Shown: positions 1 through 64,000 of the stretch, piece by piece
How positions within the stretch are numbered: position 1 is the first letter of the stretch
How the letters are laid out: each line of letters starts with the position of its first letter
The notes under the pieces: generated by a model
What the model was told of the DNA's origin: nothing
Databases searched by the model: none
Seen by the model: only the letters and a program-made list of their open reading frames with translations
Made by a program: the position numbers and the translations under genes
Source of the DNA: a virus
Taxonomy: Duplodnaviria; Caudoviricetes
DNA: 64,000 nt
IMG/VR virus record: IMGVR_UViG_2706796476_000001
Location: 87,418-151,417 of that record
Direction: 5' to 3' (one strand)

Positions 1-2747
1 CCTCCGACGATACCGCCACCAATACCTCCGATAATGTTACCAACTCCCGGGACGATACTACCTAGTGCTGCCCCGGCTGCTGCGCCTGCTCCGATTCCCC
101 CGAGGATACCTCCAGCTGCGGAACCAGTTGCTTCCCCTTTTTTATCTTCAGGTGCCATAACGATTGATCCTACACCTGTTGCGATACCGATAGGGAGTGC
201 TGCTTTGCTTAAGAAAGAACCTGCTTTAGATAGCATACCGCCCGAAGCTCCTGTTGCTGCTCCTTCTACGGCTCCACTACCTCCGCCAAACCATCCTCCG
301 ACTTTTCCGAGGATACCTTTAGAACCTCCGGATGCCCCTTCAGCTGCTGCGGTTGCAGATGATATAGGTCTACCATCAGCCCCAACAATACCTCCAGCAC
401 CAGCGGTACCGGCTGCGGCACCTCCGCCTCCTCCACCGGGACGACCTCCAGTACCAGCAGCAAACGTTGTAGCTCCTCCTGCTCCTCCTGTAGCATGTTT
501 ACCCTTACCGAACCTACCTGATAGAGCTCCTATTCCTTTACGAAGAAGTGCTGATCCGCCTAGAGAAGCTGCGGAGGCTAGGGCTGCGGCAGTGAAGGCT
601 CCCATAGCGAGAATACCTGCGTAGGTAGCAGCATTAAAGCCTGACATGCTGGAGTTAGCCTTACGGAGTATTTCACCGTAGTCATATAACTGTGTGGCTT
701 GCTTCTGTGTGGTTGCATCACTTTGATTGTCAGTAGCTTCATGTGACTTCTGATACTGGCTTAGTTTATCGTCTCCCGCTTCTGCGCCAGTAGACTTGTT
801 TCCTTCGAGGATGCCTTGTAAGTTTTCTTGTGTTAGTGAGCCGTCTCTATATAGCCCCATTAGACCTTCTGTTTGGGACGCAGTTATATCTACCCCTAAC
901 TGGGATTGGACGATTCTTGCGAATGCTTCGTTCTGCCCGGACTCATCGGTTGTTACACTCTCCGCAGCTGCTGCAAGATCACGAATGTTATCAGGGTCAC
1001 TTATCCCTTTCTCCATTCGCTGTCTAAGTTCCCAGCTACCACCAAGACCTTGATATTTTGTACCCTGTCCCATAAGAAGCCTTAACTGCGGGTTATTGAC
1101 TCCTTGGCGTAGTCCTTCGTTCATATTCGTTAGAAGTTGTCCGCCTTGCTCGCCTTGTAATGATCTAACACCTGTACCAGCAAGCATAGACTGCATACCC
1201 ATGACGTTCATGACATCTTGGTTGCTAAGAGCTCTTCCGTTAGAGACACTTCCTAACAGTCCTTGCAAAGCCTTCAGTTGATCTTTCTCTCGACCTTCCA
1301 TTCCGCTCTGTTTAATAGCACCAATGAAACCATCTTGAATATCTTTGACTTGGTTACCGCTAACTGCGCCTGTCTTGAACATGGAGTTGAAGAAGTCTCC
1401 TGTAGTTTGAGCATCAATCCCGGCTGAACGTGAGAATCTTGCTTGGTTAGCCATTGCAGAGTTTAGATCATCCATGCTAGTAAATCCATTAGCGGACATA
1501 TAGCCACTTTGGAATTGCATCATTTCTTGACCCGTGAATCCTAGCTTATCTTGAAGTCCGCCATTAAGTGCAGCATCCCGAATCTGACTTCTCCATTGGT
1601 CCCCATCGAGCCCTGCGTGGCTTCCTAGCCCAATTACATCGTCACGCATACTTTTATTCAAGGAAGCACCTTGCATGTACAGACCGCCAGCTACAGCGCC
1701 TACAGCACCCGTCATCGCAAAACCTAAAGCAGGAGCACGCTCGTACGCCATACCGAGAGCAGTTCCTCGTTCCGGCTTAACTTCAACTCCGCCGTTTTTA
1801 GTTACTCGTTGGTTATACTGTTTCATGTTCTCGGTAGTTCTGTTAAGAACACGATCAAACTCCATACGTGCTTCTCGTTCTTTATCTAGTGCGTCGATTG
1901 TTTGTTGAAGAGCAACCTTTTTGTCAATCTCTGCTTGAGTCGCTGCTGGGTTGTTTTCAATTTCTTTGATCTGTCCACTGATCTCTGTACGTTTCTGACC
2001 GATTTTCGTCATTTCATTGAGGTTTTGTTCTCGCTGTCTTGTGTAGTCTTGCGTAGCTGTAAAGTAGTCCTTCTTGAAATTAGATGCTTGTTGGTAGGAC
2101 ATATAGTTAGAAGCTTCAGCTCGTCTTGACAAGCTCTCTGAACGACGATCTAGTTTAAGTACTTCTTGAATCTGTGACTTAAGGTCTTTTACTTTACTTG
2201 TAACCCCGTCTGTGTCCTGTGCCATCTGTTGCATAATTCGTTTAGACCTGTCGAAGTTTTCAGCTCCAGTAGGCAAGTTAAATACGTCGTTGGAGTTAAA
2301 AATGTGCTTAAAGTCTTTACTAGCCTTCTGCTGGAAGCTTGCAGTCTCTCTATGGCGAGCTAGAGTTTTCTCATACTCTTTCTGTAGCTGTCTTTGCTGC
2401 ATGATTGCTGCACGAGACTGATCATCCATTGTTTGCTTAAGCTTGTTGATTTCTTGTCTCTGCTGCTCAGTAGCCCCTTTTGGAATCTGCAAACCGGAAG
2501 ACATGTCTCGCATCTTTTCTCTAAGCTGGTTTAAATCGCTGCTCATGCTACGGTACATTCTAGTTAATTGTGACATAGATCGCATACTCTTATCTATATC
2601 TTTTTGGGTAGTTGTTGAGTAGTTGTCTACGCCCTTGTTACGAATGTCTTCAATGTTTTGCATAAGTTTTTCTAGTTGCTGCAACTTAGATACGGCTTGC
2701 CGGGTTTCAGCATCGACATTAAAGATATATTGTTCTACGTTAGCCAT
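1..2747 (-). CDS. Tail tape measure protein (5' part; runs off the window start)
   Basis: ATG at 2747 after RBS GAAAGGAG; reads MANVEQYIFNVDAETRQAVSKLQQLEKLM; coiled-coil then Gly/Ala-rich; follows the tail chaperones. Absent from the ORF track, presumably because it has no stop in the window. Confidence 0.9.
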   Translation of the reverse strand, partial: MANVEQYIFNVDAETRQAVSKLQQLEKLMQNIEDIRNKGVDNYSTTTQKDIDKSMRSMSQLTRMYRSMSSDLNQLREKMRDMSSGLQIPKGATEQQRQEINKLKQTMDDQSRAAIMQQRQLQKEYEKTLARHRETASFQQKASKDFKHIFNSNDVFNLPTGAENFDRSKRIMQQMAQDTDGVTSKVKDLKSQIQEVLKLDRRSESLSRRAEASNYMSYQQASNFKKDYFTATQDYTRQREQNLNEMTKIGQKRTEISGQIKEIENNPAATQAEIDKKVALQQTIDALDKEREARMEFDRVLNRTTENMKQYNQRVTKNGGVEVKPERGTALGMAYERAPALGFAMTGAVGAVAGGLYMQGASLNKSMRDDVIGLGSHAGLDGDQWRSQIRDAALNGGLQDKLGFTGQEMMQFQSGYMSANGFTSMDDLNSAMANQARFSRSAGIDAQTTGDFFNSMFKTGAVSGNQVKDIQDGFIGAIKQSGMEGREKDQLKALQGLLGSVSNGRALSNQDVMNVMGMQSMLAGTGVRSLQGEQGGQLLTNMNEGLRQGVNNPQLRLLMGQGTKYQGLGGSWELRQRMEKGISDPDNIRDLAAAAESVTTDESGQNEAFARIVQSQLGVDITASQTEGLMGLYRDGSLTQENLQGILEGNKSTGAEAGDDKLSQYQKSHEATDNQSDATTQKQATQLYDYGEILRKANSSMSGFNAATYAGILAMGAFTAAALASAASLGGSALLRKGIGALSGRFGKGKHATGGAGGATTFAAGTGGRPGGGGGGAAAGTAGAGGIVGADGRPISSATAAAEGASGGSKGILGKVGGWFGGGSGAVEGAATGASGGMLSKAGSFLSKAALPIGIATGVGSIVMAPEDKKGEATGSAAGGILGGIGAGAAAGAALGSIVPGVGNIIGGIGGGIVG

Positions 2748-2797
2748 AAGATCACGCTCCTTTCATAAAAATGGGGCAAGGGTGTATAACCCTTACC

Positions 2798-3388
2798 CTA
2801 CAATGCAGTGAAGTCATCATCGTCGTCTTCATCGCCGTTAAACAGTGCAATAGACTTGTCCATTACTTCTTTGTTAAGTGCTGCTGCACTATCGTCTTGT
2901 TTGCCTTCAATGATTTTTCGGTCATCTACAAGCTTCCCTTTCCCTCCAGCAGCCTCTATATCTTTTGCCTTATCAAGAGCTTCTTGAAGGCGTTTATTCA
3001 TATACTGTTCGACTTCGGTTTCCTTAACAGTTTGTCCGCCATCTTCCCTGTACTGATTGTACTCGTCAAGACCATCGAACTTGCTATCAAGATTTTTCAT
3101 ATCCTCTTGCTTAGTAAGTTTCTCAACTTGTTTAGCAATGTCATTGGCATCATGACCATCCTTAAGTACATCCCAGTCTCCAACTTCTTTGTTCCATACT
3201 TCATCTTCGAAGTTTGTGTCGTAGTGTTCTGAATCGACAGTAAGACCTTTTCTAGCCAGTTCCATCTCACGAGCGTCCTCATTCATGGACATAATCATGA
3301 AATGAATTTGATGGTCTGTTAGGGCTAGGAAGTTAGGGTCGGTAGGAAGAACATTAAAGGTCTTCATGATTGCCCATAAGTTTCTCAT
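2798..3388 (-). CDS. Tail assembly chaperone, downstream (frameshift-extension) ORF
   Basis: Lies between the chaperone and tape measure genes; the frame stays open upstream of the ATG back to the TCC TTT CGA site at 3441-3449. Confidence 0.8.
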   Translation of the reverse strand: MRNLWAIMKTFNVLPTDPNFLALTDHQIHFMIMSMNEDAREMELARKGLTVDSEHYDTNFEDEVWNKEVGDWDVLKDGHDANDIAKQVEKLTKQEDMKNLDSKFDGLDEYNQYREDGGQTVKETEVEQYMNKRLQEALDKAKDIEAAGGKGKLVDDRKIIEGKQDDSAAALNKEVMDKSIALFNGDEDDDDDFTAL

Positions 3389-3434
3389 GTAAGGGGTTCT
3401 AACTAAAGCCTTTGCCCCTCCTAAAGAATGTAAG

Positions 3435-3842
3435 TTAGCTTCGAAAGGAGTTTAACCACGCTTGATAATCCTTCCCGATGATGTATAGTGGGTCAAAATT
3501 GTAAATATCTTCGTCTTTCGCTAGTTCTTTAGGAACGTCGATACCTACGATTCTTATAGCAGATAACGTGTCAAACACAGTGATAAAATATTCACTGGCG
3601 TAGTTATTCATACCGTTTAAATAAGCGGCTGTTCGAGAATGAATTTTCCCAGCGTCTACGGCATTCGGAACTCTTAGTTTGATTTTAATTGTTCTATCAA
3701 ACTCCTTAAAATCATAATCCTTTTCGAATACGTCATTCACACCTCGAATGACACGGTCAATAACCTTCTTCTGCTCGAACTGTTTTTCAACTTCCCGTTC
3801 TTCAGCAGTCTTTTCTAAGTTATTATCTAAATTTTCTGACAT
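3435..3842 (-). CDS. Tail assembly chaperone
   Basis: RBS AGGAGG, late-promoter motif upstream, synteny before the tape measure gene; ends ...NSFRS. Confidence 0.8.
   Translation of the reverse strand: MSENLDNNLEKTAEEREVEKQFEQKKVIDRVIRGVNDVFEKDYDFKEFDRTIKIKLRVPNAVDAGKIHSRTAAYLNGMNNYASEYFITVFDTLSAIRIVGIDVPKELAKDEDIYNFDPLYIIGKDYQAWLNSFRS
3441..3449 (-). other. Putative +1 programmed ribosomal frameshift site UCC_UUU_CGA
   Basis: A +1 slip gives TTC GAA GCT AAC TTA CAT ... TAC ATG AGA AAC, in frame with 2798..3388 and without a stop. Confidence 0.75.
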
Positions 3843-3874
3843 GTTTGAATCCTCCTATGTAATGTCCTTACTAA

Positions 3875-3884
3875 TAATATAGCA
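3875..3884 (-). promoter_or_regulatory. Late promoter motif TGCTATATTA
   Basis: Identical 10-mer upstream of the chaperone, capsid (14239) and protease (16066) genes; resembles the Herelleviridae late-promoter consensus TGTTATATTA. Confidence 0.7.
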
Positions 3885-3925
3885 GTGAATAGTGTCCTAT
3901 TTACATTATAACATACAAAAGGGGG

Positions 3926-4513
3926 TTACTCCCCTTTGTATCGGTAGTAACCCCAGTTTGCTTTTGCGATTCTTGGTTCGTATTCTCTCACCTGCTGCAA
4001 TAATGCGTATATTGAGTGTGTCGGAATTTTTCGTCCCTCTAATTCTAGTTTAATCTCATTGAGAGTGAGTGGTTCTCCAGCTTCTTTTAGAATGTTTACA
4101 ATGAGTCTAGCAACTTTCTTAACATCTCGTCTTTCTGCTCCTGCCCTAGATGTTCTGTACTTGCCACGTCTTTTTCCTTTACTAGTGTTTGTAGCCTTAA
4201 TTGGACTTTCGAATGGAGGAGGAACATCATCATCATTGTTGTCTACAACTGTGTTAGGATACATAACTTGTTGATTTTGGTTGTACATCCTTACAGTTGC
4301 TGCAATTTCATCCTCTTGGTCCGCAATGTTATTTTCTATTTTATTAGCATCAATCAGCGGAAGGCTAATTGAGTCTAGTTTTTCTATTTTTTCTACTACG
4401 CCTTTAAGTTCTTCTTGTACCATTTCAATCCTAGACTGGTGATATATCACCTGCTGCTTTAAGTATTCTGCATACATACGGTTTGCTTCTCTTTCTGTGT
4501 ACATCTTTTCCAT
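3926..4513 (-). CDS. Rok-like nucleoid-associated protein / transcriptional repressor
   Basis: N-terminal MYTEREANRM coiled coil, Q/N/P-rich linker, basic patch and C-terminal winged helix ending EPRIAKANWGYYRYKGE; matches the B. subtilis Rok architecture as recalled. Confidence 0.7.
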   Translation of the reverse strand: MEKMYTEREANRMYAEYLKQQVIYHQSRIEMVQEELKGVVEKIEKLDSISLPLIDANKIENNIADQEDEIAATVRMYNQNQQVMYPNTVVDNNDDDVPPPFESPIKATNTSKGKRRGKYRTSRAGAERRDVKKVARLIVNILKEAGEPLTLNEIKLELEGRKIPTHSIYALLQQVREYEPRIAKANWGYYRYKGE

Positions 4514-4621
4514 TATTCAGTCACGCTCCCTAGTAATTTATTTTTCTCTCTGTAAGGTAATAATACTACAGGTCTTGGCATATGTCAATGAGGTAATAAA
4601 AAAACAGGAGAGAATCTCCTG

Positions 4622-5230
4622 TTAATTTTGGACTGTAACCTTTACTGTTTTACGACCAAACTGTAATGCGTCTGCTTGACTTGGCATGAAGATGTCAATG
4701 CGGTTTCCTTTAATTGCTCCGCCTGTGTCTGCTGCAATGGCTTGTCCATACCCTTCAACGTACACTGTAGAGCCAAGTGGAATTACATTAGGGTCTACGG
4801 CAATAACTTTTTGATTAGGGTTAGATCGTAAATCGACTCCTGTAGCTGTGATCCCTGAGCATCCGTAGCAATAAGCTGTGTATGCTGTAGCGACTACCTG
4901 TAAGCTTCTTCCGTTAGCAGCTGGTTTACTGTCTGCGACGGGCTTGCTTTCTACAGCAGGTGAAGATTTTTTAGCAGTCTTATAGGAAACGGCACTAGAT
5001 TCTCCTCGTAATTTGCTTAGCAAAGTAATATTTTGTTTTTCAGAACCTCGGTATTTAGATATACCGATTGCTCCTGCAAGCTTTGTTCTGTTCTCGAAGC
5101 TCGCATCTTTTCCTTGTGCGGCTAGATAGTCAACCACGCTGTTTCTGTCGTAAGCTGATGCAGCGCCTGCGCTCGAAAATAACGCACCTGCTGTTACTGC
5201 ACAAGTAATAAGTACCTTCTTCAAATTCAT
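4622..5230 (-). CDS. Secreted 3D-domain cell-wall protein with a DUF3597-like module
   Basis: Signal peptide; SVVDYL...SFENR.KLA...Y.G...QN module; C-terminal ATAYT...IAVDPNVIPLGS...AADTGGAIKGNRIDIF 3D domain. Confidence 0.9.
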   Translation of the reverse strand: MNLKKVLITCAVTAGALFSSAGAASAYDRNSVVDYLAAQGKDASFENRTKLAGAIGISKYRGSEKQNITLLSKLRGESSAVSYKTAKKSSPAVESKPVADSKPAANGRSLQVVATAYTAYCYGCSGITATGVDLRSNPNQKVIAVDPNVIPLGSTVYVEGYGQAIAADTGGAIKGNRIDIFMPSQADALQFGRKTVKVTVQN

Positions 5231-5383
5231 TGTGTTGCCCCTCTCTAGGTTTTGTACACTATTATGTACTTACTCTAATGTAACACATACGCTACCCTTA
5301 ATCTACAAATTAGGACGATTGTAACACAACTGTAACATAGAGAGTAGTAAAAAAGACCCGTTAGGGTCTTTAATTAGCTTAGT

Positions 5384-5785
5384 TTATTTATCTTTGCTAG
5401 TCTGTAGTTCAATATCCGGGATGATATTTTCAGGACGGAACAGAATCTTGTAACGGAACGGGTCCTCTTTGTTTGGCTCCAGCTGCTCTGCAAAGAAACT
5501 CACGTTGTCGCTTAGTCCGAGATAGTGTTTCTTGTATTCGTTCTTCCCTACTTTACAAGTAACCGTCATACGAAGGTCACTATCGCTGTTACCAAGAGCA
5601 CATAAACCCTCAACAGTCAAAAGGTACTTATCAGTAATCCCGTTAAAGAAAACGATCCTCCGCTGAACATCGAATGAGTCCGAAGACTTTGAGATGTTTT
5701 TAGATACTACGTCTGCCTCACTGTCACAGGCTGCTACAAAGATTGCCATTAATACAATCGTTAGTGCTAGTAACTTCTTTTTCAT
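5384..5785 (-). CDS. Phage lipoprotein
   Basis: MKKK, hydrophobic core and lipobox VAAC. Confidence 0.75.
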   Translation of the reverse strand: MKKKLLALTIVLMAIFVAACDSEADVVSKNISKSSDSFDVQRRIVFFNGITDKYLLTVEGLCALGNSDSDLRMTVTCKVGKNEYKKHYLGLSDNVSFFAEQLEPNKEDPFRYKILFRPENIIPDIELQTSKDK

Positions 5786-5798
5786 TTAACCTTTCCTC

Positions 5799-6146
5799 CT
5801 AGTATTCGTATTTGTTAATCTCTTTTTTCAACTGCCTTACAATTTCTTGAACTTCGGGATTAGTTATCTCGTTATCTTTAATAAACCGCTCAATAACGTC
5901 CTCTACCTTAGCCTCTGTATTATAATTCCCCGATGATGCTGCTGCGATTACATAGTTTAACGGTAATTCCCCTAAAGAACTAAATTCGTGTAATGATTCT
6001 CCTTTATTCCATGTTTCCCATTCTTTCTCAACATAATCAGCCAAGGAAAAATAGCTGTCGTACATTCCCCTTAAGACATCTAAAGCTTTTTCTTGCTCTT
6101 TAGTAACAATAATTCCGTGGCGATCTTCCATAGGTTTTCTAACCAT
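5799..6146 (-). CDS. Hypothetical protein, paralog of 6168..6521
   Basis: RBS present; shares VTKxQ..AL and LGEL...VIAAA.SGNY.T. Confidence 0.8.
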   Translation of the reverse strand: MVRKPMEDRHGIIVTKEQEKALDVLRGMYDSYFSLADYVEKEWETWNKGESLHEFSSLGELPLNYVIAAASSGNYNTEAKVEDVIERFIKDNEITNPEVQEIVRQLKKEINKYEY

Positions 6147-6167
6147 TATAACTCTCCTCCTAGTTTA

Positions 6168-6521
6168 TTATTTAGTGTCGTAGTTCCGTAAAATCTCGAG
6201 TAATCTCTTCATTACAACTACTTCTTGATCATCAGCCGTATCCATACAGAAATTAATAATAGTTTCCGTATCCATACATGTTGTGTAGTTACCCGATATT
6301 GCCGCTGCGATTACATCGTGCATATCTAATTCACCTAAAGGGTAGTATATACTATCTGCGGATGATTCTTTTTTGTTCCAAAATTTCCATGCATTCTTAA
6401 TAGTTGAAGCCAAGCTGTAAGGGTTTCTGCACTCTTGATCAAGCTTCTCGAGAGCCTCTTTTTGATCTTTGGTTACGAGCAACCAACCGTCACTTGTAAG
6501 TATATCCGGGTTTTTAATCAT
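6168..6521 (-). CDS. Hypothetical protein, paralog of 5799..6146
   Basis: RBS AGGAGG; a TTGACT promoter lies upstream. Confidence 0.8.
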   Translation of the reverse strand: MIKNPDILTSDGWLLVTKDQKEALEKLDQECRNPYSLASTIKNAWKFWNKKESSADSIYYPLGELDMHDVIAAAISGNYTTCMDTETIINFCMDTADDQEVVVMKRLLEILRNYDTK

Positions 6522-6613
6522 GTTAATTCCTCCTAATACTCGTTTGATACTCTGTATGTTACAGTCTTTTCCTGCTTAAGTCAACTATATTTTTTATAAA
6601 ACTTGTGAAAACA

Positions 6614-6639
6614 AAAAAAAGAGACTCGAAAGTCTCTTT
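6614..6639 (-). terminator. Intrinsic terminator after the tail tube gene
   Basis: AGAGACT-TCG-AGTCTCT-type hairpin followed by a U-tract on the minus strand. Confidence 0.8.
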
Positions 6640-7064
6640 TAGCTTCGCACGTTTGCAGAAGTCAAGAAGTAGAATCTAGCAGACTCACTCGTGATTTCTC
6701 CTACGCTTGTAGTTTCGTTGTATGTATCAATAGAGCATCCACGATATGCGATGATAACTTCTTGTGTATAGTTATCGTAAAGTACGATGTCCATGATGTC
6801 CATTTGAAGTACTTCTTCTCCAAGAGCAGCTAAACCTAGTTTAGCTAAGTTTTCTTTCTTCATTCGGAAACGCTCTACTGTTACAGAGCCCTCATAACGA
6901 AGATATACGTGCTCTTGCGGCATGATAGAACCGATTTGGTATACCCCAGTAGTTCCGAAAGAACGTTCAGCTGAGATAGATTGTGCCCGTGCGATCGGTA
7001 CGTTTTTAATCATGAAGTATACCGTATTACCAGTATGTACGGATTGGTTAGTAACACTTGCCAC
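6639..7064 (-). CDS. Tail tube protein
   Basis: MASVTNQSVHTGNTVYFMIKN, typical Herelleviridae tube; directly after the sheath gene. Confidence 0.9.
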   Translation of the reverse strand: MASVTNQSVHTGNTVYFMIKNVPIARAQSISAERSFGTTGVYQIGSIMPQEHVYLRYEGSVTVERFRMKKENLAKLGLAALGEEVLQMDIMDIVLYDNYTQEVIIAYRGCSIDTYNETTSVGEITSESARFYFLTSANVRS

Positions 7065-7116
7065 AGGTTTTCACTCCTATTCTATAAGTTTAGGGGAGAC
7101 TCGCTCCCCAGTTAAA

Positions 7117-8829
7117 TTAAGCAGTAAGCTCGTTATCCTCGTAAGTCATGTAGACGTTGATAAAGTCAAGACCTTGAGAAGGTTGAACTGTTAAGTTGAT
7201 ACGGGCTGTATTGCCGTTGATAACGACCTGAACATCGTCCGGGTTATAGTCAACGATTAGTCCGCCAACATTCTTTTGTTGGTCAAGGAATGATTCAACT
7301 CGGTTCTTGATGATAGAAGCAGAAGTCTGTCTGATACGGGTACCGACAAATTCATTATCAAGAACTTCACGGAGCTCAGTTGTCAAGAAGTCAGAAATCT
7401 CACCAAGAGATATACGGTTTTGAACTGGCTCAGTGCTTACGTTGTAAGTAGTTGGATCACTTACAATACGGAAGTGAGAAGATGCACGAGTTCTTACAAA
7501 CTCTAGCATGATGACTCCGGAGCTGTTAAGCTGGTCAAGTTGATCTCCTGTGAACTTGCGGTCAAGAGATTCAATATTCAATCGTTTGTATGTAAGTGGC
7601 TCTCCTACTTCAAGTCCACTAGCGATACCAGCGATCATAGCAGCCGTCATGTAGCCCGGAATGTTGTAGATACGACCGTCGGACATTCTACGTGATCCTG
7701 AAGCTCCTACAAGCCCGATACGAGCGTTACGAAGGTTCATCTGACGACCTCTTAGTGACTCAAGAGATTCGTTAATTCCTGCCCCTACAAAGCCTCTGAA
7801 GTGAGCTCCGTTGTTGGACTCGTCACGTAGGAACTGAGAAAGCTCTCCGTGGATTGCTGCGTCTGAAGTCAATGGAACGATGTAGTAAGCACCCATGTCA
7901 GCTACTTTAGCAAATAGGCTAGCCCAAGATGCAGGAGCTGGTTCTGTCTTAGCACCTGAAAGGTTCTTAAGTGCGATAGTGTCAGGAACTGCTTGTAGAC
8001 GGTTAACTTCTACTTCTACATATGTATCGTTCTCGATTTGGTTTTGAAGATCAGCACCAATGGCTTTAACTACTGCATCTTTACCTTTGATGTCTGTTTC
8101 AGTAAGCGCATCTAGGTAGTCAGTGTAGATGTTTTTGTTTCCACCTAGAGAGTTCATGCTAGCTTTAAAGTCAGGAAGGTTGTTAATATCGTTTACAAGT
8201 ACGTGAACGTCTTGGTAAACACCTTGTCCTAACTCATAAGTACGAACGGCAGTCAACGACTCAGCATCGTCTCCTACGCTAAGAATTAAGCGAGTAGCCA
8301 TTTTAGAAGATGAGTCTACTTCTACCTTTACAGTTGCAGCAGCTTCTTCTCCTGTGTACTGAACGCTGAAGATGTTACCGATGTTGTCGTATACTTTCTC
8401 ATAGCGCTCTTTTGTGAAGTAAATGCTTAAGCGTTTAGCATTCGTAAGCGTGTTATCTGCAAGCTCTAATTGAATAGAGTTCGCATCTACACCGTATAAC
8501 TTAGACTTAAATGTAAGTCCACCTTGAGCTAAAGTAGCTTGTGTTGCTTCATCTGTACGAATAGCAACGATCTTACCTGCTCCTGCTACGTTTGGAGATG
8601 GATTCCAAGCTAACTCGATAGCGTCTAGTAACTCTCCGCCACGGAAGATGTCACGAGCTTGAGCGTAGTTTGTGATTGTTACCGGCGTGTGAGGTTTTCC
8701 ACCATTAGCGGAACCTACTAAGATAAGTGATTTTTCAGATGTCGGGTTAGCAGCACCTAATGAACTTGAATCTAGGAAAATCTCAGTTCTTGGGCGGACT
8801 CTGCTGTGACCATATGATTGTTCTGCCAT
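7117..8829 (-). CDS. Tail sheath protein
   Basis: 570 aa; RP.TEI...IFRGGELLDAIELAWNP N-terminus and sheath C-terminal domain. Confidence 0.95.
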   Translation of the reverse strand: MAEQSYGHSRVRPRTEIFLDSSSLGAANPTSEKSLILVGSANGGKPHTPVTITNYAQARDIFRGGELLDAIELAWNPSPNVAGAGKIVAIRTDEATQATLAQGGLTFKSKLYGVDANSIQLELADNTLTNAKRLSIYFTKERYEKVYDNIGNIFSVQYTGEEAAATVKVEVDSSSKMATRLILSVGDDAESLTAVRTYELGQGVYQDVHVLVNDINNLPDFKASMNSLGGNKNIYTDYLDALTETDIKGKDAVVKAIGADLQNQIENDTYVEVEVNRLQAVPDTIALKNLSGAKTEPAPASWASLFAKVADMGAYYIVPLTSDAAIHGELSQFLRDESNNGAHFRGFVGAGINESLESLRGRQMNLRNARIGLVGASGSRRMSDGRIYNIPGYMTAAMIAGIASGLEVGEPLTYKRLNIESLDRKFTGDQLDQLNSSGVIMLEFVRTRASSHFRIVSDPTTYNVSTEPVQNRISLGEISDFLTTELREVLDNEFVGTRIRQTSASIIKNRVESFLDQQKNVGGLIVDYNPDDVQVVINGNTARINLTVQPSQGLDFINVYMTYEDNELTA

Positions 8830-8856
8830 TATCTATATCTTCCTTTCTATCCTTTA

Positions 8857-9096
8857 TTAGTCTTCAATTTTGAAGTGTTCCTTTAATTCGTCCAAGAATA
8901 CTTTCTCGTCGTGCTGGTAATGCCGACCCCTCATCTTAGCTTTAAACCCTGCTACCTCTACTGAGGAAAGGTCAAAGAGCTGTTGTGCGGTCTGTAAGAA
9001 AGTATCAATGTGGATATATGATCGAGGCTTTGGGTATATAGCCTTTTTCACTTCTTTAACTTCTTTCGTCTGTTTGGCATTTTTCTTTTCAGCCAT
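8857..9096 (-). CDS. Conserved small hypothetical protein
   Basis: Start revised to ATG 9096 (MAEKKNAK) after RBS GAGGAGG. Confidence 0.7.
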   Translation of the reverse strand: MAEKKNAKQTKEVKEVKKAIYPKPRSYIHIDTFLQTAQQLFDLSSVEVAGFKAKMRGRHYQHDEKVFLDELKEHFKIED

Positions 9097-9952
9097 TTTC
9101 GTGCTCCTCCTCTTCGTTATTGACATGGACTTTAACTTGAATATGTTCAAGTATTGCATCAGTAAGCGGAGCGTCTAAACTATAAGAAGACGTGTAGGAT
9201 ACAATCGTCTCTCTACCGTATAAAAGTTCCGGCTTAGCATCTGTCTCTATCGGTATCTCCTCAGTTTGACCAAACTGTAGCTTTTGAAGCTGGAAGTTGT
9301 TACTCTCTTCTTTGTTGCTTCTCATGAGGATCATGATAGCTTTTATGATCAAGTCAAGGCACCTTACCGTGTCCATGTTTGTGGATATCGCAAGAATAGA
9401 GTACTGTTCTGTAGCGGTGAACCCTTGTTTGAAACCAACTTCTTCGTCTCTCTTAGCTTCGTAGTTGACAGTTACAGGCATATTAACTAAGCTTTCATCA
9501 TAAGCGAAGTAGATTCGTCTACCTTGCTTTGTCATGTTATCCGTAGTAGAGAAAATAATCTCTTGGACATTGACAAGCTCTCCTATAACTTGCTCCACCT
9601 CTATGTACAACCTTGTTTTGTCATCCGTCTCTTTAATTATAGCAGATTCAGTAATTAACCCGCCTTCACTAAACTGATAGGTGCCTTCAAGGTTACCCAT
9701 ACTTGTGAAAGACTCAGCGCCTTCTCGGAGTCCAATGTAGATAGCTCCACGCTGCGTGTGCTTGTCTTGAGGCATAGCGTATACTATAGGTATCTCGTTG
9801 ACTGTATCACCCGTATAAGCGTTTATAAAGTTGTTTGCAATATTGGGCTGTACGCCTTTTAATATTTCCTCTATAATATAACGGTTCTCGAGAATAATTT
9901 TTAGTTTCTCCTCGATTTGGTCATGTAAATAAGTGTCAACACTTACTATCAC
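9089..9952 (-). CDS. Virion neck/tail-completion protein
   Basis: Synteny between capsid and sheath genes in Herelleviridae. Confidence 0.65.
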   Translation of the reverse strand: MIVSVDTYLHDQIEEKLKIILENRYIIEEILKGVQPNIANNFINAYTGDTVNEIPIVYAMPQDKHTQRGAIYIGLREGAESFTSMGNLEGTYQFSEGGLITESAIIKETDDKTRLYIEVEQVIGELVNVQEIIFSTTDNMTKQGRRIYFAYDESLVNMPVTVNYEAKRDEEVGFKQGFTATEQYSILAISTNMDTVRCLDLIIKAIMILMRSNKEESNNFQLQKLQFGQTEEIPIETDAKPELLYGRETIVSYTSSYSLDAPLTDAILEHIQVKVHVNNEEEEHENG

Positions 9953-9964
9953 GAGTACTACCTC

Positions 9965-10603
9965 CTACTTCCAACCGTTCTTCATTTTCCACTTCATCAG
10001 TCTGTTGACGTTGCTGACAAACGTTTTAGAAGTGTCGTCAGAGTTAACCCGGTCTCTATTAATAATCCAGCTGCTTGCTGGGGACTTGTCTGATACAGTT
10101 CGGAATGCAACATATGTGTGCCTGTTCGTTCTTGTCTTCATTTTAGTAATGTTGTTCGACTTTGGTTGGTAGTTTAACATACTTGCTCCGGATTGCTGTC
10201 TACGATCATATAAGTAGTTAGAGACAACTGTTTTTTGCTCACTAGGGGCGATGTCAAAGGCGTTTAACTGCCTATACATCCTACTAGTCATGTCTCGTCT
10301 CTTGCGTCTTATAGGGACTCGTAGGTACCAACCTCCGCCTTTCTTCATGTGTTTATGAGAACTACGAGAGAAGTACTGCTTGAGGTCTATTACTCCCAGC
10401 TTATCTAAACGTTTCTCAGTCACTTGCAGATACTTAGGTTTCCGAGTAATCTCTACTTTGGTCCCTCTAGTATTCTGCTGGGACAGTGCTGCTGCCTCTG
10501 CCCCGGCATCTATGGTTTTCTGAATGAGGGCATTTCCTAAGTTTTTCATTGCCGACTTCGGTGCTTGTTGGTTTTTGAACAGCTTAGGTCTACGACTCTT
10601 CAA
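9965..10603 (-). CDS. Basic virion neck/head-completion protein
   Basis: Start revised to TTG 10603 after RBS GGAGGT; synteny. Confidence 0.6.
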   Translation of the reverse strand: MKSRRPKLFKNQQAPKSAMKNLGNALIQKTIDAGAEAAALSQQNTRGTKVEITRKPKYLQVTEKRLDKLGVIDLKQYFSRSSHKHMKKGGGWYLRVPIRRKRRDMTSRMYRQLNAFDIAPSEQKTVVSNYLYDRRQQSGASMLNYQPKSNNITKMKTRTNRHTYVAFRTVSDKSPASSWIINRDRVNSDDTSKTFVSNVNRLMKWKMKNGWK

Positions 10604-11432
10604 GACGATTACCTCCGTTTCTGAAGAAGCCGTTAAGCCCGTCAGTGGAAGGTTTACGTTTCGGATCAATCATTTCCTGTACTTCTTCGTTACTTGCTCC
10701 TAGCTCGAATGCCTCTTTATCAATAAATATGTCTTCTCTTTTTAGAAGAAGTTTCTGCTGCATCCGTTCAGCTTTTACTTGTTGAGTCGGTGCGTACCGG
10801 TGCTCTTTGAGTAGGTCCGCTACCATGTATCTTAAAGTTGTCATAATGTTTATGGAGATGACTTTACCTTTTAACTTTTCGTTAGGGAAAAACAAGTTGC
10901 TCTTAAAGTCCACGGTGTAGTCTTGTCCTTCAACCAGCTCGCCATTAATTGACATAGCTAAGGTAATTTCTTTAACATCGTACACCATAAAAAATCCATT
11001 CTTGATCCGTCTGTCTGAGACGTCGAAAATAAAGGACTGTGACACGCTAGTATGCGGTAACGTTATCCGATCTCGGAACGATATTGTTAACGATCTGTCT
11101 TGCGGAGTGCCGATGGCTGTCCCGGAATCCATGAGTCCTAGGTCCCCGTTAAATAAACCTTTCTCCTGAGATTGCACCATAAGGTCAATACGGATAGGAG
11201 GGAGATAACCAATTCCCCTCCCTCTACAAATTTTGCAGGACTGATTTGGCTGTCTCGTACTACGGTCTCGGCAAGGGCAAAGATAGGATCGTTCCCAAAG
11301 GGCGGGCATACTGACATTGAGTGTTGCAGCGTCAAGCATATCTGCCCTTATGTTAGCTTGGGACATAGACCCATTAATAGCAGGTCTCTCAGTAGCTGGT
11401 GTACTTCCCAGTATCGCTGGTCTCTCTGACAT
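10590..11432 (-). CDS. Head-tail connector/neck protein
   Basis: LWERSYLCPC...CKICRGRG zinc motif typical of this Herelleviridae neck protein. Confidence 0.7.
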   Translation of the reverse strand: MSERPAILGSTPATERPAINGSMSQANIRADMLDAATLNVSMPALWERSYLCPCRDRSTRQPNQSCKICRGRGIGYLPPIRIDLMVQSQEKGLFNGDLGLMDSGTAIGTPQDRSLTISFRDRITLPHTSVSQSFIFDVSDRRIKNGFFMVYDVKEITLAMSINGELVEGQDYTVDFKSNLFFPNEKLKGKVISINIMTTLRYMVADLLKEHRYAPTQQVKAERMQQKLLLKREDIFIDKEAFELGASNEEVQEMIDPKRKPSTDGLNGFFRNGGNRLEES

Positions 11433-11445
11433 GATTTACCCTCCT

Positions 11446-12318
11446 TTAGATAAGTCCTAGATTGCTTCCGTAGTATGATTTTAAGCCTACACGGAGCTTC
11501 TCGATATCTTCGTTGAGCTGAACAATATCTGCCGATGCTCCACCATACATAGCACTTTGAGTGGTGTCGATACTTTGTGAAATTCCATCAATGTCTATCG
11601 ACATATTCGCAATACCCGCACCAATGATGAGTCTTCCCCACTGCTCGAACACTTCTTTAAGAGCTAGCTTAATGATCATATTCCATAAGTCAGGGTGCAT
11701 TTCATTAGGTGCTGTAACTCCTCGTCTTGACGGTGGAAGCATTCCAGCCACATATTCCACATGGAACATTTGAGGAGCGTAGTGTCTTCCGCTTGTTTGT
11801 GGCAGCCCGGATATAGCAGGGTAACCAGTAAAAGCTTGAACTAGAGATAGTCCATCATTACCTCCGGAGAGCAGCGTATTCGGCATCATTTGTAGATGTC
11901 CCGGAAGATTATATACTCTCCACCATCGAGTAGGATATCTGTATAATGTTCCTTCTCCGTATTCAAGGGTAACTTTCTCTACCTGTAGAATAGGTTTGTG
12001 GAAAGTGTGTATAAACGTGTAGCTAGTGTAATCGTTACTGTGGAAGTCGTGGTGCTCGGTCAGAACTCTAGGGAGGATTACGATGTCTAACATTTTCTCA
12101 GCTTGTGCAACAGCAGCCTCGATTTTAGATTCGTAGAACGCATCCGGTAGATATTCACCAGTCCTTGGATCAGTAACACTAACCCCGAAGTGGTTCAACT
12201 TTACAGCATCTGTAGTAAGCCCGTAGTCTTTCAGCGTGTATTTGTTTACATCCTCGAGGTTGATATTCTTGGGGTTATTGTGCCCATACGGTTGTCCCGT
12301 TTCTTCGTTAGTAAACAC
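11446..12318 (-). CDS. Head-tail adaptor protein
   Basis: C-terminal GAGIA..SIDIDGISQSIDTTQSAMYGGASA; synteny. Confidence 0.7.
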   Translation of the reverse strand: MFTNEETGQPYGHNNPKNINLEDVNKYTLKDYGLTTDAVKLNHFGVSVTDPRTGEYLPDAFYESKIEAAVAQAEKMLDIVILPRVLTEHHDFHSNDYTSYTFIHTFHKPILQVEKVTLEYGEGTLYRYPTRWWRVYNLPGHLQMMPNTLLSGGNDGLSLVQAFTGYPAISGLPQTSGRHYAPQMFHVEYVAGMLPPSRRGVTAPNEMHPDLWNMIIKLALKEVFEQWGRLIIGAGIANMSIDIDGISQSIDTTQSAMYGGASADIVQLNEDIEKLRVGLKSYYGSNLGLI

Positions 12319-12341
12319 GATCGTAACCCTCCTTAATTTTC

Positions 12342-12620
12342 TTACTTCTTACCAGTTTCTTTTTTAGCTGCTGGCTTTTTTTGTTTCTTTGGCTCTTCTT
12401 TCTTTTCTTCCTTAGCTGCTTCTTTCTTCTCTTCTTTTGCTTTCTCTACCTTTGTCTCTTTCTTTTCTTCCTTGGTGACGACTGTGTAGCCTGCCAAACC
12501 TTCGAAAGCCTTCTCTTGATCTGCTTTGAGATCGTGGCATTCACCTTTTTCGTTGAATGAAAGTTCTCCGAAAGAAGAAGCTACTTTAAGTCCTGCTAAA
12601 TTCTCGTTAATTAATGTCAT
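12342..12620 (-). CDS. Small K/E-rich protein after the capsid gene
   Basis: RBS present; conserved position after the major capsid gene. Confidence 0.75.
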   Translation of the reverse strand: MTLINENLAGLKVASSFGELSFNEKGECHDLKADQEKAFEGLAGYTVVTKEEKKETKVEKAKEEKKEAAKEEKKEEPKKQKKPAAKKETGKK

Positions 12621-12641
12621 GTTTTTTCCTCTCCTTTAAAT

Positions 12642-12672
12642 AAAAAGGGAGCAGATTTTCTGTCTGCTCCCT
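12642..12672 (-). terminator. Intrinsic terminator after the major capsid gene
   Basis: GGGAGCAGA...TCTGCTCCC followed by a U-tract. Confidence 0.8.
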
Positions 12673-12701
12673 ATGAATTTTTCTATTTAGTTATGTTCTG
12701 C

Positions 12702-14123
12702 TTATTGCGTGATTGAAGTTTCAGCCGCTAGTGCAGGGATATAACGAACGTTCTTGATGCGAACCCATTTCTTAGGAGCATAAAGTGCAAGAGCTCCGTA
12801 CCATAACACAGTGAACGTGTTTGTAGCGTTCATTTGTGCAAGAGGCATTTTCATCATAGGTAGCAATTGAAGCAAGCTAATAACGTTAGGGCTCATCTCA
12901 CCAACGAAGACATCAGTTGTTTCAGGGATGACATCGTTTGTATCAGTGAAGACGATTTGGCTGTTCTCGTTAGCTTTAGAAGCTGGTACACGAGCAATTT
13001 GGAAGTAGTGTCCAGTTGTTGCACCCTTACGGTAGATTGTAATGAACTGAGGAGTAGCTTGGTACATAGGCTGTAAAGATACTGTAAGTTCTACTGCATC
13101 AGTGTTGTTTGTGATTGTAGCTTCTACTGCTTCAGTAGAAACAGACTCAGCGCCTTCAGCGTGTACTACAACTTTGTAAGAAAGTACATTGTCTTCGTCT
13201 TTGTTGAACTGTCCTTTAGCGTTAGTCTTAACAGCTGCTTTAACTTCACGAGCTGGAAGTGGAGCGTTTTGCTCAGGCATACGGTTTTCGATAAGAACGT
13301 TGTCGTTCTCCATGATTGTAGAACCGTGTAACGTGATTTTACCTCGGCTTGAAAGGAACTCAGTTACTGCGAAACCAGTAGACATTCCGCCTTCAGCAGA
13401 TGGCATAAGCGCTCTTTGACGGTTAAGTAAGCTGTTTGTAAAGTCAGCTTGTACACCGATAGGCATGAACGCATCAGTAGCGATACCGTAACCTTTACCA
13501 ACGATAACAGATGCTTTGTTAAGGATTTGTTCAGTAAGTCCTTCGCCTCGAATGTCAAGAACGTTAGTCTTCTGATCAATAAGTTTGTGTAAACCGTCAA
13601 ACTCTAGTCCTGCTTGGTCGTCTAACTCGTTAGATAGAGCAGCGTCTCCGTAGAATGTAGCCCACTCAATAGTCTTAGCAAGAACTGATACAGCGTCTTG
13701 CGTTAAGAAAGTCATTGGGTCGGCAACGTTACGAACCAAACCAGCTGCAAGAGATTGTTGTTTAGTGTCAGATAAGAACTTCATGCGAACGGTCTTTTGA
13801 CGTAAGTTCGGAGAGTTGATTGGTGCTACGCCAACCTCACGTACGAAACGGCTTGCACCAGTACGTCCGTGTTGCTGGAAGATTGGGTACTGGAATACAG
13901 TACTTGTTACTTGAGACTTGTTCAACATTGGATAGATCGTGAAATCATCGTTACCCCAAGTTAGTACATGTACCTCATCATCAAGTAGTTCGTATCGTAA
14001 AGCTGCTGCGTCATGTTGATCGTCTGAGTTAATTGAATAACCAGTCGTGAAAGTCTTTTGAAGGAACTCAACAGCTTCATTTGGTAAGTCTGCTTGTCCT
14101 TTTTGGAATTTTGAATCGCTCAT
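12702..14123 (-). CDS. Major capsid protein
   Basis: KTFTTGY...AAALRYELLD processing-site motif; C-terminal VLWYGALALYAPKKWVRIKNV. Confidence 0.97.
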   Translation of the reverse strand: MSDSKFQKGQADLPNEAVEFLQKTFTTGYSINSDDQHDAAALRYELLDDEVHVLTWGNDDFTIYPMLNKSQVTSTVFQYPIFQQHGRTGASRFVREVGVAPINSPNLRQKTVRMKFLSDTKQQSLAAGLVRNVADPMTFLTQDAVSVLAKTIEWATFYGDAALSNELDDQAGLEFDGLHKLIDQKTNVLDIRGEGLTEQILNKASVIVGKGYGIATDAFMPIGVQADFTNSLLNRQRALMPSAEGGMSTGFAVTEFLSSRGKITLHGSTIMENDNVLIENRMPEQNAPLPAREVKAAVKTNAKGQFNKDEDNVLSYKVVVHAEGAESVSTEAVEATITNNTDAVELTVSLQPMYQATPQFITIYRKGATTGHYFQIARVPASKANENSQIVFTDTNDVIPETTDVFVGEMSPNVISLLQLLPMMKMPLAQMNATNTFTVLWYGALALYAPKKWVRIKNVRYIPALAAETSITQ

Positions 14124-14238
14124 TTATGTATCTTCCCTTCTATCCTTATGTATAATTTTCGGAATATTCAGATAAAGGAGACTAGAAAGTTAGGAGGAAG
14201 GAACTCTCTAGTCAAAACCCTTTAAGGTGTTCTGCTAA

Positions 14239-14248
14239 TAATATAGCA
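14239..14248 (-). promoter_or_regulatory. Late promoter motif TGCTATATTA (capsid gene)
   Basis: Same 10-mer as at 3875 and 16066. Confidence 0.7.
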
Positions 14249-14252
14249 CTTG

Positions 14253-15200
14253 TTACTGATTTTTTTGGTCTTTTACGATTTCTTTGAAAACATCAATGTC
14301 CTGTGGTGTAGGATATCCTCGCTTAACACGAGATACTGCTTGGAAAACAGTGTTTCTATCACCTGCACTGATAGTTTTAGCATTTTTATCGCAGTAAGCA
14401 ATAACGTCTTTAATATGTTGCCTTGGGTCAAAGACCTTTTCTTTAGGCTCTTCTGCCACTTCTTCTTGAGTTTCTGCTTCAGCAGACTCTTCAGTCGAAG
14501 CTTCAGGTACACCAGCTGCTCCATCAATAACTGACTTTGTAACATACTCAGCTGCTTTGCCTTCCGGAACTTCTTCTTCGGACTTGACAACAACCTCTTC
14601 CCCTTCAGAGAAAGAATTATTGCTATCGTTAATGACAACAGAACCTTCGGGTTTACTAACAGCTTTAAGAACTGCTTCAAGAGTCTTTTTCATACTCTCG
14701 ACTTCTTTAGCTAACTCAGCATGAGAGTTGTGAACTTTACCGTAAGACTTAACTACGGATTCAAAGACTTGAACAACATCCTCAGTTACTGCGAGCTCGT
14801 ATGCGCTCTTCTTAACCGCTTCTTCGTCCTCTTCTTTCTCTTTTGCTTTGTCTTTCTTTTTACCTTTATCTGCTTTCTTGTCTTTCTTTGCAGGCTCGTC
14901 TTTCTCATCCTTGTCTTCTGCTTCTTCGTCTTTCGACTTTTCAACAGTTTCAGCTTCTTCGGATTCTTCGACAACCTCTTCAGCCGCTTCTTCCTCTTTA
15001 GCCTCTTCGACAACCTCGGATTTTTCTTCTTCTTTTACTTCTTCCGCTTTCTCTTGCTCTTTTGCTTCTTCTTTCTCTTCAGCGGCTTCAACTTTTTCAA
15101 CGTCTTCTTTAACTTCGGCTTCGTCACTTTTTTCGATTGGCTGTTCCACAGCTTCATCTAACTCTTCAGCGATCTGCTTAAGTGATAATTCTTTACCCAT
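14253..15200 (-). CDS. Putative capsid scaffolding protein
   Basis: Very E/K-rich, with repeated xxKS motifs; lies between protease and capsid genes. Confidence 0.7.
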   Translation of the reverse strand: MGKELSLKQIAEELDEAVEQPIEKSDEAEVKEDVEKVEAAEEKEEAKEQEKAEEVKEEEKSEVVEEAKEEEAAEEVVEESEEAETVEKSKDEEAEDKDEKDEPAKKDKKADKGKKKDKAKEKEEDEEAVKKSAYELAVTEDVVQVFESVVKSYGKVHNSHAELAKEVESMKKTLEAVLKAVSKPEGSVVINDSNNSFSEGEEVVVKSEEEVPEGKAAEYVTKSVIDGAAGVPEASTEESAEAETQEEVAEEPKEKVFDPRQHIKDVIAYCDKNAKTISAGDRNTVFQAVSRVKRGYPTPQDIDVFKEIVKDQKNQ

Positions 15201-15204
15201 TTGT

Positions 15205-15996
15205 CTACTCCTCTCTTGCTCTTAAAATTTGATCAACTTTTTTAATTGCTTCTGTTCTTGACATCCCTTTTGCGAGCTGTAAGAATACTACAGCACTCTC
15301 AGGAGAAGTCCGTCCCATTGCATCTAAGTAACTGCCTACGTCTTTCCACATTGTCTCAAAGTCTTTCTTGTTTTCGAAGTACTTGTAAGACTGAGCTAAG
15401 TTGTGTATACTACGCCCGAAAGATTCTACTCGAAGAGCAGCAGCATCTACTTGTTTATCAGGGCTAATTTCATACCCTGTTATAAAGCTTTTTGCAAAAG
15501 CTTCCCATCCAGTCTGAGGATTAGCTGGATTTGTAGTTACAGCGACATTTGTAATCATACACTCTCTGATAATTCGTTTGTCCTGCGGGTCCCGTTTTTT
15601 AACGAAACCTTCAATAGAGAATCCTAACGGACGATGAATGCCGGACTTCTTAACTTCTTGAGCGTGATTCCACATTTCTACTGCGTAAGGGTTGCCTTTA
15701 TAAAGCTTCCCTTCTATAAACAGACCAACATCATCTACATAACAGTTTTCAGTAGGAACCCCAATAATGAAGTCCTTACCTCTCTCGTGCTCGTAGTTGA
15801 GATATCCCTGTTCTATGAAGTAATTAATTGATAATCCTTTAGGGTCTACAATATCGTCCTGTAAATCGAGATCAGGAGTAGTAGCGTAGCCTTTAAGGTA
15901 CCATGATTTTTCTTGAGGATCGGCAGAATTTTTCTTAACCGTTTCTTCTAGGTCAATAGGAACAAAAACCTCTACCTTTTTACTAAGAGCTTCCAA
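15205..15996 (-). CDS. Prohead protease
   Basis: GYATTPDLDLQDD, YEH, GFSIEG and NVAVTTNPAN motifs. Confidence 0.92.
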   Translation of the reverse strand: MEALSKKVEVFVPIDLEETVKKNSADPQEKSWYLKGYATTPDLDLQDDIVDPKGLSINYFIEQGYLNYEHERGKDFIIGVPTENCYVDDVGLFIEGKLYKGNPYAVEMWNHAQEVKKSGIHRPLGFSIEGFVKKRDPQDKRIIRECMITNVAVTTNPANPQTGWEAFAKSFITGYEISPDKQVDAAALRVESFGRSIHNLAQSYKYFENKKDFETMWKDVGSYLDAMGRTSPESAVVFLQLAKGMSRTEAIKKVDQILRAREE

Positions 15997-16065
15997 GGGC
16001 TTTCCTCCCTTCTATCATAACATAGTTTGATGTTTTACCCTTCGTTACATAAATGTTACTGTCCA

Positions 16066-16075
16066 TAATATAGCA
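16066..16075 (-). promoter_or_regulatory. Late promoter motif TGCTATATTA (protease gene)
   Basis: Same 10-mer as at 3875 and 14239. Confidence 0.7.
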
Positions 16076-16114
16076 GATACACTACTTAGTTACGGAAAAG
16101 GGCATGACCGGGAA

Positions 16115-17770
16115 TTATGCTTCCCAGTCATTAACTACATTACCGTTGTCGTCTTTGCCGCCTTGCGGAGTGGCATTCGTGTTATTGTGGTGTTTAGACT
16201 GTCCGTCTTTACCGACATCTTGATTGAACGAATCTTTACCATTTACATTGTCCATATTCCCGTTATAACCGGTTTGCTGGGCTATAAACTGGTTAGCGTC
16301 CATCTGACGTTGGTATTCTAGTTGTTTCTCTTGAATGATTTGTCCAAGACGCTGTACGTGTACACCTGCAAGGGTTACATCTCCACCATCAACTTCAGGA
16401 TAACCAAGTTCTTTACGAACATCGTTAATTGTAAGTCCGATTTTAGCCTTAGACTCAAGAATAGAAATAATTTCTGCTTCTGTTTTGGCATCTCCACCAA
16501 CAAAGTTAAATACGTACTTCTCTCCAAACTGCGACACTATGTATTTGTTAACAGCATCCTCAATGAATTTCAATAGAGGTTCTAGTCCTTTGTCTTTAGA
16601 GTTACGGTACTTCTCAGCACTGCTGCCTTCATTCAGAGTATTACCGGAATGACCCGTTGCTCCTCCTCTGTTCGGGAAGTTTATTTCTGATGGGTCGATA
16701 GAATAGATAGAACAGATAACGTTGATTAGATAGTTAAGCCATTTCTCAAACTCCATGTCTTTAGAAGACTGAGTCATGTTGACGAATTTGACATCCTCAG
16801 CAGTAATAACAGGGATTTTCCATGCTCCGTTGATTCCACTAAACATTGACGTCCATTCTCTTCTGAAGGCGTTTAGAGCTTGGTTAGATTGTTCTTGTCC
16901 TGTTTTAATATGTAGTAGTCCTCGAGTTGTCCCGCCTTGAGCAAAGAACCGAGCATTAAACACTTCGGTGTTGTCATGGTACTGGAGGTGATTTAGAGCG
17001 ATCTCTAGTTCCGGGTACCCATATTTACCGATTGTTAAATCTGTTCTAGGGTTACTTACTTCCCACGCCATTTCTTTTGCCTTGAACTCTGCGACTACCT
17101 TATCGTCTATAACTTGTACATAGCGTGTACCATCTTTAGCTTTTCGTTCCTTGCCATCTTCATCTACTGCTACGTATATAGTTGAGGCATCCACAGCCTT
17201 GAAGTTGTGCAACTTCTTGTCTTTAGAGTAGACTAGTTCAAAGTTAATCTTATCGTAGGTTAACCGATCTCGAACAAGCTTCTTTACAAATGAGCGGAAG
17301 TTATCTCGAGTGAAATCATTCTCGATCCATCCAGTATTTTCGATAAACTTCTCGATCTCTTTAATCTTCGTAATATTATGTTCGTTTGGCTCCTCTAGAG
17401 GGTCTTTAAGCCTAATCTCGTACCCTACACCTTTATCACTATTGCGAGCAGGTGTACAGAACATGGAAACTTGGTTCACCCGTGTTATAATAATCGCATT
17501 CAGGATAATGTTCTTTCTCGACCACATCTTCAGCAGCTGAAGGAGATTCTGCTTGCCATGAATGGAAGGGGCGTCCCTATACTCAGGGTTCATGGACAGA
17601 CTACCAATGATGGGCTCTTCGTAAGCCTTGGGCTTATCCGACTTGGAAGTTTTCCCTTTTATAAGGATTGCCTCGTCTTCTATCTGCTTGATTCGTATAG
17701 CCATGTCTTGATCAATATTAATGACTTCTTCTTCTTTTTTACTTTTGAATAAAGTATCAAACAATCCCAT
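16115..17770 (-). CDS. Portal protein
   Basis: 551 aa; FFAQGGTTRGLL, DMEFEKWLNYLINVICSIYSIDPSEINF. Confidence 0.95.
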   Translation of the reverse strand: MGLFDTLFKSKKEEEVINIDQDMAIRIKQIEDEAILIKGKTSKSDKPKAYEEPIIGSLSMNPEYRDAPSIHGKQNLLQLLKMWSRKNIILNAIIITRVNQVSMFCTPARNSDKGVGYEIRLKDPLEEPNEHNITKIKEIEKFIENTGWIENDFTRDNFRSFVKKLVRDRLTYDKINFELVYSKDKKLHNFKAVDASTIYVAVDEDGKERKAKDGTRYVQVIDDKVVAEFKAKEMAWEVSNPRTDLTIGKYGYPELEIALNHLQYHDNTEVFNARFFAQGGTTRGLLHIKTGQEQSNQALNAFRREWTSMFSGINGAWKIPVITAEDVKFVNMTQSSKDMEFEKWLNYLINVICSIYSIDPSEINFPNRGGATGHSGNTLNEGSSAEKYRNSKDKGLEPLLKFIEDAVNKYIVSQFGEKYVFNFVGGDAKTEAEIISILESKAKIGLTINDVRKELGYPEVDGGDVTLAGVHVQRLGQIIQEKQLEYQRQMDANQFIAQQTGYNGNMDNVNGKDSFNQDVGKDGQSKHHNNTNATPQGGKDDNGNVVNDWEA

Positions 17771-17800
17771 GTGTATATCACATCCAATCTTTCTTTACTA

Positions 17801-18058
17801 CTAGCTGTATTTGAAAACTTTGCGGCTGCTTAGAACTGTATCGTAGTCTTTCTCAACTTCCGCACCTACTGAGTCTGTAAGTAATACTGTGTCATTGTCA
17901 ATAATTGCTTGTATTTTTAACATTTCACCGTTTATAACAGCGAAAACAGAAATATCCTTGCCCTGAATATCGTGGTAGTAGGATACTACTTCAATCCAGT
18001 CAAGATGACCTACAGCTCGTTTAGCTTCCATCCATTTTTTATCTTGGCTAAATTTCAT
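17801..18058 (-). CDS. Conserved hypothetical protein before the portal gene
   Basis: Start revised to ATG 18058 after AAGGAGG; late-type motif TCTTATATTA at 18075-18084. Confidence 0.75.
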   Translation of the reverse strand: MKFSQDKKWMEAKRAVGHLDWIEVVSYYHDIQGKDISVFAVINGEMLKIQAIIDNDTVLLTDSVGAEVEKDYDTVLSSRKVFKYS

Positions 18059-18191
18059 AACATCCTCCTTAATATAATATAAGACTAAGGTGTCTCTATT
18101 TACAATTATATCATACACAGGGGCTTACACTCTCTTCTCATATAAGGATAACAGAAAAACCACACCTTATTGGCGTGGTTTGTAGTAGTTA

Positions 18192-18578
18192 TTAACTTCG
18201 TCTAGCTCTTGGAGTTTCTATATGCCCATAAACACTTAAGTCCCTACCTTGCAGTCGTTCATCCTGCGACCATTCGTATTTCGTTTTGCCTTCGGCGTAC
18301 TTGGCATCGTTCCGTGTAAGAAAGAGAGCTGGGATACTAGGGAATCCTACCCATGTCGAGTGTTGAAAAAATCCTTCAGAGAATCCGTAAGTTTTACAGC
18401 AATGATCAACAAATTCTTGAGTCTCAGCTAATTCTTTTTCGAGTTCTTTGACTCTTTTTTGGTCATCAGCAATCTTTTCCTTCATCTGCTTAATCTGCTC
18501 TATGTGGCTTGGGATACGTCCTTCATACTCATCTTTAGCAATCTTAAACATCTTGTTTACGATTGTTGTGTCATTCAT
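18192..18578 (-). CDS. Hypothetical coiled-coil protein, paralog of 18571..18942
   Basis: Coiled coil followed by C..YGF..G...LF.....A..A...TK. Confidence 0.75.
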   Translation of the reverse strand: MNDTTIVNKMFKIAKDEYEGRIPSHIEQIKQMKEKIADDQKRVKELEKELAETQEFVDHCCKTYGFSEGFFQHSTWVGFPSIPALFLTRNDAKYAEGKTKYEWSQDERLQGRDLSVYGHIETPRARRS

Positions 18579-18942
18579 TTGGAAGTCTCCCTTCCTCTAC
18601 CAACAGTTTTGCTAGACTGTTTACCCCGGCAGACATAGATGCCTCCATCAGGAAGTCGTGTTTAGTCGTACGACTAGCTCGGTCTGCTGCCTCTTTGTCA
18701 TAAAATAGCTCTCCATTTCCAGCTAGGTCGTCTTTATAACCTCCAATAACAAAACCAAACATTTCACAAGCTGCTTTAACTGCTTCTCTGTTATTTTCTT
18801 GTTCATTTTTAAGCTTTGCTAAACTTGCTGCTGTTTCTTCCAATTCCTTCTCTAGTCTAGCAATTTCACAGTCTAGCTGACTTTCTCTGACTTTGTGGGT
18901 GTACCGCATGGTCTTAAATACCGTTTCTTTCAAATAGTCCAT
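18571..18942 (-). CDS. Hypothetical coiled-coil protein, paralog of 18192..18578
   Basis: RBS AAGGAGG; same motif order. Confidence 0.75.
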   Translation of the reverse strand: MDYLKETVFKTMRYTHKVRESQLDCEIARLEKELEETAASLAKLKNEQENNREAVKAACEMFGFVIGGYKDDLAGNGELFYDKEAADRASRTTKHDFLMEASMSAGVNSLAKLLVEEGRLPNE

Positions 18943-19024
18943 TTCGTCTTCCTCCTTATTTTAAAGCGAATTATCATCGTTATTTAAAGTGCCCTAGAAT
19001 CGAGATATGCTCCGTTTGTTGTTA

Positions 19025-19402
19025 TTAAGCATCCACGATTGGAAAGTGTATGCCATTTACAACAAATGATCCTACCGAGTAGTAGCACCCTCCATTACCC
19101 GAATCTGCATACATTTCAGCTAAAGCGATCGGATTTTGGTTGTGGTATAGTGTAACTTTAACTTCGTTTACATCCACGTCTTCATGCGGAATACTGACTT
19201 TTTCTCCAATTTCAACATTGGTAATAACTGCATCAAGTTTTACGTTACTGAACGTTCCATGCGCAAGAGCGCAACAGTCGTTTTCACTCATTTCAAGGGT
19301 AATAACTGTACCATCGTCTAACACAAGTTTATTGTGATCCCATTCCACAATCCGTTTATACAGTAAATGTTTGTTTAAGTCTTTTAAATCACCATAGTCC
19401 AT
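19025..19402 (-). CDS. Conserved phage hypothetical protein
   Basis: RBS present; DCCA and SGNGGCYYS motifs. Confidence 0.75.
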   Translation of the reverse strand: MDYGDLKDLNKHLLYKRIVEWDHNKLVLDDGTVITLEMSENDCCALAHGTFSNVKLDAVITNVEIGEKVSIPHEDVDVNEVKVTLYHNQNPIALAEMYADSGNGGCYYSVGSFVVNGIHFPIVDA

Positions 19403-19424
19403 TTCGTATTCCTCCTTTTTATGA

Positions 19425-19496
19425 TGGGTCCTAAGAGACTCGAACTCCTATCCTATCAGTTATGAGCTGATTGCTTTACCTTTAAGCTAAAGACCC
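19425..19496 (-). tRNA. tRNA with CAT anticodon (Ile2-like or Met)
   Basis: GGGTCTT/AGGACCC acceptor stem, loop CTCATAA, GTTCGAGT T-loop; no encoded CCA. Confidence 0.9.
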
Positions 19497-19499
19497 GTA

Positions 19500-19955
19500 A
19501 GTTAACGTAGGGTCAAACCGGCAACCACCCTACCTGTATTCAGCACCGCCACTCGACACCCGAGGGTACCTCTCGGCAAGTATTGGCATAGAGCCTTCTA
19601 CGGTTTTAATTCGGGTTTTAAAAGTACTCTCCGTGGTCCGCATTGGCAAGAGGCGTGAGAGCATCTATGACGTAGAAGAGGAAGAAAAATTCATTATATC
19701 TTGTAGTTGCTACATTCCATAGCCTAACGTGCGGTGAGCCGGATTATTTGTACGTCGTAAGTCGTTAATCGTATACCCGTTTTACATTCCCACACTTTTT
19801 GGATTGTCAGTAATGTCCCCTATTTTAGGGTTAAGCAGTTGAGATATGCTCTCAACCAAAGCAGATTTTCCTCTTCTATCGTCTACTGCTGGTTTGCACC
19901 AGCTATCAAGGTAGAACTTGTCTACCCTCATAGCTAAGGCAAAATGCCTAGCTGC
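19500..19955 (-). ncRNA. Candidate ~450-nt structured RNA downstream of the DIP1984-like gene
   Basis: No ORF of 60 aa or more; many hairpins, a GCAA tetraloop and a long-range helix between about 19669-19690 and 19865-19883. Confidence 0.6.
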
Positions 19956-20477
19956 TTACATGTACTTATCAGCGTTTCCAAAAGAGATGAAGTGAGTATG
20001 GTTTGCTCTCTCAATAGCATTGGACAGTGAGTTAGCAAACTTCTCTATTTCTTCTCCTCGAGCCTTAAGCGACTTCGGGTCAAACTGAGCGTACTTATAC
20101 TCTACCTCTGAAGAGTTGTAGCTAGGTAAACGCTCAGTTTTTTTAGATTGACCGAAACGTTTCAGAAGCGAAGCCTCTGCTCTCAGTTGCTTAGCTAGTT
20201 CCAACGCTTCAACAATTGTGTAAACTGTGCCTGTTGAAGTTTCGACAGTCGCCTCTGAGTTAGTTGCTGCAATCCTTAGAGAGATTTTTCGGTAGTCATC
20301 TCGAACGTCATTTAGCTCTTTAGTGACTTCTGCAAATGTTCTCTCAGGTTTTTCATACTCTTCATCTTTACGAGCCGTTACGTATGCAATGTCGTCACGT
20401 TCACGTACCAGTTCGTGAAGTTTACGAGAGATAGCGTTCTTTAACGGTAAAGCTTCAAACAGATAAACTTTTGTCAT
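19956..20477 (-). CDS. DIP1984-like (septicolysin-annotated family) helical protein
   Basis: L.EAL.LK..I..K, I...N, TIVEAL..A..L, L...IE.AN pattern recalled for this family; own sigmaA promoter. Confidence 0.6.
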   Translation of the reverse strand: MTKVYLFEALPLKNAISRKLHELVRERDDIAYVTARKDEEYEKPERTFAEVTKELNDVRDDYRKISLRIAATNSEATVETSTGTVYTIVEALELAKQLRAEASLLKRFGQSKKTERLPSYNSSEVEYKYAQFDPKSLKARGEEIEKFANSLSNAIERANHTHFISFGNADKYM

Positions 20478-20547
20478 AGTTATCGTCTCCTTTAATTTGT
20501 CTGTAACTAGACTATATCATATAACATTTTACACTGTCAACGGTTTT

Positions 20548-20841
20548 TTACAATCCACATATATCTTCACCTACAAAAGATTCACCGTTCTTGAAACTTT
20601 TGTATAGTCGTTCAAGTTTATTAAGGTTTTGCTCAAGGTCCCTTATTTTATTGTGTAGTTCGTTATCTAGTCTAAACCTTATTAATCTTTTGCCGTACTC
20701 TGATAGGGTTGGGTTTTTCAAGTCACTTAGTAACTCAGCGTGCTCCTTCTTAGACTTATCCAAGTTATATCTATTTGAATTTAGTCTAGTTTTTATTTCT
20801 GTTTCAGATACTTCGGTATAAAGGTAATCATAGTGAGCCAT
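20548..20841 (-). CDS. Hypothetical coiled-coil protein, paralog of 20929..21222
   Basis: Both 97 aa; share YD.L...VS, RLI..LD.EL, GE....DIC.L. Confidence 0.8.
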   Translation of the reverse strand: MAHYDYLYTEVSETEIKTRLNSNRYNLDKSKKEHAELLSDLKNPTLSEYGKRLIRFRLDNELHNKIRDLEQNLNKLERLYKSFKNGESFVGEDICGL

Positions 20842-20928
20842 AGTTATTCATCTCCTACCGTTGTTATCAGTATGTTTACTGTAACTACACTGTATCATAC
20901 ATCATTTTACCCTGTCAACATTTTTTTT

Positions 20929-21222
20929 CTATAACCTGCAAATATCTCTCCGTGTAACTTCTTCACCGCTGTTAACTCTTCTAATAAGTTTTTCGTACTT
21001 TCTAACTTTCTCTTCATACATCTTTATCCTCTGTCTCAGCTCTCCGTCTAGGTATTCTATTAGTCTTTGTGCACCAATCTCAGAGATATCTCTCTTTGTC
21101 ACGTCTCTTATAATCTCCGAGTCTTCCACCTTACACATTTCTAAATGGTACTGAGCTATTTCTAAAAGTTCCTGAATGGCTTCGAGAGACACAACTCTAT
21201 CTAATAAATCGTAGTTTTCCAT
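20929..21222 (-). CDS. Hypothetical coiled-coil protein, paralog of 20548..20841
   Basis: Same motifs; duplicated promoter and leader. Confidence 0.8.
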   Translation of the reverse strand: MENYDLLDRVVSLEAIQELLEIAQYHLEMCKVEDSEIIRDVTKRDISEIGAQRLIEYLDGELRQRIKMYEEKVRKYEKLIRRVNSGEEVTRRDICRL

Positions 21223-21381
21223 AGTTAACCATCTCCTGCCGCTTTATCGGTATGTTTACTGTAACTCCACTATATCGTACAACATCTTACATTGTCAACA
21301 TTATTTATGTAAAATAAAAAGGGTCAGACGCATCCAACCCTAGTAAGTATACGCCGAAGCAATATACCGCAATTAATTTCA

Positions 21382-21906
21382 TTATAACATACTGAACCAG
21401 TTATCAATCTCGTACCAGTCGTTCATTCGTACGAATCGTTTTTCTTCTCGGTTGTGTGGAGCATCGAATAGGATTGCCGTACCTTTAAAAGTTTCAAGAT
21501 TATGCACTCCGTCGTCAATCATAAAATCTGCTCTTATGATGCTCTTGTCTCCACATAGTACTACTTTGCTATGAGGTATGTACGGGAAGTGCTCTGTAAG
21601 CCATTCTAGCTTAGCTGTGAGCGATCTAGGGTGAGTCGTAGCTGTAGTTACTATATAGACGTCATAGTTCTCTATGAGCTTTCTAACAGCTACTTGGCTG
21701 CCTTCTATAGGCTCTAGGTTTCTGAAGAAGTGATAATCAAGGTGCCTATACACGTCATTTTCTGTCTTAACAAACTCTTTGATGTCCCATCCTAAGATGT
21801 CGTCTATTTTTAAATGGGGATCGTCATGAAGGTTAATGCAAGATACCCAAGCGCCAAGAAAATCAGCTAGTACACAATCCATGTCAATTGCAATAACTTT
21901 TTTCAT
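21382..21906 (-). CDS. 5'(3')-deoxyribonucleotidase (HAD superfamily, NT5C)
   Basis: IAIDMDCVLAD motif I, KLEWL.EHFP, DFMIDD motif IV. Confidence 0.92.
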   Translation of the reverse strand: MKKVIAIDMDCVLADFLGAWVSCINLHDDPHLKIDDILGWDIKEFVKTENDVYRHLDYHFFRNLEPIEGSQVAVRKLIENYDVYIVTTATTHPRSLTAKLEWLTEHFPYIPHSKVVLCGDKSIIRADFMIDDGVHNLETFKGTAILFDAPHNREEKRFVRMNDWYEIDNWFSML

Positions 21907-21934
21907 AAGACCTCCAGTTTGTTTGACTTAAATA

Positions 21935-22018
21935 TGGGACAGGTGGGATTCGAACCCACTCAGTGATCCGACACGAGATTTACAGTCTCGCCTAACTCTC
22001 CAACGTTAGCGCTATCCC
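21935..22018 (-). tRNA. tRNA-Tyr(GTA)
   Basis: CGAGA-CTGTAAA-TCTCG anticodon arm, long variable arm, GGTTCGAATCC. Confidence 0.92.
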
Positions 22019-22131
22019 GGGTCACGACTAGTTGGCGCTCTAGTCGTTTAAAAAGGTAATCAAACGTATAACTATGTCACTAGTTTATTTGTTCTGAAAT
22101 ACGGAACACAAGATGAAATAAAGACTTACAT

Positions 22132-22203
22132 TGAGAATACCAAGACTCGAACTTGGATAACTGGAGTCACGTCCCAGCGCTTTACCGTTAAGCTACATTC
22201 TCC
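22132..22203 (-). tRNA. tRNA-His(GTG), atypical
   Basis: G-1 present; loop ACGTGAC (A32, C33); discriminator A. Confidence 0.75.
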
Positions 22204-22212
22204 ATGATGATA

Positions 22213-22286
22213 TGGTATGGTCTAAGGGAGTCGAACCCTTACCCGCTGGTTGGAAGCCAGCAATTCTACCGTTAAACTAAGACCAC
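22213..22286 (-). tRNA. tRNA-Gly(TCC)
   Basis: GCTGG-CTTCCAA-CCAGC anticodon arm; encoded CCA. Confidence 0.9.
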
Positions 22287-22292
22287 ATGAGA

Positions 22293-22362
22293 ACTGCCTA
22301 GAGAGGAGTTGAACCTCTCTTGTGATGGTGTTTGAGCCACCACACTAATCGTAGATAGGCAG
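22293..22362 (-). ncRNA. tRNA-like element with a UCA triplet and minimal D-arm
   Basis: CTGCCTA/TAGGCAG acceptor stem, GAGAGG-TTCAACT-CCTCTC T-arm, TGGTG-GCTCAAA-CACCA arm. Confidence 0.65.
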
Positions 22363-22379
22363 TATTATTACACTTAAAA

Positions 22380-22841
22380 ACCTATTCGCATGTCTTTGGT
22401 CAAACTGGTTCTAACTTTCACTAAAGCCTAGAATTGTATAAGCTTAAGTTATCCCTTCCGTCTCTTCTACGGGTAGTCACCCTCGTAGATTCTGTGCAGA
22501 GTACGGAACTTAAGATGATAATACTCTAAGTAGCAGAACCTGACAGGTGATCAGCCCGTTGCACGGATCAGGTGCTTAATAGCTCTGCTACCCATAGAGT
22601 AGGATTCCCAGTAAAGAAACCGAATAAGACCACTGGGAACGGGGTTGTCCTGCTTGGCAAAACCACTCGAACCCAAGCTAGACTTCCCTGTCTTATTTTG
22701 TATACCTCTTTCTCACAGGTGGTTAAATATGTGGAGGCGGTACAAGTTGCCCCGTTTAAGCCGCAGGGGAAGGCAGCTGCAATATTGTTTAATGCCGTTG
22801 CATCGGGACGAACCACTTGCGCTAGCTCGTTAGTGTGCTAG
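22380..22841 (-). ncRNA. Candidate structured non-coding RNA(s) within the tRNA cluster
   Basis: Long nested helices (TACTCTA..GGTAGCAGA/TCTGCTAC..TAGAGTA; CTTAAGTT/AACTTAAG; TTCCCAGT/ACTGGGAA); no convincing ORF. Confidence 0.55.
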
Positions 22842-23243
22842 TTACCTGTTTAGAATACGCACATTCATTTCTTCTACTACCTCATCTCCATCGTGCAGGT
22901 AGTAGTGTTCAACTAACGATCGTTGATAGTTATCCGGCAAGTCATATAGAATAACTGTCCTATTCTTGATAGCCCCTGAGTCAGGTAAGGTAGTTTCAAA
23001 AACCTTATGGTCTTCAGTTATCTGAATATCTCCTACGGTAGGGTTATGCGCCCAGTGGTTGGTAATCTCGCTAAGAGGGTTGTTAGCAGTACCTCTAAAT
23101 CGGTAAAGAACTCCCGGATAGTTATACATCTCCACTCGTTCAGTTACGTTCCCAACATTGAACACGTAAGCTACCTCTAGTGAGACACCCGTAGATGCTT
23201 GATTTTCTCCCTCACTGCCTTCTTCAATAATGTTGTCGTTAAT
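22842..23243 (-). CDS. Hypothetical protein (GTG start at 23165 or ATT start at 23243)
   Basis: Open frame; RBS-like sequences precede both candidate starts. Confidence 0.65.
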   Translation of the reverse strand: MNDNIIEEGSEGENQASTGVSLEVAYVFNVGNVTERVEMYNYPGVLYRFRGTANNPLSEITNHWAHNPTVGDIQITEDHKVFETTLPDSGAIKNRTVILYDLPDNYQRSLVEHYYLHDGDEVVEEMNVRILNR

Positions 23244-23414
23244 GTTGTTTCACCTCCCTATATAAAACCTAACCTGTTAGGTGTGGGTGTAAGTCTAAGG
23301 TGAAAATAAAGTCAAAATCAAAGTCAAATATAGTCAGGTGTGAGATAATATACTAGAGGTAATCACACCAATTACCTCTGAGTAGGTTGCATTTAACGAC
23401 TGTTTCCTAGTCTA

Positions 23415-23483
23415 TTGCTAAGGCAAGAGTTGAACTTGCTAAACAAGGCTTATGAGACCTCGTCGGGTACCGACCCCTCAGCA
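23415..23483 (-). tRNA. Degenerate tRNA-Met(CAT)-like element with a shrunken D-loop
   Basis: TGCTGAG/CTTAGCA acceptor stem, GAGGT-CTCATAA-GCCTT, GCAAG-TTCAACT-CTTGC; D-arm GGGT-CGGT-ACCC. Confidence 0.65.
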
Positions 23484-23562
23484 TCGTACCGAGACGAATC
23501 TCGGTATTAGGAGGTAAATAAGAGAAAAAAGTATTTAATCATGAAGGTAGTTTCCTACCTAA

Positions 23563-23635
23563 TGGACTGAGAAGGATTCGAACCTCCGACACAGGGATTT
23601 TCAGCCCCCTGCTCTACCGACTGAGCTACCAGTCC
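23563..23635 (-). tRNA. tRNA-Phe(GAA)
   Basis: Canonical cloverleaf; loop CTGAAAA. Confidence 0.95.
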
Positions 23636-23757
23636 AAGGCGCCTCACCCCTCGTAAGGGATGTGAGACCGATCGGTGATAGAATCACCTCCATACGACTA
23701 TGGGAGCACTCAATGGAACCCCTCGCATACAGAGGTGACTAGCTAATCCTTGAAAGG

Positions 23758-23824
23758 ACGATCTGAGAGGAATCGAACCTCTTTACCTATCGCAGTAGTG
23801 CTTTTACCAATAAGCTACAGACCG
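23758..23824 (-). ncRNA. tRNA-like element with a truncated anticodon arm
   Basis: Acceptor CGGTCTG/CAGATCG, normal D and T arms; anticodon arm only CTA-CTGCGA-TAG. Confidence 0.65.
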
Positions 23825-24016
23825 GTATAAAAAAGTACACGAGCGTTTATACAAGGTGTATAAGTGGACTCGCATACAGAGTGGGGTCGGGGGTGGGTGA
23901 CCCCTATCTACATCTTTCTCGCTTGAGATGCAGATGGTTGAAAAAAAAAGTAATTACACCAAAAGAGGTACTGTTAAATCAATGAATAAGCCTACATGCA
24001 AGATTTAAGGTACCAA

Positions 24017-24088
24017 CTGTCGTAGTAGGACTCGAACCTACAACTTCTTGATTAACAGTCAAGCACTCTACCATTGAGTTATACGACA
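24017..24088 (-). tRNA. tRNA-Asn(GTT)
   Basis: Canonical cloverleaf; CTTGA-CTGTTAA-TCAAG. Confidence 0.95.
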
Positions 24089-24282
24089 AGGTTCAAGGTC
24101 TGTAGGGGAGAAGTACGGTGGTGGTTGTAAACAACTCCCCGTTACCTTGGAGTTTAGAACATATGATTAATTTCGCATGGTTGAGTTAAATAAAGGAGGA
24201 ATAACCAACGTATGCTCGAGACAAAGGATTCAGCGATTCACCGCCTCGTGCAATGACCAGTGAATCCCTGCCTGTATATACA

Positions 24283-24291
24283 TTATAACAT
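24283..24291 (-). promoter_or_regulatory. Extended -10 promoter (TGTTATAAT) for the tRNA cluster
   Basis: Perfect TGnTATAAT pointing into the tRNA cluster. Confidence 0.6.
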
Positions 24292-24653
24292 ACTCTGATG
24301 TTATAGGGAACCCTTTATTTTAAATTTATTTAAAAAAGTTTAGTAGAGAAGATTAAACTTCTATACTATAGAGAAAAAGGAGTAAACTGTGCGGATGTTT
24401 GTCCTTCGTCTTCAACCTGTAACTACTATAACATATCTCTCTGAAGTCTGCAACATGTTTGGTGATTTTCGGCGGCGCTTTTCTTGTTTACTTTTTTTTT
24501 TGACGTCGACTATAAGATAAACTTTAAAGATAATATGAATAATTAATGGTTATATAATATATAAAGTAATTAATATATAATACAGAGCACTTAAAATAAA
24601 AATATGACAAGAATATCTCAACAAGAGTCAGAAACCCTTATGTATCAAGGGAT

Positions 24654-24747
24654 TAAAATAGGACAAAAATTTTAAATACCCTCATTCAGAACCTTCTCCC
24701 TAATCGTATCAGAAGGAATAACTCACATATTTTTTTGTCCTATTTTA
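24654..24747. repeat. 16-bp inverted repeat in an AT-rich divergent intergenic region
   Basis: TAAAATAGGACAAAAA at 24654 and TTTTTGTCCTATTTTA at 24732. Confidence 0.8.
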
Positions 24748-24826
24748 TGGATAGAGTATAAACAGAAGGAACATAATAAGCACATCTCAGAATGAAATGC
24801 GCTTTTAAAACATTCTTGAAATTAGG

Positions 24827-24857
24827 TGTTGACTTTTAATCAACAATGGGTTAAGCT
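24827..24857 (+). promoter_or_regulatory. sigmaA promoter of the XRE gene with palindrome TGTTGA-N7-TCAACA
   Basis: TTGACT-17-TAAGCT; the palindrome overlaps the -35. Confidence 0.65.
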
Positions 24858-24890
24858 AGGTTTACAAGTAAACGATGGAGGTTGTTAAAC

Positions 24891-25211
24891 ATGACAACAA
24901 CAGTAAACAAACCAACAAAGACAAATAAAACAGAAGAAGGTGTCAGAATGAAAACTGTAAAACGGCTCAAGAAGTTTCGAATGGATTCAGGATACTCGAT
25001 TAATACGCTTGCAGCAAAGCTAGGAGTTGACTCTTCAACTATCTCTTACTGGGAAAGTGGTAAACGATTCCCTCGAAGAAACGTTTTAGAGCAACTTGAA
25101 GATTTGTTCAACGTTAGCTACCGTGAACTATTTGATGATCTAACTAAAGCAGAGATGAAAGAAATTGAGAGACGCATGAACAACATGTACAAAACAAATG
25201 AATGGTATTGA
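24891..25211 (+). CDS. XRE-family HTH transcriptional regulator
   Basis: RLKKFRMDSGYSINTLAAKLGVDSSTISYWESGKRFP; ATG 24891 after GGAGGT. Confidence 0.92.
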   Translation: MTTTVNKPTKTNKTEEGVRMKTVKRLKKFRMDSGYSINTLAAKLGVDSSTISYWESGKRFPRRNVLEQLEDLFNVSYRELFDDLTKAEMKEIERRMNNMYKTNEWY

Positions 25212-25238
25212 AAAAAGAGACCTTGTTAGGGTCTCTTT
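25212..25238. terminator. Bidirectional terminator
   Basis: AAAAAGAGACC-TTGTTAG-GGTCTCTTT between convergent genes. Confidence 0.75.
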
Positions 25239-25473
25239 ATTCGTATCCTACTACAACTTCAACGATCATCTGAGGATTAATGTACTTTACAGCCTCTGTC
25301 AGTTCGACAGTACCGTACACTTTTAACAATCCTGCTCTACTTCCGACAATACTGTTCCATACAAATGCTTCCGGACGTTCAGGAACGTTAAAAGAAGATA
25401 CATAGGCTGGGTCTACATAATAAACTGCATCATTAAGTAACTTGATCTCGATTTTACTGACCTTTTTTGCCAC
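25237..25473 (-). CDS. Hypothetical (possible virion) protein
   Basis: Last ORF of a leftward late-type operon. Confidence 0.7.
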   Translation of the reverse strand: MAKKVSKIEIKLLNDAVYYVDPAYVSSFNVPERPEAFVWNSIVGSRAGLLKVYGTVELTEAVKYINPQMIVEVVVGYE

Positions 25474-25493
25474 TAGCTAAACCGCCCTTCGTT

Positions 25494-25820
25494 TTATTTT
25501 CCGCTGATCATGCTGAACAGGTAAGTGATTAAACCCCCTAGAAAAGCCATAAGAGCTTTCTCGATCAGTTCACGTTGCTTATCACTCTTACGGTCTCCCG
25601 CACTCTCAAGCAGCTCCAGCTCCTTTTGAAGCTGTTCCATTTTGTAGTAAAGGTGGGATTGTTTTTCCTGCTGGATTGCAATGTCTTTATCTAAGGAAAA
25701 GACGATGTTCTTGAGTTCATCAACAACCCCACGCAACTCGGTAGTGTCTGTTTCTTGGTCTTGGATTTTACCCTCGATACTTCTCAGTCTCTCGATAAGT
25801 TCACCATTTTGGTTCATCAT
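25494..25820 (-). CDS. Coiled-coil protein with a C-terminal TM helix (XhlA/holin-accessory-like)
   Basis: Long heptad repeat followed by ALMAFLGGLITYLFSMI. Confidence 0.6.
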   Translation of the reverse strand: MMNQNGELIERLRSIEGKIQDQETDTTELRGVVDELKNIVFSLDKDIAIQQEKQSHLYYKMEQLQKELELLESAGDRKSDKQRELIEKALMAFLGGLITYLFSMISGK

Positions 25821-25846
25821 TCAAACCCCCACCTTTCTATAGTATA

Positions 25847-26197
25847 TCAAATGATGCCCTGTCTCTTTGTATCTCCTAGTTCAGTGTCATAAGACACATA
25901 AAAACTCTCTAAGACTTTTCTGCTTTCTTCGTCAGCGATGTTTCCGTAGTTTGAGTCAGTGTCTATTCTAAAGTAAGCAGAACCAAACTCCTTCAGATCA
26001 AGCTTCACCTCTATAAACTTGTCGTCTGTCGTGTTCTTACAGTACTCGTATGTAAAGTCGACTAATACTCCTAAGTGAAGTAGTCGATGAATTGAGTACA
26101 TGTGGAATATTGATCGGTCAGTATTTATGAACGTTCCGATTAGGTCTCTAAACTCAAGTTTCACTGTACTATGGTACTTATTCTCATTAATCTTCAT
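25847..26197 (-). CDS. Hypothetical protein
   Basis: RBS GAAAGGAG; overlaps the upstream gene. Confidence 0.75.
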   Translation of the reverse strand: MKINENKYHSTVKLEFRDLIGTFINTDRSIFHMYSIHRLLHLGVLVDFTYEYCKNTTDDKFIEVKLDLKEFGSAYFRIDTDSNYGNIADEESRKVLESFYVSYDTELGDTKRQGII

Positions 26198-26477
26198 GTC
26201 GTCTCCTTTCTGCGGTAGCTATTACCCATACCGTAGGGAGAGCTAAGCTTAGTAGTACCGCATTTTTAATAATGATTGAACTATGCAGAGCTGAGTCAAA
26301 TAATATGACATCTGATATAATAGAGATATAAGCAACCCCGATAAAGGTGGCAGACTTGATGATCGGGTTGTAAAGGGCGTATTTAATGCCCTCAAATAGT
26401 ATAGCCGCAGCGAAGAAGGTCAGATAGCAGATGCTAGCGTATAACAGGACTGATGCAATAGTTGCTAAAATTAACAT
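26187..26477 (-). CDS. Membrane protein (3 TM)
   Basis: Three hydrophobic stretches. Confidence 0.7.
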   Translation of the reverse strand: MLILATIASVLLYASICYLTFFAAAILFEGIKYALYNPIIKSATFIGVAYISIISDVILFDSALHSSIIIKNAVLLSLALPTVWVIATAERRRHED

Positions 26478-26506
26478 TTTAATCCTCTCCGACTCGTTTC
26501 TCTTAC

Positions 26507-26551
26507 TAATATAATACTTCTCAGTGGGATTTTTCGTAATCCTCTATATTA
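26507..26551. promoter_or_regulatory. Back-to-back late-type promoters (TATATTA core)
   Basis: TATTATATTA on minus at 26507-26516 and CTCTATATTA on plus at 26542-26551, at the divergence point. Confidence 0.6.
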
Positions 26552-26584
26552 TGACTAAGAACTTAAAATACTGGAGGTGCTTGA

Positions 26585-26857
26585 ATGTTAAGTCGCAGGC
26601 AACTTGTAATTAAGATAGCGCTTGTAGTTGTTGCAGAAGCAGTCGCAATGGCGGTTACATTCGGATTTTCTCATTATGTTTACCCAATTAAATACGCAAT
26701 GCCGATTCACATCTTATTCGGTGCTGCACTTGCTGTTGTTATTGTAGGGGCTTACAATAGACGCCTCAAGAAACACAAGCAGCGAGTAGAGGAAGAAATT
26801 AAAGAATTGACTAGGGTAGTACTAAAGCAGCTTCCCGACGATATAGACGATAAGTAG
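26585..26857 (+). CDS. Membrane protein (2 TM)
   Basis: RBS GGAGGTG; two hydrophobic helices. Confidence 0.75.
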   Translation: MLSRRQLVIKIALVVVAEAVAMAVTFGFSHYVYPIKYAMPIHILFGAALAVVIVGAYNRRLKKHKQRVEEEIKELTRVVLKQLPDDIDDK

Positions 26858-26859
26858 AG

Positions 26860-27375
26860 GTGAGACAAATGCTTAACCCGAAACAGATTGGAAAGTTGTT
26901 TGCAGACGTAGAAGAACTTGTCTACGATGAAATGTTACATACAGTGATCCCGAAGGCTTTGTTCTTTGTTCCCGGAAAATACATACAGGGTGAGTACAAA
27001 GCAAACGAGGCTTATCTAAACGAACTCATTGACGATATTTTGTTGGTTGTTGAAACCTACGGGCAGGAGATGGTTCTACATTATTTTGAAATGAAGGACG
27101 AGGGGAAAGACGAAGAACAGATCGTCGAGGAACTTGAAGATGAGTATGTCGACAAAATGTACTCCCAGTTTGGGAGATTGGGTATTGTTGCGACAGAAGA
27201 AGCTAGCAAGGTATTTGTCTACCGTCTCATGGTGGAAATGCCGTACATCTATCTAGAACACACCCAAGGGTCAGATTTTGACCAAGAGTACGAAGACTGT
27301 ATGACCCACTACGAGCTGCTAGATGCCTACGTCCACAACTTCATCTATGAAGATGGAGAGGATGACTTTGAGTAG
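26860..27375 (+). CDS. Acidic hypothetical protein
   Basis: ORF in the terminase operon. Confidence 0.75.
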   Translation: MRQMLNPKQIGKLFADVEELVYDEMLHTVIPKALFFVPGKYIQGEYKANEAYLNELIDDILLVVETYGQEMVLHYFEMKDEGKDEEQIVEELEDEYVDKMYSQFGRLGIVATEEASKVFVYRLMVEMPYIYLEHTQGSDFDQEYEDCMTHYELLDAYVHNFIYEDGEDDFE

Positions 27376-27640
27376 AAGAGAAATTGTCGAAAAAAGAAGA
27401 AGTGTGTTTAGTAGTGCCGAAAAATACAACACCTTCAAAGTAGGTGACAGGAGAGTACACTCCCCTAGACTATGTGTAGTATGTGCGAGACCTCTGACTT
27501 CGCTTGTATTAGCTGAGCAGAGGTACGTCACTTCAGTTTCACACGTACACGCTCATTTTGCGGGGGGCATAACCGTTGACATTTGTTCAAATATAAACTC
27601 ATGCGCTAACAGAATCGAAAAACTACGAGAGGAGAGCTGA
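27362..27640 (+). CDS. Small Cys-containing conserved protein
   Basis: Start revised to ATG 27362 (MTLSRREI); CVVC and C....SC motifs. Confidence 0.7.
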   Translation: MTLSRREIVEKRRSVFSSAEKYNTFKVGDRRVHSPRLCVVCARPLTSLVLAEQRYVTSVSHVHAHFAGGITVDICSNINSCANRIEKLREES

Positions 27641-27645
27641 TAAAC

Positions 27646-28062
27646 ATGTCAATGTCAGAAAATATAAAAAAACGACTAGCACAGAAAAAAGATGGGACTC
27701 ATGAGAGCCAAGTACGAGACTTGTTAAACGTCGCCCTACTAAGCGGGTTAGAGCAGTTCGTACATCGTCTACATTCCGGCGAGATTCCAATTGATAACAT
27801 GGCAGACCTACAGAGGGTATTGCTGATGTATAAAGAAGTAAACGGAATAAACGACGCAATGGAAGGCGCAGGCGGTCAAGGAGCCTTACCTGAGATTAAC
27901 ATGAAGCAAGACAAGGTAATTAAAGACATCGCAGCAGAAGGAACTATATCTATCGACGAAGAAGGAACCCTAGACGTGAGTGATCTCTCTGTAGAGGAGA
28001 CAGCGGAGCTTATTAGACAAATGGATATCGCTCAGAATGCAGAAAACGAGGGGTCATTCTAA
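27646..28062 (+). CDS. Putative terminase small subunit
   Basis: Stop overlaps the terL start (TAATG); Herelleviridae synteny. Confidence 0.7.
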   Translation: MSMSENIKKRLAQKKDGTHESQVRDLLNVALLSGLEQFVHRLHSGEIPIDNMADLQRVLLMYKEVNGINDAMEGAGGQGALPEINMKQDKVIKDIAAEGTISIDEEGTLDVSDLSVEETAELIRQMDIAQNAENEGSF

Positions 28063-29861
28063 TGAGTATTGTAAACCCGATTGACGGAAAAATGATTCAG
28101 AATATTGCGAAACAAACATTCGGAACAACTAAAATAACCCAAGATCAGCTAGCCTACATCATAACTATGCTTAATCCGTCATCGTATCTTTTGAAGCACC
28201 ACAAAGTAAAGAACCACCCTATCACTTTCCACGTAAGCGGTCACGACTCAACACGAGCGCAGGCGCATCGTCCGTGGCAGGTGCAGATGGTAAATGATAT
28301 GCATAAGGACAAAGCAGTTATAAAGTCCCGCCAGTTAGGACTATCTGAGTTAGGTATAGGTGAAATGATTCACTTTGCGGATTTACATAGCTATGCAGGC
28401 GTTAAATGTCTTTACACATTCCCTACAAACCGGCAAATGAAAGACTTCGTTGCAACACGTCTTAACCCCTTGCTAGAGACAGGGTACTATGGAACAATAA
28501 CAGACAAGCACACAGACTCACTTGAGAAGAAGAAGATAAGAAACAGTTTCCTTATGTTCCGTTCTTCTTCCAAAGGAGGAGCCGTAGAGGGTGTCGACAT
28601 CGACTATTTGTCTCTTGATGAGTACGACCGTGTAACAGCTTCTGCCGAGATTTCAGCAATGGAGTCAATGACTTCTTCTGTGTTCAAATATTTACGAAGA
28701 TGGTCAACTCCTACAGTACCTGACTATGGTATCCATGCACTATTCACCCAGTCAGATCAGCTAGCCTATGTACATAAATGTGATAGTTGCGGTCACTATA
28801 ACCACATGGACTATGAGAAAAATATCGAGTGCCTAGATGAAAACGGAGTGGACGTTCTAGCTAAAACCGTTAAGGACGGTTCCTTTAGATTTATTTGTTC
28901 GAAGTGCGGCACCTCGCTAGACCGATGGTACAACGGGTCATGGGTTGCAGCATACCCTTCCCGTACAGCAGATGGATACGGTACAAGAGGATACTTAATC
29001 ACTCAAATGAATGCAGTTTGGATTAGTGCTGACGAGCTTAAGCGAAAAGAACTTAAAGCAAAGTCAAAACAGCATTTTTATAACTATGTTCTCGGACACC
29101 CTTACCAAGACGTTGCCCTAGCAGTTCAGGAGAACGACATTATGGACAACATTAGACCTTATCTCGATGGTCCTAAGTTTGATAGAGGTCGGTACCGATT
29201 TATTTCTGTAGGAATAGACTGGGGTAACCACCACTGGATCACCGTTAGAGGTTTCCGAGATGATACAAAACAGATAGACCTAATTAGAGCCTTTTCCGTA
29301 GAGAGGTCAAGAGGGGTAGCAAACATCGAGGCTGACTTAGAAAACATTATTAACCAGCTTGTACCTTATAATCCTGACATTATTTGTGCGGACATCGGAG
29401 ATAACGGAAACTACGTTGATAAACTTACAGATTTCTTTGGGGCTGGCAAGGTATACGGAGTTAAGGTTAACCCTAACCCAAGATCGACCGGGCAAATTAA
29501 ACCTGTATGGCAAGATAACAGGGGAATGGTTACTGTAGACAAACTAACGCAGAATAAACTACATATTGCGGATATGAAGATGGGCAGACTAGGATTCTAC
29601 CGAAGAGATCGTGACCTTGATCTATACGCTCTTCACTGGCGGAACGTTGTTATTCGAGATGAGGAAGACGAGAAAACAGGACAAGTATATCAGATTATCA
29701 CGAACAGAGGTGACGATCACTACGCTCAGTCTTCTGTGTATTCAATGGTCGGTATGGAACATGTCCTTGAACCATACATTGTAAACACGGAAGAAAATGC
29801 TTTCGGATACACCACAGTTATGTCCCCGCAAACAACAGATATTTATTCAAGAGGTTATTAG
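28062..29861 (+). CDS. terL: Terminase large subunit
   Basis: KSRQLGLSE Walker A, LSLDEYD Walker B, STPT coupling motif, GIDWG and DDHYAQ nuclease motifs; uninterrupted. Confidence 0.97.
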   Translation: MSIVNPIDGKMIQNIAKQTFGTTKITQDQLAYIITMLNPSSYLLKHHKVKNHPITFHVSGHDSTRAQAHRPWQVQMVNDMHKDKAVIKSRQLGLSELGIGEMIHFADLHSYAGVKCLYTFPTNRQMKDFVATRLNPLLETGYYGTITDKHTDSLEKKKIRNSFLMFRSSSKGGAVEGVDIDYLSLDEYDRVTASAEISAMESMTSSVFKYLRRWSTPTVPDYGIHALFTQSDQLAYVHKCDSCGHYNHMDYEKNIECLDENGVDVLAKTVKDGSFRFICSKCGTSLDRWYNGSWVAAYPSRTADGYGTRGYLITQMNAVWISADELKRKELKAKSKQHFYNYVLGHPYQDVALAVQENDIMDNIRPYLDGPKFDRGRYRFISVGIDWGNHHWITVRGFRDDTKQIDLIRAFSVERSRGVANIEADLENIINQLVPYNPDIICADIGDNGNYVDKLTDFFGAGKVYGVKVNPNPRSTGQIKPVWQDNRGMVTVDKLTQNKLHIADMKMGRLGFYRRDRDLDLYALHWRNVVIRDEEDEKTGQVYQIITNRGDDHYAQSSVYSMVGMEHVLEPYIVNTEENAFGYTTVMSPQTTDIYSRGY

Positions 29862-29926
29862 AGAGGCGCTTTGCCTCTCTATTTTTGTATGTATTATGTT
29901 ACAATAAAGTTAGAGGAGGGTTACAG

Positions 29927-30787
29927 ATGAGTAAAAAGAAATACCATCTATCACCACAGAGCGTTCAAGAACTTACAGAGAGGCTGATGAAGGCAGCCCA
30001 CGAGCCGGACACAGTTAATGAAAACATTACTGAAGATTTCATGAATAGAGTTGTAAAAATAACTAGCATATACGAAGCTATAGAACGAGAAGAACAATTA
30101 AACAAAACATACCAAGGCTTACTCAGCCTCCACGGGTTTGAGAGTATTTATGATATGTACCTGTATGCAATGTCTTGTTCGCAGCTAGAATCAATGGTTA
30201 AAAGAAAAGACTATAGTAAGCTGGTCCCTGTGAAGCGCAAGGTAATGAGAAACGGTAAGGAAACGGAAGTTACAGTGTACGAAGACCCTAATAAAGATAA
30301 CAAAGAAGACACAGATAGTTCTGACAGCGGCAGTCAAGGCTCTCGAGGAGGACATGCCCGTGATCATAGCAAAAAAGTTCACGGAAAGGATAAAAAAGTT
30401 GATCCTCAGAAGGTTGCCAAACTTAAACAAATTAGTTTGGACATGCCTAATGGTAAAAATTTTAGAGACCAGTCAGACTACTTTCTCGAGGTAACAGATG
30501 AACAAGGAAATACAGTAGGGATTGTAGGGTACTCCTCAAAAGGTAACTATTTAGTTATGGATTTTTACGTCTCTGACGGTGAGGTGTCGGGCGTAGCAGC
30601 TGTCGGATTCTCTATTCTCATTCGTTTAGCAATTAGTGAGAAGAAGGGTGTTAAGGCAGAGAACAACCCGGAAGCAGCTGCATTCTACGCTAGATGCGGA
30701 CTGCAACAAAAGGGAGAATACTGGGAGGCAACTGCCCAAGAATTAAAAAATTTCTATGGAGATACAGATTTTCATGTGGATTTCTAG
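29927..30787 (+). CDS. Conserved (probable virion) protein after terL
   Basis: Start revised to ATG 29927 after AGAGGAGG; KDYSKLVPVKRKV.RNGK motif. Confidence 0.75.
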   Translation: MSKKKYHLSPQSVQELTERLMKAAHEPDTVNENITEDFMNRVVKITSIYEAIEREEQLNKTYQGLLSLHGFESIYDMYLYAMSCSQLESMVKRKDYSKLVPVKRKVMRNGKETEVTVYEDPNKDNKEDTDSSDSGSQGSRGGHARDHSKKVHGKDKKVDPQKVAKLKQISLDMPNGKNFRDQSDYFLEVTDEQGNTVGIVGYSSKGNYLVMDFYVSDGEVSGVAAVGFSILIRLAISEKKGVKAENNPEAAAFYARCGLQQKGEYWEATAQELKNFYGDTDFHVDF

Positions 30788-31445
30788 ATTGTATGTTATA
30801 ATGATAGTAGTGACTACTTACACTGTAGTTGTTTTAGGCGGAATATACGCCGCTGCCCGTAAAGCAAAGCGTGCTTCGGCAGTCTACAAAGCGGTAATAA
30901 TGCAGATGCTTAGTGAAATTAGAGAATATATCAAGGAGGAAGATAGAATGAACCCACTAGTACAAGAGAAAGAAGAGTTAACTTTAGCAACCCTAATCCA
31001 TAAGAAAGCAGTAGATTCAGAATACGCAGAGGTTGTAGACCTGCTAGCGCACCTAGCAAAATCAACATTCCAAAACTACAATTTCCTTATTCAGAAATCT
31101 ACGGATGAGACTAAAGACCCTCATTTTATGCAGCTGAGAAGTGCTTTCCACGAGTCTCCTCATGTACATAAGCAAATCTTCGAGAAATCAATTGACTACG
31201 GAATTGACTACGATGTCCTTGTACAAAAATTTAACGACAAGTTAAAAGCTGGTGAAATCATTACCTGTGGAGATGATGTCGTTATTATTACTGAGGATGG
31301 AACTGGTCTTCCGGCATCCGGCGTATCTCAAATTAACAGCGGAATTGAAGGCGGAGAAATTGGATTCAACGTTTCGTTCGTTTCTGCAAAGAACTACGAT
31401 GCGTGGGCTGCCAACAACCTGAAGCAGGAAGAAGACAATGAATAA
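30756..31445 (+). CDS. Hypothetical protein; possible N-terminal TM, strong internal RBS and ATG at 30948
   Basis: ORF; AAGGAGGAAGATAGA-ATG lies inside it. Confidence 0.7.
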   Translation: MEIQIFMWISRLYVIMIVVTTYTVVVLGGIYAAARKAKRASAVYKAVIMQMLSEIREYIKEEDRMNPLVQEKEELTLATLIHKKAVDSEYAEVVDLLAHLAKSTFQNYNFLIQKSTDETKDPHFMQLRSAFHESPHVHKQIFEKSIDYGIDYDVLVQKFNDKLKAGEIITCGDDVVIITEDGTGLPASGVSQINSGIEGGEIGFNVSFVSAKNYDAWAANNLKQEEDNE

Positions 31446-31773
31446 CGGGAAGATTCCTCTAACACGGAGTTTTAGGAAAACGATTGAGAAGTTCAAAAAC
31501 CATAACTCTGTAGGGTTGATTGATACAGAGCATGTTATATTCATTCCTGCTAGTCAACTACATACAGACTCTGAAGAGAGTGCCGACTCTCCTTCTTTTA
31601 TGATGATGCTCGGGACAATAAACCGAAAGAAAGAATGGAATTGCCCAGTAGAAATCGGAAAAACGAAGATCGGCAATGTTGAAGGTTTAGAGATCGTTAT
31701 AAAGTTTAACAAAAATACCGATTATCAAAAAATCGGAGAATACCTCGATGTCTTCATTAGTGAGAACAGCTGA
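31438..31773 (+). CDS. Hypothetical protein
   Basis: Overlapping start with the upstream gene. Confidence 0.7.
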   Translation: MNNGKIPLTRSFRKTIEKFKNHNSVGLIDTEHVIFIPASQLHTDSEESADSPSFMMMLGTINRKKEWNCPVEIGKTKIGNVEGLEIVIKFNKNTDYQKIGEYLDVFISENS

Positions 31774-31837
31774 GGAGGGGTCTTGATCCTTCCTCTATAT
31801 TAAAAGTGTACGAAAAATAATTAATGGAGGTATTAAC

Positions 31838-32776
31838 ATGGTAAAAATCAAAAAAGACCTTGTACCATCAAACTTCGCAGCGCAAGTTACATACAAAGAT
31901 GGCGTTAACTCTTGTAAGTATATCGTAGTCCATGAAACGGCTAACACAAAAGCTGGAGCGGATGCTCAAGCTCACGCTAACTTACAAAAGAACGGTAACT
32001 CTCGAGAAGCTTCATGGCATTATCAGGTTGATAAGAACGGCGTCATTCAGTCATTCGATGACCGTAAACAATGCTGGCACGCAGGCTCTAAGTTCTACAA
32101 TCAGAATGCGATCGGAATTGAACTTTGTGTAGACAGCGGAGGAGACTTCAAAAAGACTGTTGAAAATGCCGCAGAGCTTATTAAGTCTCTGATGAAGAAG
32201 TACGGTATCCCTGTTAAGAACGTGCTTACCCACAAGGAAACTAGTGGATGGAAAGACTGTCCTCATTTCTTGCGTAGTGGCAGTAAAGGTGTAACTTGGG
32301 CACAGCTTGTAAGTATGATTAGCTCAACTTCTTCATCTAGCGGTAAAGCTCCATCTAAGCCAGTTAAGGCACCTAGTACACCAGCTAAGGCTCCAAGTGG
32401 CTCCGGTTCAATTAACTTTAGCACTAACAGCATTGTCGATTTCTTAACATCTGCTAAGCTTGACTCTAGCTTCGCAAACCGTAAGAAACTTGCTGACAAG
32501 TATGGTATCTCTAACTACTCAGGTACAGCAGCACAAAATGAGAGTTTACTAGCGAAGTTGAAGAAGGATTTCAAAGCTACTTCCAAGCCTGTATCTACTA
32601 AGCCTGCTGCAAAAGGCGATCAAAAAACGAATAGCATTGTTGACTACTTAAACTCTATCAAAGTAGACTCTAGTTTTGCTAACCGTAAGAAGTTAGCCGC
32701 TAAGCACGGCATCTCCAACTACTCAGGTACAGCAGCTCAAAATAGTGCATTACTGAAAAAGGTTAGAGGAAAATAA
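31838..32776 (+). CDS. Endolysin, N-acetylmuramoyl-L-alanine amidase (Amidase_2) with two DUF3597-like repeats
   Basis: IVVHETAN, SWHYQVD, CWHAG, IGIELC, HK...KDCP motifs; two NSIVD.L...DSSFANRKKLA...GISNYSGTAAQN repeats. Confidence 0.95.
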   Translation: MVKIKKDLVPSNFAAQVTYKDGVNSCKYIVVHETANTKAGADAQAHANLQKNGNSREASWHYQVDKNGVIQSFDDRKQCWHAGSKFYNQNAIGIELCVDSGGDFKKTVENAAELIKSLMKKYGIPVKNVLTHKETSGWKDCPHFLRSGSKGVTWAQLVSMISSTSSSSGKAPSKPVKAPSTPAKAPSGSGSINFSTNSIVDFLTSAKLDSSFANRKKLADKYGISNYSGTAAQNESLLAKLKKDFKATSKPVSTKPAAKGDQKTNSIVDYLNSIKVDSSFANRKKLAAKHGISNYSGTAAQNSALLKKVRGK

Positions 32777-32832
32777 ATATTAGACACGCTTAGGCGTGTC
32801 TTTTTTATAACCTAGAAAGATGGTGTTGGATA

Positions 32833-32982
32833 GTGAATATCAACGATATTAGAAGGCAGTCTGCTTCTGATTACAGAGAACAACTGCTCAAAAGAAAAGC
32901 TCAGCAAGAGAAATGGAGCTCCTTCAGAAAGGGTCAAGTTGAGACGATTAAAAAAGACATCTTCAGCAAAATAAATAAATAA
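32833..32982 (+). CDS. Small basic hypothetical protein (49 aa, below the ORF-track cutoff)
   Basis: GTG start; MNINDIRRQSASDYREQLLKRKAQQEKW... Confidence 0.5.
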   Translation: MNINDIRRQSASDYREQLLKRKAQQEKWSSFRKGQVETIKKDIFSKINK

Positions 32983-33104
32983 AACTTTATGTTGACAGGC
33001 TATATCATACAGTGTAAGATGAAACTATCAAATACAAGATGAAGGGAGTAATACAAGGCTTCATAGTAGGATTACAACCTATATCTTGAGGAGGAGCTAC
33101 ATAC

Positions 33105-33824
33105 ATGACGAATAAAGTTCCGTTAGACCTAAGCAAACTGAGTGAGAAGGAGTTTCCTTTTATTAAGAAGCTCGACAGACAGCAAGAGGATATGGTTACA
33201 AAACTTTTTAGATCAAAACGTGTAGTAGTAGACGCAGTCGCAGGATCAGGTAAGACAACTGTCCTTACTCAAGCATTCAAAGCATTACTGGACAAGGATC
33301 ACATTAGTGCTATCTACTATGTGGTGTTTCCAGTCCAAGAAAAATCCCTAGGGTATCTACCGGGCGGCATCTCAGAAAAACTTCAAGAGTACGCAGTTCC
33401 TTTCTTTCAAGCTTTGATTGAAGCAGGTGTAAACCCTAGCGAGTTTGATTTAGAGGATGTGTTCAACGTCCTAACCTACGGTCAGTTCAAAGTAGTGCCT
33501 CACACGTTTCTGAGAGGTCGTAACTTAGATGGGGTAGGTATTCTAATCGACGAGTCTCAAAACGGCACAGTCGATGAAATACGCAAGATTTTAACCCGTG
33601 TAACAGACAGTTGTTATGTAGCGTTAGCTGGACATAGCGGTCAGATTGATATTAAGAAAGATAGCTCAGGTTTTTCCCGATATAACCACCACTTTAAGTC
33701 GGGAGTCAAATCAGGAGAATTTCCGGATATTGAGTTTGCAGACCTGAGTGTAAACTATCGTGGTAAATTTAGTTCGTATTCCGACAAAATCGGACAGTTA
33801 AAAACTGAGGAGGAAGAAAAATAA
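33105..33824 (+). CDS. phoH: PhoH-family protein
   Basis: AVAGSGKT, LGYLPG, FLRGRNL, IDESQN, ILTRV motifs. Confidence 0.93.
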   Translation: MTNKVPLDLSKLSEKEFPFIKKLDRQQEDMVTKLFRSKRVVVDAVAGSGKTTVLTQAFKALLDKDHISAIYYVVFPVQEKSLGYLPGGISEKLQEYAVPFFQALIEAGVNPSEFDLEDVFNVLTYGQFKVVPHTFLRGRNLDGVGILIDESQNGTVDEIRKILTRVTDSCYVALAGHSGQIDIKKDSSGFSRYNHHFKSGVKSGEFPDIEFADLSVNYRGKFSSYSDKIGQLKTEEEEK

Positions 33825-34831
33825 TGGCAGACAAGGATTTTAAAGCATTACTTAATGAACTGGTGGACTTTGACGGTATCGTTAAGAGAATCGTAAACGA
33901 ACTTAAAGAGAGCTTAGAAGAAGAGGTACTTCGATCTGACGAAGGAGATAAAATCGCTGAAAAACTTGATCATGTCTTCGATGACAAAGAGCATATCAAC
34001 GAGTTTATCGACAGCACAGTAGAAGAAGCGCAGTACCTCGCACAACAGAAAGAAGGAGCTCGAAAGGATGCAGAAAAATTCGCTGCAATGCTAAAAGATC
34101 AGGCAAAACAAGCGACAGCTGCATTGAATGCAGAGGAGGACACGGAAGTTAAAAAAGCTATAGGACCTTTTGATCAGGTAGAGGAAGTAAAGCCAACTAA
34201 CTTGGTTTCTGCTATAGACTTATTCTTTAGTTTAACGAACTCTGAAGAGAGCGCACAAAAATTTTCAGAAGAGGTACAAGGAATACTTATCCGACACTCG
34301 TCAGGGCAATTTGGATTCAGTACAGAGACAGGCGTGGATTACGGAAAATTTAGTCTGCGTAACAACCGTATTCTGCTAGAGGCAGGGTCTAAACGAGTTG
34401 AATATGACTTACAGAAAGAGGATATAACTAATGAAGAACTGTTAAAGAAACTGTTTCCTCCTAGTGAAGAGTACGAGTCCGCAGGTCCTGATATGTGTTC
34501 CTGCGGAAACGAATATGGTGACGAGGTAGAATGTATTGACCACGAATACGATGAAGAACTTCCGTACGAACTAGAGTTCATTATTGAGGAAATTGAAGAG
34601 GCTGAAGAAGAATTTTACGACAGCGTTGAGGTCATCCTGCAAGGTATTACTCGACATTACTCTAAGGACATGCCGACTGTTAAGTCTATGACTGATGACG
34701 ATGAAGCTGCAATGAGATTTTTCTTAGCTCACTCTAGTACTTTGTATTCTCCGGCAGCTCTTACCGCCCTTAGCACAGACGAGTTGCTGCACGAGTTTAC
34801 ATCTAAGTTTAATTTTGCTGTACATTCTTGA
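33824..34831 (+). CDS. Acidic hypothetical protein
   Basis: Translationally coupled to phoH. Confidence 0.8.
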   Translation: MADKDFKALLNELVDFDGIVKRIVNELKESLEEEVLRSDEGDKIAEKLDHVFDDKEHINEFIDSTVEEAQYLAQQKEGARKDAEKFAAMLKDQAKQATAALNAEEDTEVKKAIGPFDQVEEVKPTNLVSAIDLFFSLTNSEESAQKFSEEVQGILIRHSSGQFGFSTETGVDYGKFSLRNNRILLEAGSKRVEYDLQKEDITNEELLKKLFPPSEEYESAGPDMCSCGNEYGDEVECIDHEYDEELPYELEFIIEEIEEAEEEFYDSVEVILQGITRHYSKDMPTVKSMTDDDEAAMRFFLAHSSTLYSPAALTALSTDELLHEFTSKFNFAVHS

Positions 34832-34926
34832 TAAAAAAAAATTACTAGAAAAGGTAGTCTAACCATTGACTACCTTTTTTCTATATGTTACACTCTGTTT
34901 ATAGACTAATAGGGAGATGAAGTTGA

Positions 34927-36405
34927 ATGAATCAAATGCAGTTAGAAACTTTAGAGACAAATGAAAGAGACTACAAGGAAGTATTGCAAGACATTGAGAA
35001 CGGGGTACTAAAACCTGATCTGACTATAGGAAATATTCGTTATTTCATTATTGAAAAGACCCCGTACTCGTTCCATTTGTACGCAGCAGATCAGTTACCT
35101 ACAAAAGTAAACTTATATGAAATGTTATACGACCTCCGGCATAGAAAATATTTTCTACATAAGAACGGAAGAGAAGTCAAGTTCTCTGTCTATAACTTAA
35201 ATAACATCATCCCTCGTCCTAGTTGGTATGATGTAAGCCCTGACCCGATGAGGCAGACTGGGGCGGTTGACAGCTTCCTCGAAGCAGTGTCAGTCGATGA
35301 AAATAAGGGAATGTACAAAAAAATGCTGGACATGATGGGGGCTCAAGGAGAAGAGAAGATTGATATGCCATCAAGAGCATTAATTAGACTTATCGAGGAA
35401 TACTACAAGTTAGAGATACTCTACAAGTCAGGGGTACCTTTTCGATGCCTACCTGAGCATTTGCTATTATACGAAGCTGCTAACAGTGAAGAGACAAAGC
35501 CTCATAAAATATTGGGAATATCCAAGCAAATCTTAAAGTTGGTAAAAGATATATCCGATATTAGAGGCGGAGGGGTACACGAGTATATAGCGCCCGACCG
35601 GAAGATGTTAAAACTCTTAAAATTGTTAACACAACAACAACTAGATACCTATAGATCGTATATCAATTTTATAGTAGAACTTGAAGAGGAGTACGATACA
35701 GGGTCAAACCCTTTAGACGAGTTCCTTTCAAACAACACGTTAAACCAGTTTAACAGAGTAGTTAACAATGACCAAGTAGGAGAGAGTGTTGGTAACTGGG
35801 GTATGAGTCATGACGTTGTATGGTTTATACATAAGTATGACGTTAAAGATGCTAAGAGGTTTATAAAATATATCTATTTTGATTGCCTAACTCAACAAGG
35901 AATGAACAGTAGAACTGCTATAGACTATTATAGAGATTATTATAGAATGAATGTTCTTATGGAGAACCCTAATTTTGAAAAATACCCAAGGTATCTTAAA
36001 ACTTTTCACGACATTACGTCTCGAAACTTTAAATTTGTAGAAGACGCTGTAGCGAAGAGACAGTTTGAGAAAAGAGTACACGAGATGAAAGTGTATGAAT
36101 GGGAAGATAACAACTATAGAATCGTTGCCCCTGAAAGTACTCGTGATATCGTCGAAGAAGGGCAGAAGCTACATCATTGTGTTGCATCCTACGCTAAGTC
36201 GGTATGCGAAGGGAGAACGCAAATTGTATTCCTGAGAGCTAATGAAGCTCCTGAAATTCCTTTGGTTACGGTTGAAATAAAGAACGGCGTTATCAGACAA
36301 GCTTACGGATTATCTAATAGAGTTGTAGATAACAAGGAGCATACGGCGCTTAAAAAGTTCGCAAAGAAATGTCACTTAACATGCAAATATTCAACACGTA
36401 GATAA
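34927..36405 (+). CDS. PcfJ-like domain protein
   Basis: C-terminal Y.DY..M...YP..LK..HD and EG.KLHHCVASY...IVFLR...PLVTVEI...QAYG.SN. Confidence 0.75.
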   Translation: MNQMQLETLETNERDYKEVLQDIENGVLKPDLTIGNIRYFIIEKTPYSFHLYAADQLPTKVNLYEMLYDLRHRKYFLHKNGREVKFSVYNLNNIIPRPSWYDVSPDPMRQTGAVDSFLEAVSVDENKGMYKKMLDMMGAQGEEKIDMPSRALIRLIEEYYKLEILYKSGVPFRCLPEHLLLYEAANSEETKPHKILGISKQILKLVKDISDIRGGGVHEYIAPDRKMLKLLKLLTQQQLDTYRSYINFIVELEEEYDTGSNPLDEFLSNNTLNQFNRVVNNDQVGESVGNWGMSHDVVWFIHKYDVKDAKRFIKYIYFDCLTQQGMNSRTAIDYYRDYYRMNVLMENPNFEKYPRYLKTFHDITSRNFKFVEDAVAKRQFEKRVHEMKVYEWEDNNYRIVAPESTRDIVEEGQKLHHCVASYAKSVCEGRTQIVFLRANEAPEIPLVTVEIKNGVIRQAYGLSNRVVDNKEHTALKKFAKKCHLTCKYSTRR

Positions 36406-36490
36406 CACCTTTAGGGCGGTCAAACTAAGACCGTCCTCGTTTTATATGTTATAGTTAAGATATAGACAAAAATGTAAAGGAGTAATTAAG

Positions 36491-37042
36491 ATGAAATTAT
36501 TTTTCGATTGTGAACTGACCGGACTTCACCAAAAAACAACCCTAATTAGTATCGGTATCGTCAGCAGCTCCTCGAAGGAGTTCTATGCGGAGTTTACTGA
36601 CTACGACAGAGAATATGCGGAGGCTGATGACTGGCTCCAAGAAAACGTAATTGATCGTTTAAAGTTTAATTCTGTTGATCCGTTCTGCACTACAGTAGGT
36701 GCTGTAACTAATTGTAAAGGAGATACAGAGTTTGTAACTAAACATTTACAAAAGTGGCTTAGCCAATTCAAGACCGTCGAACTTTGGTCAGACTGCCATC
36801 ATTATGACGTTACCCTCTTTTTCGAATTATTCGGAGGTGCCTTCACCGTACCCGATAATGTTTACTACATACCATTTGATATCTGCACGTTGTTCAAGGC
36901 TTTCGGAATCGACCCGGATATTAGCCGTGAAGCATTTATCGACCACCCAATTCCCGGAAGCAAGCACAATGCGATATATGATGCAAAAGTGATTAGAGCG
37001 TGCTACGACAAGTTAGAGAGGAACTACTTATCTAGGTTATGA
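36491..37042 (+). CDS. 3'-5' exoribonuclease (DEDDh)
   Basis: FFDCELTGL...LISIGIV and HNAIYDA motifs. Confidence 0.85.
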   Translation: MKLFFDCELTGLHQKTTLISIGIVSSSSKEFYAEFTDYDREYAEADDWLQENVIDRLKFNSVDPFCTTVGAVTNCKGDTEFVTKHLQKWLSQFKTVELWSDCHHYDVTLFFELFGGAFTVPDNVYYIPFDICTLFKAFGIDPDISREAFIDHPIPGSKHNAIYDAKVIRACYDKLERNYLSRL

Positions 37043-37146
37043 GCCTATTTATGAAAATATACCTAGAATTTGTTGACGTTATAACAAGACTGTAATATAC
37101 TAAGACCATAGAGAAAGATACAGACCGCTACAGGGAGGTGAATAAG

Positions 37147-37380
37147 GTGGCATCAAATGCTAAGTCACAGGTAAACCTTACATATCTCGAATGCGAAGGC
37201 TGTAGCAATATTGTTACGATACCTCGCAAGAAGAACAAGGCTAGAAGCAAATATCATACAAAACATATGTACTGCTATAAGTGCAAGAAAAAGGTAGCAC
37301 ACATCGAAACAAAAGAAGACTGCTTCTTACCACAGTGGATAAAAGATCGAGATATTGCAGACGAAGAAAGTAATGATTAG
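37147..37380 (+). CDS. Zinc-ribbon protein
   Basis: CEGC...H.KHMYCYKC; GTG after GGGAGGTG. Confidence 0.75.
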   Translation: MASNAKSQVNLTYLECEGCSNIVTIPRKKNKARSKYHTKHMYCYKCKKKVAHIETKEDCFLPQWIKDRDIADEESND

Positions 37381-37394
37381 GAGGATGAAATTTT

Positions 37395-38312
37395 TTGAAA
37401 CATGCAGATTTAGTATACGGTGATTTGTTGAAGAGAATTTTAGAAGAGGGTGAAGAGAAAGAAGACCGCACAGGAACTGGGACTTTGTCACTATTCGGAC
37501 CCCAAGTAGAATTTGATCTTGCTGAAGGATTTCCTCTCTTAACTAGGAAGAAAGTACCTTTTAGGCTAGTAGCTGAAGAGTTGTTTTGGTTCTTAAACGG
37601 AGATACAGACCTAAAGACTATGATTGACAAGAACGTGAACATTTGGACTGACGACGGGTACCGTTACTACTTGGAAAGAGCAAAAGCAGACGAACATCGA
37701 CATATCCACACAAAAGAGGATTTTATTGAAAAGACAAAGATGCACGGATTTTCAATGGGTTCTATTTACGGCAAGAACTGGAGATCGTGGAACCTGCCAG
37801 CTAGTTTAGCAAATAGCGAGAATGAAGGAGCAGTAGATCAGATCGCTAACGTAATCGACTCTATCAAAAACAATCCTCACAGCCGCCGACATATCGTCTC
37901 AGCTTGGAACGCAGGAGAAGTAGAACATGCTGCTTTACCCCCATGCCACACAATGTTCCAGTTTTACGTAGGTAAAGACAACACGCTAAGCTGCAAGATG
38001 TATCAACGATCAGCAGACGTATTTTTAGGAGTACCATTCAATATCGCAAGCTACGCACTATTGACTCACCTTATCGCAAAGATGACAGGGTTAAAACCCG
38101 GAAAATTCATTCATACCTTTGGTGACGCTCATATCTATAACAACCACATTGAAGCAGTAAAAACATTACTAGACCGAGAACCTAAACCGTTACCGCAGTT
38201 AAACGTTCTTACTGTGAAAGATAAGATTGAAGATTACACGATGGACGATCTTGAGTTACTTGACTATAACCCGCACCCGAGTATTAAGGCAGACCTGAGC
38301 GTAGGTCTTTAA
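37395..38312 (+). CDS. thyA: Thymidylate synthase
   Basis: DRTGTGT, ALPPCH, YQRSADVFLGVPFNIASY, GDAHIY motifs. Confidence 0.98.
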   Translation: MKHADLVYGDLLKRILEEGEEKEDRTGTGTLSLFGPQVEFDLAEGFPLLTRKKVPFRLVAEELFWFLNGDTDLKTMIDKNVNIWTDDGYRYYLERAKADEHRHIHTKEDFIEKTKMHGFSMGSIYGKNWRSWNLPASLANSENEGAVDQIANVIDSIKNNPHSRRHIVSAWNAGEVEHAALPPCHTMFQFYVGKDNTLSCKMYQRSADVFLGVPFNIASYALLTHLIAKMTGLKPGKFIHTFGDAHIYNNHIEAVKTLLDREPKPLPQLNVLTVKDKIEDYTMDDLELLDYNPHPSIKADLSVGL

Positions 38313-38333
38313 AACACCGAGGAGGAATTTTAA

Positions 38334-38969
38334 ATGAAAAACCATGAACCTTTAAAAATCGCAATTTGCGGAGAAGTCCGTTCCGGTAAAGACACTGTCG
38401 GTAAAATCCTAGAAGAAGAATTAGTGCTAATGCCCTTTGCTTTTGCAGACGAATTGAAAAAAGATTTCCATAGGGAGAACCCCCATATCAGGAAGGCTCC
38501 GAAGCCCCGTAAATGCTACCAACTTTTCGGAGAGCTTAAAAGAGCTACTCATGGTGAAGACTACTGGATAACTAAGCTATTCCACAAAATCGAAGAATCT
38601 AAACATTTAGCTGAAAAATGGTTATCAACTTGTGTAGGAGTGTACTACAAACCCTTCAATGTACTTGTTACAGACACACACTACGGAAACGAAGCTCGCA
38701 GTTTAAGAGAGAACGGTTTTACACTTATTCGTATAGTGGCTCCTTTAGACGTCCGTAAAGAACGCATGATTGCGGAAGGTGACAATTTCAAAGAGGAAGA
38801 CCTGCACCACGTCTCAGAAACAGAAGTAAATAGTTTCGAAGTTGACTATGAAATTGTTAACGACGGCACCTTAGAAGAACTATATGCAAAAGTTGAAGAG
38901 CTTATAACCAACATACGAGCAGATCATGAAATTAAAGAAGCTGTAGCTGAATTACGAGAAGAAAAGTGA
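38334..38969 (+). CDS. Deoxynucleoside monophosphate kinase
   Basis: GEVRSGKDT P-loop, FADELK, HVSE, IVNDGTLEEL. Confidence 0.88.
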   Translation: MKNHEPLKIAICGEVRSGKDTVGKILEEELVLMPFAFADELKKDFHRENPHIRKAPKPRKCYQLFGELKRATHGEDYWITKLFHKIEESKHLAEKWLSTCVGVYYKPFNVLVTDTHYGNEARSLRENGFTLIRIVAPLDVRKERMIAEGDNFKEEDLHHVSETEVNSFEVDYEIVNDGTLEELYAKVEELITNIRADHEIKEAVAELREEK

Positions 38970-39469
38970 GAGGGACAGAAACAATGCACATTTCCATGAT
39001 AGCCGCCATTGGCAAAAACAACGAGATCGGTAAAAACAACGAGCTGCTTTGGGATATACCGGAAGACATGGCATGGTTTAAGAAACATACGACTGGAAAA
39101 ATCGTAGTCATGGGTCGAAAGACATTCGAAAGTATCGGTAGAGCATTACCAAACCGAACAAACATCGTAATGACGAGAGACCCGGACTTTAATCATACAG
39201 ACGTCTTAGTACGTCAATCTATCTTCCAAGTATTAGCTGAATGTAGAAATGAGTTAGAACTAGTCGTTATCGGAGGGGAGCAGATTTACAACTACTTCCT
39301 CCCCTACACCGACAGAATTTATCTCACAGAGATTGATCACAGCTTCGATGCAGACGCTTTCTTCCCACAGCTCGATAAGAGCGAATGGGGTCAGTATTTC
39401 AGCCAACAAGGAGATCAAAGCAGCGAGTACAACTACCGTTTTAACGTCTATAAACGAAAACTAAAATGA
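38966..39469 (+). CDS. dfrA: Dihydrofolate reductase
   Basis: IGKNNELLW.IPEDM.WFK, MGRKTFESIG..LPNR.N, IGGEQIY. Confidence 0.97.
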   Translation: MRGTETMHISMIAAIGKNNEIGKNNELLWDIPEDMAWFKKHTTGKIVVMGRKTFESIGRALPNRTNIVMTRDPDFNHTDVLVRQSIFQVLAECRNELELVVIGGEQIYNYFLPYTDRIYLTEIDHSFDADAFFPQLDKSEWGQYFSQQGDQSSEYNYRFNVYKRKLK

Positions 39470-39485
39470 GAGGTAGAGGATTAAC

Positions 39486-40283
39486 ATGATCTTGTACAAC
39501 AGAAGTAAGCAAGACTTCGATACTGAAATTGCTGTGATATACTTAGAAGCTCCTATTCATCGGAGGGATGTCCCGGAGTGGTTTGAAATGAGAGAGTGTG
39601 AAGCTAGCAACCTAGAACTATATTCAGAGATTCCTATTATCGAGGTAGATGAAGACCTTTTCGATCTGCTGCCTCTAATGACTGATACTGTCCCGCTAGC
39701 TATTACTGAAGTTGTAGATTACAAAGCCGTCGAGGAAGACTTTGGACACCGCTCCTCCGACTTTGTAGCAGTATGTGGAGATCAAGCGTTAGTATTTGCA
39801 GTTAAACAGAGTGAATACGCTCCTAACGTTATGGCAATTAGACGTGTAGGTCGAGTAGCTCCGGAACTAGAGGAGAAGTTCGTCGCCCTTTCAAAAAAGA
39901 AGAACAGCGAGGTACATTCAGTAGACACTTCCGGGTTCAGAGTAGCTGATTTTATTCCTCCAGTGGACATCGGACTAACTCGAAGAGAGAAAGAAATGAA
40001 AGAGATTCTTATGACAGCAATGACAACCCTAGCTCAGCCCGAGTATTCAAGAAGCGCAGTAGAATATTTCTTCCACGCTCTTTACCCTAATATGCACAAG
40101 TACCAAGAAGAAGTAGACGCTACTACAAAAGAAAGTATGCTAGAGGACATGGTGTCATATCTTGTCGAAGGATGGGATAACCAGCACGAAGAGTTCGGAG
40201 ACGAGTTAATCAAGTGTGTAGACTCCGATCTGTTTGAAGAGTGGGAAGAACTACGAAACATCAACAAAGATGTAGTAGTCTAA
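39486..40283 (+). CDS. Hypothetical protein
   Basis: RBS and long ORF. Confidence 0.8.
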   Translation: MILYNRSKQDFDTEIAVIYLEAPIHRRDVPEWFEMRECEASNLELYSEIPIIEVDEDLFDLLPLMTDTVPLAITEVVDYKAVEEDFGHRSSDFVAVCGDQALVFAVKQSEYAPNVMAIRRVGRVAPELEEKFVALSKKKNSEVHSVDTSGFRVADFIPPVDIGLTRREKEMKEILMTAMTTLAQPEYSRSAVEYFFHALYPNMHKYQEEVDATTKESMLEDMVSYLVEGWDNQHEEFGDELIKCVDSDLFEEWEELRNINKDVVV

Positions 40284-40299
40284 GAAAGGAGGTCAGCAA

Positions 40300-40512
40300 G
40301 TGCTTGATAAATCTTTTATATTCGCTATGCTGTACGAATCCGCATTAGGCAATCTAAAGTTTGAACGATGGTCATCGTCTAGTTGGAAAGATAGAGTGCT
40401 GGGATTGGTTTTCTACTTCCCGAGTCTATTACTCGTTGTTATTGGATGGATTTACTTATACGTATACCTTCCTTTAGGAATGTGGTTCTACTCTATATTT
40501 TCCAAGAAATAG
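40300..40512 (+). CDS. Small membrane protein
   Basis: RBS AAAGGAGG; hydrophobic C-terminal half. Confidence 0.7.
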   Translation: MLDKSFIFAMLYESALGNLKFERWSSSSWKDRVLGLVFYFPSLLLVVIGWIYLYVYLPLGMWFYSIFSKK

Positions 40513-40598
40513 GTCATTACGTAAAGAACTATCCCAACGCCGAGGTGTTCTACAAATGAGTAAGCATCCCGGCGTTTACTAAAAGGAGATGAATAGGT

Positions 40599-41009
40599 AT
40601 GGCGTTAATAAATGTTGAGTGTGAGAGATGTGGAGCAAGCTACAAAAAAATGGTAGACTACGTACGTGACTGCTTTTGGGATAGTGAGGATAGATTATAC
40701 TACCACAAGTGTTATCTCGATGAGGGGACAGAAGTAGGCGGGCAGATGAACTCGGATATACTCATGATGAGCGTAAAGAAAGCCCATGTGTTACCAAAAG
40801 AAGGTGACTACGTAGCAATTGACGATGAAAACCTGAGTGTGCTAATACTAGGTAGCGTTCTATTCGGTAAGCTCGTGTCTACCAGCGACAAAGAGTTCCT
40901 AAAGGCACAGACAGAGAAGTACAGTTTAAATGATTACTCGCTATATAAAGTGATAGATACGAGCAAAAATCCTGTTGTTGTTTTAAAAAGAGTAGACTGG
41001 GAAAGCTGA
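40599..41009 (+). CDS. Hypothetical protein with a CxxC...HxC motif
   Basis: RBS AAGGAG. Confidence 0.75.
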   Translation: MALINVECERCGASYKKMVDYVRDCFWDSEDRLYYHKCYLDEGTEVGGQMNSDILMMSVKKAHVLPKEGDYVAIDDENLSVLILGSVLFGKLVSTSDKEFLKAQTEKYSLNDYSLYKVIDTSKNPVVVLKRVDWES

Positions 41010-41111
41010 GGGAGGGTACAATTAACTTTGTACTCTTTTTTTTATTTTATAGTTGAAGTTACAGACTGGTTATAGTATAATTTGGTTATAACTTAAGAGG
41101 AGGAATATAGT

Positions 41112-41681
41112 ATGGAAAAGAGAAAACTACCTAATAACAAGTTTAACAATCTATCAGAGGAAGATTGGAAAGAGGCAAACGAAGTAACTTCCGCAAACCA
41201 CTGGCAGGACGTATTAGTAAACCCGCCACATAGAGTTCTTAAACCGGAGGAAGTAAAACAGCTGACTCATGCAGACTATGCTCATATGTATAAAAAAGCT
41301 ATAGCATATGTAAACCAAGTCTTAAAGGCGCATTACGCTGACCGAGCTGATGAAAGTGTATTACAGATTTTTCTAAAAAATAGTGAGTACTCTGAGGCTG
41401 TTGTTTTAGACGTGGTAACGGAACTACAGACTGCCGGGTGGAATGCAAGGCTCGAGAGTGCTGGAAGAGAAGATAGAAGTAAACCAAACAATAGGGAGTG
41501 CTTTGCTGTCATCAAAATCTATATTCCTCGAGAACAGCGTATTTTGACTGAGGAGCAAGAGAGACAGTTAGATAAAGACGAAGAGAACTGGAGACGGGCG
41601 AAGGCTCTCGCAGCACTTGTACAACAGTCTTTGCTCAGGGGTTCAGGTATGATAAAGGAGGATAGAAAAGATGATCAGTAA
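41112..41681 (+). CDS. Hypothetical protein, paralog 1 of 3
   Basis: Shared motif EL...GW; own promoter upstream. Confidence 0.8.
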   Translation: MEKRKLPNNKFNNLSEEDWKEANEVTSANHWQDVLVNPPHRVLKPEEVKQLTHADYAHMYKKAIAYVNQVLKAHYADRADESVLQIFLKNSEYSEAVVLDVVTELQTAGWNARLESAGREDRSKPNNRECFAVIKIYIPREQRILTEEQERQLDKDEENWRRAKALAALVQQSLLRGSGMIKEDRKDDQ

Positions 41682-42189
41682 GCTGTGGGGAAGTATCCGT
41701 AAGTTAGGTAAGTGGAAGGATACAGAGCATACTTTTACCCCTCCTAAACCTTCCGGACTAACATCCCCTGAACAAATGTTAAGAGACTGGGATATAGAGA
41801 GTCGCAAACAATACACTCAGAGATATGCTCAGGTTAAAAAAGAAGTTGATGAAAAAATAAGCGGTGCCTATAAGTACTCCGCAGATGGGAAGTTCGTAAT
41901 TATAGATTTTCGTAAAGGCGAGTATAACTCGATGATACTTGACGAAGTTATAAAGGAATTGATTGAATTAGGGTGGGAGGTTGCAACTCGGATGACCGAG
42001 AAAGAATTTATACCTCCGTGGTACGAGGATGACCCCTGCATAAATTTTATAGGTCATTTTTTCGAGGTGTGCGTCGCCCAGCCGGGAGAACTACACGAGG
42101 CTATCAAGGGAACTGATTTCATCGTTTTTGGAGAGGAGAGTACTCGAATTGAAAAAGAACACGTTCCGCAAGATATGGGAAAAGATTAA
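41671..42189 (+). CDS. Hypothetical protein, paralog 2 of 3
   Basis: KGEYNSMILDEVIKELIELGWEV. Confidence 0.8.
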   Translation: MISKLWGSIRKLGKWKDTEHTFTPPKPSGLTSPEQMLRDWDIESRKQYTQRYAQVKKEVDEKISGAYKYSADGKFVIIDFRKGEYNSMILDEVIKELIELGWEVATRMTEKEFIPPWYEDDPCINFIGHFFEVCVAQPGELHEAIKGTDFIVFGEESTRIEKEHVPQDMGKD

Positions 42190-42610
42190 GTACTCAAGAA
42201 AGATTAGGTACACAGAGATATTATCGCCCTCAGAAATCCAAGAATCCGCTTCCTTCTCGATTTACCGAGAGTTTGCTGAACTTAAAAAGATAGTAGCGGA
42301 CGATGTTAAGAAATGGAACAAAGCAAAACCTTATGAAAAACAGCATTCAGTACTTATCAAGAAAGGTAAGTTCTCAACAGAGGCATTTAACTCTCTGTTC
42401 AATCACTTACGAGGTATAGGTTGGGATGTAAAAGTAAAAAACTACGTTAAATCGGAGCTTAACCGAGGAATGCTTCTCAGGGGATGTTTAGAACCTTACA
42501 GCTATACGGAATACATTAAGGTAGAGATTTCATTTCCGGAAGAGCAAGTAGAGAACACAAATAAAGTTAAACTCGACGAGTTACTCAAAGGAGAGAATAT
42601 TAATGGATAG
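42128..42610 (+). CDS. Hypothetical protein, paralog 3 of 3
   Basis: KGKFSTEAFNSLFNHLRGIGWDV. Confidence 0.75.
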   Translation: MERRVLELKKNTFRKIWEKIKYSRKIRYTEILSPSEIQESASFSIYREFAELKKIVADDVKKWNKAKPYEKQHSVLIKKGKFSTEAFNSLFNHLRGIGWDVKVKNYVKSELNRGMLLRGCLEPYSYTEYIKVEISFPEEQVENTNKVKLDELLKGENING

Positions 42611-42863
42611 AGTCAAACTAGCTGAAAAGTTAAAAGAAACTGAAGAAGGTATCAAAAGTATCGAGGATAATCTCGCAGCAATCAGAAGCCACTATTTTAA
42701 ATGGGGGAGACTGTCGTTGGAGATCGAAACCGCTGATTATGTTCATACAGGAACAGAGGATTATATCAGTTTTAATACTGAACTAATGGAAGCATATCTC
42801 GTAAAAGAAAAAGAGAGACTCCAAGAGAAGTCATCTGACATCATTAAAGAAATGACTCAGTGA
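42603..42863 (+). CDS. Hypothetical protein
   Basis: RBS; overlapping start. Confidence 0.75.
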   Translation: MDRVKLAEKLKETEEGIKSIEDNLAAIRSHYFKWGRLSLEIETADYVHTGTEDYISFNTELMEAYLVKEKERLQEKSSDIIKEMTQ

Positions 42864-42929
42864 AGTAGCACACATAAATTACCACCAACTAAACCGGTAC
42901 CGTCATAACCGAAAGAAGGAGAATGACCA

Positions 42930-43439
42930 ATGAATCATACAGATAGTAAGAAATGGAACAGAAAAATAACTGTTGTACACACTACACCGAGAAGTATGAA
43001 AGCTTATCACGAAGGGGAGCCGTTTTACGCATTTGTAGAACCTTTTGTAGAGTCTTGCCCCGTTGAAGTATATTGCGACTACATTCAACCGTTGCATATG
43101 GGACTAGTAAAAATTTGTTCCTACTTAGAACCATCTAAACCTCACGGAAAACTAGTAGTTAGCGAAGTTTTCCTAGATACGTATCTAAGAGAAACTAGAG
43201 AGTCGTTTACTTCGAATTTTCCTCAAGGCAGCTACGACTTCGAGTTTATATCGGGTGACATTATATATACAATTCATGCACTACATGACATGAATATTCG
43301 TATAGATCGTCAAAGAGAACTACCAAAGAAATCGGTATCAGGTATAATCCCGAGTGAAATACTAAGCAGACTAGAGAAAGTATATCTCGACGGGAACGAA
43401 GTTGTTAATTTCCTCATAGCAGAGAAAGGATCGGAGTAA
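42930..43439 (+). CDS. Hypothetical protein
   Basis: RBS AAGGAG. Confidence 0.75.
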   Translation: MNHTDSKKWNRKITVVHTTPRSMKAYHEGEPFYAFVEPFVESCPVEVYCDYIQPLHMGLVKICSYLEPSKPHGKLVVSEVFLDTYLRETRESFTSNFPQGSYDFEFISGDIIYTIHALHDMNIRIDRQRELPKKSVSGIIPSEILSRLEKVYLDGNEVVNFLIAEKGSE

Positions 43440-43459
43440 GTCTAGGAGGTCGAATAGAA

Positions 43460-43843
43460 ATGATAGTAGAAAACGGATACTACTGGCATATGAAGGGTTG
43501 CCCTTCTGCATTCGTTTACACCACCGCAGAGGGTGTAGAGAAGTTCAATAAAGGGGAAATTTTTTACGGTAGTTTGGTACCTTTTGAGGATGGTAATGAG
43601 ATTAAAATGAATCTCCTGTTTCTGACGCCTTTGGACAGTGGAATAGTGAAAGCGGAAACGAGAGGGCAAGTGGAAAAAGTTTTAGTATGGCTGCCTCCCG
43701 GGTTTCTATTCTCCGATGGAAGTACTTCTGAGCTAAGTGACGAACTACTAGAGTATTTGTTTAATCACTTTGGGTTAGTAAAGTCTCCCGAAGAGTTAGA
43801 GGAAGTTAAAGAGCGTATTGAGCTCCTACACGGAGCTAAGTAA
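43460..43843 (+). CDS. Hypothetical protein
   Basis: RBS AGGAGGT. Confidence 0.75.
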   Translation: MIVENGYYWHMKGCPSAFVYTTAEGVEKFNKGEIFYGSLVPFEDGNEIKMNLLFLTPLDSGIVKAETRGQVEKVLVWLPPGFLFSDGSTSELSDELLEYLFNHFGLVKSPEELEEVKERIELLHGAK

Positions 43844-44065
43844 TGTCATAAAACCCTTCAGCAAGAAACGATATCTTAACTTCCCCTATATTAGGTAAAG
43901 AAGGGAGGTTATGGTATTAGACGGAGAGGATAAGCCGACATACTTAGCCAACTTTATCCTAGTATACGATCTCTATTCAAAGTAACTAATGTGCTCTACT
44001 ATTTACTTGCTCTCGGCAAAAACAGGAGGCAGGTGTTCCAATAATTTGTAAGGGAGCTCATTTTA

Positions 44066-45841
44066 TTGGAGAATAGCAAACACGTTTATTTCATTGACTT
44101 TGAAAAACATGGTATTAAATCAAATGGAACAGCAGCAAGAGAGACAACAGACGGATTCGTATCCGCACTAAACGACGCCGTAAACAGCGGGTATAAAACT
44201 GTGTACGTCCCTAAAGGTAATTATCTGATTGACGCAGTCGGAGAAGACAAGATGCCCGAGTATGGCGGAGGTATTCAATTCCCATCAAACATCGAAGTTA
44301 TTTTCCACAAAGAGGCAGTTTTCAAGGTTGAACCTAACAGTTCCACTGGTTATGCCTGCTTTAACTTGGAGAATGTCGATAATGTCATCCTGAGAGGCGG
44401 CTGCGTGGTCGGAGAGCGCTTTGAACACGATTATGATATGAATGTATCAAAGTTCCGTAAAACCCATGAGTGGGGCTACGGAGTGCATATACGAGGATGT
44501 AGAAATATTCTCGTTGAAGACATGCACATTTCAGACTGTACAGGAGACTGTATATGGGTTCCTGCTCATGGTATGATGAACTGGGGAGACACAGTATACA
44601 TTCCTTCTGAATCAATCACAATCAGAAAGTGCCGCACTGAAAGAGGACGTAGAAACAACATCGCTACAGACGGGTGTCTTGGACTTCTTATTGACGACTG
44701 TGACATTGTCGAAGCTGGCGGAGATACAATAGGACCGCAGCTAGGGATCGACTTAGAAGGTTTTGCAGAGGACGGGATTAAGTACGGACACCCTTATGAA
44801 ATTAACATCACTAATAACCGCTTCCGTGAAAACGGACGAGGTTCCCTCAACATAAACGTATCTGCGAAGGTTCATGCTACAAACAACTTCTCAGATGACG
44901 TATTCAGCTATGGTTATTCTTCAGACGTTTCCATTTGCAACAACAAGATCATTAATGAATCCGGTAAAGTAAGAAAGTACGGTATTGACTCCATCCGTAA
45001 GTCCAGCACCGAGACAGGTAACCGAGCCATTATCACCGGTAACCATATCATCGGTTTCGAGATCGGTATATGTGCTCGTGGACTAGGAGTAAAAATAGCT
45101 AATAACTACCTAAAAGATATATCTTCTATAGGTATTTATCCCTATTTAGCAGAAGAAGTTAGCGTTTCCGATAACATTATTGATAGTAATTGCTTGCATG
45201 TATGGGTACGTGAATCTAAAGATGTAAAAATTAGCGACAACAAAACTAAAGGTGCGGCTAATCATTTTGCGTACCGAGTCGAGGCTTCTTCTGACGTCCT
45301 TATCTCAGACAGCAAATCACAGTCTAAAGGCGGAATCCAAGTTATCCGGTCCCGTAAAGTTATTCTTAAAGACAACGATCTTTCCCTTACTGGAGCAGAC
45401 TACGGAATCCAGTGGGACAAACAATCTGAAGTGGAAGTCCTAAACAACACAGTTAGAGACGCAGCCATGATCGCAATTGCAGGCAACTCCGAGCTATACC
45501 CAAGTGTTATTAAAGGAAACAACATCAAAGACTGTACATACTTGGTAGGCTTATATGTGAATGGAGGCAGCAATCACATTCTATGGGACAACGACATATC
45601 ATTCAGAGGTACCGGAACAACAAACGGGGGTTACGGCGTCCAACTAGTCGGAACAGAAAACGTATGGCTTATGAACAACAAAGTACGCACATCTAATGGT
45701 CGTCTATTAAGCAGCGCATACGAATCCCGCAACTCAAAGAAAACAATGTACATCAACAACGCACTACAGGCAGGGAGAATTTATTCCCACGAGAGCGATT
45801 ACGTAAACGGAACTATCGAACTCCCATTTTCTACTCAATAA
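44066..45841 (+). CDS. Right-handed parallel beta-helix (pectin-lyase-fold) protein, putative polysaccharide depolymerase
   Basis: TVYVPKGNYLI, D.TGDCI, GIDLE and many I.NN.I rungs; late-type motif at 43884. Confidence 0.8.
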   Translation: MENSKHVYFIDFEKHGIKSNGTAARETTDGFVSALNDAVNSGYKTVYVPKGNYLIDAVGEDKMPEYGGGIQFPSNIEVIFHKEAVFKVEPNSSTGYACFNLENVDNVILRGGCVVGERFEHDYDMNVSKFRKTHEWGYGVHIRGCRNILVEDMHISDCTGDCIWVPAHGMMNWGDTVYIPSESITIRKCRTERGRRNNIATDGCLGLLIDDCDIVEAGGDTIGPQLGIDLEGFAEDGIKYGHPYEINITNNRFRENGRGSLNINVSAKVHATNNFSDDVFSYGYSSDVSICNNKIINESGKVRKYGIDSIRKSSTETGNRAIITGNHIIGFEIGICARGLGVKIANNYLKDISSIGIYPYLAEEVSVSDNIIDSNCLHVWVRESKDVKISDNKTKGAANHFAYRVEASSDVLISDSKSQSKGGIQVIRSRKVILKDNDLSLTGADYGIQWDKQSEVEVLNNTVRDAAMIAIAGNSELYPSVIKGNNIKDCTYLVGLYVNGGSNHILWDNDISFRGTGTTNGGYGVQLVGTENVWLMNNKVRTSNGRLLSSAYESRNSKKTMYINNALQAGRIYSHESDYVNGTIELPFSTQ

Positions 45842-45857
45842 AGGAGGAACACTCATA

Positions 45858-46550
45858 GTGGCAGACAAGTATAACAATTACGCAGAACTACGAGCGGCAG
45901 AACAAATCGGTAAGGACTACCACATCTTTTGTGACCTATTCAGCGATGAAATGATCTTGGTTGTCCCTCACGGCGGGGGTATTGAACCCGGTACGACGGA
46001 ACTATCACAAGAAGTAGATTTTCGTATTAAGGGCGGGCTTATTAGTTCTTACTCGTTCAATACAACCAAGTCTTCTAATAACCTTGACCTTCATATCACA
46101 AGCGCTAACTTTGATGAACCAATCGGGGTAGGGGCGGTCACGAACCATAAGCACGCTATCTCTTTCCACGGATACGCAGACAGCAAGAATGAAAACACAA
46201 TCGTTGGCGGGCTTGACGAGGAGTTCAAAGAGATTGTTATTAGACATCTTCAAGCACAGGGTTTTAATGCCGAGGCAGCTACAACTAGATTTACTGGTAC
46301 CGACCCTAATAACATTGTGAATCGTTGCGAGCATGGAGCGGGCGTGCAGCTCGAACTAAGTACATTGCAGCGTAAGAGATTTTTCTTTCATGATGACTGG
46401 TCTGCGGGTAACCGACATTACCGTACCAAGGTGCTAGAACGTTACGCTAGTGCAGTTGCGCTCGCTATCGAGGAGTATACGGATGGTCGGATTGTTACCG
46501 ATGAAGATAACCTTTATATCTCAATGCAGTCTCATAGTAACGATTTGTAA
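45858..46550 (+). CDS. pghP: Poly-gamma-glutamate hydrolase
   Basis: D.Y.NY.EL, PHGGGIEPGTTE, LHITS..FDEP, SFHG, G.DP.NIVN, GVQLELST motifs. Confidence 0.93.
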   Translation: MADKYNNYAELRAAEQIGKDYHIFCDLFSDEMILVVPHGGGIEPGTTELSQEVDFRIKGGLISSYSFNTTKSSNNLDLHITSANFDEPIGVGAVTNHKHAISFHGYADSKNENTIVGGLDEEFKEIVIRHLQAQGFNAEAATTRFTGTDPNNIVNRCEHGAGVQLELSTLQRKRFFFHDDWSAGNRHYRTKVLERYASAVALAIEEYTDGRIVTDEDNLYISMQSHSNDL

Positions 46551-46569
46551 AAATATGGTAATAGGTATT

Positions 46570-46599
46570 AAGCACTCAAATTTTTTTGGGTGCTTTTTT
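46570..46599 (+). terminator. Terminator after pghP
   Basis: AAGCACTCAAA...TTTGGGTGCTT followed by a T-tract. Confidence 0.75.
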
Positions 46600-46994
46600 C
46601 TGTTCTTTGATCTCATACATAAGGGCGTTATAAAAACTCTATATACACACGGGGAGGGGTGGCTAGTAGGGGGTATCCGAAGGGGTTATATAGGGGGTTT
46701 CTGAAGGGGAAAGATGGGGTAACGAATCGTGACGCCACAGGGGACTTGAAATTTGTTTCTGAAGCGGTAAGGGTTTGTTTTCTTTGGGTCGTCGTCGGTG
46801 GGGGAAGTAGTGAGGGAGATTCACGTTTAAGATACTATATATTTTACCTTTAAAATTTTTTTGGAAAATTTCTACCCGGGGTAGAGGGTATCACATAGGG
46901 TACCTACGCTTTATGAGAAAAAAACATACGGGGTGGGGTAGATGTCGGAATAGTCAGACAATTAACACCATAAAGAAAGAGGACATTAGCCCTC

Positions 46995-47339
46995 TTATTC
47001 CGGTAGGTACTCGCCGCCGTAGAAATAGCAATCTTCTTCCGGCTCTTCTCCCCACTTCTCGTCGTATTGATCGTCTAGTCTATACCCTCTCTCAGATACG
47101 TATATGAATGCGTCGTCCCCTTCATTGAATGCATATGATGCGATGTATTGTTTTTTAATCAAGCTGCTTAATACTCCTCTAATCTGTCTTACTGGAATGC
47201 TTGTTCCTTCTGCGATGTCTTCCGCTTCTAGGTTAGAATAGTGCTTCTCGTACATGCCTTCTGTAAGTAGCCAATTCATTACTTTACCTTCCATGACTGT
47301 CATCTTACCTGCCGCCTGTAGTTCGTTGATCTTTTTCAT
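46995..47339 (-). CDS. Winged-helix DNA-binding protein
   Basis: EDIAEGTSIPVRQIRGVLSSLIKKQYI. Confidence 0.75.
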   Translation of the reverse strand: MKKINELQAAGKMTVMEGKVMNWLLTEGMYEKHYSNLEAEDIAEGTSIPVRQIRGVLSSLIKKQYIASYAFNEGDDAFIYVSERGYRLDDQYDEKWGEEPEEDCYFYGGEYLPE

Positions 47340-47428
47340 TTCATCCGCTCCCTGTATGTAATGTTTTATTTCTAACTTTAGTATATCATGAGGGTTGACT
47401 TTGTGTCAACCCTTTTAGTGAAAAAAGT

Positions 47429-47647
47429 TTAGTTTAATTCTTTTAGTTGGCGTTCCACCTCATCAAGGTCTTCCTGTGCTTCATGGGCACAATCCATAAG
47501 CCCTTCACGGTTGAACTCGTATTCCTCACCATCCGGCATACGGTCCACGTCTTCCCACAACTGTTCAATCATTTCTTCTAGTTCCGTTTTCTGCTTAAGT
47601 AATTCCTCTTTTTTCTTCTTAAGTAATTCCTCTTTAGTGAATGTCAT
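47429..47647 (-). CDS. Small acidic coiled-coil early protein
   Basis: Own cassette promoter and RBS. Confidence 0.8.
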   Translation of the reverse strand: MTFTKEELLKKKKEELLKQKTELEEMIEQLWEDVDRMPDGEEYEFNREGLMDCAHEAQEDLDEVERQLKELN

Positions 47648-47737
47648 ATTAACCCGCTCCCCTTATGTAATGTTTTATTTCTAACTTTAGTATATCATGA
47701 GGGCTGACACTATGTCAACCCTTTTAGTGAAAAGTTT

Positions 47738-47986
47738 TTAAAGTGTGAAAGCCGTGTTGAAATTTTCAATTTGAATCATGCCGCCGTTATTGAATATCTG
47801 CATATCAGCGACAATATCCCCTATGATGTGAGAAAGATCGAACTGAATCATGACATCGTCGTATAACTCACTGTTTCGCTTGTTCTTCCATACAGGTAAA
47901 TAGTTGATAGTGCTACTCCTCATATACCGCTTTACATTCTCCCTGTCTGTATACCCTAATACCGTTTGACTAGTCATTGTGTACAA
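47738..47986 (-). CDS. Early hypothetical protein
   Basis: Overlaps the upstream gene. Confidence 0.7.
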   Translation of the reverse strand: MYTMTSQTVLGYTDRENVKRYMRSSTINYLPVWKNKRNSELYDDVMIQFDLSHIIGDIVADMQIFNNGGMIQIENFNTAFTL

Positions 47987-48260
47987 CCCCTATCCAGCTT
48001 TCCATATACTCGTGTACCTCATGTTCATCGTCTGTACGAATCGCAATGAGTTCACATGTCCAAGATGTCACAGGTTTAGCATGAATGATTAAATAGTCAG
48101 TGGTTATCGTCTCCCCTGCAATAGTAAGACCGTAAGCGTCAAATATCACGTAGCTATCTTGGACAACTCCCTCATACTCATAGAAGTCATACCCACCCTG
48201 CACCGCTTGATTAATCACGTCTAATAATTCCTCTTTGTTAATAACTGTTTCTTTTCTCAT
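47970..48260 (-). CDS. Early acidic hypothetical protein
   Basis: Cassette promoter and RBS. Confidence 0.8.
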   Translation of the reverse strand: MRKETVINKEELLDVINQAVQGGYDFYEYEGVVQDSYVIFDAYGLTIAGETITTDYLIIHAKPVTSWTCELIAIRTDDEHEVHEYMESWIGVVHND

Positions 48261-48347
48261 GTCATCCGCTCCTTTATGTATTGCTTTATTTCTAACTTTA
48301 GTATAACATGAGGGCTGACACTATGTCAACCCCTTTAGTGAAAAAGA

Positions 48348-48776
48348 TTATAAACCTTTGATCAGGTCATAAAGCTCATCAGACATAGCGGCAACTACCA
48401 CAGGATATATAGACTCTGCAAACTCATGGTTTCTAGCCCTCACAATCAGCTCGGCAATGTCTGAAAGGTTCATATCAAGTTCTAAATGAGGGTAAGAGCG
48501 GCTGAACGTTTCAAGGTCTCTTGAATATTTGTAACAGATAAGAAACTCATCTTCTACATCGTATGCATCGCTTTGTGTTAGTAAAACGGCGCTATACGGA
48601 TCATCCCTAAATTCCTTATTGAAAAACTCCTCTGTGTTACCGTGTACAGTAAACCCAAATAGCTCACTACAGTCCGTGTTCAGTCCTTCTAATATCTCTG
48701 CTAGTTCTCCAATGTTATTGATCAAGTAGTCCTGTACCGCTTCTAGACGCTCTTCTCTGTTTTCCATTCTATTCAT
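48348..48776 (-). CDS. Early acidic protein, YL..N family
   Basis: VQDYLINN...NTEEFFN..F...PY. Confidence 0.8.
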   Translation of the reverse strand: MNRMENREERLEAVQDYLINNIGELAEILEGLNTDCSELFGFTVHGNTEEFFNKEFRDDPYSAVLLTQSDAYDVEDEFLICYKYSRDLETFSRSYPHLELDMNLSDIAELIVRARNHEFAESIYPVVVAAMSDELYDLIKGL

Positions 48777-48784
48777 CCCCCTTG

Positions 48785-49036
48785 TTAGTTTAGTTCGTCA
48801 ATCATAGCCCAAAATGTTTCTACATGGTCTTGCATAGGGATATTATCTTGTCTGAGTGTGGATTCTCGTTCCATCATGAAACCGCCCATAAGTACCCACG
48901 CACGTTCAGCGGATAAGCTCATGATTCTTTCTCCCGTGCCCGCTGCGATCACTTCCCTATATCCGTCACCGTCACAGTATGCTTTATACAACAACCTGCC
49001 TAGTCTCTCTAATTCCTGTTCTGTTAAAATATCCAT
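48785..49036 (-). CDS. Early hypothetical protein
   Basis: Cassette promoter and RBS. Confidence 0.8.
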   Translation of the reverse strand: MDILTEQELERLGRLLYKAYCDGDGYREVIAAGTGERIMSLSAERAWVLMGGFMMERESTLRQDNIPMQDHVETFWAMIDELN

Positions 49037-49107
49037 ATGTAACCCCTCCTAATTGTTATTTCTAACTTTAGTATATCATGAGGGTTGATTTACTGTCAAC
49101 CCTTATT

Positions 49108-49229
49108 TAAAAATTCATCCTGTCTAATGACTCCCACGACACTAGACAGGATAGGACAGGCTCACGAAACCCGCCCACCTTCCGTAAAGAAGGTTCAAAT
49201 ATCACGGTATCACGTAAGTTTGTTGCATC
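49108..49229 (-). ncRNA. Candidate ~120-nt three-hairpin small RNA
   Basis: Own TTGACA-17-TATACT promoter (about 49234-49262); three hairpins then a U-tract; no RBS. Confidence 0.65.
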
Positions 49230-49277
49230 TTTAGTATACACTATAACAAATACCGTGTCAACATCTTTTTTTAAGAC

Positions 49278-49321
49278 ATATCGTGCATCGTATTAATAAA
49301 TATCGTGCATCGTATTAATAA
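49278..49321. repeat. 22-bp tandem duplication
   Basis: ATATCGTGCATCGTATTAATAA twice, spanning the stop of 49293..49664. Confidence 0.9.
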
Positions 49322-49664
49322 ATACCGCTCTGCTGTCTGCTCTGTTATCATACACCTCTGCTTCTAGTCCTATCTCATCCACAGGGTAGCATACAATAGC
49401 GTCTACCGCCAACTCTTCCGGTGTGTTGCTGATAGTGCCTAGAATATGTGTCATGTACACAGGATCAAGTTCGTTAATATCTATAATACCTTTAGCAACG
49501 ATGAAAGCAGGATGATCGTGTACAGTCATATCCAACCACGTCACCGTCTTTACCTTCCCGTTAGGCATATCTTTAGTAGTCGTATAAACTTCTGCCCCGT
49601 TCTGCCCTACCCTAAAATGAAACCATGCGCCACCATCATCCGGTAGTCTTTTAACCTCTGCCAT
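49293..49664 (-). CDS. Early hypothetical protein, related to the N-terminal part of 58477..59118
   Basis: Cassette promoter; D(D/H)GG...R start and (V/I)DA(I/V)..(Y/W).(P/S)V..(I/L)G. Confidence 0.8.
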   Translation of the reverse strand: MAEVKRLPDDGGAWFHFRVGQNGAEVYTTTKDMPNGKVKTVTWLDMTVHDHPAFIVAKGIIDINELDPVYMTHILGTISNTPEELAVDAIVCYPVDEIGLEAEVYDNRADSRAVFINTMHDIY

Positions 49665-50088
49665 ATGTATCAGCTCCTTTTCTAACTTTAGTATATCACG
49701 AGGGTTGATTTAATGTCAACCCTTTTAGTGAATGTTTGAATTGTTTGACAACTATTACGATAGTTTTCAGAATATTTAGACTTATACCATTGATATTTGT
49801 TATAATTTACGATTGTTTGTGGTACGATGCGTATAGAACCCCGTATTTGCCCCTTTATAGCTCCGTAGAGCGGTTTTATATGCCGAGTAGACCAATTACA
49901 CTAGATAACCCTTAAAAATCCGCCCTGCGCCGTCCTGTCCATCTAGATGCGAGTGACAAAGTCTAGCTTACGGCTCCTAGGAGATCGACGCCCCGGGCTT
50001 TGAAAGTTTTTCGTTTTTTATTCGTTTGTCTGTTTGAAAGTTTTTTATATCTCTCTATACGTCCTGTATATTTTTCTCGTACTTATGT

Positions 50089-50301
50089 TCATGCTTCTTC
50101 TTTTGTTCCATGATGAATAAATATATAAGTATCGTCGTACTCTCCTTCACCTTCTAACCTGTATGGCGTATATCCTAAAGTATCAATGGCGTTATCGAAA
50201 ATTGAAACACTGTCAATGGTTCCTTCATTATCAAACGGCTCAAAGCCTAGTTCAATCTGTAGTTGTTCCATTTCATGTTCAAGTAGAATTAATTTTTTCA
50301 T
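50089..50301 (-). CDS. Early acidic hypothetical protein
   Basis: Cassette promoter and RBS. Confidence 0.8.
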   Translation of the reverse strand: MKKLILLEHEMEQLQIELGFEPFDNEGTIDSVSIFDNAIDTLGYTPYRLEGEGEYDDTYIFIHHGTKEEA

Positions 50302-50417
50302 GCTTACCCACTCCTTTATTTTATGTATTGCTATATTTCTAACTTTAGTATATCATGAGGGTTGATTTGTTGTCAACCCTTATTTTTATCTTTCTTCCGG
50401 TTAGTTAGTACACACGC

Positions 50418-50627
50418 CTATTTCAGATACGCAATGTACCATACACCCTCTTGTACTTGTTGTTGTCGTACTGTAATTGGTTCTGAACAATGGTAAAACG
50501 AATACCAATTGTTTAAAACACATCTTACGTGTACACCATTGTTTGCCCACATCTTTAAAGCCTTCCATAAGGGAACTTCTATCCAGTCTAAACCTTCACC
50601 GTACCACTTTTCTTTGTTAGCTTCCAT
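50418..50627 (-). CDS. Early Trp-rich hypothetical protein
   Basis: Cassette promoter and RBS. Confidence 0.8.
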   Translation of the reverse strand: MEANKEKWYGEGLDWIEVPLWKALKMWANNGVHVRCVLNNWYSFYHCSEPITVRQQQVQEGVWYIAYLK

Positions 50628-50731
50628 AGGTTCCTCCCTCCTCCCCTTTGCTAATTTATGTATTGTTATATTTCTAACTTTAGTATATCATAAGGGTTGA
50701 TTTGTTGTCAACCCTTATGTTTATCTTTTTT

Positions 50732-51118
50732 TTACGGTCGTGAGTACTTCTGTAGTAGTGTAACGTCTTTTGTGAAATACAAACATGTTAGTTCGTGAGT
50801 CATAAAGGTTTCAGTAATGTTTGTTATGTTCTCTCTTATGGTGTCAATGTATTCTTGTTTGGTTACTGAATGGATTTCGTTGTCTTCTAGGTAGAAGTAA
50901 GGGTGATCAATATTGTATACTCCTTTACTGATAGCCTGTGCCAATTCATAAGGTTTATTAAACATTGCGTTTACGGTGTCTTGTATGTTTCTATATACAT
51001 GAAACTCTTCTAGTGTACGGTCATAGTGGTATAGGCTGTCTATAGTGTCTATTGTTAAATCTAGGTTGGATAACACGTATTCTTTTATATCGTTAAACTC
51101 TTGTTTTCTTGTTGACAT
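50732..51118 (-). CDS. Early protein, YL..N family
   Basis: IKEYVLSNL...YHYD.TL...YRN...F.KPYE. Confidence 0.8.
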   Translation of the reverse strand: MSTRKQEFNDIKEYVLSNLDLTIDTIDSLYHYDRTLEEFHVYRNIQDTVNAMFNKPYELAQAISKGVYNIDHPYFYLEDNEIHSVTKQEYIDTIRENITNITETFMTHELTCLYFTKDVTLLQKYSRP

Positions 51119-51177
51119 TGGTTGGTTCCTCCTTCTTGGAAAGTGCTTCGCTGCGTGACATCTTTACATTTTACACT

Positions 51178-51399
51178 TTATCCTTGCAGGAAACAAGCAT
51201 ATATGTTGTCTTTTGTGTCTTCTAATATGCCTAGTCTCTCTATGGTCAGTGTATTATTGATTGTTCCGTCTCCATAATTTGAGTCATATTCTTTTATTGC
51301 GTCTATTTCTTGTTGTGTAAGGTACACGGTCTTCCCTGTCGTTAGTTTTGCGTATATGAAAGCCAGTTCACCCATAGCGGTTCCCTCCTCTGCACTCAA
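51178..51399 (-). CDS. Early hypothetical protein
   Basis: RBS GAGGAGG precedes the internal ATG (MGELAF), the likelier start. Confidence 0.7.
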   Translation of the reverse strand: MSAEEGTAMGELAFIYAKLTTGKTVYLTQQEIDAIKEYDSNYGDGTINNTLTIERLGILEDTKDNIYACFLQG

Positions 51400-51402
51400 T
51401 TC

Positions 51403-51819
51403 CTACCTGCTCCCTTGCTCCTGCTCATATTTCTTTCTGTTGTCGATAAAGCTTTTCAGTTCGTCAGTGAAATTAAATTCTAATTCGTCTGAATAGCTCA
51501 CTAGTGTAAGGGCAATATCTGTGATATTATTTTGAATGGCTAATTCTTGGTTACGGGCTGATGTGGACCAAATTTGATTCCCGTTGAAGAAGAAGTAAGG
51601 CAGGTGCCGATCGTATTTACCGCTTTTAGTAGCGTTAAGTGCTTCACTTGGTGTAGCGAATAAGCCGTCTATGATTTCGTTTGTGTTTCGGTAGGCTTGC
51701 ACGTCCTGTAATGAGTAGTCATAGTGGTATACCACGTCTATATAGTCCATCGTCTCTTCTAGGTTGCTTAACAGGTATCTTTCAATAGCTTCCCTTGCTT
51801 TTATTCTTTCATCCATCAT
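51403..51819 (-). CDS. Early protein, YL..N family
   Basis: IERYLLSNL...YHYDYSL...YRN...FATPSE. Confidence 0.8.
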   Translation of the reverse strand: MMDERIKAREAIERYLLSNLEETMDYIDVVYHYDYSLQDVQAYRNTNEIIDGLFATPSEALNATKSGKYDRHLPYFFFNGNQIWSTSARNQELAIQNNITDIALTLVSYSDELEFNFTDELKSFIDNRKKYEQEQGSR

Positions 51820-51884
51820 TTGTGGTTCCTCCTCTATTTTGTGTTAACATACTATTTATTTACCTATGGTGTGGTGTGGTTTGT

Positions 51885-52322
51885 TTAGTTTCGTCTTCTA
51901 GGGAATGCGTCGGATAGTTGGTCTATTAGCTCGGCAATATCCGGTTTAAAGTTAAAGTCTATTTTGTCTACACTGTGAAGAATCAGTACAACAATGTCTA
52001 GCATGTCAGATTCTAGCAGGTATGGTATCTTTCCAAGGTCAAACGACGTTACGTCTCCATTTCTATGATACATGACATAGTCATCATAATCATACTGGCT
52101 ATGATCTATGGCTTGAATGGCTTCGTAAGGTGTTGTAAAGGTTGAGTTAAAGAAAGTTGCGTCGTTACAGTGTACCGTGTATTCTACTTCGTCTTTCAGT
52201 TGGTCATTGATCTCATACATGTGGTCGAATGCTTCGTCAATGTTCTTTAGAAATAGGCTAGCGATCTGATACATGATCTCTCTGTCTGTTTCTGTGTAGT
52301 GTCTTCCATTTGATTGAATCAT
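51885..52322 (-). CDS. Early protein, YL..N family
   Basis: LFLKNI...NDATFFNSTFTTPYEA. Confidence 0.8.
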   Translation of the reverse strand: MIQSNGRHYTETDREIMYQIASLFLKNIDEAFDHMYEINDQLKDEVEYTVHCNDATFFNSTFTTPYEAIQAIDHSQYDYDDYVMYHRNGDVTSFDLGKIPYLLESDMLDIVVLILHSVDKIDFNFKPDIAELIDQLSDAFPRRRN

Positions 52323-52325
52323 TTG

Positions 52326-52496
52326 TCATTTCCCCTTTGTATTATATTGGATTGTTCTTTCTTGTAGGTTCACAATGGCAATGCGTCCTATACTATCCCA
52401 GTAGGTATATGTATTGTCGTTGTTAGCGTATTGGAATTTGTAGTCATCTTCTTTTAACTGGTTCATGAGTTGGTTGACCGTTCTGAACTTCTCCAT
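52326..52496 (-). CDS. Small early protein (56 aa, not in the ORF track)
   Basis: Cassette promoter, RBS GAGGTG; MEKFRTVNQLMNQLKEDDYKFQY... Confidence 0.75.
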   Translation of the reverse strand: MEKFRTVNQLMNQLKEDDYKFQYANNDNTYTYWDSIGRIAIVNLQERTIQYNTKGK

Positions 52497-52598
52497 GTGT
52501 GTCACCTCTCTATGCTTTTAGTGTAACATGAGGGCTGACATTGTGTCAACCCTTTTCTTTTGTTAAAAGACAATGATTTGTTTCTATTCTTCCATTTA

Positions 52599-52784
52599 TT
52601 AATCAATATGAATAATATCGTATTGTTTATCAGCAGCTAGAGAATCGACATAATCGCTTGCATCTTTTTCGGTTGGGAAAATTCTTTCTAAATATTCTAC
52701 ACGTTCACCCTCTTCTCTATCCCATACATTAACTTCCCAATCGTTATCATACTCTGAAAATTGAATTTGGACATTTAATAACAT
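52599..52784 (-). CDS. Small acidic early protein
   Basis: Cassette promoter and RBS. Confidence 0.8.
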   Translation of the reverse strand: MLLNVQIQFSEYDNDWEVNVWDREEGERVEYLERIFPTEKDASDYVDSLAADKQYDIIHID

Positions 52785-52867
52785 ACGTAAAACCTCCTTT
52801 AGTTGGTAACTTTAGTGTAACATAAGGGCTGACTTACTGTCAACCCTTTATGAAAAGAAAGTTTTTT

Positions 52868-53116
52868 TTAACCTCTGATAATTTGTATACAATCGTCAGA
52901 CAGGTCAACAATCATAAGGTAAAGTTCTTGACTTAATGACTCGATGTATGTCGTCTCGTTCGCCCTAACGATAGTTTGAGCAATGTCTGAAATGCTCACA
53001 TTATGATCAGCAGATTTTTTCAGTTCCGCTAGGATAGCTATTGTTTCTTTTGGGTTCTCCTGTAAGTAAACCTTAATGGGTTCAAGTTGCTGTAGTACAT
53101 GCTCTCTGTAATTCAT
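52868..53116 (-). CDS. Early protein, internally shortened YL..N family member
   Basis: IKVYLQEN...ISDIAQTIVRA...LSQELY. Confidence 0.75.
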   Translation of the reverse strand: MNYREHVLQQLEPIKVYLQENPKETIAILAELKKSADHNVSISDIAQTIVRANETTYIESLSQELYLMIVDLSDDCIQIIRG

Positions 53117-53232
53117 ATGTATTACCTCCTTTAGTTGGTAACTTTAGTGTAACATAAGGGCTGACTTACTGTCAACCCGTTGTGAAAAGAAAGTTTTTTT
53201 TATTTTGTAGCGTTCCTAACAACGGTCAAACA

Positions 53233-53445
53233 TTAGTCCTCCCATTCCATGTCATCAAAGTCAGTGACAAGGAATCTAGATACTTTGTTTTGTATTTCAT
53301 GGCTTCTTTGTGCTTTACCCTGTTGCATTCCTACTAAAAAGGCTTCGTGAATCATGTCATTCATAATGTCCACCTGTTTAGAAATACCCTCTTCAATGAT
53401 TCTTCTTGATGCTATCCGCTGTAGTTCATTAATTTTGTTTAGCAT
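53233..53445 (-). CDS. Early hypothetical protein
   Basis: Overlaps the upstream gene. Confidence 0.7.
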   Translation of the reverse strand: MLNKINELQRIASRRIIEEGISKQVDIMNDMIHEAFLVGMQQGKAQRSHEIQNKVSRFLVTDFDDMEWED

Positions 53446-53759
53446 TTCCCTTTCCCCCTCACATTCATAATACCCGCACTGGCTTTCTTGTCATTACCTG
53501 TTAACCAACATTCGGCGCCTTCTTGATAGTAAACTCCCCAATACTTATCTTTCCCTTCATCATTGTAAACAATCCAGTGATCATGTAATATGTGAAGGTC
53601 TTCGCTTTTCCCTTTGTAGGGCTGTAAATAGTCTCCTACGATGTCATATACCTGTGAAAGTAAACTTTGATACGGAACGTCACGATTTTCAATAATTCCG
53701 GTCAATGCGTGCCCTTTGTGTTCTAGTTCTAACTTGTGGTTATACTCAGTTCTTAACAT
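53439..53759 (-). CDS. Early hypothetical protein
   Basis: Cassette promoter and RBS. Confidence 0.8.
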   Translation of the reverse strand: MLRTEYNHKLELEHKGHALTGIIENRDVPYQSLLSQVYDIVGDYLQPYKGKSEDLHILHDHWIVYNDEGKDKYWGVYYQEGAECWLTGNDKKASAGIMNVRGKGKC

Positions 53760-53837
53760 ATGTATTACCTCCTTTAGATGGTAACTTTAGTGTAACATGA
53801 GGGCTGACATACTGTCAACCCCTTTAGTGAAAAAACT

Positions 53838-54080
53838 TTAGATGAAATCGTTTTGGCTAATTCCGTTGTACTGCATGTCGTTCATGTTTCCCCGTGCCCG
53901 TGCTTCTTCTAACTGGCTTTCTAGGTCTTCTAGAATGTCTTCTAGTTCTTCGATATCACCGTTGATGTCGTCTAGCTCTTCGTTTGTAGCTTCTTCAAGA
54001 TCAGCATATAGCCTTTCAAGTTCGTCTTCTAGGTCGTCAATTCTTTTTTGTAGCTCATCAACTCGTGTACTGTTAGGCAT
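53838..54080 (-). CDS. Highly acidic coiled-coil early protein
   Basis: D/E-rich heptads; cassette promoter. Confidence 0.8.
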   Translation of the reverse strand: MPNSTRVDELQKRIDDLEDELERLYADLEEATNEELDDINGDIEELEDILEDLESQLEEARARGNMNDMQYNGISQNDFI

Positions 54081-54160
54081 GTGTAAAAACCTCCTTCATC
54101 TGATAAACCTAGTGTAACATGAGGGCTGACATAGTGTCAACCCCTTTTAACACATTTTTT

Positions 54161-54571
54161 TTATTCTTCGTCCTCTTCGTCTTCGATTTGCTCAATAATA
54201 GAAACCAGTTCATCAGATACGTCGATATTGTCGATATTTCTAATTACAGCGTCTGCAATATCTTCGATATCGTCTTTCATTTCTTTAATGATTGTATACT
54301 CATTAGCGGTCTCAAGGTTACCGTATGCATTAAACCGTACATAGTCATCACCGTAGTTAAAGTCACCAAAACAAACTGCCCTTACTACTTCATCTGTTTT
54401 ACCTTCAAAGAACATATTAAAAAATTCTTCGTCGTTCACATACCAGTCATAGTGGTCTAGCTCACCATTCCATGAAATAACTTCACGAACCGCCGCTTGT
54501 AACTCCTCTTCATTTTCTAGTAAATACGCTTTTACCTCTTCAAGTACTTTTTTCTCTGTCATATTAAACAC
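54161..54571 (-). CDS. Highly acidic early protein, YL..N family
   Basis: VKAYLLEN...NDEEFFNMFF...DDYVRFNAYGNLET. Confidence 0.8.
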   Translation of the reverse strand: MFNMTEKKVLEEVKAYLLENEEELQAAVREVISWNGELDHYDWYVNDEEFFNMFFEGKTDEVVRAVCFGDFNYGDDYVRFNAYGNLETANEYTIIKEMKDDIEDIADAVIRNIDNIDVSDELVSIIEQIEDEEDEE

Positions 54572-54806
54572 GTCCTTTCGAGTAGTTGCCCGCCGTTTGT
54601 TCGGCTTTCCATAGAATATGTTGTGCCTGTTTCAAGTCTTCCAGTGCGCCGCCTGTGTAGATGTCTTTTTGTAACTCCCTTTGAATAGTTACAAGAAGAT
54701 CAACTTTGTTATCCCACCATGCGCCGTGTTCTAGTTCGTTTTCGATTCGTGCCGCTGCGACTGCTAAATCTTGTGCTTCTCTTAAAAGATCGTTTACTGT
54801 TATCAT
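54564..54806 (-). CDS. Early hypothetical protein
   Basis: Cassette promoter and RBS. Confidence 0.8.
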   Translation of the reverse strand: MITVNDLLREAQDLAVAAARIENELEHGAWWDNKVDLLVTIQRELQKDIYTGGALEDLKQAQHILWKAEQTAGNYSKGRV

Positions 54807-54882
54807 GTGTTTTATACCTCCTGTATTGTTTGTAACTTTAGTGTATCATAGGGTTGATTAGCCGTCAACCCTTATTTGAAAA

Positions 54883-55104
54883 TTAATTGTCAAAATCGTA
54901 AGTTGTTACGTTCTGTTCTAAAGCCCATGCGCCTGCATCTTCTATATACTGGATAAAATCCGTCAAACGGTCGGTGTTCATCTGCGCGTCAGAAAGTAAT
55001 CCGTATAAAGAGCCTTCAAACGTCCCCTGACGAATTTCATATGTCCGCTTGACTCCATAACTTACAGTGTTGATAAGTACAAAATCTTTTGTCACTATGA
55101 CCAA
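54883..55104 (-). CDS. Early hypothetical protein
   Basis: Cassette promoter and RBS. Confidence 0.75.
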   Translation of the reverse strand: MVIVTKDFVLINTVSYGVKRTYEIRQGTFEGSLYGLLSDAQMNTDRLTDFIQYIEDAGAWALEQNVTTYDFDN

Positions 55105-55182
55105 CTCCCTTTAGTTTATGTAGTTCGGTGTAACTGTCTTTCTAGTTCTAGTGTATCGCAGGGTTGATATAATGTCAACCCT

Positions 55183-55743
55183 TTATTTAATGAAACTTAA
55201 AACTTTTTTATGAAGTTTGAAACTTTCCATGTTTACCGTGTAGTCATCAAAAAGTAACATGTAGTTGTCAATATAGTGGTGAACAAAATGGTCAAATTGA
55301 TTGTTTTCGTCATGGCAAAAGTTTATATCTTGTTGGAACCGTACCGAAACGGCGTTTGCGGCTTCTTGACAGGCGTTGAATGCGGCACGCTGATAGAAAG
55401 TATTATCCGGCTCATCTGATAGCTTACAAAGGCTCTCACGCATCATATTCATATGGTACTGTGCGTCATCGGTAAGTAAAGCAGGAATTGAAGAATCCAT
55501 GTCCGAGAAGCCCATATAAAATTCTTTTAAGAAGTCTTTATGAACACGGATGAAGCCGCCAACGTCTCCTAATCTGTAATAATCGACATACTCGCAAAGG
55601 AATGACATTTTTTCTGCCACATAATGCCGTTCAGTTTTCAAAAGGTCTTCCGATACGTTGTATCTTAATTTTGGGTTGTTACTCCATACTTGGCGTAATT
55701 CATATGTATTTAGTTCACGTAAATTCTTTTCCATTGTAGTCAC
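55183..55743 (-). CDS. Early protein, paralog of 56307..56873
   Basis: EL...EL..VW.NNPKLR. Confidence 0.8.
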   Translation of the reverse strand: MTTMEKNLRELNTYELRQVWSNNPKLRYNVSEDLLKTERHYVAEKMSFLCEYVDYYRLGDVGGFIRVHKDFLKEFYMGFSDMDSSIPALLTDDAQYHMNMMRESLCKLSDEPDNTFYQRAAFNACQEAANAVSVRFQQDINFCHDENNQFDHFVHHYIDNYMLLFDDYTVNMESFKLHKKVLSFIK

Positions 55744-55795
55744 TCCTATTTGTTGGTATCTTTAGTATAGCAAAGGGTTGATATAATGTCAACCC

Positions 55796-56092
55796 TTATT
55801 TATGAAAATTTTCTGCTACCGCTGCGTGAAGATAAACGGCTTTTTGTACGTTATAAGGTAAGTCACCCCATTCTATCTCTTTCCCTATATCTTCGTGTAG
55901 TTCCTCATCATCGTATAAAGGGATATCATCAGAAAACGACCATACACCCTCAAAAGGGTTTGCACTACATGCTACGGTGTATACCGTTCCCTCCTCCATG
56001 TCAATAAGCTGAACTGAATACCGGTCAAGCGTACGCCCTTCGTTGTCATATGCTTTAAGAAAACCTTCCGGTTCAATACTATAGTTAGTCAT
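55796..56092 (-). CDS. Early hypothetical protein
   Basis: YDNEGRTLDRYSV; IGKEIEWGDLP..VQ. Confidence 0.8.
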   Translation of the reverse strand: MTNYSIEPEGFLKAYDNEGRTLDRYSVQLIDMEEGTVYTVACSANPFEGVWSFSDDIPLYDDEELHEDIGKEIEWGDLPYNVQKAVYLHAAVAENFHK

Positions 56093-56104
56093 GCCTATTC
56101 CTCC

Positions 56105-56230
56105 TTACAAGAATTTTTTATGTAGTGCCGCAAACTGCTTATCTAGTTGGGCAACCATTTCATTTTCAGCCTTAAGGCGCTTCTCAATTCGCTTTCTATT
56201 TGCTAGTGTGTCCATTAACGCTTTCCACAT
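56105..56230 (-). CDS. Small early protein (41 aa, not in the ORF track)
   Basis: Cassette promoter, RBS AAGGAG; MWKALMDTLANRKRIEKRLKAE... Confidence 0.7.
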   Translation of the reverse strand: MWKALMDTLANRKRIEKRLKAENEMVAQLDKQFAALHKKFL

Positions 56231-56306
56231 GTCACCCAACTCCTTTTCTTGATAACTCAATGATATCAAAGGGTTGATATAATGTCAACCCTTATTTAAA
56301 CTTTTT

Positions 56307-56873
56307 TTAAAAACTTTCTGTAACTGTTTTGAATAGCTTATAGTCGTTTTCCGGTTCTACATAGTACTCATCATCCAAACGGTTATCCACATAAAACTCT
56401 AGAAAGTAGTCAAATGCGTTTTCATCTGTGTAACAGGATTCCACTGCATCTTTCATATTGTTTGCTAACAGTTGGGCAATGCTATCACAGACGTTTTCAA
56501 ACTTCTCGTACAGCTCATCGCATTCCTCATCAGTATCAGCGTTTAAGTAAGCTTCCTGCGCTTGCTTCATACTGTCTAATGCTTTTCTGTCTTCTTCTTC
56601 CGTTGTAAATAAACCCATGTCTTTAGAAAGTTTTTCCGCACCTTCCAGGAACCCTTGATAATCGTCAATAGTCATATAAACGTGTGAGAACCCGCCAATG
56701 CTCCAATTAGATAAGTACGATTTTACATAGTGGAGACGATCACCCACCCAATACATTTCACCTTCTGCGGCATCTTCTTGCACCTGTTGGCGCAATTTCG
56801 GGTTGTTCTCCCAAACCTTTTTCAGCTCATCCTGTGTTAGTTCTTCGATTAGTTTCTTTTCCATTCTTACCAA
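56307..56873 (-). CDS. Early acidic protein, paralog of 55183..55743
   Basis: EELTQDELKKVWENNPKLR. Confidence 0.8.
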   Translation of the reverse strand: MVRMEKKLIEELTQDELKKVWENNPKLRQQVQEDAAEGEMYWVGDRLHYVKSYLSNWSIGGFSHVYMTIDDYQGFLEGAEKLSKDMGLFTTEEEDRKALDSMKQAQEAYLNADTDEECDELYEKFENVCDSIAQLLANNMKDAVESCYTDENAFDYFLEFYVDNRLDDEYYVEPENDYKLFKTVTESF

Positions 56874-56965
56874 CTCCTTTAAGTTTATGTATTACGTGTT
56901 CCTGTCTTGCTTAACTTAATGATATCAAAGGGTTGATATAATGTCAACCCTTATTTAAACTTTTT

Positions 56966-57214
56966 TTAAACCCGTGTATAAAAATCATTGTACGCCGTTT
57001 CTTTAATGCTTGTAAATAACCCTTCCGATAAAACATGGATGCTTGCATCATATACCCACACCGCAAATTCTGCGTGTTTAGCGTGCTTTGCCAGTACTAC
57101 TTGAAGATGATCACAAGCCTTATTATACAGCGATAAAGGACGGTTCGTAACAAGCTCAAACCCTTTTGATTCTACGGATTCTGTGATTAATTGACCTAGT
57201 AAAAAATCTGTCAT
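56966..57214 (-). CDS. Early hypothetical protein
   Basis: RBS AGGAGGG. Confidence 0.75.
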   Translation of the reverse strand: MTDFLLGQLITESVESKGFELVTNRPLSLYNKACDHLQVVLAKHAKHAEFAVWVYDASIHVLSEGLFTSIKETAYNDFYTRV

Positions 57215-57234
57215 CGTTTCCCCTCCTAGACAGG

Positions 57235-57387
57235 TTACATAGTGTTAGATGCTATGATCACAGAAAGGAGAAGAATAAATACGAATCCCGTTAATAGGTA
57301 AGTTCCATAAAATAAGACTGCCGAGTCTTTTTCTAGTTCTTCTGCTTGAAAGAAATACAGATTGATTTTTCTAATAATGTTTTTCAT
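57235..57387 (-). CDS. Small membrane protein (50 aa, not in the ORF track)
   Basis: RBS AGGAGGG; MKNIIRKINLYFF... with a C-terminal TM helix. Confidence 0.7.
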   Translation of the reverse strand: MKNIIRKINLYFFQAEELEKDSAVLFYGTYLLTGFVFILLLSVIIASNTM

Positions 57388-57410
57388 TCGTTTTCCCTCC
57401 TGTAATTACA

Positions 57411-57662
57411 TCATAGGATATAACAAGCATACCTGTCAATAATGTTTGTGTCAATGGGTTTTTCGTTGATAACTTCACCACGGGGAACCCACGATAAAAC
57501 ACCCGTGTTAAAATAAGTTTCAGCATGGTTAAAACTGTTCCGCAAACTTAAAACAAGTTCAGACGCCTGTCCGTGGCTCTCTAATGTGAGGAAAACGTCT
57601 TTACCCTTGTAACGAAACTTTACAGAATACATAAGATCAGCCCCGTATATAAAGAGTATCAT
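57411..57662 (-). CDS. Early hypothetical protein (start likely the downstream ATG, MYSVKF)
   Basis: The cassette promoter overlaps the track's start. Confidence 0.7.
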   Translation of the reverse strand: MILFIYGADLMYSVKFRYKGKDVFLTLESHGQASELVLSLRNSFNHAETYFNTGVLSWVPRGEVINEKPIDTNIIDRYACYIL

Positions 57663-57697
57663 AAGGGTTGATATAATGTCAACCCTTATTTTATTGT

Positions 57698-58210
57698 TTA
57701 TGCGTTTTGTTCTTCTTGATCTGTGTTGTTCTCGATGATCTCTAATACCTTGGCGTCAAACTGCTCAAATGTGTTGTTGTGGTCTACATCGGTACATAGT
57801 TCCTCAAGGTTAATAGCAATATTGTCATAAACCTCTCCTGCCACGTTTTTATCTTTTAAAGATTCGTTAACCTGTGCAACTGCTCGATTGTACATAATGT
57901 CATCGAGGTTTTTGTACAGCGATTCGGTGTAATACTGGTAATAGCCGCCCGCAAAAAGGTTAGTAAGGCTGAAATTGTTTGTATCAAGACCCGTCTGAAA
58001 TACAAATTCTTTGATATAATATTCGATGTCTTCCGCATTCTTCCATAACTCATAATTATAGATTGGAGTAAATGTATCGGCTACCTCCATAATAGCGTCA
58101 CAAATGTACATGCTTCCGTCATAATCTCTTTCTAGTGATTTCAGTGCGTCTGCCTCATCTTCTAAAATGTCAATTAGTTCATACTCTCTAATTTCTAACA
58201 TGTAAAACAT
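57698..58210 (-). CDS. Ocr-like acidic DNA-mimic (putative anti-restriction) protein
   Basis: ICDAIMEVADTFTPIYNYELW aligns with the recalled T7 Ocr segment [21 protein letters not shown]; very acidic. Confidence 0.65.
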   Translation of the reverse strand: MFYMLEIREYELIDILEDEADALKSLERDYDGSMYICDAIMEVADTFTPIYNYELWKNAEDIEYYIKEFVFQTGLDTNNFSLTNLFAGGYYQYYTESLYKNLDDIMYNRAVAQVNESLKDKNVAGEVYDNIAINLEELCTDVDHNNTFEQFDAKVLEIIENNTDQEEQNA

Positions 58211-58273
58211 CTCCTTTAAGTTTGTTATGTTTTTAGTATATTGCAGGGTTGATGTAATGTCAACCCTTTTTTT

Positions 58274-58396
58274 TTATTTCTTGCTGCTGCTATTTCCTGC
58301 ACACTGGGCACATTTATTTCTATCATGTGATTCCCCTACCAAGTAAGCAACATTACATGTTTCGCATAGGTCTACCCGATAATCAGCAAGTTTCAT
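58274..58396 (-). CDS. Small zinc-finger-like early protein (40 aa, not in the ORF track)
   Basis: Cassette promoter, RBS GGGAGG; CETC...CAQC. Confidence 0.7.
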   Translation of the reverse strand: MKLADYRVDLCETCNVAYLVGESHDRNKCAQCAGNSSSKK

Positions 58397-58476
58397 ATGT
58401 AACAACCTCCCTTATTTGATAAACCTAGTGTAACATGAGGGCTGACATAGTGTCAACCCCTTTTGTGAAAAAAGTT

Positions 58477-59118
58477 TTAAAGATTTAAATTAACAAGTTC
58501 ACGGGCTTTACCTTTTAAAGAAACAAAGGTACCTTCGTCAGTAACAGTCAACTTTACATGCCCTTTGTCTGATAGGTTGACGAAACAATCAATCGCACCT
58601 ACGACGTATAGTCCTAAATCGTCTATGATGTCTTTAGTAGACACGCCGCTTTCTGTTCCTTTAGCAAATGCCGATACGGTTTCATTATCTGCGATATAGG
58701 TTAGAATACGTCCTTCCGTCGAGGACACATCAAGTACCCTTACATCTTCACAAATGCGCCATACTGATAATTCGGTCAAAACTTCCCACCATGAATCGCA
58801 AATCGTTTGAGTACCGCCCAAACTTTCTACACTCCAATACTGGACGGCGTCAATGATAAAATGCTCAACATCTTCTAGGGCTTCATCTAGGCTCTCAAAC
58901 CCTCCGTATGATGCTACGTCTTCCGGATGTGCGATGTCCTCTAATGAGACAGTTAATTCACTTAATAGGTAGAAAGTAGGTTCATCTCCTGTAGTGGGTT
59001 GTACTTCTACATAGACGTATTCTCCTTCGTTGTCTTCGTCCTCTCTAATGAAAATGCCCCCGTGATCTTTCCAGTCGATGTCACCATAATTAGTCCAATG
59101 TTTTTCCATTTTCTCCAA
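58477..59118 (-). CDS. Early acidic protein with a C-terminal winged-helix-like segment
   Basis: NYGDIDWKDHGGIFI; C-terminal STKDIIDDLG...L.DKGHV. Confidence 0.8.
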   Translation of the reverse strand: MEKMEKHWTNYGDIDWKDHGGIFIREDEDNEGEYVYVEVQPTTGDEPTFYLLSELTVSLEDIAHPEDVASYGGFESLDEALEDVEHFIIDAVQYWSVESLGGTQTICDSWWEVLTELSVWRICEDVRVLDVSSTEGRILTYIADNETVSAFAKGTESGVSTKDIIDDLGLYVVGAIDCFVNLSDKGHVKLTVTDEGTFVSLKGKARELVNLNL

Positions 59119-59195
59119 CTCCTTTAGGTTTATGTAATGCGTGTTCCTGTCTTGCTTAACTTAATGATATCAAAGGGTTGATATAATGTCAACCC

Positions 59196-59570
59196 TTATT
59201 TATAAAAAATTCTCTTATCCTTTAAAATGACTGTATTTGCGGTGCTGATGGGTTGATGTGTTTCCTTATCGATGAAACTGTTAAACTTGTAAGGGTTGTA
59301 TGTGGCTTCCCTGTACGTTTCATCTATATGCGCCTTTACGTCCTGTGTGAGCGTTCCAATTACATACGCATGAACATTCTTACGATTTTCTTTTAAAACC
59401 TTGTCACGCCCCTTTTGATTGACTTTAAAGGTGACATCGGAAAGAATAACTATAGAAGAGTGACACACGACCTTTTCGTTTTGCTTGACACTGAATACCT
59501 TCTTATGTAGGTTAAAATAAACTTTCGATACTGCACCGGTCTTCACTTCTCTATCTTGGTACGTTTGCAT
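59196..59570 (-). CDS. Conserved phage protein (VYFNLHK family)
   Basis: VYFNLHKKVFSV...FKVNQKGRDKVLKENRKNVHAYVIG...YNPYK..SF. Confidence 0.8.
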   Translation of the reverse strand: MQTYQDREVKTGAVSKVYFNLHKKVFSVKQNEKVVCHSSIVILSDVTFKVNQKGRDKVLKENRKNVHAYVIGTLTQDVKAHIDETYREATYNPYKFNSFIDKETHQPISTANTVILKDKRIFYK

Positions 59571-59696
59571 TGGTTAGCCCTCCTTTTGTCTTCTCCTCTA
59601 TAGTACGCCGGTATTGATTAAATGTCAACCCTAAAATAAAAAAAAAATGAGCAGCACGGATTTTTTTTTCTACCATGCTGCCCGGGTTAAACGGAA

Positions 59697-59813
59697 TCTG
59701 TGTAGGGAGCTACTAAGGAAATTCCTATTCTGTGTAGGGAGCTACTAAGGAAATTCCTATTCTGTGTAGGGAGCTACTAAGGAAATTCCTATTCTGTGTA
59801 GGGAGCTACTAAG
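59697..59813. repeat. 32-bp tandem repeat, about 3.7 copies
   Basis: TCTGTGTAGGGAGCTACTAAGGAAATTCCTAT three times plus 21 bp; the core recurs near 60074 and 61620. Confidence 0.97.
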
Positions 59814-60037
59814 AGTTCAGGAACCTCTACAACAGGGTAAACCCAAAGACTGTTTAACTCCTCGGGACTGTTTGTCCCTCCCCAAAAACTACATCCGGAA
59901 CCTACTATGAAACAGTCACAAGCTCCATTATTTCTTTTATACTCGCTCTTGAGAGCTAGAGTGTCATTATACATGAAAAGACTACCCGGAGACAGCTCCT
60001 CTATTTGTACTCGTTTAATCTCTGCCATCAGCTTCAC
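59789..60037 (-). CDS. Hypothetical protein
   Basis: RBS GAGGAGGTG; ends inside the repeat. Confidence 0.75.
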   Translation of the reverse strand: MKLMAEIKRVQIEELSPGSLFMYNDTLALKSEYKRNNGACDCFIVGSGCSFWGGTNSPEELNSLWVYPVVEVPELLVAPYTE

Positions 60038-60087
60038 GTAGTCTCACCTCCTCTCTATACCTCGACTAAATTTTGTGCAGGGAGCTA

Positions 60088-60486
60088 CTAAGCGTTTGGC
60101 AGCTGCTCCATAACTCGGCTAACCCACTCCCGAAGGTACTTCTCCTCCGGTAGGTCTTCTTCGTAGAAGGACTCCTCGAGTCCCATCCATCCGTACGGAG
60201 GATCAGTGTCGATCCACACTCCTGTTAGAGTATCATATATTTGAATGTGGTCAGCGTTGTGAAGTCGACGCCTTTCAGCGTCCCAGTCAGAACTGTACTT
60301 ACTACCTGCTTCGCCGGGTACTTCTGAGAATGCTGAGATGTTGAAGTCCATTAAGAGGAACTTTTCCGTCTCTTGCTTAGTTTTAAAGACTCTGCTTATA
60401 TCTCGAAGCCCTCCCCCGGGGTAGTAGTCGTAGAAGTTGAACAGCTGGTATCGACCTGTAGGAACAGTATATACCTTCACAGTCAT
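60088..60486 (-). CDS. Hypothetical protein
   Basis: YDYYPGGGLRD motif; RBS. Confidence 0.8.
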   Translation of the reverse strand: MTVKVYTVPTGRYQLFNFYDYYPGGGLRDISRVFKTKQETEKFLLMDFNISAFSEVPGEAGSKYSSDWDAERRRLHNADHIQIYDTLTGVWIDTDPPYGWMGLEESFYEEDLPEEKYLREWVSRVMEQLPNA

Positions 60487-60890
60487 TCTCCCTCCTTGAT
60501 ATACTTACTCGCCATAAGCTCTTCTACATACTTGTCTAGTAGTGTTTCAATGGACATCCCATCGTTTAAAAACTTCTCGGCAAGGTCTCTCTTAATGTTT
60601 TCCACCGGACGACGTACTTCATAGTCTTGTGTAGTAATCAAAGCGAGGACTTCCGGTAACGAGAGGCTGAATAGATTACCGTACCAACGAACAAGTTGTT
60701 CCCTAAAAGATGACTCGAATGCCGGAGTAACTCGAATAACGGTATCTCTTTCTTCTTCTACAATTTTATGATTCTTTATAACGGTCTCTAATAGTTCAGG
60801 TACGGTAAGGCTTTCTCTCTCCCGAATATACTTTACTAATTCTACATGTACCTCGTGTGTGACAATTAAAGTCTGTTTTGTTTTTTCCAT
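60483..60890 (-). CDS. Hypothetical protein
   Basis: RBS; ATGA coupling to the next gene. Confidence 0.8.
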   Translation of the reverse strand: MEKTKQTLIVTHEVHVELVKYIRERESLTVPELLETVIKNHKIVEEERDTVIRVTPAFESSFREQLVRWYGNLFSLSLPEVLALITTQDYEVRRPVENIKRDLAEKFLNDGMSIETLLDKYVEELMASKYIKEGE

Positions 60891-60905
60891 TGTAAAACTC
60901 CTCCT

Positions 60906-61385
60906 TTAATCCCAAACTTCTGTGACTAGGTCTTCTAAGGCTACTACAACAAAGCGCTTATCTTTTGCTGCAAGTACAGTTTCTTTGGTAGATTTGTATA
61001 GCGGGGAAATCATCACATGGCTTTTTTCCGTATCGTTAGCAGCTATAACTACAAAGTCTTGGTCATGAAGAACTCGGTGCCCTTGGGTATCATACACGTT
61101 TAGTTGCGCCGGATTAGCCTTTACTACTTTACCATAACTATCGTCATACTTCAGTTTCTTAAACCCTACAAGTCTAACCGAGTCCACATTGATCATGTCT
61201 TCTCTCTCGTCAACTGTAACTAACTGGTTGACGATGTCTTTAACTTTATACTTACTATGGTCTATACGGATAGTATCTCCTTCTTTTAACGGTAAGGGGG
61301 AGATTACCTCTTGGGCTACAAAGCCTTCCTCATACTCCATAGCTCTCACGTAGTACTTACATTCTCCATACAATCTCGTCATCAT
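60906..61385 (-). CDS. Hypothetical protein
   Basis: RBS AAAGGAGG. Confidence 0.8.
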   Translation of the reverse strand: MMTRLYGECKYYVRAMEYEEGFVAQEVISPLPLKEGDTIRIDHSKYKVKDIVNQLVTVDEREDMINVDSVRLVGFKKLKYDDSYGKVVKANPAQLNVYDTQGHRVLHDQDFVVIAANDTEKSHVMISPLYKSTKETVLAAKDKRFVVVALEDLVTEVWD

Positions 61386-61406
61386 TATTCCTCCTTTAAA
61401 TTAATG

Positions 61407-61607
61407 CTAACCTAGGTAATACCCTTTCTCCACTGCTTCATCCCATTCTGTTTGAGAAAAGACTCGGTTTTCTCGCTTAGTGACTCCATAACAGTTTGTA
61501 GTAATATCCGCTGTTACATACTTTTTGTCCGGCAGCTCTTTTGTCCACTCCGCTCTATAAGGCGTAACCTTATGAACCTTAATGATGTAATGCTCTAGTA
61601 CGTTCAA
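61407..61607 (-). CDS. Hypothetical protein
   Basis: RBS GAGGAGG, TTG start. Confidence 0.75.
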   Translation of the reverse strand: MNVLEHYIIKVHKVTPYRAEWTKELPDKKYVTADITTNCYGVTKRENRVFSQTEWDEAVEKGYYLG

Positions 61608-61721
61608 GGTTGTTCCTCCTCTGTGTAGGGAGCTACTAAGTGATTAGCAGCCCGTTGTTATTAACTACATTTTATTCTAGGTTTGACTATTTGTCAACAT
61701 TGTATTTTTAACTTCGCTAAT

Positions 61722-62843
61722 TTATTTAAGCTTGGAGAGCTTTTGCTCTATCAGTTTAATAGCAAGCTGGTACTCTTCAAACACGCTAGGGTTTACATCT
61801 CTATGGGTTTCTGTTACCGCCTGCGAGAACTCCTTAAGACTACCTGAGAAACATCCTCGAGTACATAGAATACCATTGTACTTTGATAAGTAGGCGGTTA
61901 ACACCCCGTCTTCACTCCCGATAGGGTACAGGGTAAATACTTCTTTCACATCCCCTATCAGCGCATTACCTCTTACCCTTGCTTTTCCACCCACTACGGC
62001 GTTATTGTATAAAACAGCACCCTCCTTGACTACGGCTTCTCCGAAAACTACCGAGTCACCCTGAAGTTTAGCTTTTCCGCTTACTTCTGCGAACCCTCTT
62101 ACAGAAGCATAACCTCCAATATTTGCAGACCCGCCAACGACCGCAGCCCCTTGCACATCAGCATACCCGGTCACAACAGCTTGATCCTTAACGATAGCCT
62201 CTTTAGCTACATACGCATTTTCACTAATCACGGCTTCTCCGAAAACTCGGGCGTTACCCTTCACCAAAGCATCACCTGTGACTTGGGCGTGACCAAAAAC
62301 TTTCGCATTATCTTTTACCCAGCAGATGCCTGTATGTGAAAGGTTGTCTTCGCACTCTATATAACCTCCCAATTCTCCCTTGGACACGTCACCGAAATCT
62401 CTGACTGCTTGGATTCTGTACAGCTCTCGCCCTATTATCCCGAATACGTTGATCGTGTCGTCCTTCAGTAAAACATACTTTTTCTGTTCTGTGTTTTCCA
62501 TTGTTAACTCCTCCTTTTTATTGTCTTCTTTGGCACTTCGTAAAGCAGTAAATGTTAAAAATCCCCCAGCAGCTAGACTTATAGAAAATATAAGTAAAGC
62601 AACTACAAAGCCTGTCGCTGTAACTGTCGTAAGATTAGCAAGAAGTAGTCCTAGATGTGCTGCACCTAGGAAAGCCGGAAATAGTAAGAGCGACTCCCCT
62701 AGCGCAAACCTGCCAGCTGCACTGTAAGATATCTTTTCCGCCTTTACTAGTTCTTTATACCTCGTATCAGCTACTGCGTGCACTACTAGGACAGTAACAC
62801 TGTAGACTATGAAAGTAACCAAATACTCAAAGTCCATCTTCAA
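61722..62843 (-). CDS. Membrane domain fused to a hexapeptide-repeat (left-handed beta-helix) domain
   Basis: Three TM segments, then LYRIQAVRDFGDV..GELGGYIE...NLS and (N/D)A.V.G repeats; internal RBS and ATG at 62501. Confidence 0.8.
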   Translation of the reverse strand: MKMDFEYLVTFIVYSVTVLVVHAVADTRYKELVKAEKISYSAAGRFALGESLLLFPAFLGAAHLGLLLANLTTVTATGFVVALLIFSISLAAGGFLTFTALRSAKEDNKKEELTMENTEQKKYVLLKDDTINVFGIIGRELYRIQAVRDFGDVSKGELGGYIECEDNLSHTGICWVKDNAKVFGHAQVTGDALVKGNARVFGEAVISENAYVAKEAIVKDQAVVTGYADVQGAAVVGGSANIGGYASVRGFAEVSGKAKLQGDSVVFGEAVVKEGAVLYNNAVVGGKARVRGNALIGDVKEVFTLYPIGSEDGVLTAYLSKYNGILCTRGCFSGSLKEFSQAVTETHRDVNPSVFEEYQLAIKLIEQKLSKLK

Positions 62844-63057
62844 ACCCCTCTACTTCCCATTCGGTATAAATCCTTTCTCGCACCCAGCTATCATGTAGTT
62901 CGTCTAGTGCAGCTGCAATTCCGCCTACGCCTTCTTTTAAATCCTCTTCAACAAACCCTAACTCTTCAAGCGTGAACGACTCCTCCTCCTCAGACCCTAA
63001 GTAGTCAGTGGAAAACTCAAACTTTACTTTGGTTTTAAGTGTCAGTTCCTTCGTCAT
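62827..63057 (-). CDS. Small acidic hypothetical protein
   Basis: RBS GGAGG; TTGACA promoter upstream. Confidence 0.75.
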   Translation of the reverse strand: MTKELTLKTKVKFEFSTDYLGSEEEESFTLEELGFVEEDLKEGVGGIAAALDELHDSWVRERIYTEWEVEGFEDGL

Positions 63058-63158
63058 ACTTTATTCCTCCATTGGTTTATATTTACTGTAACTACAGTGT
63101 AACTTACACACTACTAAACTGTCAAGCTTAAATAAAAAAAAATAGCCTATAAAGGCTA

Positions 63159-63647
63159 TCATCCGACATTAGTACAGGCGCAGTATGTGACATTCTTGCA
63201 TGTTTTACAACTTCTAATAGTTAAGTAGCCTCCGTCGTTAGGTGAAAAGCTTACAAGAGGTCCTTCATCCCTAGGAAGTACAAGACGAAGAGGTTGACCA
63301 AGAACGGACTGAAAGTAGATATCAACGAAGATGTCGTCATCCGGGTTATCGACGTCAAAATAGTGGTCTTCAAAGTCGTCAAGCGCTACCTCCCCGGCAG
63401 CTGCGTAGCTTGTCGAAGGTTCTTGATCTACCGAGTCTACTGTGTAAAGATGTCCGCCCCCTACATAGACATGAACAGAATCAGCAGTGTAAAACAAACT
63501 ATCTCTGTTGCTAAAGTTGCTTCCTTCAAAAGAAATATTTGCTTTCATATTGACAACCTCAAGCTCAAGAATGTCTTTAGCACTTACGTCTAACTTGCGC
63601 TTACCGTAGTTAATTGTTATACCGCTGATACGGTTACCTAGGTGCAT
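63159..63647 (-). CDS. Hypothetical protein with a Cys-rich C-terminus
   Basis: RBS GGGAGG. Confidence 0.75.
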   Translation of the reverse strand: MHLGNRISGITINYGKRKLDVSAKDILELEVVNMKANISFEGSNFSNRDSLFYTADSVHVYVGGGHLYTVDSVDQEPSTSYAAAGEVALDDFEDHYFDVDNPDDDIFVDIYFQSVLGQPLRLVLPRDEGPLVSFSPNDGGYLTIRSCKTCKNVTYCACTNVG

Positions 63648-63996
63648 TAAAATCCCTCCCGTAATGATCTTTCAACTTATCCATCGGGAAACCGTCTGCA
63701 ATAAAAGCCTCGGTTGCTTTAAGCTTTTCTCTGTAGGCTAGATAAGTGTAAATGTGAAGCATATCCTCTCGAGTAAGAGAGGAGCCAAAGTAGCTATTTA
63801 GGGCAGTCAATAGTAATGCTGCCTTCTTCTCCGGGAGAGACTTTCCAATTGGTCGAGAGACTGCTTGAATGTACCGAGCTTCAACCTCTTTCATACTGCT
63901 TAGTCCATCGAGTCCCATAAAAATTCCATCTTCCTCGTCAATAATAAGCTCTCCTGCTCCGTAAGGGTTAAGGAATGCGATACGTATTTCCTGCAT
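63634..63996 (-). CDS. Hypothetical protein (start may lie outside the window)
   Basis: ORF at the window edge. Confidence 0.65.
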   Translation of the reverse strand: MQEIRIAFLNPYGAGELIIDEEDGIFMGLDGLSSMKEVEARYIQAVSRPIGKSLPEKKAALLLTALNSYFGSSLTREDMLHIYTYLAYREKLKATEAFIADGFPMDKLKDHYGRDFNAPR

Positions 63997-64000
63997 AAAT

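Follow-up and report, generated by a model that had tools for sequence, protein, structure and literature searches.

Does the ORF-free stretch that lies directly behind a small gene of no known function in a Bacillus phage encode a real RNA, and, if so, does this RNA work together with the protein encoded just upstream of it? We examined this question in a window of 64,000 nucleotides (positions 87,418 to 151,417 of the 151-kb virus record IMGVR_UViG_2706796476_000001), in which a first-pass annotation had described, on the minus strand, a sigma-A promoter, a DIP1984-like gene and a ~450-nt structured RNA with 7-nt periodic repeats ending at a tRNA. The window comes from an Agatevirus-like Bacillus phage: among 50,697 phage records, its only DNA relatives are the Agatevirus phages phiAGATE, Bobb and SDFMU_Pbc (Herelleviridae, Bastillevirinae; hosts Bacillus pumilus and B. 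subtilis), which are 87-89% identical over the locus, and three further near-relatives are Logan metagenome contigs. Protein and pattern scans of IMG/VR returned only the two known relatives. The observation itself is confirmed, since all of the features that had been described are present on the minus strand (Table 1).

Table 1. Features of the gene-RNA-tRNA block, with positions in the 64,000-nt window.
Positions	Strand	Feature	Supporting observation
20511-20540	-	Sigma-A-type promoter, TTGACA, 18-nt spacer, TG-extended TATAGT	Consensus scan scores 11 of 12; the same promoter type heads the neighbouring small-gene cassettes
19956-20477	-	Gene for a 173-aa DUF6847/DIP1984-fold (predicted) protein (phrog_25222)	Pfam PF20935, E 4e-9, 37 bits (cut-off 27), residues 39-161, and 36.1 bits in a six-frame search of the genome; NCBIfam NF038048, 41.8 bits, E 1e-10 (cut-off 70); AlphaFold2 pLDDT 97; Foldseek top hit 3KDQ
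19669-19955	-	Family RNA domain (~287 nt)	
19888-19953	-	5' hairpin cluster H1 (19953-19932), H2 (19927-19909) and H3 (19903-19888, GCAA loop), joined by invariant AUGA and UGAUA linkers	Conserved in 6 phage copies and 4 Bacillus chromosomal copies; compensatory changes in H2 (GGGUAGA/UCUACCU against GGGUGAA/UUCACCU) and in H3
19865-19883	-	5' strand of the long closing helix	Pairs with 19690-19669; a closing helix of different sequence is kept in all 15 class-B cores tested, dG -13.6 to -28.9 kcal/mol
19838-19856	-	Internal hairpin, loop GCAUA (GCGUA in bacteria), preceded by CUGC (CCGC in bacteria)	Covariation in a MAFFT alignment of 15 class-B cores: 92% of cells paired, 6 of 7 pairs changed on both sides, score 0.77 against 0.27 in shuffles (0 of 500 reach it) and at most 0.22 when the partner is slid
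19728-19783	-	Heptad tract: AAACG, then UACG, AACG, UACG, UACA at spacings 8,7,7,7, then degenerate units (AAUC, CACC, CACG)	AC chain p about 0.007; AC columns invariant across 15 class-B sequences
19669-19690	-	3' strand of the closing helix; end of the family domain	Homology with the bacterial copies ends here
19497-19668	-	Extension found only in these phages (~170 nt)	
19616-19663	-	Branched hairpin followed by CUUUUAAAA, possibly a leaky terminator (inferred)	Seen directly in the sequence, where bacterial copies have an intrinsic terminator; did not meet the criteria of a terminator scan
19497-19615	-	Agatevirus-specific 3' extension with hairpins at 19581-19551 and 19533-19507, running up to the tRNA	Compensatory changes among the phage copies in hairpin 19581-19551 (ACCUG/CAGGU against ACUUG/CGAGU, and CCGAG/CUCGG against CCGAU/AUCGG); no counterpart in the bacterial loci
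19425-19496	-	tRNA-Met (CAT)	ARAGORN; Rfam tRNA model, 68.3 bits

We first looked at whether the 459 bases between the stop codon and the tRNA could be coding. No ORF reaches 60 aa, the longest being 49 and 44 aa, and the relatives differ there by 1-, 4-, 6- and 7-nt indels, which is not a coding pattern. Parts of this spacer are 95-97% identical among the Agatevirus relatives, against 82-95% for the gene, whereas the DNA on both sides of the gene-RNA-tRNA block cannot be aligned between these phages. The block is therefore kept as a unit while its flanks are reshuffled. The whole-region folding z-score is modest (-2.7), and the case for an RNA rests on comparative evidence and not on energy.

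We then searched for homologues outside the phages. Chromosomal homologues of the protein occur in the B. licheniformis group (Bacillus sp. WMMC1349, B. glycinifermentans and B. licheniformis) at 47-50% identity, and the DNA directly after their stop codon is homologous to the first ~230 nt of the phage RNA (nhmmer E 1e-13 to 1e-11), with compensatory changes in H2, H3 and the closing helix, although the GNRA loop of H3, which the first-pass annotation had pointed out, is not conserved in these Bacillus homologues. Between two Bacillus species, the conservation covers the promoter, the gene and ~280 nt of RNA and then stops, and the genomic contexts differ. The '450-nt RNA' of the phage is thus composite, consisting of the family domain and of the extension specific to these phages.

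To determine how widespread the pair is, a profile of the protein was run against sampled genomes and found the gene in 9 of 91 Bacillaceae and in 74 of 401 Bacilli genomes. We read the downstream DNA of 80 bacterial loci, of which 76 have an intact gene; in 62 of these 76, the gene is followed by an RNA of the same plan, namely one to three hairpins, a long closing helix, a tract of short units about 7 nt apart and then an intrinsic terminator. In one of them (locus L050), a ~370-nt insert with a small ORF separates the gene and the RNA. The pair occurs in about a sixth of the sampled Bacilli species. There are two main RNA classes with almost no sequence similarity to each other: class B, which includes the phage, has the CCGC motif, a hairpin with loop GCGUA and units U-N-A-C-G/A, while class A has a first hairpin with loop GGUGAGACUCC and units U-N-A-C-C. 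The protein tree splits with 100/100 support into two clades that match these classes exactly, although such a congruence can arise from simple linkage, and the phage proteins are sister (100/99) to the B. licheniformis-group copies, which fits an exchange between phage and host lineage in a direction that the tree does not resolve.

The link between gene and RNA was also examined from the side of the RNA. A covariance model of the class-B core (R1) found five places in 151 Bacilli genomes, all of them directly 3' of the gene and one of them not in the seed, and it found one place in the phage genome. It also gave weak hits, at the right place, to class-A and divergent class-B RNAs, which hints that the classes are distantly homologous. 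As for the class-B internal hairpin (Table 1), covariation is seen in the first hairpin of class A, which is 97% paired, with double changes in 8 of 9 pairs and a score of 0.70 against 0.28. MAFFT and RNAalifold could not register the closing helix across divergent copies, so it was tested sequence by sequence in the 15 class-B cores; duplex folding on wide windows over-extended and was discarded. G-U pairs appear among the variants, which fits an RNA of this strand. No Rfam 15 family, including GOLLD, ROOL, raiA, OLE, T-box, tmRNA and RNase P, matches these RNAs: at E<=1, positions 17000-26000 of the window gave only tRNAs, and the search of the window and 11 bacterial loci gave in addition only group II intron parts, one DUF3800-VIII RNA elsewhere in the B. 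glycinifermentans locus L020 and chance sub-threshold hits.

We next turned to the periodic tract, which is the shared core of these RNAs. The five AC dinucleotides of the window copy lie at a spacing that dinucleotide shuffles of the 300 nt reach in about 0.7% of trials, and most relatives have chains of 7-10 such units (p<0.003). The tract is longer than first annotated, since its two or three degenerate units align to full units in the Bacillus homologues. The unit consensus is U at -2 (77-80%), any base, A, C, and then C (63%) in class A or G/A (93%) in class B. The commonest spacing patterns, 7,7,7,8,7,7 and 7,7,7,7,8,7,7, contain one 8-nt step and recur in both classes, whereas one long-branch protein (locus L044) has a different word, UCG. 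The earlier description of the tract as apparently single-stranded is only weakly supported by folding, with a mean pairing probability of 0.38 in the tract against 0.62 elsewhere in the window copy, and of 0.52 against 0.62 over 35 homologues, and so it remains an inference. We also considered whether the units could be Thr codons (ACN) or anticodon-loop mimics (GUNAC), but a period of 7 is out of frame and the base before U is not conserved. Self-pairing of neighbouring GUUAC/GUAAC units is not consistent across loci.

Fourteen genomes offer a natural experiment, as in these the gene is followed directly by a terminator with no RNA. A class-A model (R2) finds no such RNA anywhere in the 14 genomes, while it finds exactly one, next to the gene, in each of four control genomes. 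The 14 proteins form one clade nested within RNA-bearing relatives, so that this may be a single loss, and the relaxed sites described here rest on several substitutions but possibly on one event. In this clade, S152, which is invariant in all 68 RNA-bearing sequences, is kept in only 2 of 14 and replaced by A, R, E or D, N159 is kept in 6 of 14 and K37 in 5 of 14, whereas the other ~20 conserved positions stay at 86-100%. The only strongly class-specific residues on the same helix are 156 (E in class B, N in class A) and 160 (H or Y), which sit on the same helix face. This pattern is what would be expected if S152, N159 and K37 contact the RNA and if 156 and 160 help to choose the base after AC, and is indirect evidence for protein-RNA contact. 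It also shows that the protein, which persists under constraint without the RNA, has some RNA-independent role.

Concerning expression, no promoter-like or terminator-like site lies between the gene and the RNA in the phage, and hence co-transcription is the simplest reading. Where the bacterial copies have a strong terminator, the phage has a branched hairpin followed by only UUUU, then the structured spacer and tRNA-Met, so that RNase P cleavage could define a 3' end, as the first-pass annotation proposed; this is plausible from the gene order alone, but the last ~170 nt before the tRNA are not part of the family RNA. For the L020 copy, RNA-library contigs from several studies cover the gene and the RNA, and one contig bridges them, but this is weak support, because these are assembled contigs of older runs for which DNA carry-over is not excluded, their depths cannot rank the parts and no RNA ends can be read. 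The module has no constant neighbours overall. In eight class-A loci, a B3_4-domain gene (the PheRS-beta editing-type domain) lies directly upstream on the same strand with a gap of -23 to +15 nt, forming an operon of B3_4, DIP1984-like gene and RNA, and nine loci have a divergent QueG, although these loci may share one ancestral arrangement. RtcB was not among the 25 commonest Pfam families in the 1.5-kb flanks of 36 Bacilli loci. Together with the tRNA cluster of the phage, the B3_4 and QueG neighbours are a weak pointer to tRNA or RNA metabolism.

The explanation that we favour, with moderate confidence, is that the gene and the ~287 nt behind it are one two-part module, transcribed together from the promoter at 20540. 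In this view, the RNA folds into a domain closed by the long helix that displays a row of about seven U-N-A-C-R units spaced 7 nt apart, usually with one 8-nt step, and several copies of the helical protein would bind this row side by side through a polar surface that includes S152 and N159 on helix 4 and K37, with residues 156 and 160 tuning the preference for the base after AC, resulting in a defined protein-RNA particle. In the phage, transcription would probably continue through the weak hairpin and the phage-specific structured spacer into tRNA-Met, where RNase P cleavage would free the 3' end of the RNA. The analysis establishes that the RNA is real, structured and conserved, that it is co-inherited and has co-diversified with the gene, and that three protein sites stay constrained only where the RNA is present, whereas direct binding, the presence of several protomers per RNA, one protomer per unit and any TRAP-like counting are inferred from sequence alone. 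The interpretation given in the first-pass annotation, an uncharacterised protein-ncRNA module in which an oligomeric protein binds one heptamer per subunit of its own downstream RNA, is therefore only partly supported: the family assignment is broadly right, gene and RNA form one conserved module and the 7-nt periodicity is a conserved core feature, but oligomerisation and the subunit-per-heptamer idea remain hypotheses. Speaking against the particle, the proteins are mildly acidic (net charge -8 to +1), which is unusual for RNA binders and unlike TRAP, and the phage copy has only five clear units and a modified closing helix.

Other readings of the same data are less likely. The RNA could be a cis-acting 3' UTR that controls the stability or translation of the upstream mRNA, possibly as the protein's own autoregulatory operator, without being part of a working particle. 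This would fit the position of the RNA, which always lies in cis after the stop codon, its end at an intrinsic terminator in bacteria, the lack of a separate promoter and the existence of the gene without it; however, a domain of 180-290 nt with a conserved closing helix, conserved loops and a counted row of units, kept from phages to distant Bacilli through complete sequence turnover, is far more than stability elements need, and we consider this reading unlikely. Similarly doubtful is the possibility that the RNA works mainly with another partner, such as tRNA-handling enzymes or a host RNA-binding or RNA-cleaving factor that the row of units decoys or sponges, the adjacent protein being only a co-expressed helper. 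The phage tRNA cluster and the B3_4 and QueG neighbours speak for it, but these neighbours are confined to some class-A lineages and absent from the phage, and the RNA-dependent constraint on S152, N159 and K37 points to the adjacent protein itself.

A type-III-like toxin-antitoxin or abortive-infection pair, in which a repeat RNA neutralises a toxic protein, is suggested by the small, self-contained and horizontally moving nature of the module, found in phages and chromosomes in varying contexts, but it is very unlikely, as fourteen genomes keep an otherwise constrained protein without the RNA and the features compared below do not fit. A role at the DNA level only, for example as protein-binding iterons, is the least likely: some units resemble -35 hexamers (TTGACA-like) and GTNAC palindromes, but the helices keep pairing through G-U intermediates and double changes on one strand only, the element is bounded by stop codon and terminator, RNA-library contigs cover a relative's copy, and a 7-bp period does not match the DNA helical repeat.

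If the pair is a particle, it would give a large family of 'septicolysin/DIP1984/DUF6847' proteins, annotated in thousands of genomes including plasmids of clinical isolates, its first functional handle, and it would add a new structured RNA class to bacteria and phages as well as a new way for a protein to read RNA, a helical bundle on a 7-nt periodic rail. The RNA-loss clade names specific residues, with 156 and 160 for word preference, which makes the system directly testable by mutation. The position of the module among early cassettes and tRNA genes, and its maintenance as a block, suggest a role during infection. More tentatively, and slightly less likely than not, this may be a widespread and so far undescribed ribonucleoprotein of Bacilli and their large phages, in which the small protein reads a counted row of about seven units on its own 3' RNA with read-out residues (S152, N159, K37, 156 and 160) that co-vary with the unit word, and which phages carry inside tRNA clusters for a job in tRNA or RNA handling during infection. 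New here are the host-phage sister relationship, the two co-diversified classes in Bacilli, the RNA-loss clade with its relaxed sites and the B3_4 operon.

Finally, we compared the module with known systems. The protein has the predicted fold of the DIP1984 family (Pfam DUF6847; often labelled 'septicolysin'): its AlphaFold2 model has four long helices plus a small sheet, and its only significant structural match is 3KDQ, a Corynebacterium diphtheriae protein of unknown function (Foldseek E 3.2e-6, probability 1.00, TM 0.63/0.70; next hit E 0.35), while a phmmer search of PDB sequences gave nothing meaningful. At ~170 aa rather than ~150 aa, and below the NCBIfam cut-off, it belongs to a divergent sister group and is not a core member; we found no paper on the function of the family in the searchable literature, nothing there matched the gene-RNA pair, and the partner RNA is not part of any family description. 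Like the large uncatalogued or 'ornate' ncRNAs found near tRNAs (GOLLD, ROOL) and RNA-protein pairs such as OLE with OapA/B or Ro60 with Y RNA, this is a conserved structured RNA of unknown function, found in phages and Firmicutes, next to a tRNA gene here and tied to a dedicated protein, but the size, architecture and partner protein are all different. With type III toxin-antitoxin systems (ToxIN, CptIN, TenpIN), it shares a protein gene plus a repeat RNA forming a compact mobile pair that also occurs in phages; however, the RNA lies downstream rather than upstream of the gene, the units are of 7 nt and not tandem repeats of ~36 nt, there is no endoribonuclease fold and a PADLOC search gave no hit. 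In its inferred mode of action, the module would work most like TRAP with the trp leader or HutP with hut mRNA, Bacillus RNA-binding oligomers that read spaced triplets, the HutP sites (UAG-N4) also having a 7-nt period. It is not a member of either, since there is no Pfam hit to these proteins and no evident regulatory target, the predicted fold is a helical bundle and not a beta-sheet ring, the word is UNAC and not (G/U)AG or UAG, and the RNA is the gene's own 3' region inside a closed domain rather than a 5' leader attenuator.

We next looked at the surroundings of the module, both in the phage and in the Bacilli loci carrying the DIP1984-like gene. In the phage, a second ORF-free stretch, lying within the tRNA cluster, is ~80% conserved and unannotated in Bobb and phiAGATE. 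It gave no Rfam hit and was not matched by R1, the covariance model of the class-B RNA core. This stretch is possibly another large structured RNA. The tRNA-like sequence scored 44.9 bits with the Rfam tRNA model but was not called by ARAGORN; it is possibly a degenerate or unusual tRNA. The two 97-aa genes are paralogous, and each lies behind its own TTGACA-18-TA(T/C)AGT promoter, which is the same promoter type as the one driving the DIP1984-like gene; they are present or absent in different Agatevirus relatives.

Positions of features in the phage window and in the Bacilli loci (L numbers)
Sequence	Position	Strand	Feature
Window	22290-22845	-	ORF-free stretch of ~550 nt between a 107-aa gene and tRNA-Gly
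Window	23758-23824	-	tRNA-like sequence
Window	20548-20841	-	97-aa gene (phrog_13293)
Window	20929-21222	-	97-aa gene (phrog_13293)
L040, L042, L047, L048, L049, L053, L054, L056	gene at ~1500-2010 of each		DIP1984-like gene with a B3_4-domain gene (PF03483) directly upstream
L087-L092, L094-L101			Gene kept, RNA lost
L050	~380 nt after the gene's stop		~370-nt insert with a small ORF between gene and class-A RNA
L044	downstream of the gene		RNA with periodic word UCG
L020	2405-2470		DUF3800-VIII RNA (RF03075)
L013	5400-7934	-	Group II intron with its reverse transcriptase

In eight Bacilli loci with a class-A RNA, the B3_4-domain gene lies on the same strand as the DIP1984-like gene, with a gap of -23 to +15 nt, and nine loci have a divergent QueG gene. 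This may represent a three-part operon or, alternatively, one inherited gene arrangement. Fourteen genomes keep the gene but have lost the RNA genome-wide, and S152, N159 and K37 have become variable; the protein evidently has an RNA-independent role there.

In L050, the insert replaces the first hairpin of an otherwise normal class-A RNA, whereas in L044, a long-branch member of the family, the usual closing helix is kept but the periodic word differs from UNAC, which makes it a possible third specificity class. In B. glycinifermentans (L020), a DUF3800-VIII RNA (58.8 bits, above gathering) is found ~400 nt downstream of the second copy of the module, and in Bacillus sp. WMMC1349 (L013), a group II intron sits just downstream of the module, to which it appears unrelated.

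Follow-up and report, generated by a model that had tools for sequence, protein, structure and literature searches.

Location and gene content of the array

The analysed stretch of DNA (64,000 nucleotides, referred to as the window) belongs to a 151,417-bp record of a Bacillus myophage, which is an Agatevirus (Herelleviridae, Bastillevirinae). It was compared with the related phages phiAGATE, Bobb and SDFMU_Pbc, giving four genomes in all. A block of about 12 kb, in which all genes lie on the minus strand, is built from repeats that each head one to five small genes, as originally predicted; their products are mostly acidic (pI < 5 for 21 of 33). The array was aligned to bases 118 to ∼12,000 of the phiAGATE and Bobb records; in the records of all three relatives it runs from ∼12 kb down to base 118, and in phiAGATE, where the LTR occupies bases 1–2669, it enters the LTR. 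Similarity to the ends of the relatives' records stops at position 46878 of the window. The array adjoins and enters the terminal repeat, with its genes reading toward the genome end.

This block corresponds to the host-takeover module of SPO1 (the terminal redundancy, genes 37–60), a region already known in SPO1-type phages that the original prediction had missed. In each case, small early genes are clustered where the genome of a Herelleviridae Bacillus phage ends, and one conserved strong sigma-A promoter recurs in many copies, each ahead of one gene or a few (SPO1 has 14 early promoters in 13 kb). The two clusters share a gp58-family gene, and no other SPO1-family match was found among the array genes. 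The 14 SPO1 promoters differ from those of the array in lacking the palindrome and its core, and they have a conserved spacer of their own (TTGACT-ttcc-CTAC...GTG).

The repeats are numbered R1 to R21 from the high-coordinate end, all on the minus strand. R1 (59164–59195; ATCAACCC arm, −10 TATCAT) heads 58477–59109. R2 (58427–58459; GTCAGCCC arm, −10 TACACT) heads the gp58-family gene 58274–58396, which matches Pfam PF25745 (Phage_GP58) at 9.3e-18, and R3 (58235–58266) heads the ocr-like gene 57698–58201, which matches phrog_2568 at 1.7e-40. This ocr-like gene is the only one of the ∼33 array genes for which an anti-defence annotation was found, so that the proposed cargo of anti-defence genes is unsupported. 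R4 (57655–57685), with a 16-nt spacer, heads three genes (57411–57632, 57235–57387 and 56966–57214). R5 (56919–56950) and R7 (55764–55795) head the phrog_14286 paralogs 56307–56864 and 55183–55734, and R6 (56260–56291) lies between them at the head of 56105–56230 and 55796–56092. R8 (55150–55181) heads 54883–55095; R9 (54840–54871), the loop of which (GGCTA) is also found in Bobb, heads 54564–54806 and 54161–54562; R10 (54111–54143) heads 53838–54080; and R11 (53789–53821) heads 53439–53759 and 53233–53445.

R12 (53146–53178) and its near-duplicate R13 (52814–52846) head 52868–53116 and 52599–52784, respectively. R14 (52520–52552) heads five genes, from 52326–52496 to 50732–51118, three of which are phrog_4534 paralogs. 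R15 (50682–50714) heads 50418–50627, and R16 (50347–50379) heads 50089–50301, which is followed by a non-coding gap of ∼360 nt. R17 (49690–49722) heads 49293–49664, R18 (49070–49102) heads 48785–49036 and 48348–48767, R19 (48300–48332) heads 47970–48260 and 47738–47986, and R20 (47689–47721) heads 47429–47647. R21 (47380–47412), with perfect 9-bp arms, heads the last gene (46995–47339). Two further minus-strand copies lie at the other end: a 22nd with a decayed right arm (ATCAATAC; 59600–59631), heading 59196–59570 (Pfam Phage_L5_gp82), and an upstream early promoter bearing only the core palindrome (TTGACAAATAGTCAA; 61669–61700).

Promoter architecture of the repeats

The window was scanned with GGGTTGAC-N5-RTCARCCCT, which gave 21 zero-mismatch sites, all on the minus strand and between 47391 and 59195. 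Shuffled sequence contained 0.02 such sites on average and never more than one, which bears out the predicted count of 21 palindromic repeats, and the whole virus record contains the identical 21 sites and no further exact one. Between 57 and 68 nt of each repeat were aligned with nhmmer. Sub-variants are grouped locally along the array, as had been noted. Stop codons abutting the next repeat also occur, but were described as frequent with some overstatement: the gap is 0–1 nt in three of 18 measurable cases and its median is ∼15 nt.

Each repeat consists of an A/T-rich upstream tract, a TTGACA −35 element, a 16–18-nt spacer, a −10 element (TATACT, TACACT or TATCAT), a conserved leader and an RBS. 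The −35 element sits inside the left arm of the palindrome, the right arm forms the first half of the spacer and most copies have a TG before the −10 element, so that the architecture first described stands. The consensus score is 9–11 out of 12 for the 21 full copies, the decayed copy and the core-only copy. Consensus match, position and orientation lead us to infer that the repeats are very probably strong sigma-A promoters, in support of the promoter role originally proposed. The right arm was absent from the other sigma-A-like promoters sought elsewhere in the genome.

Conservation of the palindrome

The N5 spacing between the arms is the same in all 89 copies of the four genomes, over which the loop positions carry 0.3–0.9 bits and the TCA of the right arm, its innermost and most conserved portion, carries 1.7–1.9 bits; these and the other cross-genome comparisons are small in number and phylogenetically non-independent. 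In the three relatives the RTCA core is kept in 58 of 67 copies and the exact RTCARCCC arm in 34, with 25 copies retaining the core without the exact CCC arm. Goe3 and Shbh1 also have the core in early promoters, and Moonbeam and Bastille have imperfect versions of it there. The fixed spacing, the conserved TCA, the persistence of the core without CCC and the recurrence across genera point to a protein operator rather than an RNA hairpin, and the palindrome is probably such an operator. The operator role put forward in the original prediction is thus supported by the spacing and the CCC-independent core, and also by the same core at the promoter of an XRE-type gene.

The palindrome might instead have no function, the promoter unit having spread by duplication and been kept uniform by gene conversion with only the −35 element under constraint. 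Homogenization of this kind is visible in the window, where six of eight consecutive promoters have the loop ATTAT and the orthologous promoters of the three relatives differ; the local clustering of sub-variants fits it as well, as do the right arms, full in 21 of 22 copies here versus 34 of 67 in the relatives (p = 1e-4), whose orthologous predicted promoters would work despite decayed arms. Conversion alone is nevertheless insufficient, since it would homogenize the loops too: the window genome has 12 loop variants, and varied sequence 3′ of the arm, against four right-arm variants. Genera that share only ∼45–60% protein identity moreover retain the core, and it recurs on the unlinked XRE promoter 22 kb away. 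A palindrome without function is accordingly regarded as improbable.

RNA hairpin and possible termination

The palindromic stems fold at −10.6 to −14.9 kcal mol−1, with sense-strand z-scores of −2.5 to −6.4. The hairpin reaches across the −35 element and ends ∼6 nt before the −10 element, and its GGG/CCC extension is typical of the genus and complete in the window genome. The palindrome could act mainly at the RNA level, as a promoter-coupled terminator or attenuator insulating the 21 units much as PeSLs do: polymerase on the overlapping promoter would help the read-through hairpin to stop or trim transcripts of the upstream cassette. The stem energies and z-scores suit this role, and the predicted 3′ end, ∼10–12 nt upstream of the start, has the geometry reported for promoter-coupled terminators (preprint 10.64898/2026.08.19.745784), in which the stem-loop DNA likewise doubles as the −35 element and ends just before the −10 element. 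The frequent GTCAGCCC arm still pairs via G–U in the sense RNA, the arms are full in nearly all copies of the window genome, and the array holds no other terminators internally. Terminator-like sites in the array are not enriched (11 versus 9.7 expected), in keeping with the few terminators first remarked on; those on the sense strand are mostly the palindromes themselves, together with one at 46977–46996 that closes the array behind the last gene.

Several features speak against termination as the main role. The 8 nt after the stem on the sense strand contain 3–5 T rather than a canonical U-tract, so that termination may be weak or absent, and the antisense hairpins are as stable as the sense ones (means of −12.1 and −12.5 kcal mol−1). 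The exact CCC arm is missing from 33 of the 67 copies in the relatives, not all of which can form a stable stem, while the TCA core persists at fixed spacing in most of them; the dyad conserved in Goe3 gives a 5–6-bp A/U-rich stem, too weak for termination; and the loop length is constant, for which a hairpin has no need. The published promoter-coupled terminators have a T-tract before the −10 element and mapped 3′ ends, and are scattered single sites, whereas the tract of the array is weak and one sequence occurs 21-fold. Their palindromes can also be transcription-factor sites, as for LexA at yobI/ruvA (same preprint). A mainly RNA-level role is considered unlikely, though less so than an absence of function; the operator reading is preferred, and some termination at the repeats may accompany it.

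Recombination between cassettes

Two junctions, E1 (at R1) and E6 (at R8), are clean chimeras in which the switch falls within the shared core. At least five cassettes have a repeat on either side, several repeat-flanked single-gene cassettes occur in some of the four genomes and not in others, and one gene family is found at different positions. These observations could reflect a dedicated exchange system, integron-like or targeted by a helper, in which the palindrome is the recombination site and circles move between phages; the mini-circles described for PeSLs provide a precedent (PMC2839356). Searches for PF00589 (Phage_integrase) and PF00239 (Resolvase) gave no match in the 98%-complete genome and were positive in control genomes, which extends the earlier remark that no integrase was visible to tyrosine and serine recombinases genome-wide. 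Several indels are bounded on one side by a gene junction without a repeat, and over the four genomes gene adjacency was broken at 39 of 151 repeat-bearing junctions (26%) versus 12 of 60 repeat-less ones (20%; p = 0.48). The proposal that the repeats are recombination points, with indel breakpoints falling at them in relatives, therefore holds for the crossovers at E1 and E6 and for the homogenized loops, but not in the sense of preferred breakpoints.

An integron was rejected: there is no IntI-type recombinase, and the cassettes are not promoterless units with attC behind one common promoter, as each cassette opens with a promoter of its own, of which the palindrome is part. The crossovers resemble the products of ordinary homologous recombination, as expected between direct repeats of 60–100 bp, and a dedicated exchange system is judged very improbable. 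The comparison with the PeSLs of T4-type phages, drawn in the original prediction, is apt. PeSLs comprise a stem-loop beside a promoter and were shown to terminate (PMC2839356, PMC4122927); shared with the array are the repeated strong early promoter with a stem-loop and an A/T-rich upstream tract, the wealth of small function-unassigned genes, and the cassette indels between related phages, with two junctions of the array falling cleanly within the elements. The stem-loop of the array differs in overlapping the −35 element and in lacking a U-tract, and across the four genomes the repeats show no excess of breakpoints.

Candidate regulator and proposed mode of action

The core GTTGA-N7-TCAAC has 14 matches in the window versus 0.08 expected, and the only one outside the array lies at the promoter of an XRE-type gene (24826–24857, plus strand), where GTGTTGAC-TTTTA-ATCAACA (24826–24845) covers the −35 element; in a genome-wide search with TTGAC-N5-RTCAA this was the sole non-early promoter carrying the core. 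The gene (24891–25211, plus strand) is monocistronic with its own terminator and encodes a 106-residue protein that matches HTH_3 at 1.5e-11 and resembles ImmR and SinR. This protein is the best candidate for a regulator binding the dyad; with the same core at its promoter, the gene would be autoregulated. Each of the seven other Bastillevirinae genomes searched has a homolog, but SPO1 has none, and the XRE promoter bears the respective genome's version of the motif in 12 of 12 Bastillevirinae genomes, the window included. In several genera its right half departs from a true inverted copy (AGACAA, AGGAAA, AGTAAA), so the conserved element is perhaps not read as a dyad everywhere. Staphylococcus Kayvirus and Listeria P100-like phages have homologs as well (558 records). 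A single Kayvirus LTR was examined, and its early promoters are devoid of the palindrome save for one copy; the presence of the protein is therefore no predictor of the motif. Alternatively, the XRE gene could be no more than one of the early genes, served by a promoter of the early class.

Taken together, the observation itself was confirmed and its first interpretation is partly supported. The explanation that we favour, with reasonable but far from full confidence, is an early host-takeover block in which the promoter palindromes are a shared operator and cassette recombination is a by-product. After injection, host sigma-A RNA polymerase would fire from ∼22–25 near-consensus promoters, expressing the small, mostly acidic proteins, including the ocr-like anti-restriction and gp58-family products. 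The core would most likely be the common operator of a dimeric DNA-binding regulator, for which the autoregulated XRE-type protein is the candidate, and which would shut off or throttle all cassettes together. The read-through RNA hairpin, with its promoter-coupled-terminator geometry, may damp read-through between cassettes, and the general homologous recombination of the phage would occasionally delete, insert or homogenize cassettes because the 60–100-bp units are in direct orientation. The array would then be a host-takeover region with a probable shared operator, and not an integron-like gene-swapping device with a dedicated mobility system.

Strong early anti-CRISPR promoters of phages with Aca-type regulation also have inverted repeats over the core promoter (PMC6765145, PMC9410906). 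The Aca and candidate XRE systems are unrelated in sequence, and Aca genes lie within the operon that they control, whereas the XRE candidate lies 22 kb from the array and would serve more than 20 promoters. In both, an autoregulating HTH protein is expected at the dyad.

Organization of the promoter array

The motif GGGTTGAC-N5-RTCARCCCT was matched with zero mismatches at 21 sites, all on the minus strand between 47391 and 59195 (shuffled sequences gave 0.02), which confirmed the array of promoter repeats described in the original prediction. The whole 151,417 bp virus record contained the same 21 sites and none besides. Copies (R1 to R21, numbered from the high-coordinate end) were aligned on the motif, giving units of 57–68 nt each. 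A unit consists of an A/T-rich tract, GGG-TTGACA, five variable bases, RTCARCCC-T and 4–6 variable bases usually ending in TG, followed by a −10 element (TATACT, TACACT or TATCAT), a conserved leader and a Shine–Dalgarno site. The units scored 9–11 of 12 in a consensus promoter scan with spacers of 16–18 nt; with −35 and −10 elements this close to consensus, the repeats are predicted to be promoters, as had been proposed. Promoter activity, protein binding and termination are throughout predictions from sequence. A 22nd copy with a decayed right arm was aligned on the motif at approximately 59600–59631, and an upstream promoter at 61669–61700 carries the core (the inner dyad GTTGA-N7-TCAAC) alone.

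All genes in the region lie on the minus strand, approximately 33 in total, in cassettes of 1–5 genes each. A divergent plus-strand promoter was considered and rejected, as only weak 9/12 matches and no plus-strand genes were found. Terminator-like sites were not enriched in the array. Upstream stop codons do abut the repeats in places, but 'often' was too strong a word for a distance of 0–1 nt in three of 18 gaps (median ∼15 nt).

Relatives and genome end

Three Agatevirus phages (Herelleviridae, Bastillevirinae) match the region: phiAGATE, Bobb and SDFMU_Pbc. Identity is 83–85%, and the matches cover about one third of the region in many separate segments. These relatives hold 20–24 copies of the same promoter unit; in their records the array spans ∼12 kb down to base 118, with transcription directed toward the left genome end, and its last part falls within the terminal repeat of phiAGATE (2,669 bp). 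In a motif scan of IMG/VR, phiAGATE and Bobb were the only records with arrays; every other match was a single site. The match to the left ends of the phiAGATE and Bobb records ceases at window position ∼46878. The record that contains the window is therefore a permuted assembly, with the physical genome end or the boundary of the terminal repeat immediately downstream of the array.

Array genes and comparison with known early regions

The gene at 58274–58396 is a member of the SPO1 gene 58 family (Pfam Phage_GP58), and that at 57698–58201 is ocr-like (phrog_2568, 1.7e-40), with tblastn matches in 82 Bacillus phage records. One further array gene matches Mycobacterium phage L5 gp82. Paralogs of phrog_4534 (six or seven, an 82-aa copy matching the C-terminal part only) and of phrog_14286 (two) were found in the array; PHROGs, Pfam and the ESM Atlas gave no function for either family, and PHROGs and Pfam assigned none to the remaining array genes. 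The pI was below 5 for 21 of 33 array products (46995–59570), several of which contain 28–34% Asp+Glu. Such acidic, multi-copy products would fit DNA-mimic-like or decoy proteins.

The terminal redundancy of SPO1, the classical host-takeover module, has the same layout, with 14 conserved sigma-A promoters in 13 kb before small genes. The array itself is therefore a known kind of region, a member of the host-takeover early-region class. The SPO1 promoters, unlike those of the window, have no palindrome, and it is likewise missing from the annotated LTR promoters of Staphylococcus phage 812, one copy excepted. What is new, and apparently undescribed, is a dyad within the −35 element that is repeated 21 times and has a plausible trans-acting regulator; the phiAGATE genome paper makes no mention of these promoters, and literature searches turned up no account of palindromic early promoters in Bastillevirinae. 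In large virulent phages most of the unknown counter-defence genes lie in the early host-takeover regions; the timing of these genes and the turnover of the regions are poorly understood beyond T4 and SPO1.

The excepted copy is an annotated early promoter in the left terminal repeat of phage 812 (L091:6688–6723), which reads GGGCTTGAC-TT-TCAAGCCC across the −35 element. It is a lone example, in a Kayvirus, of a hairpin placed over the −35 element, the other ten annotated LTR promoters being without it.

Conservation of the palindrome

Information content was calculated from 89 copies in four genomes (the phage of the window and the three relatives). The loop carries 0.3–0.9 bits, the right-arm T-C-A 1.7–1.9 bits and the outer CCC 0.9–1.3 bits, and the arm-to-arm spacing is invariant in all 89 copies. 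Within the window 12 loop variants and four right-arm variants occur. This pattern of conservation indicates constraint on the right arm. In the three relatives the exact RTCARCCC arm is present in 34 of 67 copies and its RTCA core in 58 of 67, and the left GGG persists even in copies that have lost CCC; by these counts the core survives without the hairpin.

Similar elements were found outside the genus. Early promoters of Goe3 contain TTGACT-TTA-AGTCAA or near variants, those of Shbh1 TTGACA-N4-GTCAA, and those of Moonbeam and Bastille an imperfect TTGACT-TTA-AGTAAA. The Goe3 stems are too short and A/U-rich for transcription termination. The comparison indicates that the core predates the genus.

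Candidate regulator

Outside the early region the core occurs at one promoter in the whole genome (24826–24857), which precedes a monocistronic gene (24891–25211, plus strand) for a 106-aa XRE/HTH_3 protein resembling ImmR and SinR. Homologs were found in seven of seven other Bastillevirinae genomes searched and none in SPO1, and a local version of the motif is present at the promoter of the XRE gene in 12 of 12 genomes examined, including that of the window. Across 558 phage records, homologs occur in Staphylococcus Kayvirus, Listeria P100/A511-like phages and Bacillus Herelleviridae, a distribution that marks the XRE-type protein as a widely conserved putative regulator of Herelleviridae; no role assigned to it was found. 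Pfam gave no HTH domain among the array's own proteins. A second XRE gene (76 aa, G000:7824–8051) was rejected as the poorer candidate because Shbh1 and Bastille lack the gene but have the motif in their promoters.

The constraint on the right arm, the survival of the core without the hairpin, its presence in other genera and its occurrence at the XRE promoter together favour a reading at the DNA level. We favour the repeats as a common operator over the −35 element, with the XRE protein as a candidate self-regulated repressor; that the palindrome is an operator, as had been claimed, is probable in view of the invariant spacing, the conserved TCA and the same core at the XRE promoter. The XRE gene could instead simply belong to the early genes and use a promoter of their class. 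Two observations weigh against the operator: Kayvirus and P100-like phages carry XRE homologs, yet the promoters of the one Kayvirus LTR examined have no general palindrome, and in several genera the right half departs from a true inverted copy. MerR-family promoters have spacers of 19–20 nt. Activation of the MerR type was rejected, as the spacers here have the optimal 16–18 nt and not 19–20 nt. Comparison with the Spo0A box gave matches at only 4–5 of seven positions.

As an operator array, the region offers a clean testable regulon: a 23 bp dyad occurs in 21 copies, a candidate repressor can be named, and the relatives supply natural variants that have lost the right arm. An operator role for the dyad would make it a simple handle for switching a whole set of Bacillus phage early genes, and also a motif with which to search for early genes throughout Bastillevirinae.

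Hairpin

In Agatevirus the dyad is lengthened to 8–10 bp, and the sense-strand stems fold at −10.6 to −14.9 kcal/mol. The stem lies over the −35 element and ends ∼6 nt before the −10 element in each copy. Promoter-coupled terminators have the same geometry, and their palindromes may double as transcription-factor sites (preprint 10.64898/2026.08.19.745784); the promoter-early stem-loops (PeSLs) of T4-type phages are a phage precedent for a hairpin (PMC2839356). Damping of read-through is possible as an added function of the hairpin, not as the primary one: only 3–5 T are found in the 8 nt after the stem, sense and antisense stems are equally stable (means −12.5 and −12.1 kcal/mol) and half of the relatives' copies are without the exact arm, all of which speaks against termination as the main role. 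There is no overall strand preference of the hairpin, the A and G variants each favouring one strand. On the plus strand of 47380–59195 several copies score as hairpin plus T-run terminators for incoming antisense transcription, because the upstream A-tract reads as a T-run on the antisense strand; these could block transcription entering the array from late genes in concatemers. If the dyad is also a hairpin insulator, promoter–terminator coupling would be extended to phage gene arrays.

Recombination at the repeats

Gene order in the four genomes is mostly collinear, with many single-cassette differences. Two clean chimeric junctions were found in the window. At R1 (59192) the upstream 60 nt agree with the Bobb repeat ahead of an extra gene (58/60) and the downstream 57 nt match the next Bobb repeat (56/57), the switch lying inside the shared core; the chimera is likewise seen against SDFMU_Pbc and phiAGATE. 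At R8 (55178) the downstream side matches the second Bobb repeat (52/57). Its upstream flank gives 29/60 ungapped, a low count caused by a 1 nt offset, and when shifted by 1 nt follows the first Bobb repeat on a by-eye reading. Both junctions fit deletion via crossover between direct repeats. The loop ATTAT is common to six of eight consecutive promoters in the window and differs from the orthologs in the three relatives, and intact right arms are present in 21 of 22 copies in the window versus 34 of 67 in the relatives (p=1e-4); the promoters in the window show homogenization.

The repeats had been proposed as recombination points of an integron-like device for anti-defence genes. They serve as crossover points sometimes, as at the two chimeric junctions. 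A role as preferred breakpoints is not supported: gene-adjacency breaks were found at 39 of 151 repeat-bearing and 12 of 60 repeat-less junctions (p=0.48) in a test of low power that used all ordered pairs of the four genomes at ∼85% identity. For several indels, one of the two ends falls at a repeat-less junction. The genome encodes neither a tyrosine nor a serine recombinase, and the integron-like device does not hold. Since break enrichment and a recombinase are both lacking, the repeats are best read as occasional substrates of general homologous recombination; they do not appear to be sites of a dedicated cassette system. This sets a limit on PeSL-type modular shuffling, as repeat crossovers occur and are not dominant in gene turnover among the four genomes.

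In a broader scheme, which we consider unlikely, one conserved, autoregulated Bastillevirinae XRE-type repressor would shut the whole host-takeover programme via a dyad in more than 20 −35 elements. In Agatevirus this dyad would, by lengthening, also have come to form an RNA hairpin and to act as the homology linker in cassette exchange, making a Gram-positive PeSL counterpart with promoter, operator, insulator and linker in one 40 nt element.

Other features of the array

The gene at 47429–47647 contains an internal tandem duplication (24 nt × 2, 47587–47635), and a 22 nt × 2.5 repeat at 49271–49324 spans the end of the gene at 49293–49664; both look like recent slippage or duplication in array genes. 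A gene-free gap of ∼360 nt inside the array (49735–50090) is 80–84% conserved with the three relatives, and its structure is not above that of shuffles (z = 0.47). An Rfam scan of 46500–62000 with E up to 1 gave nothing relevant, and the RNA of 49105–49261 had no Rfam match. A non-palindromic consensus promoter, TTGACA-17-TATACT, lies on the minus strand at 49233–49261 and would drive ∼125 nt without an RBS. The minus-strand RNA of 49105–49261 folds into four stems (−48.6 kcal/mol, z = −5.2), with a hairpin and U-run at its end, and is a candidate early small RNA.

Follow-up and report, generated by a model that had tools for sequence, protein, structure and literature searches.

To our knowledge, the terminal-repeat "host-takeover" regions of SPO1-like phages have hitherto been interpreted as nothing but arrays of genes for small proteins. 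Phage lambda makes oop, a non-coding RNA of ~77 nt transcribed by the host polymerase from a dedicated promoter of the early region, ended by a hairpin terminator and antisense to the 3' end of cII, while the pseudo-ToxI repeats and CRISPR-repeat mimics (Racr) are anti-defence phage RNAs that copy a host repeat.

Promoter-early stem-loop (PeSL) cassettes have been described in the T4-type phages RB49 and phi1 (Arbiol et al. 2010, PMC2839356). Each PeSL ends with the Shine-Dalgarno sequence (SD) and start codon of an ORF, the cassettes being repeated to ~50 copies per genome; the stem-loop may overlap the -35 element, and PeSLs act as terminators and as recombination sites (PMC2839356). In the SPO1-like phage SP82, Bs-RNase III cuts early-RNA stem-loops that have internal loops, and a segment of early RNA stabilises the RNA downstream of it, as cited in PMC4838370, PMC1935012 and PMC7509114 from the primary sources (Panganiban & Whiteley 1983; Mitra & Bechhofer 1994; Hue et al. 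1995). Non-coding RNAs with no assigned function have also been reported in the Kayvirus phages K and 515A1 (PMC10383478) and in the Listeria P100-like phage CKA15 (PMC12282133).

Here we describe a module of Agatevirus phages that is most probably a gene for a small non-coding early RNA, and which we put forward as a candidate for one. It lies in the window, that is, the whole stretch of 64,000 nucleotides analysed (bases 87418-151417 of a virus record of 151,417 bp). In common with PeSLs, the module has a strong sigma-70-type early promoter preceded by A/T-rich DNA, together with a stem-loop of the terminating or attenuating kind; it also lies in a part of the genome that is plastic and holds small orphan early genes, and keeps its identity there while its neighbours shuffle. 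It nevertheless falls outside the PeSL class, having promoter and stem-loop with neither SD nor ORF, a hairpin that is single-copy in unique sequence and no sequence in common with PeSLs; moreover, its hairpin lies 16-75 nt downstream of its own start and would therefore be transcribed from its own promoter. Like oop, it has a dedicated promoter, a hairpin at the end and a short non-coding RNA, in this case a predicted one; unlike oop, it is overlapped by no gene on the opposite strand, and no complementary phage target was found. The SP82 sites, compared by their description in the citing papers, are likewise sequence-conserved stem-loops between early genes of a same-family Bacillus myophage, the action of the module at the RNA level being our proposal; those sites are described as lying within polycistronic RNA, several per genome and with internal loops, whereas the module has one perfect 13-bp hairpin and a promoter of its own. 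The Kayvirus and P100-like loci resemble it in bearing a promoter and no ribosome-binding site in large Firmicute myophages, yet they lie near tRNA genes, are long (GOLLD/ROOL-like) or without intrinsic terminators and peak at 15-25 min, while the module is short, sits in the terminal repeat under an early-type promoter and shows no detected sequence relation to them.

Genomic setting and layout of the module

Judged by sequence identity, the window comes from an Agatevirus-like Bacillus myophage of the phiAGATE group, the module region being 76-81% identical to those of SDFMU_Pbc, phiAGATE and Bobb (Bacillus phages; Herelleviridae, Bastillevirinae, Agatevirus). In phiAGATE the matching DNA sits within the annotated long terminal repeat (LTR) of 2,669 bp, and the terminal hairpin of the module occurs twice per genome in both phiAGATE and Bobb, once in each repeat. 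On the minus strand at 49735-50011 lies a G+C-rich non-coding block of ~280 nt, 82-87% identical in SDFMU_Pbc, Bobb and phiAGATE and unannotated there. Because this block spans the inner boundary of the phiAGATE repeat (corresponding to about 49994 of the window), the terminal repeat of the window would run from ~46.9 to 50.0 kb with the module inside it, and the block itself is probably a genome-end or packaging-related sequence; its fold is no better than that of shuffled sequences (z = +1.1). Just beyond the presumed boundary, at 49997-50044 (minus strand), the motif AAAAACTTTCAAA occurs twice, and phiAGATE has an annotated 8-nt tandem repeat at the equivalent position.

The module and its immediate neighbours comprise the following features, given in the direction of transcription.

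49293..49664, minus strand: upstream 123-aa gene, with homologues and with no hairpin of its own
49266..49272, minus strand: A7 tract, UP element-like, just 5' of the -35 and after the old stop codon of the upstream gene
49256..49261, minus strand: -35 TTGACA, identical in 12/12 copies, with no GGG...CCC palindrome
49233..49238, minus strand: -10 TATACT, 17 nt from the -35; TATACT in 11 copies, TACACT in Bobb
49226 (G), minus strand: putative transcription start, placed by alignment; 7th nt after the -10, a purine in every homologue
49195..49226, minus strand: 5' segment of ~32 nt, mostly unpaired, by alignment and fold
49177..49194, minus strand: hairpin 1, 7 bp (ACCUUCU/GGAAGGU), loop UUAC; long form only
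49154..49176, minus strand: hairpin 2, 10 bp (GGGCGGGUUU/GAGCCUGUCC) with four G·U or U·G pairs, loop CGU; long and medium forms
49117..49152, minus strand: terminal hairpin, the universal core, 13-bp stem (AUCCUGUCUAGUG/CAUUAGACAGGAU), loop UCGUGGGAGU
49109..49116, minus strand: tail GAAUUUUU, presumed 3' end region, doubling as the A/T-rich stretch upstream of the next promoter (-35 at 49099)
49070..49099, minus strand: next palindromic early promoter, TTGACA-18-TATACT, which drives gene 48785-49036 and abuts the module

The stretch after the promoter measures ~118 nt and ends in GAAUUUUU; its three hairpins, at 49194-49117, are those that the sequence-only reading had described. Hairpin 2 abuts hairpin 1 and is separated from the terminal hairpin by one nucleotide. 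The terminal stem contains 5 G-C pairs and no internal loop other than a U·U adjoining the loop, which is 10 nt long (49139-49130) and includes an inner C-G pair. At the other end of the predicted transcript, the 13-nt sequence GCAACAAACUUAC (49226-49214), conserved in the long and medium forms only, is common to the window, L012 and Bobb and has one change in L010, and the AUUUGAAC of the 5' segment has its counterpart in the CAUUnGAGC of the short forms. The segment also resembles the leaders of neighbouring cassettes, for example ...ATAACAAACTTAAAGGAG at promoter 58263, from which we suggest that the module may descend from a gene cassette that lost its ORF. Upstream, at the 3' end of gene 49293-49664, a 22-bp tandem duplication (two copies of TATTTATTAATACGATGCACGA, 49281-49324) is found in the window and not in L010 or L012; it shifts the frame, so that the protein ends ...HDIY in place of ...HDMS, and lengthens the gap before the module promoter.

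The module is carried by 11 other sequences: the phages phiAGATE, Bobb and SDFMU_Pbc and eight metagenome or Logan contigs (L010 from a JGI metagenome; L012 and L103-L108 from Logan, reached through their flanking proteins). Partial matches to the 1-kb stretch that surrounds it occur in about 20 public runs from 12 studies. With the 21-nt hairpin core as query, IMG/VR returned only phiAGATE and Bobb, and the JGI metagenomes one match; the 151-kb genome holds no second copy of the module, and a BLAST search detected no paralogue. There is no mention of the module in the phiAGATE paper. Three forms can be distinguished. The long form, with the promoter and all three hairpins, is present in the window, L010 and L012; the medium form is that of Bobb, which has a shorter hairpin 2 and, in the place of hairpin 1, the different hairpin GGAAU-ACC-AUUCC; and the short form (phiAGATE, SDFMU_Pbc and L103-L108) consists of the promoter, 16-22 nt (A[C/U]CAUUnGAGCAUU...) and the terminal hairpin, giving a predicted RNA of ~60 nt. 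Comparison of the three defines promoter plus terminal hairpin as the universal core.

The module stays in place while the genes around it change. The gene downstream differs among the window, L010 and Bobb, which makes a role as leader for gene 48785-49036 specifically unlikely, and phiAGATE has one extra gene upstream. In SDFMU_Pbc, phiAGATE and L012/L103-L108 a homologue of a 142-aa protein directly follows the module, whereas in the window the module and the 142-aa family gene are separated by the 83-aa gene 48785-49036 and the palindromic promoter that belongs to it, an insertion peculiar to this phage; on this comparison, we regard the insertion as an example of cassette shuffling at promoter repeats.

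The promoter of the module also stands apart from the array in which it lies. From 47.4 to 58.5 kb there are 18 further leftward consensus promoters, all of which have GGGTTGAC-N5-GTCA(A/G)CCC over the -35, the palindrome having the form GGGTTGAC-N5-GTCAACCC, and an SD plus ATG within 25-45 nt downstream; A/T-rich stretches precede every promoter of the array. The earlier remark that the module has the only leftward consensus promoter without the palindrome holds within 47.3-59.6 kb, where it is also the only one without SD and ORF. Further right, the promoters at 61697 and 63125 likewise have no palindrome, but they do have genes. On the plus strand, the array palindromes (47340-58500) form good terminators, a hairpin followed by a T-run, and their architecture (a stem-loop overlapping the -35, an A/T-rich region upstream, SD and ATG downstream) fits that of the PeSLs whose stem-loop extends over the -35. 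Accordingly placed by analogy, a PeSL-type attenuator could equally be an alternative to the repressor binding first proposed for the palindromes, which may instead block antisense or read-through transcription. The escape of the module from repression, as proposed earlier, would depend on that repressor reading, itself a hypothesis. A search of the SPO1 terminal redundancy for an analogous ORF-less cassette yielded nothing comparable that stood out, and the SPO1 promoters are without the palindrome. Between genes 55 and 56 of the SPO1 host-takeover module (L011) there is an unannotated gap of 387 bp (11150-11536), in which a hairpin at 11516-11498 looks like a terminator and a site at 11202-11174 like a promoter.

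Conservation of the promoter and of the RNA fold

On the minus strand, the TTGACA-17-TATACT promoter proposed from the sequence is present at 49261-49233 and matches the sigma-A (sigma-70-type) consensus at 11/12 positions, with a perfect -35, a 17-nt spacer and 5/6 of the -10. A-rich stretches occupy the position of the A7 tract in all homologues, and the -10 with the initial transcribed sequence (TATACTAAAG; AAAG after the -10) is as in the gene-bearing promoters of the array. Across 7 distinct lineages, the hexamers are 97.6% identical and the spacers 57% (range 33-89%), with a spacing that is always 17-18 nt; retention of the hexamers while the spacers diverge points to selection on initiation itself, and the conservation of a dedicated promoter argues that selection sees the RNA product, not merely a hairpin in read-through mRNA. 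Metatranscriptome contigs from two soil samples (X19, X20) cover the module at low depth; since they also include the promoter, along with scattered neighbouring stretches, they could represent DNA or read-through and are silent on a discrete RNA either way.

Reading frames at the module give a consistent picture of a non-coding sequence, as far as comparison of the homologues can tell. Between promoter and hairpins there is no SD with a start codon, in keeping with the original observation of no ribosome-binding site. The leaderless 8-aa ORF (MQQTYVIP) that had been thought possible is rejected: it is kept in L012 only, reads GTG TAA in L010, is out of frame in Bobb and is missing from nine copies of the short and medium forms, and the putative start G49226 falls inside its ATG. 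We also discarded a 44-aa GTG ORF (49241-49107), which begins within the -10 and is missing from the short forms, and a 49-aa plus-strand ORF (49085-49234), which begins in the repeated palindrome and is apparently an artefact that recurs at other palindromes.

The RNA sequence itself is strikingly constant. Over the 86-nt structured body (49194-49109), the window has no difference from L010 and one from L012, which turns a G·U into a G-C pair, while identity between the window and L012 in the gene adjoining the module upstream is 76% overall and 69% if third codon positions are taken alone. The L103-L108 lineage shares 34/36 positions of the terminal hairpin and the whole loop with the window, although identity falls to 27% and 50% in the flanking proteins; across the homologues, the only loop change is one A>G in SDFMU_Pbc. 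A terminator would not need loop and stem to be this invariant, which argues that a specific partner recognises them.

Pairing is kept where the stem does vary. Among 10 sequences, 98.6% of the 140 cells of the terminal hairpin are paired and 2 cells are broken; five pairs vary, each by a one-sided G·U/U·G change that leaves it paired, and variants of the metagenome contigs at 49123 and 49127 also keep pairing. The differences in the 3' arm of hairpin 2 in L012 and Bobb are all C<->U exchanges opposite G. The covariation proposed as a check on the fold was found in no pair of the terminal hairpin in these 10 sequences, there being no double-sided compensatory change, so that the structure draws its support from conservation and wobble changes alone. 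These changes are strand-specific: in hairpin 2 and the terminal hairpin, 9/10 independent transitions at Watson-Crick pairs leave a G·U pair if the transcribed strand is read but would leave A·C if the opposite one were (binomial p about 0.011, n=10). The module folds at about -47.9 kcal/mol (z = -5.6) on the minus strand and at -31.7 (z = -3.9) on the plus strand, the sense fold is far more stable than the antisense fold in 6/6 homologues folded, and the short forms fold at -15 to -20 kcal/mol. The asymmetry, seen in the window and in all six homologues, bears out the sequence-only reading in its remark that the G-U pairs fit the minus strand. The substitution pattern as a whole fits an RNA read from the minus strand; neither a DNA operator nor a decaying remnant would readily account for it.

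With a probability of about 0.5, we read the module as a small early RNA that also terminates the transcript of the upstream gene and shields the next promoter. Agatevirus-type Bacillus phages would have in the module an independent early transcription unit without an ORF, placed within the long terminal repeat, at which host RNA polymerase with sigma-A would initiate at about G49226. The predicted product is a discrete non-coding RNA of ~118 nt in the window and ~60 nt in phiAGATE-type phages, whose functional core would be the terminal 13-bp hairpin with the invariant loop UCGUGGGAGU. Hairpin and GAAUUUUU would stop some or all of the transcripts, those coming from the upstream 123-aa gene among them, and so insulate the next promoter, and the released RNA would act in trans through a protein or RNA partner that recognises the hairpin and the loop sequence; in the long form, the 5' GCAACAAACUUAC segment may take part too. 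Of what had been proposed from the sequence, the non-coding early RNA with its own promoter is strengthened by the conserved hexamers, by the constancy of hairpin and loop and by the strand-specific wobble pairs, whereas the decoy, antitoxin and anti-defence functions attached to it have found no support.

Termination, processing and other readings of the hairpin

How well the hairpin terminates bears on each of the alternatives. The U-tract noted earlier does exist, as a U5 run at 49113-49109, but the tail reads GAA then UUUUU, so that the run starts 4 nt after the stem (4-8 nt away), and in Bobb it is interrupted (UUAUAAAU instead). Compared with an intrinsic terminator, the stem-loop is present, the U-tract is not within 0-2 nt of the stem and the loop is not of 3-8 nt; a terminator pattern scan did not list the site. 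By these classical criteria (a 10-nt loop, a displaced U-tract and none in Bobb) the terminal hairpin appears weak as a terminator, although a U5 run 4-8 nt from the stem may still allow partial termination.

An action in cis only would need no RNA product: the hairpin would serve as terminator or attenuator and as 3'-end stabiliser of the 123-aa gene, and would insulate the next promoter, while the promoter of the module would be the leftover of an ORF-less cassette and any short RNA a by-product. Several observations speak for it. Lacking any other hairpin, the 123-aa gene would be expected to send its transcript into the module and to share the terminal hairpin with it; the hairpin tail is also the A/T-rich upstream element of the next promoter, such stretches preceding all promoters of the array; the 5' segment is like the leaders of other cassettes; and PeSL cassettes unite strong early promoters with terminator stem-loops, and recombine (PMC2839356). 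A relic promoter should decay, however, and the hexamers and their spacing are kept in 12/12 copies across diverged spacers; a terminator needs structure and not sequence, yet the loop and nearly the whole stem are invariant in phages whose flanking proteins are down to 27-50% identity; and PeSL-type recombination of two cassettes would yield one chimeric cassette, not a promoter-hairpin-promoter arrangement. We therefore consider it unlikely that the module works in cis only.

Weak termination could also mean that polymerase, whether it started at the module promoter or further upstream, reads through into the downstream genes and that the module is a processing signal or leader, its hairpin being either a specific ribonuclease site of the Bs-RNase III type or a 5' or 3' stabiliser of the processed mRNAs. 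The weak terminator geometry and the lack of a U-tract in Bobb would be expected of such an element, a sequence-conserved hairpin suits recognition by a specific protein, and SP82 offers a precedent both for Bs-RNase III cleavage of stem-loops and for an RNA stabiliser (as cited in PMC4838370, PMC1935012, PMC7509114). Against this, the downstream gene has a full promoter right after the hairpin and varies among phages, so that a gene-specific leader is improbable; the 151-kb genome has one such hairpin, compared with the several related sites described for SP82; and its 13-bp perfect helix is without the internal loop that the citing papers give for the SP82 sites. On balance, processing or leader function likewise seems improbable to us.

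Very improbable, finally, is an element acting as DNA, in which the 13-N10-13 inverted repeat, centred ~71 bp upstream of the start of the next promoter, would be a protein-binding or recombination site and RNA structure would not matter: conservation does continue unbroken past the hairpin as far as the next -35, and in the PeSL study it was speculated that stem-loop motifs might be targets of DNA-binding proteins (PMC2839356), but the substitutions are strand-asymmetric (G·U if transcribed, A·C on the opposite strand), neither the conserved promoter that precedes the hairpin nor the two G·U-bearing hairpins of the long form would be explained, and dimeric operators do not typically take the form of a 36-bp repeat whose central 10 bp are conserved.

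Search for partners and significance of the proposed RNA

Searches for a family, target or host look-alike of the predicted small early RNA returned nothing beyond chance. Rfam 15, searched with 5 kb and then with the 181-nt module alone, gave no family at the gathering threshold, the best scores being 18.2 bits for BTnc201 (threshold 105) and 14.9 for Magnesium-II (threshold 40); the comparison with Rfam that had been suggested for this locus thus came out negative. ARAGORN detected no tRNA or tmRNA. Across the phage there is no complementarity of at least 13 nt to the module, and the two 12-mers considered as antisense targets, a number expected by chance, were set aside, both being in the same sense as the local gene. 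Among 457 phage translation-initiation regions, the best duplex energy was no better than with shuffled seeds. The 21-nt hairpin core had 0 exact matches in the genomes of 185,579 prokaryote species, and four Bacillus genomes (subtilis, pumilus and licheniformis groups) gave matches at chance level only; the recurring 14-mers among these fall in zwf (two, in sense orientation), a SulP-like transporter gene and prfB.

A decoy role, as antitoxin or in anti-defence, had been proposed from the sequence. As a small structured phage RNA that could titrate a host protein, the module does resemble pseudo-ToxI and Racr; unlike them, it has no tandem repeats (a ToxI-like search within the module found none), no Rfam family and no host copy of the 21-nt core. 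A host-takeover or counter-defence effector RNA whose loop would sequester a Bacillus ribonuclease, an RNA-binding regulator or a defence sensor, made from the first-expressed DNA, in the terminal repeat, at two copies per genome and from a promoter outside the control of the palindromes, is a reading that we regard as doubtful, and its anti-defence version as speculation.

The small early RNA that we favour would matter for how the terminal repeats of these phages are read. Being more conserved than any neighbouring protein and encoding no protein, it may represent a core early function of the Agatevirus group. The module is carried by isolated phages with laboratory hosts (phiAGATE, Bobb and SDFMU_Pbc), and the invariant 10-nt loop would, if a partner exists, offer a handle for pull-down. 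Should the effector reading be true, this would be a protein-titrating phage sRNA without a cellular counterpart; should the module be only an insulator, it would still exemplify a PeSL-like organisation of promoter and stem-loop cassettes in Gram-positive myophages.
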